From contig JBDRCO010000139.1 in the NCBI GenBank assembly GCA_043821645.1, forward strand, positions 1 to 35,681: 35,681 nucleotides of DNA, read 5' to 3'. Shown piece after piece: positions 1 to 35,681 of the stretch. The notes under the pieces were generated by a model, which ran no database searches, had not been told where the DNA came from, and was given only the letters and a program-made list of their open reading frames with translations. Each line of letters opens with the position of its first letter. Positions within the stretch are counted from its first letter, which is position 1. The DNA comes from Pseudomonadota bacterium. Lineage in GTDB: Bacteria > Myxococcota > JACRCW01 > JAFGSX01. The translations under genes were made by a program, and so were the position numbers.

Positions 1-140
1 ACAACCTCGTCCACAGGTGCCGTGAGCTGCGGGCGCAGCCCGAGGTCATCTTCGGGCACACGCTCTTCGATTGGTGGGCGCACGCGGCCGGGGCAGAGCG
101 CGATGCGGCGTAATGGGATCAGTCAGTGAGATTCCGTATA
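1..140 (+). mobile_element. Right end of an IS630-family insertion sequence (transposase C-terminus ending at TAA 111-113, then the putative right end and TA target)
   Basis: Frame 3 reads NLVHRCRELRAQPEVIFGHTLFDWWAHAAGAERDAA*, resembling the RC..L...PE.I...TLF.WW tail of IS630 transposases. It is followed ~25 bp later by ATTCCGTATA and then AT-rich sequence; IS630 elements insert at TA. Truncated by the window edge. Confidence 0.6.
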
Positions 141-219
141 AAAGGAGGCACTCCCGAAAACGTTTTTCTGATCATTTTCTTGTCGTCAGTGCAGATGCAA
201 AGAAGTTTCTCATGGACGG

Positions 220-1734
220 CTAATGATCAAGGCACACGACGCCGACATTGTTAAAAAGAATGGCAGTAGATAGCTTGTGTGGCCAGGCCGCTGCCCGCTC
301 ACAGTATGCCTTTGCGACCTCAATATCTTCTGTGGTGCAATCTGCAAATGCATACCCTGATACTTCTCTGATTAAGTTGATCTTGGACCAATCTGAATGA
401 AAAGCCGAGATATTCATGTCTCCCGTAGCCGTTCGAATCGGCAAGGGATAGCCCCAGTGCCCACCTATCACGGCCAGCTTCATGCTGGACGAAAAACTTG
501 GCTGGCTTTCAAGTTTCACCACAATCCTGTTCGCCATCTCTCGATCCCGCATATTGACGCGAAGCTGATCAAACCAGACGCTGTTGTTGATTCCCGCAAA
601 ACAAAACAGCACGAGCGTCAGCAACACGAGGAGACCTTTTTGTGCTTTCTCTCTGAGTAGGAGATACACCATGGCGGCGGTCCCGGCCCAAAACACACTG
701 ACAGCAGATAGAGTTCGCGGAACGGGCCACCAAACCACCAACGGCAAAGTGATGCCGAGAATCATGAGGAAGGCCATCCCGATCAGGATGATCACCCCGA
801 AAGCGCCCAGGGCGCTTGCGGGTGCATTTCTCTTCCAGAATCTTCCGATGACCAGAATCAATCCAGTGACCAGTAGTCCGCCAAATATGACTTTGAGCGC
901 CACGGGCATGAGCGGCTCGTCGCGCCCAAGAATGAGCCAAAATGTATCCAAAACCTCCCGGAATCGGTTGGCGAGATCCCCCAAACCACCTATCTGGGTT
1001 CGACCTTCAAGAGGTTCTGGAAAGAAATATAAACTCACCCGGAATATGGTCCAGTAACAGGCCATGGAGACCACGATGATTGAAAGACGAAAAACGAGCC
1101 TGACGTCTTGCAGGGAGTCCTTCCAGGTTCGAACAGGCTCGCCAGCTCCCGGCGGAATGACCCGAAAGATCAACATGAAGATCAGAGTCATGAGCACATA
1201 ATTCAAGACCAGCTGGTACAGCGAAAGGGCTGCGACCAACAGACCAACGGCCACCACGCCTCGCACCATTCCGTGACCCGCGTGATGCATGGCCACGAAG
1301 CTCAATAACAGCGAGACGGCCATGAAAAAACTGAACTCTCCGAACGTGAAGATATCCGCTTGGTAGGGATGCGTGGCGATGATGCTCATGACAGAGACCA
1401 TCAAACACGAATTTCTTGTGATACCCCACAATCTGCAAATGATGATTCCAACAAATAGAAAGCAGACCAATGCGACCGCCACATACAGGGTTCCAGGTAA
1501 TGGCCCGACCAGCCCCACGGCCTCAAACAGGTTGCGCAGAATCAGCTGGCCAAATCGTCCTTGGCTCAGTGGCGTGGGTGGCAATCCCGGACGAAGGATT
1601 CGGACGTAGGTATCGCTCGCATAGGCAAAGGGGAACAGAGCCGCCCCCTTGGCGATCAGAGAAATGGCACCGGCGATGAGAAACGCCTGGGCTTCCGACC
1701 TGGAAAGCTTGAAGATGGCCGGGAGCTGCAACAC
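220..1734 (-). CDS. GtrII-like multi-pass membrane glycosyltransferase (GT-C type)
   Basis: 504 aa with about 10-11 hydrophobic helices, GRF, HPY, SLYQ and PR motifs, and a soluble C-terminal domain (D.E.ANRI, ISAF...WSK). Start codon uncertain (TTG at 1734, GGAG upstream). Confidence 0.65.
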   Translation of the reverse strand: MLQLPAIFKLSRSEAQAFLIAGAISLIAKGAALFPFAYASDTYVRILRPGLPPTPLSQGRFGQLILRNLFEAVGLVGPLPGTLYVAVALVCFLFVGIIICRLWGITRNSCLMVSVMSIIATHPYQADIFTFGEFSFFMAVSLLLSFVAMHHAGHGMVRGVVAVGLLVAALSLYQLVLNYVLMTLIFMLIFRVIPPGAGEPVRTWKDSLQDVRLVFRLSIIVVSMACYWTIFRVSLYFFPEPLEGRTQIGGLGDLANRFREVLDTFWLILGRDEPLMPVALKVIFGGLLVTGLILVIGRFWKRNAPASALGAFGVIILIGMAFLMILGITLPLVVWWPVPRTLSAVSVFWAGTAAMVYLLLREKAQKGLLVLLTLVLFCFAGINNSVWFDQLRVNMRDREMANRIVVKLESQPSFSSSMKLAVIGGHWGYPLPIRTATGDMNISAFHSDWSKINLIREVSGYAFADCTTEDIEVAKAYCERAAAWPHKLSTAILFNNVGVVCLDH

Positions 1735-2327
1735 TCACATCTCCCGAGCTCGCGTGAAACAGCCAGGGATTGATCCGACAGTCCGTCGAGCCCGACAGAA
1801 ATGATCTGTAGCCGCGCTCACGCGATCGAGGCCCTGCCGTTGCCAGCGCCGATCCGGCGAAGGTCGCCTCATGGATTGCCTGGCAGCGGCTTCACGATGG
1901 AATTCAGGACCCGCTTCTCCACCTGCCGGAGGCTTCCTGCTCGGGCAGAGCCATTCCCAGTGTGCCTCCACGGGTGTCCTTTCATCGCGGGTGGCAGGAG
2001 ACCCCTTTGCGGTGTTCCGTTCATCCGATGGCCTGCTCCCCGCGCCTGAACACGCATCGAAAGAAATGCACCGTGAGACCCAGCTTCTTTGCCCTCGCCT
2101 GTGACAACAATAACCCGGAAACTTCACAAGTTCATCTCGGAATTGCTCCCGCAAAAACCGGCCAAGGGGCACAGTGCGCCATCTCCGCTCCAGGCTCCAG
2201 CTCCGCCGCTTCTGTGGTTCACCCAGGCCCTGCTGCCATCACCGGCGCGGTGTGCGGAGTCGGATCACGAGGAGCGTGTACCCGATCTTGACCGGCTCGC
2301 CGGCCTTTATCAACCGGCCTCGCCGCG

Positions 2328-4301
2328 TCACTTCGCCTCGGCCTTGGGCGCAGCGACGTTTCCGTCCGCGGCGGAGGCGAGGTCCGTGCGTTGCCACACG
2401 CGGACATAGTCGATCGCGTAATCGGCCGGCAGCTGCGCATCGTCCACCGCGTTGTTGTCCCAACCGCCCGTGGTCATCTCGATGATGAGATACACCGACA
2501 CGTTGGAGACGCGCGGACTCTCCCAACGCCAGAACTCCCTGCCGTTGGCGTAGAAGGCGACGACGCCGGGCGTCCACAACAGGCCGCAGGTGATGAAGCC
2601 ATCCTTGTCGGCCTGGACGTAGTTGGTCGCCGAACCGACCCCCTTGTGCTCCTGGCCGTAGCCGTCGAAGTGCAGGGCGACGTTGTAGCGATAGGGACCC
2701 CAGCGGGTCAGGTGCTCCATGATGTCCAGTTCCATGGCGCCGTGGCCGGTGTCGGTGCGCTGTTGCCAGGTGCCGGCAGCAGGGCCGCGATCGGGCAAAA
2801 TCCAGAACGTAGGCCACAGACCTGGCGCCCGCGGGAGCTTCACCCTCGCCTCAAAATAGCCGTAGCGCTGCACCCATTTGCCATAGGTGTCGAGATACCC
2901 GCACGCATAGTCGGACTGCGTGAGCCCGGTCAGGTTGTGCGGAGTCGCATCCGGATCGTCGTTGTGGAAGCCGCGCTTCTTCTCGAATCGCAGCGTCGCC
3001 ACGCCGCCACCGAGAATCAAATTGTCCTTGCTCCAGTGACTGGCGCGGTCCCAATAGTTGGGGCCGTAAACGTTCCATGTCGTGTGGTCGATGGCGGCGC
3101 CGTCGAACTCGTCGTCGAGGGTCTTGACCCACGCGCCCTCGACCGGCGGGCGCTGGCCGAGCCAGGCGGGAAGGATGGCCTCAGGCGCCGCGGCCGTGAC
3201 CGATTCGATCCGCATGGCCGCCTCGCCCTGGTGCCGGACCACGATCTGCACGGCGCTGGCCGCATCGCTGGTGAACTCGGTGCCCGTGCCAGGTTCGCTG
3301 CCAAAGCCCCCTGCTCGGGTCACGGCAACGCCCTTGCCTGGTACAGCGGGAATGAACGAGACCGCCATCTCGCGCTCGCTGCCCGGAGCCACGGAATCGG
3401 CCGTCACGAGGTCGGTCGGTCCGCCATTGCTTGCCAGCTGAACGCTCGGCACCCACGGCGTGCGGCCCGTGTTCTTCAGCTTGACGCGGACTTCCGTCGC
3501 CAGGGTCAGGTCCCAGCGACCAACCGGCGGCTTCAGCGACAGCGAGTGCTCCCCCGGGCCGGCTACAAAGACGACGTCGAGCGACTGCCGGCCATTTGCA
3601 CCCGCAACAACCGATGCTTTGGCGCCGACGGTCTCGATCTGCGTCGCCGCGTCGATCGACACGCCCGGGCCGAGCAGGACGCCATCCTTGGGCTGGATGC
3701 GTAGGGAGGCTGGATCCACCGGCGGTTTCTCGCCCGCCGGACCGCCGGCGACCAGAGATTCGACCCGGAACGACTTCAGGGCATCGGCCTTGTCGCTGAA
3801 CAGGACAATGTTCACGACCGCGTCCGGTTTCAGGGCATAGCCGGGCTTGTGGCCATTCTGATGCCCGAAAATCACCGTGATGCTGCCGCGCTCTCCCGGC
3901 TTGAGGTGGACCTGCTCGACGTTCCAGGGCGCGGCGTGCCCGTCGTCCTCGTTGTCGACACGGAGGGCGAACAGGGACGCCGTGGCGCCGGTATTGACCA
4001 CGCGTGCCTCGACATGCCCGAAAGCGGAGAGATCCCAGGCCTTGCCCTTCGGCTTGAGGTTGACGCCGGGATGGGCCGCCGCGCCCGCCTGTATGGTGAT
4101 CACGAGCCCCGGGGCCGCCGCTTCCGCGCTCGGGGCCACGGTGACCTGCCCGTCGACTCCCCCAAAGGGCGATACGCGAAAATCGCGCGCATGGGTCCAG
4201 TCCGGGAGTTCTTTCGCCGGGCTGTCGACACACGCCCCTGAAACGATCGCAGCGCCCGGAATCAACAGCAGCGCACACAGGACGACTCGCGAAACGCTCA
4301 T
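2328..4301 (-). CDS. Secreted glycoside hydrolase family 16 with two N-terminal CBM-like domains
   Basis: GH16 motifs DEFDG, YGYFEARVKLP..PGLWPTFW, catalytic ELDIMEH, WTP and IDYVRVWQ. Signal peptide after ATG 4301, with AAGGA upstream. Confidence 0.9.
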   Translation of the reverse strand: MSVSRVVLCALLLIPGAAIVSGACVDSPAKELPDWTHARDFRVSPFGGVDGQVTVAPSAEAAAPGLVITIQAGAAAHPGVNLKPKGKAWDLSAFGHVEARVVNTGATASLFALRVDNEDDGHAAPWNVEQVHLKPGERGSITVIFGHQNGHKPGYALKPDAVVNIVLFSDKADALKSFRVESLVAGGPAGEKPPVDPASLRIQPKDGVLLGPGVSIDAATQIETVGAKASVVAGANGRQSLDVVFVAGPGEHSLSLKPPVGRWDLTLATEVRVKLKNTGRTPWVPSVQLASNGGPTDLVTADSVAPGSEREMAVSFIPAVPGKGVAVTRAGGFGSEPGTGTEFTSDAASAVQIVVRHQGEAAMRIESVTAAAPEAILPAWLGQRPPVEGAWVKTLDDEFDGAAIDHTTWNVYGPNYWDRASHWSKDNLILGGGVATLRFEKKRGFHNDDPDATPHNLTGLTQSDYACGYLDTYGKWVQRYGYFEARVKLPRAPGLWPTFWILPDRGPAAGTWQQRTDTGHGAMELDIMEHLTRWGPYRYNVALHFDGYGQEHKGVGSATNYVQADKDGFITCGLLWTPGVVAFYANGREFWRWESPRVSNVSVYLIIEMTTGGWDNNAVDDAQLPADYAIDYVRVWQRTDLASAADGNVAAPKAEAK

Positions 4302-5270
4302 CCGTGGTCCTTCTGTCCGGGATTCCTCAGCGGACCTCGGCCCGGTGCACGGCCGCACGACCTGGCAGCGTGCTGCTGCATGTCCATCGCGATCACTCCG
4401 TCCGCGTTGATATCACAGCACGGACGTCACCTGCCGGCAGGCGGCGTGTGGGCTCCAGGATGACCCTGGTCCGCTTGGCGCTCAACCGGGTCACGCCCCG
4501 CGGGGCTGCCGACACATGCGGCTCGGCCCCCTGCGCCGGGCGACGACCTGGGGCATTTTCTGAGTTTAGGGGCGCATCGCAGGGCATGCACGGTGCGCTT
4601 CCCAACAGGTGCCGCTCAAACACTTATCCAAAATATCAACGTGTTATAGATCTTCAAACAGGGCCAGCCGGTTGTCATCCAGGCGGGGTACGCAGCACTG
4701 TTCGGTGCGATCCGTGTGTCGCTTGACCTGCGTCGACGTCGTGACCTGGTTGATGTGTACTTCGTTGGCGGGCGGGTTTGGCGAGAACCAGGCATGAGCG
4801 AGCTCAGGGACTCGATGCGAACAGGCAGCAGGTTGCCACCGGCGTGAGGGGTCCGCGTTTCAGCACAGCGATAGTTCGTCATCGCGTAGCGAAGAACCGC
4901 TGGCCGACGGCGATGATTGCTCGAGGGAGCCCCGCAACGATGGCCTGGACCACCAGCAGCTGAATCCATGGCTGCTCGCACTAACGCACGCCCCATATTG
5001 CAGTCATTCAGAGTCGGCGGCGAGCTGCGTAGCTGACAGTGGATGTGGCGAGAGAACAAACTGCATGGTTCGTGGCCCGGTTTGGCTCTGTTTGTGAAGT
5101 CTGTTTGGCTCTGTCCCTGAAGTCTGAAGTTTCTGTTGCAGCGCATCGAGTGACCCGCTCGAGGGTGCCATCCCGGCCCGGCCCGTTCCCGCGCCACCCT
5201 CCGCCCCACTCCCCCATTGGTGAGGCGGCGCTCGAGGAACAGGCCAAGCAGGTGCCCGTTCCTTGTGGGG

Positions 5271-7754
5271 TCAGTAGCCGATGGCGCGTGACCGCTTGCG
5301 CACCGCCAACAGGATTCCCCCGATGAGGAACAAAGCAGTGTTCGGGACGCCGTTCCCGTTGGCAGAACACGAGCAGCCACCCGCTTCGTCGGGCTGCTCT
5401 TGCTGTGCTACCGGGGCACCGCTGCAGGCCCGGCCCACGCCGTCGCTGGCCTGCTGGTCGCTGTTGGGCACCAGGGGGCAGTTGTCGTCGACGTCAGGGA
5501 CGCCATCCCCGTCGGTGTCCAGCGGCGGCAACGCGGGCTCGCAGGCGTCGCCTGTGCCATCGCCATCCGCGTCTTCCTGGTCGGGATTGGCGATGCCGGG
5601 GCAGTTGTCGGCGGCATCAGCGACACCGTCGTCATCGCCATCGCTCTCGGAGGTGCACACGTCGCCGACACCATCGGCGTTGCCGTCGCTCTGATCGGCA
5701 TTGGCGACGCCGGGACAGTTGTCACAGGCATCACCCACGCCATCCTGATCCGAGTCGGCTCCACTGTCGGCGATGCTCGGGCACAGGTCACAGGCATCGG
5801 GCAGACCATCGGCGTCGCCATCTGCGTCGCTGGTCGTGGCCAGGCCAGGGCAGGGATCGCAGGCGTCGCCGCGCTGATCGCCGTCACTGTCCTCTTGCCC
5901 GGGGTTGTCCACCGTCGGGCAGTTGTCCACGTCGTCCAGGATCCCGTCGGTATCGGATTCGAAGACCTGAAAGGCTCCGATGTCGCAGCCCACGCCCGAG
6001 GCCGGGCGCGCGGAGCCACGTTGATCGGCCGTCACCAGGGCCCCGTCCTGATCCACGCAGGTGCCCGCATGCAGCGCCGGACTTCCCTGCTCGAGCGCCA
6101 CGGTGGGCGTCGACCCGCCGTGATCGCCAAAGTCGCCCAGCCCCGGGGTGCCGCTCAGGACATCGCTCGGGTCACCGGTGCAGCCACCCTGGCTGTCGAA
6201 GAGATTGAAGCCCTGGGAGTCCACACCACCGCCGTAGCCAGAACAGTCCGGGTGAACCGTCGACACATTGTCGACGATGATGCTGCCTCGCGGCGCGATG
6301 GTCCCGTACAGCGAGAACACGCCACCCGCGATCGCCTGGCCGTCCTCGGCCTGGGTCAGGATGGTCCCGGCAGCTCCCTTGACTCCCGCCGTCGCCACGT
6401 TGGCGACGATGGTCACATGGTCCAGGGTCACGAAGCCCGAGTGATCGAAGATCGCGCCACCCAGGCCAGCGCCACCCCCACCCGCAGCACCGTCGAGCGA
6501 GTTCGACAGACCTCCCGCGCCGCCACCAAAGCCGGCGTTGGGGCAGTAGTTCCTGCTGGCCGGGTCGCAGACGGGCTGGCGGGTACTGCAGGCGCCCGAG
6601 CCAGCCCCGCCACCGCCAAAGCCTCCCCTGCCACCGTGGTTGGGCCATTCGCAGGTGCCACCGCCGCCGCCGCCGCCGCCGAGATGGCCACCACGACCAC
6701 CACCGCTGCTGCCACCGCCTCCGCCAAGGCCTCCGCCCATGCCCCCCGGGTTGTAGGACAAATAATTGTCGGGGTTGGCCAGGCCGCCCGGCCCGCCGGG
6801 TCCTCCCCGCGCCTCGTTGCCGGTCAGGGTCGAGGTGGACAGGCGTACCTGTCCGTTGTCGTTGTAGATGGCGCCGCCGGCGCCCGCCGCTCCGCCACCG
6901 CCGCCTCCACCAAGGACGGCCCCGCTGCTGCCAGCGCCACCTGCGCCGCCCACGGCGAGGTTGTCAAAGAAGCTGCAGCCGCGCGCGGCGAAGAAGCCGC
7001 TGTTGAAGATCGCGCCGCCCGCACCGGGCCCCTTGACCCTGGAATCATGCGCTTCACTGCAGATACCCTCGAAGCACACCTCGTCCGTGATGCCGTCAGA
7101 TCCCAGGGCCACGTTGTCCCGGGCCACGACGTCGATGAGCGCCAGGTTGCCCTGGTTGAAAATGGCGCCGCCTCCCGTGAGGGCGCGCCCGCCGCGCAGG
7201 GTGAGGTCGCGGATCTCGACGCTGTGGGTGGCCAGGACGTGGACGATGCGATCGTTCCCGGCTCCATCGAGGATGGTCACGCTCGCCCCGAGCCCCCGGA
7301 TCTCGAGGTCACCAGCGATATCCAGATCGCCGAAGGCGTTCTCGTTGTCTCCCCCACTGGGCTGGCACACCTCCACCAGTTCCGGGTCGGGGAAGCACAG
7401 ATCAGGGTTGCGCCGGCTGAGCGTGTAGGTCCCCTCGCCGAGCAGGATGACATCGCGGACGCCCGTCTCTCCTGCGGTGCAGCCCCCCAGGGCCCTGTCG
7501 GCGTTCGCCGAGTCCACCGCTTCGCGCAGCGAACAGCCTGTGTCCGGGCCAGGTGCGAAGCGACAGTACGATCCCTGGACGCGGGATTCGCAGACCGCAT
7601 CGTCCTCGCAAAAGAAGTCTGGCCCCTGCGAGCACATCCCACGCCACGAGTTCTCGTCCGCAAAGGTCGTCACGGTGATCTCGGCGGCGTGCACCGAGGC
7701 TGTCGACAGCAGGGCCGCGACGAGCACGAGAATCGATCCAGATAGTGTTCTCAT
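5271..7754 (-). CDS. Cell-surface protein: CSLREA domain, Gly-rich beta-helix-like region, thrombospondin type 3 repeats, MYXO-CTERM
   Basis: Signal peptide, GCSLREAV motif, GGAIFN/GGAIYN repeats, choice-of-anchor-Q-like DQRG..RP....CDIGAF, repeated DNCP...N..Q.D.DGD..GDAC, and a C-terminal GGCSC + hydrophobic helix + RKRSR. Confidence 0.85.
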   Translation of the reverse strand: MRTLSGSILVLVAALLSTASVHAAEITVTTFADENSWRGMCSQGPDFFCEDDAVCESRVQGSYCRFAPGPDTGCSLREAVDSANADRALGGCTAGETGVRDVILLGEGTYTLSRRNPDLCFPDPELVEVCQPSGGDNENAFGDLDIAGDLEIRGLGASVTILDGAGNDRIVHVLATHSVEIRDLTLRGGRALTGGGAIFNQGNLALIDVVARDNVALGSDGITDEVCFEGICSEAHDSRVKGPGAGGAIFNSGFFAARGCSFFDNLAVGGAGGAGSSGAVLGGGGGGGAAGAGGAIYNDNGQVRLSTSTLTGNEARGGPGGPGGLANPDNYLSYNPGGMGGGLGGGGGSSGGGRGGHLGGGGGGGGTCEWPNHGGRGGFGGGGAGSGACSTRQPVCDPASRNYCPNAGFGGGAGGLSNSLDGAAGGGGAGLGGAIFDHSGFVTLDHVTIVANVATAGVKGAAGTILTQAEDGQAIAGGVFSLYGTIAPRGSIIVDNVSTVHPDCSGYGGGVDSQGFNLFDSQGGCTGDPSDVLSGTPGLGDFGDHGGSTPTVALEQGSPALHAGTCVDQDGALVTADQRGSARPASGVGCDIGAFQVFESDTDGILDDVDNCPTVDNPGQEDSDGDQRGDACDPCPGLATTSDADGDADGLPDACDLCPSIADSGADSDQDGVGDACDNCPGVANADQSDGNADGVGDVCTSESDGDDDGVADAADNCPGIANPDQEDADGDGTGDACEPALPPLDTDGDGVPDVDDNCPLVPNSDQQASDGVGRACSGAPVAQQEQPDEAGGCSCSANGNGVPNTALFLIGGILLAVRKRSRAIGY
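5430..5960 (-). repeat. Tandem thrombospondin type 3 (Ca-binding) repeats within the CSLREA protein
   Basis: About six D(N/P/L)CP units with DxDGD..GDAC linkers in the translation. Confidence 0.85.
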
Positions 7755-7768
7755 GGTTCTTCCTGGCG

Positions 7769-10700
7769 CTAGCGCGCGACCGAGACGTAGTCGAGGCGCA
7801 GCAGGATGTCGTCGATGTTCTCGAGCACCAGGCCGTCGTCCTGGGGTGTTCTGGAGATCAGCGCCGCCGGGATGAACAGCGCGTACTCGCCATACAGGCC
7901 GCGGGCGGCCAGCTCCGAGGTCGAGCCATTGGCGTAGGCATCGCGCTCGAACTCAGCGCGATCGACGTTGAAGTAGGCTTGCATCCGGGCGCGGCTGCGC
8001 TCATCCGAGCGGCCCACACCCAGCGCTGAGCCGAAGGCGGGGTCCACCTCGTCGGGTTCCCGGAACAGGTTGCGCGAGGGCCGCACCGACGCAGTCTGGA
8101 AGGACGCCTCGTGGGGCGCACACCACTGACTGAAGAAGGTGTTGGACTTGAGCAGATCGATGCGCACGAAAGTGGGGGTGTCGCCCCGGGTCAGGGATGA
8201 GCCAAGGATGCTCGCATTGACGTTCCACAGGCGCTCGGCGCAGTCGCTGGAGGCGAACACCGGGACACCCTGGACCTCGCCCAGACCGAAGGCCGCCAGC
8301 GGTGCCAGCGAGAAGGGAATGCTCTGCCCCACGTAGGCCCCGCTGTCGTCGTACTGGGCAAAGCGCTGCGAGCGCAGCACCATGCGGAAGCGCTCGACAT
8401 CGGTGAGGCGGTGCCAGCCCACGGGCTGGGTCTGCGAGAGGTCACCGAGCTGCAGCAGGTTCTTGCGCAGGCTGAGCACGACCTTAAGATCCGAGGGACG
8501 GTTGCCACCGATGCCACGGGTGGCCGTGATGGTGCGCAGATCGTCGGCCACGGCATCGAGCTCCTCGGGGGTCTCCGCCGCCAGCACACGGGCCTCTTCT
8601 TGCCGGCTCTCCTGGAACTCGTACGCCACGGCGCGAACCGCCAGGTACAGGATGCGCCGGGCAATGCGCAGCTTGCGCTGGTAGGTGTCCACCTTCTCGT
8701 CGAACCAGAAGTCGTTGGACGGCGGCCGCACCTGGCGCGCCGCGGCGATCTTGAGCGCTGCGCGGCCCGCATCGTGGGCGGTCTGTGCCGAGGACTTGTC
8801 CTGCTCGAATTTGTACAGGGCCACGTTCATGTCCGAGATGGCCTTCTGCACGCGCAGCGAGGCGGTGCGCACCCCCACCAGGAACAGCTCCGCGTCGTTG
8901 AAGCACAGCTGCTCGTCCACCTCGTTTTGCAGGTTCAGCATCAGCGCCTCGTGCGAGGCCTCGGCATTGGCCATCTCGGCCTCGATATCGATGCTCTCTG
9001 CTTCCGTGAAGCCCCCGGCCAGTCCGGCTCCCACCGCCACCCCGGCTGCCAGCAAGCTTGTGGGCCCGCCCGCCAGCGTCGCGGCAGCGTCCTCGAAGGC
9101 ATCGAGGAAGGCTGTGGCCTGGTCGGCCTTGGCCTTCTGCGTGCGGAGCGCCGCCATGGTCTGGTTGTGCTGCGCGAGCGCAGACTCCATCGCGTCGTTG
9201 CCGACCTGCTGGATGATGCAGGAGCGAATGGCCACGTCGTAGGAGTCCTGCAAATCCGTCATCTCGGAGCGGGCGATGTCCAGATCCGTGACCACACCCT
9301 TCAGCTCGAGGGCGGATTCGCCGAGGCCACCGTTGTAGCAGGCGCGGTCCGTCAGGGGCTGCCCGGGCAGGTCCGCGACCCGCGGCAGCTGCTCCCGGGC
9401 CCGCGGGAACTGCCGTTGACAGGTGGTCCGCGCCTCTTCGAGCAAGGCCACGGGTGTCTGCTCCATCCCCTGGAAGGCCTGAAACACGCTCGGGGGCACG
9501 GGCACGCTGCGGCAACCCGGCCCGTCGGGGTTTCTGGTACACGCGCAGCGGGCATCGTCGGGGTTGGCAGCGCAGTAGACACAGGCCGCCGCCACGACAC
9601 CTTGACCCGTGAGGGCGGCGCCTGCGCAGCCCGTCCACAGAGCGGCGTCGAGCAGCGCCACGTCGTCGAGAGCACCGGCAGCGTCCAGGGCGACACCGGC
9701 GGTGAAGTCGACGATTCGCTCGCTCAGGCGCGGGCTCCACTGGCACGACATGCAGGGACCGGGCACACCCTCCGGGCACTCGGCGGGGAAGGTGGGGTTG
9801 CTGCAGCCCGCGATCTCGTCGCTGACGCCCTCGTAGGCGGGGTCCAGGAAGCCTATCCCCTGGGCCGTACGCGTGCGCAGCTCGCGGACCACGCAGAACT
9901 GGTACTGCAGGTCGTCGAGCTGCATCGCCTGCTCGTAGGCCTCGACGGGCACCTGACAGCTCGGGTCCGAGGACAGGATGAAGCAGTTGTTGGCCGAGAA
10001 GCGGGACGGCCAGTGCTCCAGGACGTCCAGGGGATCGACGCCGGCCGGAAGACCGCAGTAGCCGATCACCTGATCACCGAAGGTGCGGCGGATCTGATCG
10101 AGACGATCGGCCAGCTGGGCGTCATCGAGCGCTTGCTCGAACTGCCGCTGCTGCAGCGCCAGGCCCGCTTCCTGCGCGGCCACACGTGCATCCTTGGCCT
10201 GCTGCACGGCCACGCGCCCGAAGGCCGAGATCGAACCCGGGGCCCCCAGCAGGAAGTCCGAGATCGCGGTGAAGCGGCTGGTGGCCGTGCTCTCGTCGCC
10301 AAAGAAGTACAGCGGCAGATCGCTGTCAGCGATGCCCAGGGGGTTGCGACCGAGCTCGGCGTCGCGCGCGGCCCGCAGCAGGGCGCGCAGGGTCCCGTCG
10401 TAGGTGCGCTCGCTCCCCACGTAGCGTTCGAGCCAGCGCGCCGGGGGCAGGCCCTGCTCCGCTGCGTGGCGCTGGGCCTGGGCCACAAGCCCGGCCGCGA
10501 TGGCACGCACCGGAGCCTCGGTCCGCAGGAACTGCGCCAGCGCGTCGCGCACCCGCGCCAGGGTCACCGGCGGGCAATCCACCGGGCAGCGCTGGGCGCG
10601 GAGCATCAGCTCGCGCAGCAGGCTGGCCTGGGCATCCAGGGTCTCGAGCAGCAGAGGAGCAAGTCCTGCCTGCGCGTCGGGGCCGCTGTCCTTGAGGGCC

Positions 10701-13066
10701 TGCTCGCTGGCACCGTAGAAGCGGCGATAGTCCGGCGCGTAGGCGACGGCGTCGGGCAGGGCCTGCAGGGCCGAGAAGACCCGCGGGTGCAGCAACAGGT
10801 GCCAGCCGGCCAGCGAGACGTCCAGGGCGTCCACGGGCTGGATCTCGGTCGGCAACTCGACGATCTTCTGGATCGAGTCCAGCTGCAGGGCCTCGCGCGC
10901 GACCAGCCCGTGCAGGGTCAACCACGACTGCAGCAAATGCTGGGTCAGCGCCAGGGCCTGGGCATCGTCTGGCTGCGCGGTCGCACCGGGTGGGCGGCGC
11001 GCAGGACCCGTCGCCTGGCCCAGGGCAAAGGCGAAGCGGCCAGCGCCCAGACAGCCGGTGTTCGCAAAGAGATCATCCAGCGCCTTGCCATTGGTCCACG
11101 CCGTCGAGGCGGGAGCCTGGCGCGCGTCCTCGAGATCCGTCATGCAGGCCTCGAAGACCTTGAAGAACCCGTCGCTACCGCGGGCGTCCACGAGACCGGC
11201 GGAGCGCGTGCCCGAGCTGCACGTGCTCTCGCCGGCCGCGTCCAGGCTGGCACTGAACAGCGAAGACTTGGTCGAGTCGTGGGTGACGTCCTCGGGCTCA
11301 AAGCCGTGGCCATCCCAGCACAGGCTCAGCTGCGCGCAGCCAGCACAGCCGGTGGGCTGATCGAAGACGCAGACCCGCTCGACATCCGTCGGGACCTCGT
11401 ACACTCGGAGCCGAGGTTGGGTTGTTGCCGGGTCCAGGTCCACGTCGCTGCTCACCACAATCCTGGTCGTCAACACCGCTGCATCCTGGGTCGAGCGCAC
11501 CGTGCAGCCGTAGTTTTCGGCGACGACATCGCAGGCGTCGACGGAGCCCATGTCCAGGGTGTTCTGATCGACAAGATGTGGACGGAAGACTCGGGGTGAG
11601 ATCTGGCAGGGAAAGGCGCCGCCCAGGCTGGCGTCGACGATCAGAAGATCGGTCTGCAGCGACGTGATGGGGGTGCTGCTGTAGCCGGCGAGTTCTTTGG
11701 CATCGCGGAAGGCGACCACCAGGGGATCGCTGGACGCAGGGTCCTCCGAATGCCAGAAGGCCCTGGCCGCCTCGGTCACCATCTTCGCGGCGTCGGCCGG
11801 CTTGCACACGTCCAGGTAGCCTGCGTCGCGGCGCAGGCCAAAGTAGGCGCCGGCCTCGACGCCGGCTGCGACGTCAAAGCTGCCGAACTCAGGACTCAGG
11901 GCCTCCTGAACCCTGGTCTCCCATGTGCTCGGAATGTCGCGGCGCGCGAGCGGAGGATCCTGGGCGGCGGGCAGCTGCGGCCGTGGCGCGGTGGCCGGCA
12001 GCACCCCGCTGCGGCTGAGCACGACGCTGTACACCACCCGCGGTGCCGGGCCCTGGTCGCCGACGCCCGCAAAGGACAGCTCCAGCTCGAAGGACAGCGT
12101 CGGGCTGGCGCCCGTCACCAGGACCTCGGCCGCCGCGGGCCGGGCCACGACCTCGCTGCTGAGGCCGGCGAGCGCGGTGCCCATCAGATACGTGTAGGCG
12201 GGCCACTGCAGGCTGCCGCTCTGTGAGCCGCTGGCGAGCTGCAGGCTTCCGATCAAGCGGCCGCTTGGGTGGAGCAGCTTCTGGGCGTCGTTCACGACCA
12301 AGATCCCGCTCCCTGAGGTCCCGTCCGCAAACAGCTCGGCGGTGAGCGGATAGCTGAGCTCGTCCTCGACCGCAGGCAGCGGACTCCCGTCCAGGCCGAC
12401 ACCCCTTTGCTTGATCGTCGCCGAACCGAGGTAGACGCCGGCGCGCGGGCCCTGCTGCGCATCCGCCGTGGGCTCGACGGTCAGCGAGTAGCGGTCGCTG
12501 CCACTGAAGATGCCGAGCACGCCCGCCGGGGTGGTGGCCGGTTCACCGTCGAGGCGAACGCGCAGGGCCTGGGAGTCCAGACCTGCGATCCCCGGGTAGC
12601 TGCACTCCGACGCAAAGGTCGATGCTGTACACGCCACCGAGAATCCCTCGGGTGCCGTCACGCGAACCGGGCCGAGCGCCTGCTCGGGCGCTCCCAGCTT
12701 CACCTGGCGCGTCACGCCCGACGCGTGAAAGCGCAAAAACTTCGTCGACAGCGTGAGCGGTGCTTGTCGCACCGTGGACGGAAATGGCGTGACGTTCTCA
12801 TCGCCCACCGCCCGGCATCGACCGAAGGAGTCGCACAGGCCGCCGCCGCACTGCGCGTCCGAGCTGCAGTCGGCGGTGCAGGTGCCGAGGGCGCAGTGGG
12901 TCCCGCAGGGGCAGTGATCGTCGTTCACGCAGGTTCCGGCGGAGGCGACGAGCTGCGCGCTCACCTCACAGCGAGCCATGGAGGGTGTGGTTTCTTTTTT
13001 ATCTGTGGCGGGACAGGCAGCCAGTAGGAGCAGGCCGACAGGGACTGCAAGGGTCGCGCGAGGCAT
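7769..13066 (-). CDS. Very large lipoprotein (~1765 aa) with Cys-rich N-terminus and Tc toxin A-subunit-like C-terminal region
   Basis: ATG 13066 with AGGAGGAG RBS and lipobox LLLLAAC. Long helical region around an Ala/Gly hydrophobic stretch, ARRILYLAVRAVAYEF, and a C-terminal GLYGEYALFIP...IDDILLRLDYVS. The ORF is secure; the product is inferred. Confidence 0.6.
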   Translation of the reverse strand: MPRATLAVPVGLLLLAACPATDKKETTPSMARCEVSAQLVASAGTCVNDDHCPCGTHCALGTCTADCSSDAQCGGGLCDSFGRCRAVGDENVTPFPSTVRQAPLTLSTKFLRFHASGVTRQVKLGAPEQALGPVRVTAPEGFSVACTASTFASECSYPGIAGLDSQALRVRLDGEPATTPAGVLGIFSGSDRYSLTVEPTADAQQGPRAGVYLGSATIKQRGVGLDGSPLPAVEDELSYPLTAELFADGTSGSGILVVNDAQKLLHPSGRLIGSLQLASGSQSGSLQWPAYTYLMGTALAGLSSEVVARPAAAEVLVTGASPTLSFELELSFAGVGDQGPAPRVVYSVVLSRSGVLPATAPRPQLPAAQDPPLARRDIPSTWETRVQEALSPEFGSFDVAAGVEAGAYFGLRRDAGYLDVCKPADAAKMVTEAARAFWHSEDPASSDPLVVAFRDAKELAGYSSTPITSLQTDLLIVDASLGGAFPCQISPRVFRPHLVDQNTLDMGSVDACDVVAENYGCTVRSTQDAAVLTTRIVVSSDVDLDPATTQPRLRVYEVPTDVERVCVFDQPTGCAGCAQLSLCWDGHGFEPEDVTHDSTKSSLFSASLDAAGESTCSSGTRSAGLVDARGSDGFFKVFEACMTDLEDARQAPASTAWTNGKALDDLFANTGCLGAGRFAFALGQATGPARRPPGATAQPDDAQALALTQHLLQSWLTLHGLVAREALQLDSIQKIVELPTEIQPVDALDVSLAGWHLLLHPRVFSALQALPDAVAYAPDYRRFYGASEQALKDSGPDAQAGLAPLLLETLDAQASLLRELMLRAQRCPVDCPPVTLARVRDALAQFLRTEAPVRAIAAGLVAQAQRHAAEQGLPPARWLERYVGSERTYDGTLRALLRAARDAELGRNPLGIADSDLPLYFFGDESTATSRFTAISDFLLGAPGSISAFGRVAVQQAKDARVAAQEAGLALQQRQFEQALDDAQLADRLDQIRRTFGDQVIGYCGLPAGVDPLDVLEHWPSRFSANNCFILSSDPSCQVPVEAYEQAMQLDDLQYQFCVVRELRTRTAQGIGFLDPAYEGVSDEIAGCSNPTFPAECPEGVPGPCMSCQWSPRLSERIVDFTAGVALDAAGALDDVALLDAALWTGCAGAALTGQGVVAAACVYCAANPDDARCACTRNPDGPGCRSVPVPPSVFQAFQGMEQTPVALLEEARTTCQRQFPRAREQLPRVADLPGQPLTDRACYNGGLGESALELKGVVTDLDIARSEMTDLQDSYDVAIRSCIIQQVGNDAMESALAQHNQTMAALRTQKAKADQATAFLDAFEDAAATLAGGPTSLLAAGVAVGAGLAGGFTEAESIDIEAEMANAEASHEALMLNLQNEVDEQLCFNDAELFLVGVRTASLRVQKAISDMNVALYKFEQDKSSAQTAHDAGRAALKIAAARQVRPPSNDFWFDEKVDTYQRKLRIARRILYLAVRAVAYEFQESRQEEARVLAAETPEELDAVADDLRTITATRGIGGNRPSDLKVVLSLRKNLLQLGDLSQTQPVGWHRLTDVERFRMVLRSQRFAQYDDSGAYVGQSIPFSLAPLAAFGLGEVQGVPVFASSDCAERLWNVNASILGSSLTRGDTPTFVRIDLLKSNTFFSQWCAPHEASFQTASVRPSRNLFREPDEVDPAFGSALGVGRSDERSRARMQAYFNVDRAEFERDAYANGSTSELAARGLYGEYALFIPAALISRTPQDDGLVLENIDDILLRLDYVSVAR

Positions 13067-13347
13067 GGCCCTCTCCTCCTGCACGCAGGTGCAGACATGA
13101 ATCGGTATTTCGGTGACATGAACGAGGCGCGTCGGTCGCTGCAGGCCACATGACCGCTGCCGATGGGACCGCCCCGGGATTTCAATCCGGTCGTGTCACG
13201 CACCTAGTGCTGGATGACGCCCACCGCAAGCCATTGACCCATACGGTCGCGTATATTTTTGTATCCGGCAGGTCCCCCGATTCAGGGAGCAGCTCGACCC
13301 TGCCGCGGTGTGGCCGCCCCGGCGGACTCGATGAAGGGCGCAGTCCT

Positions 13348-13770
13348 TCAGGACGGCTTCTTCTTCCGCGCGGGCTTCGACGTGCTGGCGGCATTGAGCG
13401 CCAGGGCCTGCCGAACCAGGGCCTTGAAGGCCTTCGCGTCCACCGTCTCTCCCTCGTGGATATCGATCGCGCGTCGAACGTTCCCGTCGAGACTCGCGTT
13501 GAAGAGATGGGCCGGATCGTCCAGGGCCGCACCCTTGGCAAAGGTCAGCTTCACGATCTGCTTGTAGGTCTCCCCGGTGCAGATCATGCCATCGTGCTTC
13601 CACACCGGCGTCCCCCTCCACATCCATGCCTCGACGACATCCGGGTCGACGTCCCGGATCAGCGCGCGCATCCGGCCCAGGGTTTCCCCGCGCCAGTCCC
13701 CGAGCTCGGCGATGCGCTGCGAGACGAGTTCCGATGCGGCCGGGCCCTGAATCGCGTCTGATTTCTTCAT
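13348..13770 (-). CDS. DUF1801 (YdhG-like) domain protein
   Basis: RIAELGDWRGETL.RMR.LI...DPDVVE.W.W.GTPVW...ICTGETYK..VKLTFAKGA.L.DP..LFNASL.GN.RRAID; ATG 13770 with GAGGA RBS. Confidence 0.9.
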   Translation of the reverse strand: MKKSDAIQGPAASELVSQRIAELGDWRGETLGRMRALIRDVDPDVVEAWMWRGTPVWKHDGMICTGETYKQIVKLTFAKGAALDDPAHLFNASLDGNVRRAIDIHEGETVDAKAFKALVRQALALNAASTSKPARKKKPS

Positions 13771-13970
13771 GCTCGTATCCTCGAGGTGCCAGCGTCCATC
13801 AAGGTTCAGGACCCGGACCCGAATGTCCACAGGCGGTCGGCAGCCGATTCTCGCTGGCGTCCATTCGCCCTCGCTGCACGACGTCGTGTCGTCACGCTGT
13901 CATGTAGAGACGAGGTCCCGGGCGGACAAGCGCCTCGCCATGTACGCGCAGCGGTCTCCCTGGACGCCCC

Positions 13971-15605
13971 TCATGGGCACGGCGAGCTTCCTGCCCATCG
14001 ACGCCACCGCCCCAGCGCGCCCAACCCCAGCAGCAGGCCCCAGCCGAGGCCCGATCCGGTCGCCGCACCGCGACAGGCACAGCCCTCGGGCCGCCCCACA
14101 CCTCGGTCCGCGGCCGCGCCGTCCGTGGCGCTGCCAGCGTCGAGGGTCATCCTCGTATCGCCGTCCCCGGCGTCCTGGGGCGAACGCGCGTCAACGACGC
14201 CAGCGTCGACCGAGGCCTCGGGGCGCGCCACATCCAGCGCGCTGCCCGCGTCCAGGGCCGGGACCTCGACGGTGATCGAGGCGCCGCCCGTGCCGGCGCT
14301 GCCGGTGCACGAGAGCTGGAAACTGCTGGTTGCGTCGAGCGGTCCCACTGTCTCGCTGCCGCTCGTCGGTCTGCTCCCCGACCAGGCACCGGCGGCGGTG
14401 CACCCGGTGGCGTGCTGAGAGGACCAGCTCAGCTCGCTGCTCCCTCCACGGGCCACGCTCGACGGATTCGCGGCCAGGGTGACGATGGGAGGCGACTGGC
14501 CCGTGCCATCGCTCAGCCTGTACACGAAGACGTCCTCGTCCACCGCGTTGACCACGACGAACACGTTGTGCGTCGGTGCGTAGCGAAAGCGGCCAAAGGT
14601 GCCGTTGCTGGCGGGCGCGGTGGGAACGACGGTGTTGGTCGCGGCCGCCGCCACCCGGGTCCAGGCCCAGGTCGTGGGGTCGAGGGTCAGCACCTCGGCG
14701 CCGCCGGCCCAGCCGACGAAGATCGCGCTCACCGGGTCGTAGACGAAGCCGGGGGTCGAGGCCTGCACCACGGTCTGCTCGCCGCTGGTGCTCAGCACCA
14801 CTGCCGCGCTGTCTCCTGACACGGTGAGGTCCCAGCGATAGGCAGCGCCCCCACCCACCGCCACCAGCTGCTGCCCCACCGGATCGATGGCCGCGGTCAG
14901 GCTGTAGGAGAAGTACTCGCTCTCGGTCCACTGGCCGCCGTGCGAGGTCCAGCTATCGGCGCTGGCGTCGTACTCGGCCAGGGACGCCATGCCGCCGCAG
15001 CCATGCAGCCAGGCGTGACCGGTGCTGGGATCGACGGCCGAGAAGGCGCCAATGATGGAGCCGCGAGCCGTGACGTCGGCGCGCTGCTCCCACAGCCCGG
15101 TCGCGAAGTTGAAGCAGTCGGTGTGCTGGGTGCCGGTCTGGCCGGAGATGTAAAAGGCCGCACCGCCGAAGGAGCAGAAGGCATCGATGATGGGCACGTA
15201 CTGCACGTAGTTGTAGGTGTGGCGGGAGGTCGGGTTGCCGTCGGGTGCGTAGGGGACGTCCTCGCCGGGCGGGCTGCTGGGCTCGGTCAGCCGGCTCCAG
15301 CGGAGGCTTGTCAGGTCAAAGGCATAAAGCTCGTTGCCCGCGTAGTCGCCGTGTCCGCCGCCCCAGACCAGCAGCCTGTCGCGCGCCGTGTCGAAGGCCC
15401 CGCCTCCCCAGGCGCCCATCACCGCGGCCTGTCCGCCCACAGCGCTGTAGTCGCAGGTGCGGTTCGGGCAGGGGTCGACCGCTCGCATGTGCGAGTCCGG
15501 CACCTGGTACCACTCTCCGGGCAGCAGGTCCTCGACGGGGCCGGCCCGCGCCGTGCTGGCGCCAATCAACAGAGTCCACGTCAAAACGCCAAGGAGCAGT
15601 CGCAT
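13971..15605 (-). CDS. Secreted Kelch-like beta-propeller protein with Ig-like module, low-complexity linker and MYXO-CTERM
   Basis: Signal peptide, repeated GG...Y.FD....W blades, an SSELSWSS..AT.CTA.GAWSG module, a DAG-rich linker, and GCAC + hydrophobic helix + RWRR. Confidence 0.75.
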   Translation of the reverse strand: MRLLLGVLTWTLLIGASTARAGPVEDLLPGEWYQVPDSHMRAVDPCPNRTCDYSAVGGQAAVMGAWGGGAFDTARDRLLVWGGGHGDYAGNELYAFDLTSLRWSRLTEPSSPPGEDVPYAPDGNPTSRHTYNYVQYVPIIDAFCSFGGAAFYISGQTGTQHTDCFNFATGLWEQRADVTARGSIIGAFSAVDPSTGHAWLHGCGGMASLAEYDASADSWTSHGGQWTESEYFSYSLTAAIDPVGQQLVAVGGGAAYRWDLTVSGDSAAVVLSTSGEQTVVQASTPGFVYDPVSAIFVGWAGGAEVLTLDPTTWAWTRVAAAATNTVVPTAPASNGTFGRFRYAPTHNVFVVVNAVDEDVFVYRLSDGTGQSPPIVTLAANPSSVARGGSSELSWSSQHATGCTAAGAWSGSRPTSGSETVGPLDATSSFQLSCTGSAGTGGASITVEVPALDAGSALDVARPEASVDAGVVDARSPQDAGDGDTRMTLDAGSATDGAAADRGVGRPEGCACRGAATGSGLGWGLLLGLGALGRWRRWAGSSPCP

Positions 15606-15667
15606 GAGGACATGTTAGGCGAAGTGAGGCGTCGGTGCTCCATAACGGGTGCCCGCGTCCGCAGCTT

Positions 15668-17197
15668 CTACTTTGTCTCGGTGTGCACCAGCGCCGCCCT
15701 GCGAGTTCGGTATTTCCTGAAGAGAAGAAGCAGGGTGACGACCACCGAGGCGATCGTCGCGAGCCGGGCATAGGGTCTGAGCGGGTCGACGAGCGCACGC
15801 ACGATCTCCAGGCTGTCGGCCAGGGGCACGCCCCGGATGGCCTGAATCAGAAAAAACAACGAGCCGGGGATCAGCGGCACCAGCAGGGGAGCCAGGAGCA
15901 GGACCAGCACCCCAAGGCCGAGCGTGCTGGGTCCGGATAGACCCGGCGGCGCAGCTGCGGGCTGCTGTTGAACCCTGTCCACGATGTAACGGGCGGTGTC
16001 GGCAGCGCCGTCTTCCGCTCTGAGTTGTTCCCCCAGGGTCCTCGCGGCGTTCACGATCTCGGGTTGCAGCGCCTCCTGGATGCCAGCCAGCAAAGCGGCG
16101 CTGGTCAGCTTCTTGTTCGCGATGGGACGGGCGCCAACCCCCAGGTCGTGGACCCGCTGGCCCCAGGCAAACTGGTCGTTGCCATGGGGAATGATCAGCG
16201 AGGGAACACCCGCGCGCATGCCGGCCGCCGTGGTGCCCGCGCCGCCGTGATGAACCACCAGAGCAACCCGAGGAAAGAGCCAGGCGTGGGGCGCCTCGCG
16301 AATGAAATGGATGCTGTCAGAGGCTTCGACGGCATCGTCCAGGCCACCGGCTCCGGTGGCGATCAGGGCCCGGCACCCGCACTCGGCCACGGCCTCGACC
16401 ACCATCCTGGTCTTGAACGCCGCCTCGCCGTGGGAACCGACGCTGCCAAAGCCGACATAGATGGGCTTCTCGCCTCGTTGCAGAAAGTCCACCAGGTCCG
16501 CGGGTGCTTGATAGCGGTCACCCTCGTCGAAAAACCAGTAGCCCTTGCAGAATGCCGGCTCCGACGTTTTGAAGATACGATTGCTGCACGAGATCAGCTT
16601 GTTGCCGTCGTGAAGAAAGGGATTCTCGAAGCTGCGCTTCTGCCCATCCAGGTTCTTGAAGTACAGGGCGATGGGCTTGCGGATCGCCATCCAGAAGCCT
16701 TGATAGAAGAGCCTGTGCGTCAGGCGGTTGAGAAACCTGGGGATCTTTCTGCCGTACAGCAAGATGGCGGGATACTCGGCGCTGCTCGTCATCGGAAACG
16801 GCGCCCCCAGAAAAGCAGGGATGCCACGCTCCCGGGCCAGGAAGTGGGCCACGCTGGCGCCAGGGTGAAACACGACCGCGTCCGCGCCCTGGCAGGCCTG
16901 CGCGTAGTCCTGCTGCAGCTTGAGAAAGACCGACATGAACTCCGGTCTGTCGATGCTGCGGAGCATCTTGATGGGACCGGCGGCCTTCATGGCGTCGTCA
17001 ACCTGTCCGCTCGCGAGCACCTTGTCGATGTCGATGCGGACCTGGCTGTAGCGCAGCCCATGTTCGGTGACGAGGTGCTTGAAGTTCTCCCCGGCGGCCA
17101 CGGTGACCTGCACGCCGAGCTTCTCGAGAGCCACGCCCAGGGCCACGAAAGGCTGGGTGTCGCCCCGGCTCCCGGCTGTCAGCAGGCTGATCTTCAT
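15668..17197 (-). CDS. GT1-family glycosyltransferase (sterol glucosyltransferase/EryCIII-like) with a C-terminal membrane extension
   Basis: GSRGDTQPFVALG, IYVGFGS, PHAWLFPR..LVVHHGGAGTTAAG.RAGVP, DQFAWG; ATG 17197 with GGAG RBS. Confidence 0.9.
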   Translation of the reverse strand: MKISLLTAGSRGDTQPFVALGVALEKLGVQVTVAAGENFKHLVTEHGLRYSQVRIDIDKVLASGQVDDAMKAAGPIKMLRSIDRPEFMSVFLKLQQDYAQACQGADAVVFHPGASVAHFLARERGIPAFLGAPFPMTSSAEYPAILLYGRKIPRFLNRLTHRLFYQGFWMAIRKPIALYFKNLDGQKRSFENPFLHDGNKLISCSNRIFKTSEPAFCKGYWFFDEGDRYQAPADLVDFLQRGEKPIYVGFGSVGSHGEAAFKTRMVVEAVAECGCRALIATGAGGLDDAVEASDSIHFIREAPHAWLFPRVALVVHHGGAGTTAAGMRAGVPSLIIPHGNDQFAWGQRVHDLGVGARPIANKKLTSAALLAGIQEALQPEIVNAARTLGEQLRAEDGAADTARYIVDRVQQQPAAAPPGLSGPSTLGLGVLVLLLAPLLVPLIPGSLFFLIQAIRGVPLADSLEIVRALVDPLRPYARLATIASVVVTLLLLFRKYRTRRAALVHTETK

Positions 17198-17559
17198 CGG
17201 GTCTCCACGCACAGCGGCTCGCCGCCGCACAAGATGCTCAGGCACCGCCGCCCTCGAGGGCATCACTGGCCTGTTGCAGTGCCTCTGTTCCCTTTTCTCG
17301 CCATGAGCTCCCTGGTGGTCATCGTGGGTTTTCGGGCCGGGTTGTGCAACTACGGATGGCCAAACTTCATCACGGGTCGCGCCCGGCGCCGAGCACTCCA
17401 CATCGGCGACATGGTCGCATCGAGGCCGGCGATCCAGAGCGGAAGATGGTATCTGTTGTCTCTCGGCTCATCGCGGCGAGGCTGGGGCAGCGAACCGGTG
17501 CCCACATGAGCAGCGCCGCTTCGACCCGGCGGTGATCGTCGACCGCCTCTTGGACGACC

Positions 17560-18030
17560 ATGGCATCGCACCAGGTGAAAGCCGGCCCCGAGGAACGTCG
17601 TCACCTGCCCCCGCAGCGAGTGGGCCGCAACAGGATCCGCTGGCTCGGCAGCGCCGTGCTGCTGGTCGCGCTCTGCCTGGCGCCCCGGGCCAGCGCGCTG
17701 GAGCGGGACGACACGCTGATCCTCGGTGGAGTGCTGCTCGGCCTCGGCTACGTCAGCCAGCTGCCCATCGCCTTTCTCGACCGGGACAGCCTGAGCAGCG
17801 ACCTGGCCCGGCAGCCCGTCTGGACCTTCTTCGTCCCCGTGGTGGGGTCGTCGGCCTCGCTCTACTACGCCTTCGGTTCGAGCTGCGAGGGCGAGAAGTT
17901 CTCCGGCGAGTGCAACTTTGCCAAGGGGGGGCGAATCGTCGCCTTCTCGCTGGGGCTCGGCTTGCAGCTCGCCGGCCTCGGCTTCCTCGCGGCAGGAGGA
18001 CTGGACGCCCTCACCCAGACCGGCGAGTAG
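17560..18030 (+). CDS. Hypothetical exported/membrane protein
   Basis: Signal-like hydrophobic segment ending ASA, further hydrophobic helices (FVPVVG, GLGLQLAGLGFLAAG), GC3-rich codons. Start uncertain. Confidence 0.6.
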   Translation: MASHQVKAGPEERRHLPPQRVGRNRIRWLGSAVLLVALCLAPRASALERDDTLILGGVLLGLGYVSQLPIAFLDRDSLSSDLARQPVWTFFVPVVGSSASLYYAFGSSCEGEKFSGECNFAKGGRIVAFSLGLGLQLAGLGFLAAGGLDALTQTGE

Positions 18031-18142
18031 CGAGGTCCGCACACCGGCCACACCGCCCCGTCCCCGGTCTCACTCGGCAGGGCATCAGCCTTGCGCGCTC
18101 GGGCTGGCGTTGCCACAGTCCCGCCGCGCGAAGGGAGCCACC

Positions 18143-18925
18143 ATGGGTCTGCTGAAATCGATCTTCGGAGCCAGGAGCTCGCAGGACGACGCGGTCGAGG
18201 CGATGCGCGATCACGTCGATCCCGAGACCGGGTTCAGCCACAGCTGGAGCGACGAGGAGCGCCACGACTTCTGCACGCGCGCCCTGGAGCGACTGCAGGC
18301 AGAGCTGGGCGGCGAACTGAGGATGGCCGAGGACGAGGTGCGCCTGTCCACCACCTGGGGCGAGCGCGATGTGGTCGTGGGTGCGGACGGGTTCACCGGC
18401 GATCTGGTGGTGAGCATCACCGGCCAGATCCGGCTGGGCCCGATCGGCCTCCTGCGCGACGCGGAGCTCGACGAACCCGGGCTGCCGGATGACGACGAGC
18501 AGACCCCGGAGGGCTGGTCCGAGGACAGCGCCCTGGCCGGAGACGTTCGCGAGTACGTGGCCCAGGGTATTTACTTTGAAACCCCAAAGCAGCAGGTCGA
18601 GTTCGAGCGTCAGCGTTTCGCGACCTTGCCGGACGCGCTGCGCGCGCAGATCCTCGATGCGATGCAGCACGCGCGCTTGCAGAGCATCTTCGCCACCGAC
18701 GGCTGCCTGGACCTGACCTGGGAGCGCTGCGTCTTTCGCGAGGGCGACCTGGCCCGGGTTGTGCGACTCCATCTGGACCTCGCGGTGGCGGTCCTGCAGG
18801 TGATCGAGAGCACCCCGGATCCCGATCCGAGCAGCCCCAATGCGGCGCAGCGCTGCCCCTACTGCGGCCAGAAGTACTACGACCAGCAGCGCAGCAAGTG
18901 CGACAACTGTGGTGGTGTTCTGTAG
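18143..18925 (+). CDS. Hypothetical acidic protein with C-terminal zinc ribbon
   Basis: MGLLKSIFG start with AAGGGAG RBS; C-terminal CPYC-x10-CDNCGG. Confidence 0.75.
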   Translation: MGLLKSIFGARSSQDDAVEAMRDHVDPETGFSHSWSDEERHDFCTRALERLQAELGGELRMAEDEVRLSTTWGERDVVVGADGFTGDLVVSITGQIRLGPIGLLRDAELDEPGLPDDDEQTPEGWSEDSALAGDVREYVAQGIYFETPKQQVEFERQRFATLPDALRAQILDAMQHARLQSIFATDGCLDLTWERCVFREGDLARVVRLHLDLAVAVLQVIESTPDPDPSSPNAAQRCPYCGQKYYDQQRSKCDNCGGVL

Positions 18926-19121
18926 CGGACCTGCACAGGCCCTGGCGGTGCCTGAGTGGTGGGGACAAAGCCCTAGGCTTGGATCGGCGCCCTCCCCCGG
19001 ACCTGTATACGTCGGTGGCTGCGATGTGGTCGTCAGGGTCCCAGAGCTGCGGTCTGGCTGCCGAACCCTGTCCGCTCGACCTGGTCGCGGGCCGAGGTGC
19101 CCGGGTCGACGGAGGTTCTGC

Positions 19122-19166
19122 GTGAACATCGTGTTGTGGATTGTTCAGGTGCTGCTCGCCCTTGCG
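19122..19166 (+). pseudogene. Remnant 5' end of a DoxX-family membrane protein gene
   Basis: GGAGG RBS then GTG giving MNIVLWIVQVLLALA, a typical DoxX-family N-terminus; the similarity stops after ~15 codons. Confidence 0.5.
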
Positions 19167-19262
19167 CGCCGGCGATTCCCGATTTCAAACACGACCGGCA
19201 CAGCGATATCCTCTCCCCGCGCTGTCTCCACGCCTGCCAGCCCGTCCTCGCGGGGAGGTCAC

Positions 19263-19970
19263 ATGGTCTGTCGTCCTCGTCTCACCTGGGCCCTGCGACG
19301 GGTCGCAACGCTGCCCGTCATCGTCGGGCTGGGCTGCCCGGCCGTCGAGCTCGACGTCGACGCAGGCCGCACGGCCGACGCCGGTCTCGTACACGATGCG
19401 GCGGTGGACAGCGGCAGCAGCAGTGGCGAATGGCTGCGCAACGCCCCCAACGCCGATCCGCCCACGCTGCTGGCGCCCGACCCCGGCGAGGAGGGGCGCT
19501 GGGCCGCGGCCCGCCTCACCCCGTCGGTCTATCCCTTTGAGGTCGACCTGGTGAACTACACCGTGGGCGACGGCGAGGCCGGCGACGTGATGTGCAGCGG
19601 CACCCTGGCCCACCAGCTGCGGCTGTGGGTGGCCAGCAGCAGCGCACCACCCGACGACCAGACACCGGCCCTCGAGTTCAGCATCCCCACCCTCGACCCT
19701 GCCCTGCTCGGCCACCTGGGTCGCAGCGTCGGCCAGGTGCTCGACCCACCGCTGGTGCTGGAACAGGGACAGCACCTGTTCGTCGCCGTGCAGCTCCCGG
19801 GGAGCTATCCGGACGTGCTGTGCGTGCAGGTCAATCCCACGGGGTCGTACCAGGGCGACCGCAACTACTTCAGCGGCGCGACCGCTGCGCCCTACGGCTG
19901 GGCACAGCTCGACAGCCTCGGCCTGACAGGCAGCCTGCTGTTCACAGCCCACGGTCAGCAACAACCCTGA
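19263..19970 (+). CDS. Hypothetical putative lipoprotein
   Basis: GGGGAGG RBS before ATG 19263, VIVGLGC lipobox-like motif, DAG-rich linker, beta-rich domain. Confidence 0.65.
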   Translation: MVCRPRLTWALRRVATLPVIVGLGCPAVELDVDAGRTADAGLVHDAAVDSGSSSGEWLRNAPNADPPTLLAPDPGEEGRWAAARLTPSVYPFEVDLVNYTVGDGEAGDVMCSGTLAHQLRLWVASSSAPPDDQTPALEFSIPTLDPALLGHLGRSVGQVLDPPLVLEQGQHLFVAVQLPGSYPDVLCVQVNPTGSYQGDRNYFSGATAAPYGWAQLDSLGLTGSLLFTAHGQQQP

Positions 19971-20144
19971 CCCTCGGCACCGTGTCGGCGGTGGCCCCAA
20001 CAGATGCGTACCAGCGCATGTGCAGCCGCAACGAACGCGGGATCCCAGAAATTGGTGCCACCCGAGTTTCGGAAGGGGCCTCGATGACCTGGTCGGTGTC
20101 TCGTTAGCCTCAGCGAACTGCGCCGTACCCTGGTCACAGAGGTC

Positions 20145-21044
20145 CTACGCGAACAGCTCGGAACGAGCGGCAGAGCAGATCGCCGCGACCGCCGGGTGCC
20201 GGACCCGGCGCTCCGCGGAGATGGCGTAGTAGCGCTCAACCACGCCATCCGCTGTCCCGATGCTCTGGACACCATATTGTTCTGCCACTTCAGCCGCGAT
20301 CACGTCGGGCACCGCGAAGAAGCCCGCGCCCGCCTGCCCAAAGGCCTTCAGCAAGGCGCTGTCGTCGAACTCTCCCACGACAACTGGCTTGACTCCGCGC
20401 GCGCTGAACCATCCATCCAGATCCTGTCGAAGAGCCGCACCTTCACTCGGCAAGAGAACCGGTGCCCTGTCGAGCGAGGCCGGGAATCCCGGCCACAGGC
20501 TCATGGCTTTGTCCGGTCGAGCCATGAAGGTGACGCCGCAGGTTCCGAGCAGATGATTGTACGCTCGGACGCTCACCGTTGGAGGTATCGGGCAATCTGA
20601 CAGGACCACATCCAGGACGTGGATGGCGAGGTCGGCAAGCAGCTTCTCCGGCGAGCCCTCGCGACAGGCGATCTGGACGCGCTCCTCCAGCTGGGCCGAT
20701 GGCTCGAGGAGTCGATAGGCGATGAGTTTTGGCAACACGTCCGCCACACCCACCCGGAGCTTCAGCGGGCGTCCTGTCGGCTGGCCACGAAGCGTCTCGC
20801 TGAGCTCCCTACTAAGCGAGAAAATCTCGTCAGCGTACCGCAGAGCGACCTGGCCGGCGGAGGTCAGGACCATGCGACGACCGGTGCGCTGAAACAGTTT
20901 CTCCCCGATGGCCGCCTCGAGTTCGCGAATCTGCATGCTGACGGTCTGTGGCGTGAGATGAATCTTGGCGCTGGCGCGCGTCAGGTGGCCTTCTCGCGCA
21001 ACCGCCCAGAAGAGCCTCAGATGGTGGAGGTTGAGTGATTCCAT
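20145..21044 (-). CDS. nhaR: LysR-family transcriptional activator NhaR
   Basis: LNLHHL..FW.VAREG...RAS....LTPQT.S.QI, VGVADVLPKLIAYRLLEP, EFDDSALLKAFGQAG.G, YYAISAERRV.HPAV.AI. Confidence 0.9.
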   Translation of the reverse strand: MESLNLHHLRLFWAVAREGHLTRASAKIHLTPQTVSMQIRELEAAIGEKLFQRTGRRMVLTSAGQVALRYADEIFSLSRELSETLRGQPTGRPLKLRVGVADVLPKLIAYRLLEPSAQLEERVQIACREGSPEKLLADLAIHVLDVVLSDCPIPPTVSVRAYNHLLGTCGVTFMARPDKAMSLWPGFPASLDRAPVLLPSEGAALRQDLDGWFSARGVKPVVVGEFDDSALLKAFGQAGAGFFAVPDVIAAEVAEQYGVQSIGTADGVVERYYAISAERRVRHPAVAAICSAARSELFA

Positions 21045-21056
21045 GATTTTCCAAAA

Positions 21057-21073
21057 GTTCGAGTTCATCGAAC
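21057..21073. promoter_or_regulatory. LysR-type (NhaR) recognition box in the divergent promoter
   Basis: Perfect dyad GTTCGA-N5-TCGAAC containing T-N11-A (21059-21071), 12 bp upstream of the nhaR start and followed by AT-rich sequence. Confidence 0.65.
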
Positions 21074-21224
21074 CATATAGCAGAAACAATCGACTGGAAC
21101 AGATGAACTGGCAACGGTAACTAGAAACCAGACCCGGTTCGGTGTCGGCTTGGCCGGCGCGACTGCTGCGAGCCGGGCTGGGTGTCTCGATTTGCGTTCA
21201 ACTCGAAGCCAGGAGGAGATCGTC

Positions 21225-22499
21225 ATGGACCTCGACAAACTGAGTCTGCATTTCAGGAACCTTGCCGCGCTGGGCGAAGAGGACAGCCCGGTCATCAGCT
21301 GCTACATCAACAACGAAGCGGGGCGTGCCGGCTACCGCGATGCGACCGATGCCCGGATCCGGGAGATCCGCAAGGCGTTGCCGGCCGATCAGCGCCTCGA
21401 TTTCGAGCAGGCGCTCGGCAGAATCGAGACTTTCCTCGCGGCCGACGTGAAGGCGGACGCGAAGGGTTTGGCGATCTTTTCTCGCGGTGGCGAGAAGCCG
21501 TTCTTCGATGCCCTTCAGTTCAGATTACCGCTCCCCAATCTGATGACGGTGGATGCGGTCCCGCATATCTACGAGTTGGTCTTGCTCAAGGATATGTACC
21601 ACCGCTACATCGTGCTGATCTCGACGGAGTCCCACGCTCGCATCCTCGAGGTGAGCGTGGGCGAGGTGACAAAGGAGCTGTGGACCCAGCGCCCGGAGCT
21701 GCGCAGGCGTGTCGGTCGGGAATGGACCAAGGAGCACTACCAGAACCACCATCGAGATCGAACGCAGAAGTTTCTCAAAGAGAAGATCGAGATCCTGGAC
21801 CGTCTGTTCGCAACAGAAGCACACACCCACCTGATGATCGTCGGTAGCCCGCGCACGGTCGCGGGAGTGCGAGCCATCCTGCCCAAGCGCCTTCAGGACA
21901 AACTGGTCGAGGGCGGCCCAAGGTCGGGCCATGCCTCCACGGCTGACGTGGTCAGCGCGACGCTGTCGAGCTTCGCAGACCACGAACAAACCGAGTCGCT
22001 GGAGACTGCAGGTCTCTTTCTGGATGAACTGCGAACGGGTGGACTGGCGGTGGCGGGTGCCGAGGCGACGCTGGAAGCTCTTGCTCAGGGACAGGTCGAC
22101 GTCCTGGTGCTATCCGAGTTCTACGCCCCGCCAGCCGGATGGAAATGCCGCGAATGTGCGTGTGTCGGGGTCCACCAGGCACCCGTGGCGTGTCCGCAGT
22201 GCGGTGAACGCACCGTCGCCCCGCTCAATCTCAAGGAAGAGATGGTGAGGATCGCCGAACGGGACGGTTGCAGCGTGGAGATCGTGCGCAACAGCGATGT
22301 CCTGCTCGAGGTCGGTGGCGTCGGCTGTCTGCTCCGGTACCTGACCTCAGAGCAGCGTGCCGATCAGACACCCTCATGGCGGCGACCAAACCACGTGCGA
22401 TGGAACGGATCGCCTGCGCCAGAGAAAACACGTGGAGGGGATGCATTCATGATGGGCGCAACGTGGGACGCAGGAGCTTTGAACAGCAGAGGGTCTTGA
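21225..22499 (+). CDS. Bacterial archaeo-eukaryotic release factor homolog (baeRF10/Balon-like) with zinc ribbon
   Basis: AGGAGGAG RBS. PVISCYIN, GLAIF, ARI, LAVAG.EATL.AL..GQVDVL, CREC...CPQCG and GGVGCLLRY match aeRF1/Pelota domains 2-3. Confidence 0.8.
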   Translation: MDLDKLSLHFRNLAALGEEDSPVISCYINNEAGRAGYRDATDARIREIRKALPADQRLDFEQALGRIETFLAADVKADAKGLAIFSRGGEKPFFDALQFRLPLPNLMTVDAVPHIYELVLLKDMYHRYIVLISTESHARILEVSVGEVTKELWTQRPELRRRVGREWTKEHYQNHHRDRTQKFLKEKIEILDRLFATEAHTHLMIVGSPRTVAGVRAILPKRLQDKLVEGGPRSGHASTADVVSATLSSFADHEQTESLETAGLFLDELRTGGLAVAGAEATLEALAQGQVDVLVLSEFYAPPAGWKCRECACVGVHQAPVACPQCGERTVAPLNLKEEMVRIAERDGCSVEIVRNSDVLLEVGGVGCLLRYLTSEQRADQTPSWRRPNHVRWNGSPAPEKTRGGDAFMMGATWDAGALNSRGS

Positions 22500-22501
22500 A
22501 C

Positions 22502-23350
22502 GTGAAGCACGAGAACGCCACTCTCGTCGGGGATGGACCCTCCAGGCGCAGAAGCCATCTCCTGCGACGTATCTTCCAGCTGATTCTCCTGGCCGTGGCG
22601 GCGGATCTTGTTCTGCTGCTTGCCGAGCTCGCGGCGGGGCTGGACCCGCTGGTGGATATCCAGCAGCGCCCTATTCTGTATCTGTATGTTCTGGGGGGCA
22701 CCCTCGTGGTCTTTGGTGCTTTTGGAGCCGTCCTGGGCTCCCGGGAGGCGCAGCTGGAGGACATGGCGTTCCGGGATTCGGTCACCGGCTTGCTCAACTC
22801 ACGATACCTGCATGAGCGCCTGCGAGAAGAACTTGCAGCAGCCAGACGGCATGGCAAGCCCACCTCGCTGGTGCTGTTCGACATCGACCATTTCAAACGG
22901 GTGAACGACGAGCACGGGCACCCCGTCGGCGACCAGGTGCTTCAGCTGGTGGGCCGGACGATGCGGTCGATACTCCGTGAAGGCGAGATCGCCGCCAGGG
23001 TCGGAGGGGAGGAGTTCGCGCTGCTGTTGCCGGGCACCTCGGTCGGCGGTGCTGCGGCTGCGGCCGAACGCATCCGTGAGGCCATCGGCCAGGTGGCGGT
23101 GGTCACCAGAACCGACCAGCGGCTCGCGGTGACCGTGTCTGCCGGTGTGGCATGTTCGATACTCCAAGAGGTTCAAGACGCTGCAGAGCTTTACGGTCTC
23201 GCAGACCAGGCGCTCTATCAGGCCAAGAGGCAAGGGCGTGACCGGGCGATCGTGGGTGCGACGAAGGGTTGGTTTCTAGCTGATGCTGCTGGCGGGTCGG
23301 ACAGCACAGGCGCGGTCCTGTCTCAGCAACGCCCCGTGCGGTCGAGCTGA
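22502..23350 (+). CDS. Membrane-anchored diguanylate cyclase (GGDEF)
   Basis: Two TM helices, D.VTGLLN, DIDHFKRVND.HGH..GD, GGEEF, ADQALYQAK.QGRDR. GTG start at 22502 is inferred. Confidence 0.9.
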   Translation: MKHENATLVGDGPSRRRSHLLRRIFQLILLAVAADLVLLLAELAAGLDPLVDIQQRPILYLYVLGGTLVVFGAFGAVLGSREAQLEDMAFRDSVTGLLNSRYLHERLREELAAARRHGKPTSLVLFDIDHFKRVNDEHGHPVGDQVLQLVGRTMRSILREGEIAARVGGEEFALLLPGTSVGGAAAAAERIREAIGQVAVVTRTDQRLAVTVSAGVACSILQEVQDAAELYGLADQALYQAKRQGRDRAIVGATKGWFLADAAGGSDSTGAVLSQQRPVRSS

Positions 23351-23933
23351 TCAACTTCGCGACAGGGCAAGGTGAAAATCGATGAGCACAGGCATGGGTC
23401 TGCGCAGTCTTCCTCCCGGAGTGTCGCCCCAGGTGCATCGGCTCGCGCCGGCGAAGTCGTAAGAAGCATGAAGCGTGTGGAGGTGCGCGCGCCGGGGCGA
23501 TCGCTGGCGCCTCGGCGGGCAGACCGACGTGGTGCTGGTTGGATGAAGTCCGTCCGGACCTGTGCCAGACGGACGAAGGTCTTCCCGAAAGACCTTCGAC
23601 AAAACCAGCGCAGGCGGGCCTCGGCGAGATCGGTCACGAACGCGTCCAGCTTGAACTGGCCCCGCCGCACCCCCGCTCAAAAACCTCGCCCGTCCACAAC
23701 TCGGCGACGCCCTCGGGGCCGCGCGGCGCCAGGTCCTCGACGGGCAGGGGGGGACAGAGCACGATGGTCAGGTCATGCTGGCCTCGACGCGCTCTGGGGT
23801 GACGCGGCGTGGCCGATCACGCAGAGATCACGGGGCCTTCTGGCAATGGGGCGAGGCAGGCGTGACAAAGATATCGGCTCTGTCCCTGGCGGATCCTGGT
23901 GGCGGCGAGTCAGGTCTGTGAGCTCGCCCCGCT

Positions 23934-24947
23934 CTATTTCGCGTTGAGCCACGTCCGCCAGCTCGACGGCTGCGGCGTCCGGATGATGCCGATGCCGCCC
24001 CCACCCTTGCCCGGGTCTCCGCGCGAGCCGCAGTGGCCGCGATCGGCGACGGTGTTCTGGCTGCTGCCGTCGGGTCGGATACCGGGCAGGGTGCAGGAGT
24101 CGGTCAGCATGTAGCTGAAGTCGCGCTGCGAGGCCGGCGCCTCCTTCAGGATCTGCTGAAAGCGATCGTAGCGATCGGGATCGATGACCTGGCAACCGCG
24201 CGAGGCGTCCCCGACCCGGCCGTCGTCACCGCGGTGAAACTGCAGCTGCGCGTCGACGCTGAGCATCTGCTTGCCGGCCTTGAGCTCGCTGTCCTCGAGC
24301 ACGCCGTTGTTGTTGGAGTCCTTCCACACCTCGAGGTCGCGGTTCTGGCGCAGACCCTGCTCGCCACCAACCACCTCGCCGCGGGTCCAGGCGTTGCGGT
24401 AGAAGCCGTCGTCCAGCCGGTACGGCGTGTTGGCGTCGTTGCTCTGGATGCCGGCGTCGACGCTGGCCGGAAAGGCCTCGACCGTCTTCTTGCCGTCAAC
24501 GATGCGCGCGGCGTAGATCATGTCGTCATACCGATCGACCTTCTGTCCCTGCGGCGTGCCGTTGAAGGAGCGGATGCCCACCAGGTTGACCTCGCGGTCA
24601 CCGGACTTCCACGCCGAGGCGTCGCCCCCTGCTCGCTGCACGGTCAGCTTCTGCAGGTAGTCGTACTGCTGGTCCTGGCTCATCTTGCTGAAGTCGACGG
24701 GCGCGGCGGCGCTGGCATTGTCCAGCCCCTTGGCCACCGGCTTGCGGATCTCCCCCGAGGGCGTGCCGTTGGAGCTGGAGCCCGCGGCCAGGTTGCTGGC
24801 TGTGGCCTGGTTGACGTGGCCGCCCTCGATGTAGCGATCGGCGGCGGTCGCCGCGGTGGGCGGCGTCGAGGTGGCCGAGGTCGGGGCCTTGGGCTGCGGC
24901 AGTGGCGTGACCGGCTTGCTGGTGCTGCTCGAGATCGTGGTGCTCAT
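23934..24947 (-). CDS. Effector-like protein with Ser/Thr/Pro-rich N-terminus and putative His-Cys peptidoglycan peptidase domain (L,D-transpeptidase-like)
   Basis: NLVGIR, DRYDD, EF-hand-like DSNNNGVLEDSE, FHRG-x8-SRGCQVI; ATG 24947; no Sec signal peptide. Confidence 0.6.
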   Translation of the reverse strand: MSTTISSSTSKPVTPLPQPKAPTSATSTPPTAATAADRYIEGGHVNQATASNLAAGSSSNGTPSGEIRKPVAKGLDNASAAAPVDFSKMSQDQQYDYLQKLTVQRAGGDASAWKSGDREVNLVGIRSFNGTPQGQKVDRYDDMIYAARIVDGKKTVEAFPASVDAGIQSNDANTPYRLDDGFYRNAWTRGEVVGGEQGLRQNRDLEVWKDSNNNGVLEDSELKAGKQMLSVDAQLQFHRGDDGRVGDASRGCQVIDPDRYDRFQQILKEAPASQRDFSYMLTDSCTLPGIRPDGSSQNTVADRGHCGSRGDPGKGGGGIGIIRTPQPSSWRTWLNAK

Positions 24948-24986
24948 GGCGCCTGCCTTCTCCCGCCAAAGCGGACACATCGTGCA

Positions 24987-25010
24987 TGTATCTTGTGTAT
25001 CTTGTGTATC
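24987..25010. repeat. 9-bp tandem direct repeat (TGTATCTTG x2 + TGTATC)
   Basis: Read directly from the sequence; lies ~40 bp upstream of ATG 24947. Confidence 0.9.
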
Positions 25011-25060
25011 GTCTGATTCATGGGGCCGTTGCGAATCTCTTCTCGGGCACAAGGCTGACC

Positions 25061-25345
25061 CTACATGGGCGCCTGTTGCCTACATGACGCGCGCAGGCTC
25101 GGACCGCCGCTCGGCGCCGGTGCTGTGACGCGCTCGTCGACACGACCGTGAACGAGGATCTCGCCTCCCTGCAAACAGCGCGCGGCCCATCGCCCGGTGT
25201 TGGACGTCTTGAGAAGTTCATCTCGATGCATCACCAGGCAGAGCTTGCTCGCGGTGGCGAGGCTTGGCACTTCGGCACAGATACACAGACTCAAGTGCAT
25301 CGCGCACTGCTTGCATCTGTACTGTCCGTTGTCCCGTCTGCTCAT
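25061..25345 (-). pseudogene. 3'-truncated DTW-domain (TapT/YfiP-like tRNA aminocarboxypropyltransferase) gene
   Basis: RC..C......C.C, MH.DE..K.SNTGR match the DTW N-terminus. The ORF stops at 94 aa and I saw no D(G)TW motif in the adjacent frames. Confidence 0.75.
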
Positions 25346-25528
25346 TCGCGGATCACCGTACGCCCCCCGACATGGTGAAGACGAAGATTGTCGGCTCTGT
25401 CCTCTCTTTCTCCCATTTCTCTCGTCACGTGCCGAAGCCAGATCAATCTGCTACATCCGGTGCGGAATGAACCGCAGCGCCGCGCGCGGTGCACTGCTTA
25501 TGGATCGCGGGGGCGCGAGACTCGATCG

Positions 25529-26806
25529 ATGCATCGCAGTTCGGCTTTTGGCGCGTGGTTGGTGGTGGCGGTCGGGCTCTATGCCGCGATCCACTACTAC
25601 TTCTACGCGCGACTGATCCGCGCACCGATGCTGCCCGCGTCGTGGCGGACCGGTTTGACCATCGCGCTGATCGCGCTGGCCGTCATCTTGCCGCTCTCCA
25701 TGATGCTGGCGCGGCTGGTTGGCTGGTCGACCGCGGACGCCCTGCTGTGGCCGGCCTTTGCCTGGTCCGGGCTGGCCCTGTTCCTGCTGATGGCGCTGCT
25801 CGGCATCGACCTCGTGCGCGGCGCCGCGCTGCTCGGGCTCCACATCGCACACAGCGACCTGCTCGACGATCCCGGCCGCCGGCTGTTCGTGTCGCGCGTG
25901 ATCGCGATCGGCGCCTCGGCCGTGGCGCTTGGCGTGAGCGGGCTGGCGTTTGGCACGGCGCTGGCCGGGCCCATCCTGCGGCGGCTCAAGGTGACGCTTC
26001 CGCGCTGGCCGAGCGCGCTCGACGGTTTCTCCATCGTGCAGCTGTCGGACCTGCACATCGGTCGCACCATCGGCCGTCGCTACGTCGACGACCTGGTCCA
26101 GCGCACCAATGCGCTCAAGCCTGATCTGATCGCCATCACCGGCGACCTGGTCGACGGCACGCCCGAGGATCTGGGCGAGGCGGCCGAGCCACTGGCGCAA
26201 CTGCGCGCGCGGTATGGTGTCTTCTTCGTGCCCGGAAACCACGACCACTACTCGGGCGTCGCACCGTGGCTGGCCTGGCTGAAGCAGCGTCACATCCGAG
26301 TGCTCCTCAACGAGCACGTGACCGTGGGCGAGGGCGATGCGAGCTTCCAGCTGGCTGGCGTCGACGACAGCTACTTCGGTGCCGACGTCGAGACTGCGGT
26401 GGCCGGCCACGACCCGGCGCGGGAGCTGATCCTGCTGGCACACCAGCCGCAGGAGTTCCAGGCGGCCGCGCGCCACGGTGTCGGGTTGCAGCTCTCCGGC
26501 CACACCCACGGCGGCCAGCTCTGGCCCGGCCCCTGGTTCGCGCGGCTGATGTTCCGCTGGGTCGCGGGCAGCTTCCGTGTCGATGACAGCTTGCTCTACG
26601 TCCACTGTGGCAGTGGCTACGTGGGGCCGCCGATGCGACTCGGCACGCGCTCCGAGATCACCCAGTTCGAGGTCCGGCGTGGCGCGGCCGAGCTGCCGCG
26701 GTCGGTTCCCGTCGCCGAGCCCGCGGCCGACCAGGCGCCTGGTAGCGCGCTCGAGATCACGGCCCGGGCCGGCGAGCAGCTCCGGCGAAAGCTGGACGTG
26801 CACTAG
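25529..26806 (+). CDS. Membrane-anchored metallophosphoesterase (YkuE/YaeI-like)
   Basis: N-terminal TM helices, SDLH, TGDLVDG, GNHDHY, LLAHQP, LSGHTHGGQ, GPPMRLG..SEIT. Confidence 0.92.
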   Translation: MHRSSAFGAWLVVAVGLYAAIHYYFYARLIRAPMLPASWRTGLTIALIALAVILPLSMMLARLVGWSTADALLWPAFAWSGLALFLLMALLGIDLVRGAALLGLHIAHSDLLDDPGRRLFVSRVIAIGASAVALGVSGLAFGTALAGPILRRLKVTLPRWPSALDGFSIVQLSDLHIGRTIGRRYVDDLVQRTNALKPDLIAITGDLVDGTPEDLGEAAEPLAQLRARYGVFFVPGNHDHYSGVAPWLAWLKQRHIRVLLNEHVTVGEGDASFQLAGVDDSYFGADVETAVAGHDPARELILLAHQPQEFQAAARHGVGLQLSGHTHGGQLWPGPWFARLMFRWVAGSFRVDDSLLYVHCGSGYVGPPMRLGTRSEITQFEVRRGAAELPRSVPVAEPAADQAPGSALEITARAGEQLRRKLDVH

Positions 26807-27076
26807 CTGTCTCTGCTCGTGATCGTGGTTCGCGCCACGTCCACGGCAAGGAGGTGGTGTCAGGTCTTTCTTCGTCCCAACGGAACGTCTGCGCTTGAGT
26901 GGGAGGAGTACAGGGGCAGAGCACGGGACTGCTCGAAAAAGGTTGGGGTGGCACCTTCATCCCGGTGCAGCGTGCACCGTCAATGTGGCCTGGGATTGAA
27001 GACTTTCTGACACTCGGGTGGCACCCGTGTTGGGGTGCGGTGGTCTTCTGGCTGCCAGGGGCGCTATGGTGCCCGC

Positions 27077-27514
27077 ATGACGACATTTGCGAGAAGTCTT
27101 CCGCGCGTACTGCTCCGGGTCGATCTCGCGCAGCTGCTGGCACCTACCTATGCGCGCGAGGACGACGTCAGCGAGGAGCTGGCCCACGAGCGCATGACGG
27201 AGCTCCTCAAGATCCCCTCCCTCACCGACAAGATCTATTCGGCGGTCGCGGCCGCACTCGACTCGGCGCAGGGGGCGCGAACCGAGGATGCGCTCCTCGA
27301 CGCCGTGGCCCGAGCCGTGCCGAGGCGCTGCAAGGACGTCCAGGCCGCGCCCAGGGGACCGGCCCTTTCCGCCCTCACGGTGCTGTTCAACCTCGAGCTG
27401 GGTCTCAGCCCCGAGAGGCTGCGCGCCTCCCTCGAAAGCGACAGGGGGCAGGAGCTTGTGGAACAAGGGTTTCGCGCCCTGGGCCAGGACCTGGTGCGCC
27501 AGCTCCTGCGCTGA
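27077..27514 (+). CDS. Hypothetical helical protein
   Basis: 145-aa ORF with GC3-rich codons and amphipathic helices; weak RBS. Confidence 0.65.
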   Translation: MTTFARSLPRVLLRVDLAQLLAPTYAREDDVSEELAHERMTELLKIPSLTDKIYSAVAAALDSAQGARTEDALLDAVARAVPRRCKDVQAAPRGPALSALTVLFNLELGLSPERLRASLESDRGQELVEQGFRALGQDLVRQLLR

Positions 27515-27707
27515 GCTCGGCACGTCCGCCCGCGCCGCCCCAGCTCGTTTCAGTGCGATCCCACATGGGAGCGCTTTGTCAGCGACCAGGTCGTCACCAG
27601 CGACGGCGCTGGCCAGGCCTGGATCGGGGCCCCGCATCTGCTAGCGTGAGCACACCGGGCTTCCGCGACCAGGCCCGGCACACCGAATCACTCGGACGGA
27701 GCGCCCC

Positions 27708-28562
27708 ATGCTCGTCGGTGCTGTGGGAGTTCTGTGGATCCTGTGCGGCCAGCTCGACGCGGCGCCCGCGGCCAGCGCCACGGCGACCCACCTCGGCCGC
27801 GGTCTGAGGCTGCTCGACCTGCAGGAGTTTGGCGAGGCGCGCGCCGCGCTGGAGCTGGCCCTCGACGACGGACCCTACGATCACGCCCAGGTGGTGGGAC
27901 TGTACCGGGGCCTGGGCCTGTCGCGGGCCTTCACGGGTGACGAGGACGGGGCGCTGTGGGCCTTCTCGCGCCTGCTGATCGTGGCGCCCGACGAGAGTCT
28001 GCCCTACACCACCTCACCCAAGGCCACCTTCGTGTTCGATCGCGCACGCATGGCCCAACGCCAGCAGCGCCCCGCCGAGATCCTCGTCGTCACCGAACCG
28101 GTCCTCGCCTTTGATCGGCCTGTGCTGTGCCGCGTCGAGCGGCGCAGCGATCCCCTCGCCGCGATGACCCACGCCGCCGTGCTGCACCGGCTGCAGGGCC
28201 AGGTCGATTACCAGACGCTGGAGCTGGAACTGCCACCGCCGGGGCAACGCCTCGACGTCACCTTGCCCGCAGTGCCGGGCGCGGCCGCGGTGGTCGACAG
28301 CCACGGAATCCCCGGCGCCATCCTCGAAATCGCGGTGGTGGCGCGCGATGCCCGCGGCTGGGAGATCTACCGCGGCCCGGATCCCGAGCGCCCCTTGCAG
28401 ATCCCGGTCGGTTTCAGCGAGAGCCGCGAGTGGTACACGCAGTGGTGGTTGTGGGGGCTCATCGGCGGCGGCGTGGCTGCCGTGACCACGGGCGCGATCG
28501 TGGCCGTGCTGCTGTGGCCTCTTCCGGATCGCATCCCTGCCAGCTACGAGGTGGTGCGATGA
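27708..28562 (+). CDS. Exported protein with TPR-like N-terminus, beta-rich domain and C-terminal TM anchor
   Basis: Signal-like N-terminus, GL...D..EF.EA..AL and A..AF.RLL...PD..L....SPK, and WYTQWWLW + TM helix. ATGA overlap with the next gene. Confidence 0.75.
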   Translation: MLVGAVGVLWILCGQLDAAPAASATATHLGRGLRLLDLQEFGEARAALELALDDGPYDHAQVVGLYRGLGLSRAFTGDEDGALWAFSRLLIVAPDESLPYTTSPKATFVFDRARMAQRQQRPAEILVVTEPVLAFDRPVLCRVERRSDPLAAMTHAAVLHRLQGQVDYQTLELELPPPGQRLDVTLPAVPGAAAVVDSHGIPGAILEIAVVARDARGWEIYRGPDPERPLQIPVGFSESREWYTQWWLWGLIGGGVAAVTTGAIVAVLLWPLPDRIPASYEVVR

Positions 28563-30592
28563 AAGCGTGGCGAAGCTGGCGGACTGCCGCTGCCCTGGCG
28601 CTGCTCGCGATCCTGTCCCTGGGCTGCCGTGGGCCCTCGATCACCCTCGAGGTCCGGCTCCCGGAGGACGCCGAGAAGCTCGAGCTCACCCTGACCGCCA
28701 CCCTGTACGCCCCCGGACCGCAGTCCGAGGTGACCTGCGAGGGCGTGGCCTACGGCGACTTCACGGATTCCGATCTGGCCTCCTCGCTGGTCGGCTCTGC
28801 CGATCTGAATCTGGACGGCGGAGATATCGGCGAGGTGCCGCGGCAGGGTCGCAAGCTGGTGGTGGTCCGCGCCTTTGACGGCGACAAGCAGCTGCGTTTC
28901 GCGGGCTGCGCCGAGCACGACGAAGACATCACGGCAGCGGTCAGGATCCCGGTCCAGCTCGAGGTCAGCTTCGAGATCATTGGCATCGGCTTCGATCCCA
29001 ATCTCGACCCACCACTGGCGGACTCGCTGGCAGCGGAGATCACGGCCGGACAAACGGCCCGCGCCAGCCCTGACATCCTGCTGCGCGTCGCCACCGTCGA
29101 CGGTCGAGTTCCGCCGACGACGAGCCCGGTACGGGTTCGGCTGGTGGGACCCGATGGCAGTTACGTCAATGCGAACACCGACGGTCATTTTCCCGTGCTG
29201 CTGTTTGACGAGCGCGGCAACGCGCGCCTCTCCGTCACCGTCGACCGCGCGGGGCCCTTCGCGGTGGAGCTGACGCCACGCTATGCGCCCGAGCCGCCGG
29301 GCCGCGAGATCGTGCGCGGTTTCGCCTCGCCAGCGCGACGGGAGGTCACACCTTTTGAACTGGACCGATTGCGCTGGCTGGTCCCCTTGCGGCTGGGAGC
29401 GGATGGCGCGGGCTTCGCGGGTCTGCAGCAGGACGTGGGCTATCGCCTGTCCATGGCCGTGGCCCGCCACGACGGCAACGCGCCCAGCTTCGAGGTCCAC
29501 CATCTCGACACCGGCCTGCTGCGACCGGTGGGCCAGGTCTACCTTCCCGCCGTCGACCAGGCCGCGCTGGTGGTGCAGCCCATGGGGATACAGGTGTCGC
29601 GCAGCCGCCCGGAGCTCCTCGTGGTGCGGCCCGGCAGCGGTGAGACCATCGAGCAGCTCACCCTGACCTGGACCGCCCAGGACGACCGCGAGCTCGAGCT
29701 GGTCGGCACGGCCCTGCCGGTCGGCCCCTGCGACGGTCGCAGTGCGCCGGGTGCCGATCGCGACGCCCCGCCGCTGCTGGTGAGCATCCTCAGCAGCCCG
29801 ACCACGAGCCGCACCCTGCGCCTGCTGCTGGCCGATGTCGACGGCAACTGGAGTTCCGATCTGCTGCACAGCTGTCCGCTCGGCGGAGCCTTCGCGGGAG
29901 TCCGCAGCTTCTGCGTCGCGGACGACGAGGGAGAGGTGCACCGCCTGCTCGAGTTGCAGGGCCTGGTGGCCAGCGACACCGTGCACCACATGCTGGACCT
30001 CGGCCGGGGCATCGTCGCGAGCGAGGTGTCCGGACCGGCGTCGGCGCTGTGCCAGCGCATCCAGAATGCCCCCAGCATGGACCTCGAGACCCTGCAATCC
30101 TTCGGGCCGGGTCGCTCGGCCAACGACGAGGCGCGCCTGCTCAGCACCTCCTTCGCCGGACTGAGGCTACAGCTCGAGGTGATGCGCGTGGGAGCACCGG
30201 GCCAGCGCGTCCTGGTGCGAGAAGAGATCCTGGTCGACAGCTTGCCGTCGCCGGCGGACCTGCTGCACGGTGGCGCCTTCGCGGCCGCGGGCAGCCGAGA
30301 CCTGCTGTCGACCTTCCAGCTCCGGGGCGCCGACGGCACGACGGCTCGCAGCATCGTGCTCAACCTGCTCGCCGAAGAAGGCGAGTGGCCCGAGGGTGAA
30401 CTGTTCGGAAGCATGCTGCTGCCGCCGTGCCGGCAGCTCGACAGTGCCCTCGGCGCCGTGACGCAGATGTGCTGGGTCACCGTGGTCGATCTCGACGGTG
30501 ATGAACGTGACGAGGTGCTGCTGGTGGTCGACAAGGGTCACGGCACGAGCAGCCAGTTCCAGCCCCTGCTGCTCAACTTCGGCAGTCCCTGA
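28559..30592 (+). CDS. Hypothetical lipoprotein with beta-rich repeats (FG-GAP-like DLDGDERDEV near the C-terminus)
   Basis: ATG overlaps the upstream TGA; lipobox LSLGC. Confidence 0.75.
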   Translation: MKAWRSWRTAAALALLAILSLGCRGPSITLEVRLPEDAEKLELTLTATLYAPGPQSEVTCEGVAYGDFTDSDLASSLVGSADLNLDGGDIGEVPRQGRKLVVVRAFDGDKQLRFAGCAEHDEDITAAVRIPVQLEVSFEIIGIGFDPNLDPPLADSLAAEITAGQTARASPDILLRVATVDGRVPPTTSPVRVRLVGPDGSYVNANTDGHFPVLLFDERGNARLSVTVDRAGPFAVELTPRYAPEPPGREIVRGFASPARREVTPFELDRLRWLVPLRLGADGAGFAGLQQDVGYRLSMAVARHDGNAPSFEVHHLDTGLLRPVGQVYLPAVDQAALVVQPMGIQVSRSRPELLVVRPGSGETIEQLTLTWTAQDDRELELVGTALPVGPCDGRSAPGADRDAPPLLVSILSSPTTSRTLRLLLADVDGNWSSDLLHSCPLGGAFAGVRSFCVADDEGEVHRLLELQGLVASDTVHHMLDLGRGIVASEVSGPASALCQRIQNAPSMDLETLQSFGPGRSANDEARLLSTSFAGLRLQLEVMRVGAPGQRVLVREEILVDSLPSPADLLHGGAFAAAGSRDLLSTFQLRGADGTTARSIVLNLLAEEGEWPEGELFGSMLLPPCRQLDSALGAVTQMCWVTVVDLDGDERDEVLLVVDKGHGTSSQFQPLLLNFGSP

Positions 30593-30677
30593 GGAGCCCC
30601 TTGTCGACGCCTGCCCAACCTGCCAAGGTGGGTGGCCCCGAGCGGGCCCGTACGGCCCAGGGAGCGCACTGCCCACG

Positions 30678-31826
30678 ATGCACGCGATCGAACACCGCCT
30701 GAGTCAGCAGATCCGGGACCTCGCAGGTCGCACACCCGGTCCGTTCTACATCTATGACCAGGCCACCCTGGTCAGGCAATGCCAGGCCTTTCTCGACATT
30801 CCCTACCCTGACAAGGCCATCCACTTCGCGTCCATGGCCAACAGCAATCCCGAGTTCCTGCGCCTGGTGCGCGCACAGGGGCTGCGGATCTTCGTCAACT
30901 CACCCGGTCACCTGGCCCTGGCCCGCGAGCTCGGCTTCGAGGGCCACGACATCGTGTACACCGCCAGCGCGATGGACGATGACCTGCTGCGACAGGTATG
31001 CGCCGCCGGTGCCATCCTCAATCTCGACTCGCTGGGTCAGCTGCAGCGCTTCCGCGCCCTGTTCCCGGGCGAGCGCGCTGGCCTGCGCTGCAACATCGGC
31101 GACCTGGTGGATCCGCGCCAGACCCGCGCCGGCTTCTTTCTGGGCCGGGAGAGCCGCCTGGGGCTGTCGTTGCCCGAGATCGAGAGCCTGGCCGGCAGCA
31201 CCGACATCGCCGGACTGCACCTCTACATCGGCACCGATCTGGTCGAGCTGGACTACTTCGAATCCTGCTACGAGGAGCTGGTGCGCCTGGCTCGACTGTT
31301 CCCGAACCTGTCGTACATGGACTTCGGGGGTGGCTTTGGCCTGCCGCGCGAGCAGGGTGATGGCTTCCCCATCGCGGACTACGGCCGCTACGTCAGCGCC
31401 CTCATGACCCGCCTGTCGACGGAACTCGGACGCAGCATCCGCCTGATCCTCGAACCCGGCCGCATCGTCGGCGGCGAGGCCGGGCTGTTCGTGTGCCGGG
31501 TCACCGACGTCAAGCAGCGCAACGGCACCCAGCTGGTTGGCGTCAATGGCTCCAGCGCGCAGTTCCCGCGACCGCTGTTCTATCCCGACGACGCCCGGCA
31601 CCCGGTGTCCGTTCTCAAGGCCGTGGGCCAGGTGAATGGCGACCCGCGCCAGAACTCGCGCATCTACGGCTGCTCCACCTACTCGCGCGACTTCCTGGCC
31701 CGGGACATCGAGCTGCCAGCCCTGCAGGTCGGCGACCTGGTGGTGTTCGGCCATGCCGGCTCGTACTGCTCCAGCGCCTACACCCATTTCCTGGGTTTCC
31801 CGCCGCCGCAGGAATTTTTCGTGTGA
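30678..31826 (+). CDS. Diaminopimelate/ornithine decarboxylase-fold (group IV) protein with a non-canonical active site
   Basis: PFYIYD, LDS..QL, SRLG, GLHLYIG, DFGGGFG, EPGR, GSY are present, but the PLP-Lys motif reads FASMAN. Confidence 0.8.
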   Translation: MHAIEHRLSQQIRDLAGRTPGPFYIYDQATLVRQCQAFLDIPYPDKAIHFASMANSNPEFLRLVRAQGLRIFVNSPGHLALARELGFEGHDIVYTASAMDDDLLRQVCAAGAILNLDSLGQLQRFRALFPGERAGLRCNIGDLVDPRQTRAGFFLGRESRLGLSLPEIESLAGSTDIAGLHLYIGTDLVELDYFESCYEELVRLARLFPNLSYMDFGGGFGLPREQGDGFPIADYGRYVSALMTRLSTELGRSIRLILEPGRIVGGEAGLFVCRVTDVKQRNGTQLVGVNGSSAQFPRPLFYPDDARHPVSVLKAVGQVNGDPRQNSRIYGCSTYSRDFLARDIELPALQVGDLVVFGHAGSYCSSAYTHFLGFPPPQEFFV

Positions 31827-31866
31827 GACCGCCCGGGCGCCGTCGTCGGACGCGCCGCAAAAGAAA

Positions 31867-33798
31867 TCAGCGCAGGTTGCGGATCGCGGTCATCTGCATG
31901 TCGTGGATGGCCTTCATGATGTTCGACAGCATGTCGAACACGCGCTGGCGCTCGTTGACCGCCATCTGCATGCGCTGCTGCAGCTCGACCTCGCTGGGCT
32001 TGCGATCTCCCGCAGGTGCCGCAGCCTCGCCCGGGGCGCCTTCGACGATGCTCGACGCTGCGGGAGCCTCGGCGACGGGTGCCCCCAGCTCGGCACCGGG
32101 TGCGCCGTCCACCTTCGGGGATGAAGGCAGGCTCTCGCTCTCTCCCGCCTTGGCCGCGGCGCGCCGGTTGGCTTCCTCGACGATGCCCGCAGCCGCATCC
32201 TTGGCGCGCGCGACCTTGCTGCCCAGGGGCTGGTCCGTGTTGACCTGCTTGAGGTTCTCGCCCGCGGTCGCCATGTCCATGCGCAGGGTCTTGAAGGGCG
32301 CCATCTTCTCCTTGAGCGAGAGTTCGGGCTTGTACATGGTGTCGACGATGAAGCTGGCGATCTTGTCCTCGAGCTTGTCGCTCTGACGCAGCTCCCGGGC
32401 CAGCTCGCCATTGAAGGGCGCGGGATCGCCGGGCGTGGCGCCGGCCTTGACGTCGAGAGGGCGGCCCAGCTGCTTGCTGGCCCACTCGTCGAGGGCAAAG
32501 TGTGCATTACCCGTGAGGGGCACGCCGCCCGCCTGCAGCGCCTTTTCCAGCGAACCGGCCATGACCTTCTGCACGTTCTCGGGCAGGCGCTCGAGGTAGC
32601 TCACCAGCTTGGTGGCCTCGTTGACCGTGACCTGGGCGCCGCCTTCGCTCTTGGCGGTGGTCATGTGGTGCGCCGACTGCACCATGGACTCGAGCACCTT
32701 GGAGGTCTGGGCCACGTCGCCCTGATTCAGGCTGCTGCCTGTTCCTCCCGTGCTGCCGGATCCGCCGGTGCTGTCCGTCGACCCACTGTCTCCCGTCACT
32801 CCGCCAGTGCTGCCGCCACCCGGAGGTAGCCTCGGCTGGTCCCCGGTCTTGGCCTCGCTGGCGCGGGCCAGCTCCTCCATTGCGGCCATCGCCTTTTTGT
32901 CGGCCTTGTCCGCGAGCATGATCAAGAAGGCAAACAGGATCTCCTCGAACGAGGCGCCCGAGGCGATGAGCAGGGACACGTAGCTGGCGCTGCCGGGCTG
33001 GGCCAGGCCCACGTCGGAGAAATCGCGATGGGCCATGGCGGATTGCAGGCCGTCGGGGCTCTGCGCCACGGCGCGGGTCAGCAGCTTGCGGCTATCGGGA
33101 TCGAGCTTGATCTTGCCTTCCTTTTGCAGCCCCAGGATGGACGCGTGGGCCATGTCGCGCAGCTCGGGCGGGGCATGCTTGTCCAGGTTCTGCATGACCT
33201 CCTTGAACTCGGCGCGCGGGATGGGGCGCGGGTGCGCCTCGTTGCGGGCCTTGGTGAAGGCCGCGGTGCGCTCGCTGCGTGTGGCCTGGGGCGCCGGCAG
33301 CTTGTCGACGGGAACGCCCAGGAACTGGGCAAAGGCCGAGGCCGCATCAGGTTCGCACACCCAGCCGTCCTTGGCGGTGAGCGCGCTGAGCACCTGGGCC
33401 TTGAGGTCCTTGAGCTGGGCTTCGGGGATGCCCTCGGCCTGCTTGATGATGGCCAGGGCCTCGGGGGCGGTGATGGTCTTGCCACCCTGGGAGCCACCGT
33501 CGAGGGCGCTCTTGATCTGGCCGATGACCTCGTGGGTCTTCAGCGCAGCGTCGGCCTGGGTCAGGGATTGTTCGATCTGCGCCCGCACATCCGCCGGCAG
33601 GTCCTTGGCCTGAGCCAGGCCCTTGCGCAGCTTGTTCAGCTCGGGGGCGGTGATGGTCAGGCCGCCGTCGGAGCCGGGATCCATGGCCTGCACCAGCTGC
33701 TTCTGCAGCTTCTCGTACTGCTGCAGCACCTTGGCGCTGGGCGCCTCGGGCTGGGTCTTGGGGGCGGTGGTCTTGAGCGAGGTCTTCTGGATCGCCAT
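31867..33798 (-). CDS. Large helical protein with a T3SS needle/EspA-like C-terminal helical hairpin
   Basis: GGAG RBS, no Sec signal, low-complexity N-terminus, C-terminus ELQQRMQMAVNERQRVFDMLSNIMKAIHDMQMTAIRNLR. The ORF is secure; the product is inferred. Confidence 0.55.
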   Translation of the reverse strand: MAIQKTSLKTTAPKTQPEAPSAKVLQQYEKLQKQLVQAMDPGSDGGLTITAPELNKLRKGLAQAKDLPADVRAQIEQSLTQADAALKTHEVIGQIKSALDGGSQGGKTITAPEALAIIKQAEGIPEAQLKDLKAQVLSALTAKDGWVCEPDAASAFAQFLGVPVDKLPAPQATRSERTAAFTKARNEAHPRPIPRAEFKEVMQNLDKHAPPELRDMAHASILGLQKEGKIKLDPDSRKLLTRAVAQSPDGLQSAMAHRDFSDVGLAQPGSASYVSLLIASGASFEEILFAFLIMLADKADKKAMAAMEELARASEAKTGDQPRLPPGGGSTGGVTGDSGSTDSTGGSGSTGGTGSSLNQGDVAQTSKVLESMVQSAHHMTTAKSEGGAQVTVNEATKLVSYLERLPENVQKVMAGSLEKALQAGGVPLTGNAHFALDEWASKQLGRPLDVKAGATPGDPAPFNGELARELRQSDKLEDKIASFIVDTMYKPELSLKEKMAPFKTLRMDMATAGENLKQVNTDQPLGSKVARAKDAAAGIVEEANRRAAAKAGESESLPSSPKVDGAPGAELGAPVAEAPAASSIVEGAPGEAAAPAGDRKPSEVELQQRMQMAVNERQRVFDMLSNIMKAIHDMQMTAIRNLR

Positions 33799-33994
33799 GA
33801 GATCACTCCTGGATGGCATGCACAGGGATGCCTGTTCCTTCTATCTCAATGGGTCGAAATTTGGGTGGCCGCGGGGCTGGAGATCTCCTGCAGCAGCCGC
33901 GAGGCCGGTGGCTGGGGGCGCGACTTGACGCCACAGCCCAGGGTCGCCAGCAGCACGCCCAGAAACAGCCAGCGCGCCGCGCACAGGCGCCTGG

Positions 33995-35230
33995 TCACTT
34001 GCTCGTCTTGTTGATGCGGAAGGTGTACAGCCGGCGGTCGCCCGAGGCGATGTACAGCACGTTGCCGTCAATCACGGGATCGGCCTCGATCTTGTAGCCG
34101 GTCTTGTATTTCCAGAACAGCTGGCCGCTGGTGCGATCGACCATGTAGACATGCTGGTCGTCGGTGCCACCGCCGAAGATGACCAGGTTCTGGTAAATCG
34201 CCGGGCGCGAGATCACCGGACCGGTGGTCGGGAACTTCCACTTCATCTCGCCGGTCTGGGAGTCGAGGGCATACAGGTTGCGGTCCACCCCGCCGATGTA
34301 GAGCAAGCCGTCGTCGGCGATGGAGGCCGAGCTGTTCACCTCGTCACCGGTCTTGAAGGTCCACTTGACGGCCTGGGTCTTCATGTCGATGGCGTAGACG
34401 TTGCCGTCGTTGCCGCCAAAGAACAGCACGCCGTCCTTGTACAGCGGCGATGAGGTCACGCCCTGCTTGCTCTTGACGCCGCCGGTGGCGAAGCGCCAGG
34501 CCAGCTTGCCGGTCGCCATGTCGATGGCATAGAGGTAGCCGTCGAGGTTGCCGACCACCACCTTGCCCTCGGCCAGGATGGGCGACGAATAGCTGAAGTC
34601 GCCGGGCTTGGGTCCGTCCGTGGGCAGCTCCACGGCGGGCTGGCTGGCCGCGGCACCTTTCTGAAGCGCTGCCGCACCGGTCGCGGGCTGGGTCGCGGGC
34701 TGGGGCTCCTCACCCTCGGGCGGTGTTGTTGCCTCGTCGTCCGCGGGCACGGGTTCGCCGCCGCGGTCCGGGTAGATCCACACCTTCTGCCGGTTCTTGA
34801 TCTTGAGCGCGTACACGTGGTCGTCGTAGCTGGTGAACACCACGGTGTCGCCGATGATGAGGGGATCGCTCTTGATGCGGTCCAGGGTGGCGTACTTCCA
34901 CACCTGCTTGCCGTTGAGGTCGAGGGCGTAGAAGTTGTGATTGGTGGAGCCGAAGAGCACCAGCTTCTCGGCAACCCGGGGCGCGCTGATCACGTCGCGG
35001 CGCGTGTTGAACTTCCAGCGGTACTTGCCCTCCTTGTCCAGGGCATGCACCTCACCGTTCTCACTACCGAAGATCACCAGCTCGTCGGTGACAGCCGGCG
35101 ACGAGTAGCAGGGAGCCGCAGACCAGTACTCCCACAGCTTCTCGACGGGGGGCGTACAGGCCACCAGACCCGCCAGCAGCATCCCCACAGACCCCAGCTG
35201 AACGGCTTGCGCGCGTCGCATGTTCCTCAC
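33995..35230 (-). CDS. PQQ-like beta-propeller repeat lipoprotein (BamB-like fold)
   Basis: Lipobox LVAC and about 8 SSP....V..G..DG..YA.D...G...W.F.T repeats. Start is GTG 35230 or ATG 35221. Confidence 0.88.
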   Translation of the reverse strand: MRNMRRAQAVQLGSVGMLLAGLVACTPPVEKLWEYWSAAPCYSSPAVTDELVIFGSENGEVHALDKEGKYRWKFNTRRDVISAPRVAEKLVLFGSTNHNFYALDLNGKQVWKYATLDRIKSDPLIIGDTVVFTSYDDHVYALKIKNRQKVWIYPDRGGEPVPADDEATTPPEGEEPQPATQPATGAAALQKGAAASQPAVELPTDGPKPGDFSYSSPILAEGKVVVGNLDGYLYAIDMATGKLAWRFATGGVKSKQGVTSSPLYKDGVLFFGGNDGNVYAIDMKTQAVKWTFKTGDEVNSSASIADDGLLYIGGVDRNLYALDSQTGEMKWKFPTTGPVISRPAIYQNLVIFGGGTDDQHVYMVDRTSGQLFWKYKTGYKIEADPVIDGNVLYIASGDRRLYTFRINKTSK

Positions 35231-35412
35231 CCCGGTCCCCTGTGGCCAACTGGAAAAACCAGAAAGATCTCGTTGCGCTGGCTGTATACCATGGCCTCGG
35301 TTCGGGGATCATCCCTTAACCGCATCCATGGTAAAAATGTCCCGACCGGGTCCAGGAATCCGCTATCTTGTTGGGACGAGATCAGGGGGTCGTGGTCCCA
35401 GGAGAGCGGCGC

Positions 35413-35681
35413 ATGGCGGAGCCCGGCACGGTCAACAGCTTCGGCATGGCCAGCTCCTTTGCGCACGAGCTGGCTGTGGGCCTGGTCCTTCCGGATCTCG
35501 AGAGCTACCGCCTGCTGGTGCACGAGCTGTACAAGCAGCCGTGGAACGCGCAGATGGAGTTCACCTATTGCCCGCCCTTGCTGCGCGGCACCAAGGAGAT
35601 CTCCCGGGCGCTGCGCATGGCCGGTGGCGCGCTCGACAAGTTCGACGTCTACCTCGAGCACGGCATCAAGAATCGCGACGT
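35413..35681 (+). CDS. Hypothetical protein, 5' part only (runs off the window)
   Basis: AGGAGAG RBS then ATG; open GC3-rich frame MAEPGTVNSFGMASSFAHELAVGLVLPDLESYRLLVHELYKQPW... Not in the ORF track because there is no stop codon in the window. Confidence 0.65.
   Translation, partial: MAEPGTVNSFGMASSFAHELAVGLVLPDLESYRLLVHELYKQPWNAQMEFTYCPPLLRGTKEISRALRMAGGALDKFDVYLEHGIKNRD

Follow-up and report, generated by a model that had tools for sequence, protein, structure and literature searches.

A giant lipoprotein family of Myxococcota and Bradymonadales with a predicted TcA-like channel and funnel module

The last ~520 residues of a giant lipoprotein encoded in the window (the whole 35,681-nucleotide stretch analysed here) are, on the evidence of a predicted model, best explained as a very remote relative of the channel hairpin and funnel of TcA. 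Tc toxins are soluble A5-BC syringes of mainly Proteobacteria and Firmicutes, in which TcA is a homopentameric, bell-shaped assembly whose beta-rich funnel binds TcB. The result points to a separate lineage that has kept only the Tc channel and funnel, placed on a different N-terminal body and anchored by lipid.

Layout of the giant protein

The features of the gene and its neighbour are collected in Table 1. P0003, the database form of the giant protein, is the 1765-residue version that starts at ATG 13066. A first-pass annotation of the DNA had described an open reading frame of ~1765 residues with a lipobox and a Cys-rich module; the frame and the quoted motifs were found where it had placed them, the Ala/Gly stretch at 9008–9088 for an annotated ~9007–9090. 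The protein is a lipoprotein as judged by this lipobox, with L-A-A-C at residues 21–24 matching the sequence pattern [LVI][ASTVI][GAS]C. Other family members also carry a signal with a terminal Cys: among 133 full-length homologues starting with M, 44 matched the lipobox strictly and 80 loosely. The Cys-rich module was located at residues 52–90; the N-terminal Cys-rich knot (~39–90) has the family consensus C..DD.CPCG.HC.LG.C.A.C..D.DC..G..CD.FGRC. The giant protein has 46 Cys, and the family alignment of the C-terminal module contains 8 conserved Cys columns, which fits an extracytoplasmic protein.

Table 1. Features of the giant gene, its product and the downstream neighbour (residues in the numbering of the 1771-residue form).
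Feature	Positions	Strand	Residues	Remarks
Giant gene	7769..13084	(-)		1771 aa from GTG 13084; 1765 aa from ATG 13066
Lipoprotein-type signal peptide MPRATLAVPVGLLLLAAC	13013..13066	(-)		Cys24 is the predicted lipidated residue
Lipobox LLLLAAC	13013-13033	(-)	18-24	
N-terminal Cys-rich knot	12815..12970	(-)	~39-90	Near-invariant Cys columns
Beta-sandwich (Ig-like) region	12005..12739	(-)	~116-360	AlphaFold2 all-strand; block pLDDT mostly 83-96
Mixed alpha/beta region	11213..11926	(-)	~387-624	Predicted model
All-helical domain with long helices	9809..11167	(-)	~640-1092	Predicted model; no PDB match found
Motif GRNPLGIADSDLPLYFFG	10298..10351	(-)		Best-conserved stretch outside the C-terminal module; low-confidence part of the model
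Variable Cys-rich insert	9338..9805	(-)	~1094-1249	Between helical domain and C-terminal module; pLDDT partly low
TcA-channel-like helical hairpin	8738..9331	(-)	1252-1449	Predicted; AlphaFold2, Foldseek, hhalign
Ala/Gly-rich hydrophobic hairpin tip AAATLAGGPTSLLAAGVAVGAGLAGGF	9008..9088	(-)	1333-1359	
TcB-binding-domain-like C-terminal domain	7772..8698	(-)	1463-1771	Helix with ARRILYLAVRAVAYEF, then beta-rich, ending IDDILLRLDYVSVAR
Motif ARRILYLAVRAVAYEF	8615-8662	(-)		
GLYGEYALFIP	7868-7900	(-)		
IDDILLRLDYVS	7781-7816	(-)		
Intergenic gap CGCCAGGAAGAACC	7755..7768	(-)		14 bases; Shine-Dalgarno-like AGGAAG
Neighbour gene (P0002)	5271..7754	(-)		827 aa; signal peptide, CSLREA-like motif, Gly-rich region, choice-of-anchor Q, 5 TSP3 stretches, MYXO-CTERM-like tail

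The whole protein gave 0 matches to Pfam and NCBIfam at E≤0.1 and nothing relevant in the PDB by phmmer at E≤10. A family profile likewise retrieved nothing relevant from the PDB by hmmsearch at E≤10, the best match being the CFA/I fimbrial subunit (E 1.7). The model of the N-terminal 1170 residues had a pLDDT of 77.6. Its Ig-like region best matched 3sot, a Bacteroides DUF1735 multidomain protein, and PapD-like chaperones in Foldseek. The helical mid-region, represented by residues 780–1180 of the homologue P0030, gave no usable match in a language-model feature search over named clusters only. No TcA chain stood among the 50 best Foldseek matches listed for the N-terminal 1170 residues, and we therefore see no evidence for a shell like that of TcA or for its neuraminidase-like domain, linker and knot. 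Pfam likewise returned 0 matches to the shell families ABC_toxin_N, Neuraminidase and VRP1.

Fold of the C-terminal module and its resemblance to TcA

For structure prediction we defined the module as residues 1195–1771, the last 577 residues (module numbering plus 1194 gives protein numbering). The template-free AlphaFold2 model, built from 88 sequences, had a mean pLDDT of 82.2 and a pTM of 0.72. It predicts a down-and-up helical hairpin of ~90 residues with an Ala/Gly tip, followed by a beta domain. The descending helices span residues 1252–1293 and 1296–1339 (module 58–99 and 102–145) and the ascending ones 1360–1385 and 1389–1449 (module 166–191 and 195–255), in agreement with the long helices annotated earlier on either side of the Ala/Gly stretch. 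The C-terminal domain (residues 1463–1771) is the best-conserved part of the family. A homo-oligomer prediction with three copies of module residues 262–577 scored 0.10 (mark 0.42) and neither favours nor disfavours binding.

The tip carries the hydrophobic maximum of the module, with a Kyte–Doolittle value over 19 residues of 1.45, compared with maxima of 1.24–1.73 in 10 tip-spanning C-terminal segments of real TcAs. The module thus shares the hydrophobic tip of the TcA channel; a case against insertion based on low tip hydrophobicity was abandoned because real TcAs give similar values. In the window protein the helix that follows the tip is acidic. Cys columns at module positions 95 and 200 are occupied in 85/88 and 87/88 family members, and those at 139 and 157, on either side of the tip loop, in 62/88 and 63/88. 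Judging from these columns, the tip-loop pair possibly forms a disulfide staple in most members; the window protein has neither of the two.

Compared with 350,542 PDB chains by Foldseek, the module model had 22 matches at E≤1e-3; every one was a TcA subunit, with a probability of 1.00 and 551–622 aligned columns, approximately the whole module. They included YenA2 (9c4k_B, 8.8e-7), TcaA–TcaB (6rwb_A, 1.1e-6), TcdA1 (4o9y_A, 7.8e-6), XptA2, TcdA4 and the pore-state chain 5lki_A. Rank 23 was 6l7i_A, a 179-residue part of TcdA1 with a TM-score by target of 0.51. The first non-Tc match had an E-value of 1.4e-2, and other long-helix proteins aligned at E≥1.4e-2 over 187–250 columns. Query-normalised TM-scores against TcA were low (0.23–0.29, with rmsd values of 49–65 Å), and the match of the predicted model rests on local 3Di alignment, with no rigid superposition. 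The Foldseek check proposed in the first-pass annotation retrieved only TcA chains at this threshold, and the TcA order that it had read, a hairpin and then a TcB-binding domain, reappears in the last ~520 residues of the predicted model, with the limit that TM by query is only 0.23–0.29.

The feature search was run with residues 1310–1891 of the homologue P0030 in place of the window's own module. One cluster, 'Tc toxin subunit A-related', appeared at rank 5 (score 0.94, 210/256 features common, PF18276 in 86% of its members) and stands for 12 of the 30 matches. The top ranks went to Verrucomicrobiota clusters of 693–760 aa, which are candidate intermediates between the family and PF18276.

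Sequence comparison gave a fainter signal. We aligned the family by hhalign with a profile of 13 plasmid-borne TcA C-terminal segments and obtained one co-linear alignment of 394 columns (score 28.1, P 0.024), in which module 65–576 lies against TcA segment 181–622, tip on tip and C-terminal strand on C-terminal strand. The reversed control scored 25.5 and 0/40 block-shuffled profiles reached the real score; the hhalign probability of the family against TcA was 0.3–2%. PF18276 (TcA_TcB_BD) was absent among the 25 families listed for 80 family members scanned at E≤10, and the SepA positive control matched it at 3.6e-51. The giant protein itself gave no match to PF18276 in the Pfam check that had been suggested. 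Kinship with TcA by sequence was not recovered: no Pfam TcA family matched at E≤0.1, and hhalign assigned a probability of 1–2%. A search for bridging relatives with the C-module profile in a set of 5.8 billion proteins returned 23 proteins (6.5e-228 to 2.2e-124), none of which carried a Pfam domain, and so led to no bridging relative.

Family range and gene neighbourhood

At E≤1e-3 the family comprises 563 clusters at 50% identity. Searches of genomes found 132 relatives, of which 79 loci were kept. Every taxonomically specific genome title among these loci is Myxococcota or Bradymonadales, and no other lineage is named; 10 assemblies hold 2–5 of the 79 loci, so that several copies per genome are common. 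The family has neither a name nor an annotation, and its range is limited to two predatory groups of bacteria.

TcB and TcC were sought by phmmer with SepA, SepB and SepC on 4428 stop-to-stop frames from the window and the 79 loci (1.15 Mb), with 0 matches at E≤1e-3, and none of the 19 window open reading frames matched an RHS or SpvB Pfam family. The reported lack of TcB/TcC in the window is thereby confirmed, and genetic linkage to such genes was found neither there nor in the 79 loci.

The ATG of the neighbour lies 14 bases past the TAG of the giant gene, as had been noted. No terminator-like site was found between the two genes, which are probably co-transcribed in the window; a scan of positions 4400–13900 gave 0 sigma-70-like promoter sites but is uninformative for this phylum. 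The neighbour had been called a CSLREA/TSP3/MYXO-CTERM protein. TSP3 is secure (Pfam TSP_3 PF02412, 3.6e-31, 5 stretches), as is a choice-of-anchor Q domain (NCBIfam NF041518, 57.4 bits at a cut-off of 25). The CSLREA and MYXO-CTERM labels are likely but fall under curated thresholds, with CSLREA_Nterm TIGR04214 at 18.4 bits (cut-off 25) and MYXO-CTERM TIGR03901 at 18.9 bits (cut-off 20, covering positions 2–33 of 34).

The proposal that giant protein and surface protein form a paired system did not extend to the family. By tblastn P0002 matched 2/79 related loci, through TSP3 repeats only, and 0/32 co-directional downstream open reading frames contained TSP_3; such a lack of family-wide linkage had been named beforehand as a refuting outcome. 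A conserved partner was rejected on the basis of tblastn of P0002, clustering of flanking open reading frames and Pfam scans of cluster representatives and downstream frames, and the neighbour is not supported as one. The genes adjoining family members form a mixed set, and their products are often secreted or surface proteins (RCC1, FG-GAP/disintegrin, MopE motif, fibrinogen_C). In 8 loci a Gly-rich lipoprotein lies upstream; the idea that it is part of a split gene was dropped, as it resembles neither the giant N terminus (BLASTP E 1.5) nor P0002 (0.69).

Proposed mechanism, alternatives and known systems

We propose that this secreted, lipid-anchored and disulfide-rich giant protein uses a module remotely related to the channel and funnel of TcA to form a contact-dependent channel, a reading to which we give an even chance. 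We infer a pore or translocon function from the predicted model, and would picture localisation, oligomeric state, membrane insertion and cargo as follows. Sec export and lipidation would place the protein on the cell envelope, most likely at the outer membrane, where oligomerisation via the C-terminal domain would make the hairpins the lining of a central channel. Around this channel, the Cys knot, the Ig-like sandwiches and the helical domain might recognise or bind a target. When the producer touches a prey or competitor cell, the Ala/Gly tip would enter the target membrane and open there either a leak or a passage for cargo docking on the strongly conserved funnel. Against this reading count the lack of sequence-level kinship, the low TM-scores, the N-terminal part without a listed TcA match, the absence of TcB/TcC-like frames from the window and the 79 loci and, in the window protein, the acidic helix after the tip and the missing tip-loop Cys pair.

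The same features could belong to a passive scaffold, with a disulfide-stapled hairpin as a rigid stalk, the beta domain as a ligand-binding or adhesion head, and no pore. The Cys pairs 95/200 and 139/157 would be able to lock the hairpin in most members, the N-terminal Ig-like sandwiches resemble Bacteroides surface proteins, and cargo or partner genes are not linked. A stalk, however, needs no hydrophobic tip, whereas the hydrophobic maximum of the module falls exactly there and reaches the level of real TcAs; with the entire channel-plus-funnel unit kept co-linearly, we consider a scaffold unlikely. The hairpins might instead sit in the producer's own outer membrane, where a lipoprotein oligomer would let proteins out. 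Such an export conduit would suit the N-terminal lipid anchor, which ties the protein to the producer's membranes, the several paralogues per genome, and the heterogeneous, often secreted or surface, products of adjoining genes, the TSP3 protein of the window included. These adjoining genes are not conserved, however, and we know of no precedent for TcA-type channels working on the producer's own membrane; we judge this arrangement improbable.

The resemblance might also be convergence or a model artefact, a helical hairpin and beta sandwich drawing TcA chains without common descent or mechanism. The TM-scores and rmsd values, the lack of a Pfam match, an hhalign probability of at best 2% and the small distance between reversed and real scores all speak in its favour. 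Yet every Foldseek match at E≤1e-3 was a TcA over nearly the whole module, while other long-helix proteins aligned later and over less than half as many columns; the independent feature search likewise points to PF18276 clusters; and the weak hhalign alignment is co-linear end to end and above 40/40 shuffles. We accordingly hold an artefact to be rather remote.

If the module forms the channel proposed above, it becomes a concrete candidate for the means by which myxobacteria and bradymonabacteria kill on contact, the Tc translocation unit is shown to evolve as an independent module, and its use by orphan YD-shell toxins of these phyla becomes testable. Knock-out and biochemical tests are feasible because cultivable carriers exist (Persicimonas caeni, with FIV42_18000; also a MAG titled Haliangium ochraceum). 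A bolder extension, which we regard as a long shot, casts the family as the 'A component' so far missing from Myxococcota, a translocation channel derived from TcA and anchored by lipid. Its strongly conserved funnel would dock YD-shell cocoon toxins whose genes lie elsewhere in the genome, and the channel would inject their cargo into prey or rivals on contact. If true, it would amount to a cell-bound Tc-like system acting in trans and would give contact-dependent predation a molecular basis.

Among known systems, the TcA subunits (TcdA1, TcdA4, XptA1/2, TcaA–TcaB, YenA1/A2 and SepA) share with the giant protein the order of elements and, by prediction, the fold of its last ~520 residues. Both have an Ala/Gly-rich tip hairpin, a helix and a beta-rich end with the strand [VIL].D[VI][IL]L...Y[TV]. 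Both are also giant, with beta-sandwich and helical domains ahead of the channel, and the TcA channel tip is called 'highly hydrophobic' (for TcA, PMC6795518). The giant protein departs from that group in having no significant sequence similarity to it and in matching neither the TcA shell nor the neuraminidase-like domain, ABC_toxin_N or VRP1, whereas the SepA control matches all four Pfam families. It also differs in its lipoprotein signal, ending LLLLAAC and conserved in the family, and its many Cys; we know of no TcA with a signal peptide. YenTc is freed by lysis, according to the abstract of PMC10847048. The ranges differ as well: the giant family occurs in Myxococcota and Bradymonadales and Tc loci mainly in Proteobacteria, with 96.4% of TcC proteins from Proteobacteria and 3.2% from Firmicutes in a locus survey (PMC7861908). 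Unlike Tc loci, the window and the 79 loci have no TcB/TcC nearby.

In the alpha-helical pore-forming toxins ClyA and YaxAB/XaxAB, a hairpin forms a hydrophobic 'foot'. They have in common with the giant protein a long hairpin of helices with a hydrophobic tip that could insert into a membrane, but lack the C-terminal beta funnel of its module, and they were absent among the 50 best Foldseek matches listed for it.

Teneurin-like YD-shell lipoprotein toxins (TLPs) of Myxococcota are relatives of the Tc BC cocoon and occur in >20% of the phylum, and the authors who describe them state that the delivery machinery is not known (PMC13018210). When SepB and SepC served as queries, neither the window nor the 79 loci gave a TLP- or RHS-like frame. 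TLPs share with the giant protein the phylum and the predicted SPII/lipoprotein targeting (PMC13018210). On the 'A component' reading they are candidates for the docked cocoon toxins. The two differ in kind: TLPs are cocoon proteins, whereas the giant protein is channel- and funnel-like.

The C-terminal module and TcA

The C-terminal module of the giant protein was folded without templates from residues 1195–1771 and 87 aligned family members (mean pLDDT 82.2, pTM 0.72; module numbering + 1194 gives the protein residue). A Foldseek search of this model against the PDB returned 22 matches at E ≤ 1e-3, and all 22 were TcA subunits of Tc toxins: YenA2, TcaA-TcaB, XptA1, XptA2, TcdA4 and TcdA1 (prepore, intermediate and pore states). 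These matches had E values of 8.8e-7 to 1.1e-4, a probability of 1.00 and 10–14% identity, with extents reported as column counts (551–622) rather than as TcA residue ranges. Rank 23 was a 179-residue TcdA1 fragment (6l7i_A; TM by target 0.51, rmsd 7.7 Å), and the best non-related match had an E of 1.4e-2. Query-normalized TM values of 0.23–0.29 and rmsd values of 49–65 Å against the TcA chains indicate a module-wide local alignment of the structural alphabet and not a rigid superposition. This is a limit, though one to be expected when helices 13 nm long are modelled in a monomer. The first-pass annotation was right to propose a TcA-like C-terminal module. The TcA-defining features used here come from a passage of PMC6795518.

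No Pfam or NCBIfam model matched the giant protein at E ≤ 0.1, including the Pfam family TcA_TcB_BD that had been proposed as a check, whereas the positive control SepA (TcA of Serratia plasmid pADAP) matched PF18276, Neuraminidase, ABC_toxin_N and VRP1. Language-model features of the C-terminal 582 residues (1310–1891) of the homologue P0030 were searched in the ESM Atlas. The top matches were three unnamed clusters of hypothetical proteins of 693–760 aa, commonest in Verrucomicrobiota (scores 0.95–0.96), which may be related to the module in a shorter form beyond Myxococcota and may connect it with TcA. Rank 5 was a ‘Tc toxin subunit A-related’ cluster (score 0.94, 210/256 features) that stands for 12 of the 30 matches and carries PF18276 in 86% of its members.

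Using hhalign, the family profile gave a probability of 0.3% against SepA alone and of 1.05% (E 0.051) against a profile of 13 TcA C-termini (SepA and twelve further plasmid-borne TcAs), pairing the family motif D.WLDE..Y.R.MR.ARR..YLAVRAVEYE.Q with the TcA helix LY.WM.GRLS..YYQ.Y..A. A greedier setting produced a single co-linear alignment of 394 columns, module 65–576 to TcA segment 181–622 (score 28.1, P 0.024). It sets the two tip loops opposite each other and pairs, as family/TcA, L..VVSLR/LE.TRTVSL, CAERLW.VNAS/RRIK.VSVTLP and, towards the C terminus, GLYG.YALFIP/GA.S.W.L.L and VDDILLRLDYVS/L.DVILH.RYT. The reversed TcA profile scored 25.5, and none of 40 block-shuffled controls reached 28.1 (top 25.5). 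The sequence signal linking the family to TcA is real but marginal, and short of family membership.

The highest 19-residue Kyte–Doolittle window of the giant protein's C-terminal module (1.45) coincides with the hairpin tip. A concern that this tip is too mildly hydrophobic was dropped, since maxima in ten genuine tip-spanning TcA segments are comparable (1.24–1.73), several lying at the aligned Gly/Ala-rich loop. Of 88 family members, 62 carry a Cys at one flank of the tip loop and 63 at the other (KDC ... C.A), perhaps making a disulfide staple; Ala and Val occupy these columns in the window protein, so that its tip would be unstapled.

Family range, N-terminal body and export

The giant protein is a member of a large family. 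In a word-indexed search 35 proteins were retrieved, mostly of 1566–1891 aa, the named ones being hypothetical proteins of Myxococcota MAGs or Persicimonas caeni. Exhaustive phmmer of residues 572–1771 against 1.84 billion cluster representatives gave 563 proteins at E ≤ 1e-3, of which 400 also reached E ≤ 1e-30; sequence comparison with PDB chains gave nothing above noise. Conservation is highest in the final ~560 residues, and some members align along their entire length. In a scan of 185,579 species genomes, 132 relatives were confirmed; retaining the best 80 yielded 79 loci. All specific titles among these loci are Myxococcota-lineage, Bradymonadales or ‘Deltaproteobacteria’, three say no more than ‘Proteobacteria bacterium’, ‘bacterium’ or ‘uncultured proteobacterium’, and in 10 assemblies 2–5 loci occur together. 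Full-text literature searches found no paper describing TcA-like proteins in Myxococcota or Bradymonadales; the phyla in which Tc loci are known are covered in PMC7861908.

Residues 25–1194, folded with 39 homologues (pLDDT 77.6, pTM 0.67), were modelled as a small Cys-rich knot, a series of beta-sandwiches, a mixed alpha/beta region, an all-helical domain of ~450 residues and a poorly predicted Cys-rich insert. At E ≤ 1e-3 Foldseek matched only three chains, all of 3sot (a Bacteroides multidomain surface protein), followed by PapD-like Ig folds and others, with no TcA chain among the best 50 rows. For the helical region, a feature search produced no match that could be used. The top-conserved motif outside the C-terminal module is G.NPLGI.D.DLPLYF.GD......RF.A.SD.L.G, in a segment modelled with low confidence; its first part, G.NPLGI.D.DLPLYF.GD, is nearly invariant in the family.

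Among 133 full-length homologues starting with M, a lipobox lies within the first 45 residues in 44 by a strict and 80 by a looser pattern, and most of the listed homologue examples have a hydrophobic stretch terminating in Cys. The eight conserved Cys columns of the C-terminal module, an even number, and the 46 cysteines of the giant protein fit an exported, disulfide-bonded protein. We infer both lipidation and the choice of membrane. In Myxococcus, Lys at +2 keeps lipoproteins in the inner membrane; the +2 residue here is Pro.

The locus and its neighbourhood

The motifs quoted in the first-pass annotation are all present where it placed them in the giant protein. Its gene is separated from that of the neighbour P0002 by 14 bases, CGCCAGGAAGAACC, containing a Shine–Dalgarno-like AGGAAG, and no terminator-like site was found between the two. 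P0002 had been read as a CSLREA/TSP3/MYXO-CTERM protein; the TSP3 repeats are strong (Pfam, 3.6e-31), but CSLREA (18.4 versus 25) and MYXO-CTERM (18.9 versus 20) fall just under the curated cut-offs. It also carries a choice-of-anchor Q domain (NCBIfam, 57.4 bits versus a cut-off of 25).

The suggested pairing of the two genes did not hold: P0002 is not conserved beside the family in the 79 loci, which leave out the neighbourhoods of the closest relatives, P0004 and P0005. In these loci tblastn with P0002 returned four HSPs, confined to two loci and to the TSP3 region. Of the 62 loci with at least 1.5 kb downstream, 29 have a co-directional ORF (≥150 aa) whose start lies −60 to 150 bases from the stop; the 32 such ORFs are heterogeneous and none matched Pfam TSP_3. 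Clustering of 1607 flanking ORFs (≤6 kb) yielded Ser/Thr kinases as the biggest cluster (12/80 loci), followed by clusters of LuxR/AraC regulators, of two-component proteins and of ECF sigma factors, each a family abundant in myxobacteria. No window ORF fell into the 15 largest clusters.

The absence of TcB and TcC from the window was borne out. SpvB, TcdB and RHS genes were not found in it, and its 19 scanned ORFs encode glycosyltransferases, GH16, Kelch, LysR, baeRF and GGDEF proteins, and others. phmmer with SepA, SepB and SepC gave no match at E ≤ 1e-3 in any of the 4428 stop-to-stop frames (≥120 aa; window and 79 loci, 1.15 Mb).

Directly upstream of the giant gene, 8 of 80 loci have the end of a Gly-rich, lipoprotein-like ORF in the same direction, 675–1045 aa long (L040:4279-6306, L045:2001-5138, L050:302-2749, L058:4941-6980 and four more). 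These loci carry shorter family members (~1520–1570 aa), and the ORFs have no Pfam match. They resemble P0002 in composition yet are dissimilar to it (BLASTP E 0.69), and likewise to the N terminus of the giant protein (E 1.5).

Elsewhere in the window, a baeRF family 10 protein (8.7e-19; bacterial eRF1-like, eRF1_3 domain) directly precedes a GGDEF diguanylate cyclase. Positions 1–2000 have a GC content of 0.549 versus 0.62–0.70 elsewhere, and the GtrII-like gene there is possibly a surface-glycan gene gained by horizontal transfer. Together with the GH16, Kelch and GT28/EryCIII-like ORFs flanking the pair, it suggests that envelope and glycan genes are concentrated here.

Features of the window, the giant protein and its C-terminal module
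Feature	Position	Strand	Remark
Giant gene	7769-13084	-	1771 aa from GTG; 1765 aa from ATG at 13066 (stored as P0003)
Neighbour gene P0002	5271-7754	-	827 aa; same direction as giant gene
LLLLAAC lipobox	protein residues 18-24
Cys-rich stretch	protein residues 52-90
GRNPLGIADSDLPLYFFG	window 10298-10351		consensus G.NPLGI.D.DLPLYF.GD; modelled segment pLDDT around 45
Descending helices	module 58-99, 102-145		model
Ala/Gly stretch	protein residues 1333-1359; window 9008-9088
Ala/Gly stretch in model	module 146-165		low confidence, short helix
Ascending helices	module 166-191, 195-255		model
Further helices	module 269-296, 302-308, 312-327		model; first holds ARRILYLAVRAVAYEF
ARRILYLAVRAVAYEF	window 8615-8662		giant protein
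Beta-rich domain	module 337-576		model; terminates in IDDILLRLDYVSVA strand
GLYGEYALFIP and IDDILLRLDYVS	final 45 protein residues
GtrII-like glucosyltransferase ORF	220-1734	-	inside low-GC stretch
GH16 glycoside hydrolase	2328-4358	-
Kelch-repeat protein	13971-15605	-
GT28/EryCIII-like glycosyltransferase	15668-17401	-
baeRF ORF	21150-22499	+	~230-base overlap with GGDEF ORF as listed
GGDEF ORF	22268-23350	+
Predicted ORFs	28127-30592	+	372-821 aa (all four); no significant Pfam/NCBIfam match
	31867-33819	-
	23934-25052	-
	18011-19129	-

A candidate channel and its alternatives

The best-supported interpretation is that the giant protein is exported and lipid-anchored, with a C-terminal third descended from, or at least folded like, the TcA translocation unit. 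As an oligomer it would form an alpha-helical channel acting on the membrane of another cell; because oligomerization and insertion are argued by analogy, we put the chances of this at about even. Competing accounts are a stalk or adhesin without a pore, and a conduit that serves export across the envelope of the producer itself. The TcA resemblance could also be convergent.

For a channel with the TcA-like unit, a passage of PMC13018210, on teneurin-like YD-shell lipoproteins (TLPs) of Myxococcota, motivates the rather improbable reading that the family docks Myxococcota YD-shell toxins in trans; the supplements of that paper name the genomes that carry TLPs and could help to show whether TLPs and the family occur together. 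In contrast to Tc toxins, a cocoon is linked to family members in 0 of the 79 loci, and, compared with TcA, the TcA-like translocation unit of the giant protein sits on a different body.

Follow-up and report, generated by a model that had tools for sequence, protein, structure and literature searches.

The recognition of Balon-type factors dates only from 2024. The concept of a non-catalytic A-site binder within the aeRF1 superfamily is already published, in the main texts of PMC6514570 and PMC10901736. According to the latter, Balon carries an HP motif at the decoding centre, a lasso loop around A2602, a bL27 trap and a contact with EF-Tu, and translation is inhibited by the mycobacterial proteins Msmeg1130 and Rv2629, both of which bind in the A site. 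In the main text of PMC6514570, Burroughs and Aravind (2019) treat a conserved loop of fixed length as a mark of active families and single out family 10 as the possibly catalytic baeRF family. On the regulatory side, nhaA, osmC and pgaA are described in PMC6307784 as genes that Escherichia coli NhaR induces when pH and salt are high. The locus presented here suggests, at the level of gene content, that a Balon-like factor may shut down translation under salt or alkaline stress, because NhaR adjoins its gene here and sodium/proton antiporters adjoin it in many other bacteria.

The window, by which we mean the whole 35.7-kb stretch of DNA that was analysed, contains an nhaR gene on the minus strand, a divergent gene for a three-domain aeRF1 homologue on the plus strand (hereafter, baeRF) and then a GGDEF gene. 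The initial annotation had named these elements, together with a perfect LysR dyad, a protein free of GGQ with the loop region VGREWTKEHYQNH at 21711–21749, a GGDEF gene starting 2 bp after the baeRF stop and the absence of nhaA, and each of these observations is borne out below. The baeRF gene (21225–22499, plus strand) is preceded by a Shine–Dalgarno sequence read directly from the DNA (AGGAGGAG, 21211–21218, plus strand), with AAGGAGA at the corresponding place in the homologous loci L002 and L003. From its ATG at 21225 to a TGA at 22497–22499 it encodes 424 residues, the conserved core of which spans residues 1–376.

Assignment of this protein to the baeRF families by HMM, a check proposed in the initial annotation, gave Pfam PF18854 (baeRF_family10) as the top score among the 10 families, at 68.6 bits against a gathering threshold of 27.1. 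The same model matches 24 of 24 clade members and 95–100% of the members of the 10 nearest Atlas clusters listed, nearness being by features. Profile matches in the PDB extend over the full length of two Balon proteins, Msmeg1130 (E 3.4e-13) and Rv2629 (E 4.1e-12). The AF2 model (pLDDT 79.8) shows N, M and C domains, and its best Foldseek match is the ribosome-bound form of Msmeg1130 (8v9l_z, E 9e-22, TM 0.77), with Psychrobacter urativorans Balon (8rdw_B) matched at TM 0.66. With three aeRF1 domains by AF2 and Foldseek, and neither GGQ nor NIKS anywhere in the 424 residues, the protein agrees with the definition of the Balon family given by Helena-Bueno et al. (2024), and the aeRF1-like identity first assigned to it stands.

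Two further features set the C-terminal part apart. A zinc-ribbon insert (CREC ... CPQC, 22143–22205, plus strand; CxxC at residues 308 and 323) interrupts the eRF1_3/Pelota-type domain, aligns with the insert of aRF1 and is present in 14 of the 24 aligned homologues, the other 10 being without it. The tail (residues 377–424, 22353–22496, plus strand) has no counterpart in 23 homologues, falls below pLDDT 50 from residue 382 to 424 and has a GC3 of 0.54 versus 0.77 in the core. It is probably read-through of a former spacer, and since it is unconserved and looks non-coding, the 2-nt spacing between the baeRF and GGDEF genes would reflect that read-through.

Msmeg1130 and Rv2629 (8v9j, 8v9l, 8v9k) share with the window protein the three-domain aeRF1-like organization, the lack of GGQ and NIKS and a C-terminal GGVGxLLRY motif. 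However, identity is only about 19%, and the NCBIfam models of the Rv2629 family (NF052289, 55.9 versus 320 bits) and the MSMEG_1130 family (NF052288, 43.5 versus 480 bits) align over their full length with scores far under their cutoffs. The window protein also has a different loop, GREWTKEHYQxH, and the zinc ribbon, and whereas the mycobacterial genes are described in the main text of PMC10901736 as hypoxia-induced, the context in the window and its relatives is one of NhaR and antiporters. P. urativorans Balon (8rd8, 8rdv, 8rdw) resembles the window protein in fold (TM 0.66–0.69, E 1e-16 to 4e-18) and in its proposed role as an A-site hibernation factor encoded in stress operons, but the two are 12% identical. 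Balon usually neighbours RaiA, whereas the exchange between the baeRF gene and HPF/RaiA that the initial annotation proposed to look for is not seen: HPF/RaiA is nearby in 0 of 24 homologous loci, with no Ribosomal_S30AE match in 142 neighbour ORFs of at least 95 aa, a length limit that shorter HPFs would escape. With aRF1 and eRF1 the protein shares homology in the M and C domains (E 2.3e-12 against aRF1 4af1), and its C domain is interrupted where theirs carries a zinc ribbon or mini-domain, but whole-chain TM is lower, about 0.5, and by motif and score the protein falls outside the class-I release factors, with neither GGQ nor NIKS and 30.1 bits on TIGR03676 versus a cutoff of 234.7.

The divergent gene (20145–21044, minus strand) encodes a 299-residue LysR transcriptional activator of the NhaR type, with Pfam HTH_1 and LysR_substrate domains. 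Its ORF (20145–21089, minus strand) scores 244.8 bits on the NCBIfam NhaR equivalog NF008284, over model positions 1–295 of 299, against a cutoff of 219; we place the start at 21044 because the match begins at ORF residue 16 and homologues begin at that Met. The regulator is 62–65% identical to those encoded divergently in L003 and L002, and the homologues of L003, L005, L014 and L017 score 250–263 bits on the same model. Like the E. coli protein it passes the equivalog cutoff, and L014 pairs this regulator type with nhaA. E. coli NhaR responds to Na+, as the window regulator may do. A difference is that NhaR is defined functionally by Na+-responsive activation of an adjacent nhaA, which is linked only in L014. 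The 35.7-kb window holds no antiporter by Pfam on its 20 large ORFs or by tblastn with NhaA, MrpA, MrpD and CPA2 queries. The candidate target here is instead a ribosome factor, of a superfamily with no homologue in E. coli according to the main text of PMC10901736.

Between the two genes lies an operator-like perfect inverted repeat, TTCGA-N5-TCGAA (21058–21072), with a T-N11-A core inside it, as is characteristic of LysR-type operators in divergent promoter regions. Its arms, GTTCGA and TCGAAC (21057–21062 and 21068–21073), flank a 5-nt spacer. The nhaR ATG lies 13 nt downstream of the repeat on one side, and the baeRF ATG ~160 nt downstream on the other. The repeat occurs once in the window, against a chance expectation of 0.02 (a match turned up in 2 of 100 shuffles). 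L002 and L003 carry it at the equivalent position, and 330 kb of sequence contain no further match. A second conserved box, ATCGAnTGGA (box 2, 21089–21098), is a candidate activation site on the baeRF side, 31 nt from the dyad start. Dyad and box 2 keep this spacing in all three divergent nhaR–baeRF loci (window, L002 and L003), within a spacer that is otherwise unalignable, and the pair is found nowhere else in the 330 kb. Beside nhaR in L005 and L017, box 2 appears in degenerate form, and the dyad of L005 is another one, although its geometry is unchanged.

Because it lies in the leader of nhaR, 13 nt from the ATG, and because its distance from the start of baeRF varies among the divergent loci (about 160, 223 and 520 nt), the dyad could serve nhaR autoregulation only. 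Conservation of the arms without covariation in the window, L002 and L003 favours a putative protein-binding DNA site over an RNA hairpin in that leader. The differing dyad of L005, with its shared geometry, keeps the hairpin reading in play. Scans of 19900–23700 returned no sigma-70-like promoter and, within the GGDEF gene, a single terminator-like site, a yield below chance level that carries no information.

The 24 homologous loci come from many phyla and are all metagenome-assembled, with heuristic ORF calls. NhaR is nearby in 5 of them, spread over at least four separate clades of the tree, and 4 of 4 complete copies tested pass the NCBIfam cutoff. Cation/proton antiporters of four families accompany baeRF in 8 loci: NhaA in L014, Mrp in L013, L015, L018 and L025, CPA2 in L009 and L012, and a UmpAB-like system in L017. 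HtpX/M48 and tandem Usp genes are each nearby in 7 of 24, and TerC/Alx in 3, the gene order in L014 being nhaR-terC-baeRF-nhaA. Together, antiporters, NhaR and TerC/Alx account for 12 of the 24 loci, in separate clades, and the divergent nhaR–baeRF pair with its operator is kept in three phylum-level lineages in which the downstream genes differ. The proposed linkage to nhaR and Na+/alkali functions therefore recurs in homologues. Four or five loci (L019–L022, plus L006 on a short contig) are without any such neighbour, sigma-54 response regulators are found in L007, L016 and L023, and LuxR-type two-component pairs in L008 and L010. No transporter lies beside the baeRF gene in the window or in its two nearest relatives. 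A plasmid collection yielded one distant homologue, from Azospirillum (24% identity, different loop; left out of the alignments), in a different stress island comprising a sigma factor, DnaJ/CbpM, Usp and DegQ.

Our preferred reading, in which we place about even confidence, is that the window protein is a Balon-like A-site hibernation or arrest factor that lacks peptidyl-tRNA hydrolysis, is controlled by NhaR and is made under Na+ or alkaline stress. Most likely, this three-domain protein of the baeRF family 10/Balon kind would occupy the ribosomal A site without hydrolysing peptidyl-tRNA, and occupancy would lead to hibernation or translation arrest. Its promoter would most likely be controlled by the divergent NhaR-type LysR protein through the dyad and box 2, so that Na+ or alkaline stress would act through NhaR to have the factor made. 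In relatives, the factor appears to travel with Na+(K+)/H+ antiporters, HtpX, UspE-like proteins and TerC/Alx, and this company suggests that it may be part of a cation/pH-homeostasis stress response.

Hydrolysis bears on the M-domain loop and the start of the following helix (R162–H175, RVGREWTKEHYQNH; 21708–21749, plus strand), which HMMER alignment puts at the GGQ-loop position of aeRF1. The GGQ of aRF1 4af1 aligns with V163-G164-R165, placing R165 at the glutamine position, and the 'AGQ' of Msmeg1130 likewise aligns with G164-R165. The initial annotation had instead proposed, by eye, an alignment of WTKEHYQ with a WSQ.RYQ loop of baeRF10 proteins in which K would replace the Gln. We consider it quite unlikely that the protein is an active ribosome-rescue peptidyl-tRNA hydrolase, in which GREWTKEHYQxH would position water through, for example, Q173, K169 or H171 and free peptides from ribosomes stalled by ionic or alkaline stress. 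The loop proper (residues 161–168, RRVGREWT) has no Gln, and PMC10901736 describes Msmeg1130 and Rv2629, the nearest relatives with solved structures, as hibernation factors that do not hydrolyse. Yet family 10 is the one named in the main text of PMC6514570 as most likely catalytic, and the fixed-length, conserved loop that this source ascribes to active families is present here: the region is the most conserved stretch of the protein, does not vary in length and has R162, G164 and H175 invariant outside the search pattern. The full three-domain architecture and the zinc ribbon are also retained. Q173, eight residues past the GGQ-aligned position, is invariant too, but it lies inside the helix that DSSP begins at K169 and within the search pattern. 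Invariance across residues 166–173 carries no weight, since the exact pattern EWTKEHYQ had been used to retrieve 22 of the 23 loci. For the question of catalysis in family 10, left open by Burroughs and Aravind, GREWTKEHYQxH provides a defined motif.

The NhaR connection can be doubted separately from the ribosomal role. A general-stress hibernation factor of the Balon type that is not tied specifically to Na+ or pH, beside a LysR protein that regulates itself or other genes and antiporters that belong to horizontally spread, mosaic stress islands, is unlikely in our estimation. Such unspecific islands would hardly bring four unrelated antiporter families, NhaR and TerC/Alx to half of the loci in separate clades, or preserve the divergent pair and its operator over three phylum-level lineages while the downstream genes change. 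Set against this, the general stress genes Usp and HtpX are individually about as frequent as antiporters, sigma-54 or LuxR-type regulators take their place in five loci, the Azospirillum homologue sits among other stress genes, the dyad is in the nhaR leader, and PMC10901736 reports Balon genes from varied stress operons. The mostly polytopic membrane proteins among the neighbours, and the membrane-protein quality-control protease HtpX, would also suit an RNA-binding or co-translational factor, unrelated to hibernation, for making or regulating adjacent transporters; this is very improbable, as transporters are missing beside the gene in the window and its two nearest relatives, and the whole-chain fold matches A-site factors. 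We know of no precedent for a transporter-dedicated role of an aeRF1-like protein.

For one branch of the Balon family, salt or alkaline stress becomes a testable trigger under the hibernation-factor reading, because the gene comes with NhaR, an operator that is conserved and neighbours that repeatedly include Na+(K+)/H+ antiporters. In a bolder form, which we regard as improbable, the GREWTKEHYQxH clade would be a dedicated Na+/alkaline-stress translation factor in which titratable K169, E170, H171 and H175 make binding to the A site or peptidyl-transferase centre dependent on pH or cations, with the same NhaR signal raising c-di-GMP in this genome; if so, ribosomes would be parked and base-labile peptidyl-tRNA shielded when cytoplasmic pH/Na+ homeostasis fails. 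The NhaR/antiporter context of baeRF family 10 appears to be unreported. Our literature search found no paper joining Balon, hibernation factor and antiporter, and none among the papers listed that links NhaR to eRF1 or to hibernation. None of the terms antiporter, Usp, NhaA, LysR and diguanylate appears in the main text of PMC10901736 or of PMC6514570, their supplementary datasets being places where such neighbourhoods may be listed, and bioRxiv 10.1101/2025.11.04.686544 makes no mention of antiporter, sodium, salt or alkaline.

The last gene of the set (22502–23350, plus strand) encodes a membrane-anchored diguanylate cyclase of 282 aa, with two hydrophobic helices followed by a GGDEF domain (Pfam PF00990, E 2.1e-47; NCBIfam TIGR00254, 166 bits). 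We infer its start at GTG 22502, 2 nt past the baeRF stop, as the frame is open from 22268. The active site is intact (GGEEF at residue 168), and the RxxD of the inhibitory site is replaced by REGE at the position that we take to be the I-site. The coupling to c-di-GMP signalling envisaged in the initial annotation is peculiar to the window and is ruled out as a conserved feature: tblastn with the window GGDEF protein matches 0 of 24 homologous loci, and no GGDEF, EAL or PilZ domain is found in the 142 neighbour ORFs. The diguanylate cyclase is a local curiosity of this baeRF operon and no general rule. In this genome it is probably co-transcribed with baeRF, and its addition downstream would tie a rise in c-di-GMP to the same signal. 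A parallel exists in the E. coli NhaR regulon (nhaA, osmC, pgaABCD), which, as described in PMC6307784, joins ion homeostasis to biofilm output through pgaA.

The baeRF gene (21225, ATG, to 22497–22499, TGA, plus strand; AGGAGGAG precedes the ATG) encodes a 424-residue aeRF1 homologue that matches Pfam baeRF_family10 at 68.6 bits (cutoff 27.1), giving the family assignment that the initial annotation had left to a profile search. The same model is matched by 24 of the 24 collected clade members, and the nearest ESM-Atlas clusters, among the matches listed, show baeRF_family10 in 95–100% of their members. By sequence, the best solved relative of the clade profile is the Balon protein Msmeg1130 (E = 3.4e-13, full length), with aRF1 (4af1, E = 2.3e-12, C domain) and Balon Rv2629 (E = 4.1e-12, full length) close behind. 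An AlphaFold2 model from a 24-sequence alignment (pLDDT 79.8, pTM 0.68) is nearest to ribosome-bound Msmeg1130 (8v9l_z; E = 9e-22, TM 0.77), and the next structural matches are aRF1, Psychrobacter urativorans Balon (TM 0.66–0.69) and eRF1. Scores against two mycobacterial NCBIfam hibernation-factor families (55.9, cutoff 320; 43.5, cutoff 480) fall far under both cutoffs, and by this measure the protein is therefore a distant relative of these equivalogs, outside both. The C domain carries a zinc-ribbon insertion (CREC...CPQC), which 14 of 24 homologues have and 10 lack. Residues 377–424 have no counterpart in any homologue, are disordered in the model and have a GC3 of 0.54 versus 0.77 in the core; they are probably an ORF read through old spacer.

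A single pattern-based scan of genome contigs, with ascertainment bias on the loop, yielded 26 loci (L002–L027), all from metagenome-assembled genomes of many phyla. Full or near-full homologues (37–78% identity) occur in 24, L021 being cut by a contig end. In L023 (6001–7108) tblastn recovers the homologue as two pieces in different frames, offset by 613 nt, which means that the copy is a frameshifted pseudogene or that the assembly is wrong here; L026 retains a 72-aa remnant only and L027 a zinc-ribbon-like match only. A maximum-likelihood tree of 23 rows, leaving out L021 and L023, groups the window with L002 (Binatia) and L003 (Acidobacteriota) with support 100/98, with L004 (Myxococcales) as sister. 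The tree is incongruent with phyla, and NhaR-linked loci fall in at least four separate clades.

The loop at the GGQ position, VGREWTKEHYQNH, is encoded exactly at 21711–21749, and a motif search of all 424 residues found neither GGQ nor NIKS, in agreement with the first description of this loop and of a GGQ-less protein. HMMER pairs the aRF1 GGQ with V163-G164-R165 and the Msmeg1130 'AGQ' with the same G164-R165, and the post-loop helix of the AlphaFold2 model begins at K169. Although GREWTKEHYQxH is invariant in the collected set, 22 of 23 loci were retrieved by the exact pattern EWTKEHYQ, so that only flanking residues count as independent evidence of constraint: R162, G164 and H175 are invariant, and P157, L159, R160 and R165 nearly so.

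Both nhaR and the perfect LysR-type dyad reported from the sequence are present. The NCBIfam NhaR equivalog NF008284 matches the minus-strand ORF 20145–21089 from residue 16 (244.8 bits, cutoff 219); homologues begin at this same Met, which places nhaR at 20145–21044 (minus strand). Upstream lies GTTCGA-N5-TCGAAC (21057–21073), whose core TTCGA-N5-TCGAA has one match in the window versus 0.02 expected. Divergent nhaR and baeRF genes adjoin in the window, L002 and L003, with spacers of 180, 540 and 244 nt, respectively. These spacers are largely unalignable, yet all three keep two blocks: TTCGA-N5-TCGAA, 13–14 nt 5′ of the nhaR ATG, and ATCGAnTGGA, exactly 31 nt on from the dyad on the baeRF side. 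Across 330 kb of window and loci, the full dyad is matched nowhere but at these three sites, and degenerate versions adjoin nhaR in L017 and L005. Judged from sequence, the two blocks are arranged as LysR regulatory and activation sites classically are. Because the dyad lies within the nhaR leader, at variable distance from the baeRF start, we only infer that NhaR controls the baeRF gene through it. The 8-nt arms AGTTCATC / GATGAACT (21062–21069 and 21102–21109, 32 nt apart) form another perfect inverted repeat, which overlaps the dyad spacer and lies just beyond the second block; it is absent from L002 and L003.

Neighbours of baeRF were surveyed by heuristic ORF calling, with 142 ORFs within 3.2 kb scanned with Pfam and key ones checked by NCBIfam and tblastn. 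An NhaR homologue is linked to baeRF in 5 of 24 loci (L002, L003, L005, L014, L017; 49–65% identity, four complete copies scoring 250–263 bits against the cutoff of 219). Cation/proton antiporters occur in 8 of 24: NhaA in L014 (order nhaR-terC-baeRF-nhaA), Mrp in L013, L015, L018 and L025, CPA2 with TrkA_N in L009 and L012, and in L017 a DUF1538 pair resembling UmpA/UmpB (362.7 bits, under the cutoff of 490). We read this recurrence of four unrelated families, as raw counts over 24 loci, as speaking against chance. NhaR or an antiporter is found in 11 of 24 loci, or 12 with TerC/Alx (L005, L014, L024; 3/24), and tblastn detects a further CPA2 fragment at the L016 edge. HtpX-type M48 proteases (L005, L008, L010, L015, L018, L024, L025) and tandem, UspE-like Usp genes (L004, L005, L007, L011, L013, L018, L023) each occur in 7 of 24, and L019–L022 and the short L006 have none of the tabulated neighbours. 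The suggested exchange with HPF/RaiA genes was not borne out (0 of 24 loci, neighbour ORFs of at least 95 aa). In L026 (5968–9470), the remnant ORF retains GREWTKEHYQSH; next to it come a tandem Usp gene and then a CPA2 antiporter whose tail is PTS-EIIA-like. This locus is the same neighbourhood in decayed form. The CPA2-linked L009 (5179–5917) and L012 (4524–5939) carry one or two Zn_ribbon_TFIIB-type ORFs (~100 aa) directly upstream of baeRF. In L017 (1501–7069), an operon divergent from nhaR encodes DHH-DHHA1-CBS, cytidylate-kinase-like, baeRF, two DUF1538, P-II and CBS proteins, the first matching a model for A-adding tRNA nucleotidyltransferase over its N-terminal half, at 263.6 bits (cutoff 1440).

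The GGDEF gene has a possible GTG start at 22502 (plus strand, 282 residues), 2 nt past the baeRF stop as originally noted, and a scan saw nothing resembling a terminator in between; the two genes are probably co-transcribed. The GGDEF domain, preceded by two hydrophobic helices, carries GGEEF and, at the expected place of the RxxD inhibitory site, REGE. The c-di-GMP coupling proposed at the outset does not extend to homologues, GGDEF genes being found near baeRF in 0 of 24 loci and the pairing being unique to the window. The window itself has no antiporter by Pfam (20 large ORFs) or by tblastn with NhaA, MrpA, MrpD and CPA2 queries, matching the earlier remark that nhaA is missing. Within 20000–23400, the nhaR-baeRF-GGDEF block has a G+C of 0.60–0.64 versus 0.65–0.73 around it, and the three genes a GC3 of 0.73–0.77 versus 0.79–0.90 in neighbouring genes; together with the baeRF tree, this is consistent with horizontal acquisition as a module.

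The best-supported reading, to which we give an even chance, is that the protein would be a Balon-like, non-hydrolytic occupant of the A site, controlled by NhaR and made in response to Na+ or alkaline stress, with a lineage-specific diguanylate cyclase riding on the same transcript. Non-hydrolytic A-site blocking by GGQ-less aeRF1 homologues is already known: it was predicted in 2019 by Aravind's group (PMC6514570) and demonstrated in 2024 for Balon, Msmeg1130 and Rv2629 (PMC10901736). What appears to be new is the regulatory and genomic context and the distinct loop motif. An active rescue hydrolase employing a different residue is improbable. According to Burroughs and Aravind (PMC6514570), related families carry motifs in which Q follows a small residue, for example GGxSQ, and family 10 stands out as keeping a conserved Gln and possibly being catalytic, which is why its loop alignment matters. 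The putative alignment of WTK with a family-10 'WSQ', proposed at the outset, is chemically plausible. The catalytic position (candidates R165, W167 and K169) is never Gln in any alignment made, and Q173, the sole nearby invariant Gln, lies inside the helix.

A general-stress hibernation factor without ion specificity, which the Usp and HtpX neighbours favour and NhaR and the antiporters speak against, is somewhat less improbable than the hydrolase, though still unlikely; a transporter-biogenesis factor, favoured by the transporter neighbours and disfavoured by the fit to ribosome-bound Msmeg1130, is very improbable. Neighbours reported in PMC6514570 and PMC10901736 are HPF/RaiA, Hsp20, OsmC/OsmY, HdeD, MarC/EmrB and RtcB; their main texts leave antiporters, Usp, NhaA, LysR and diguanylate cyclases unmentioned (supplementary neighbourhood tables may hold cases), and our literature search found no paper joining Balon, hibernation factor and antiporter. 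In Escherichia coli, NhaR is described as switching on nhaA, osmC and pgaA when salt and pH are high (PMC6307784), and its induction of pgaA gives NhaR-driven biofilm output a precedent.

Elsewhere in the window, positions 1–2000 have a low G+C (0.53–0.57 versus 0.64–0.73 elsewhere) and hold a GtrII-like glucosyltransferase ORF (220–1734, minus strand). Two very large minus-strand ORFs occupy 5271–13084: one of 1771 aa, with no Pfam match, and one of 827 aa with thrombospondin type-3 repeats.
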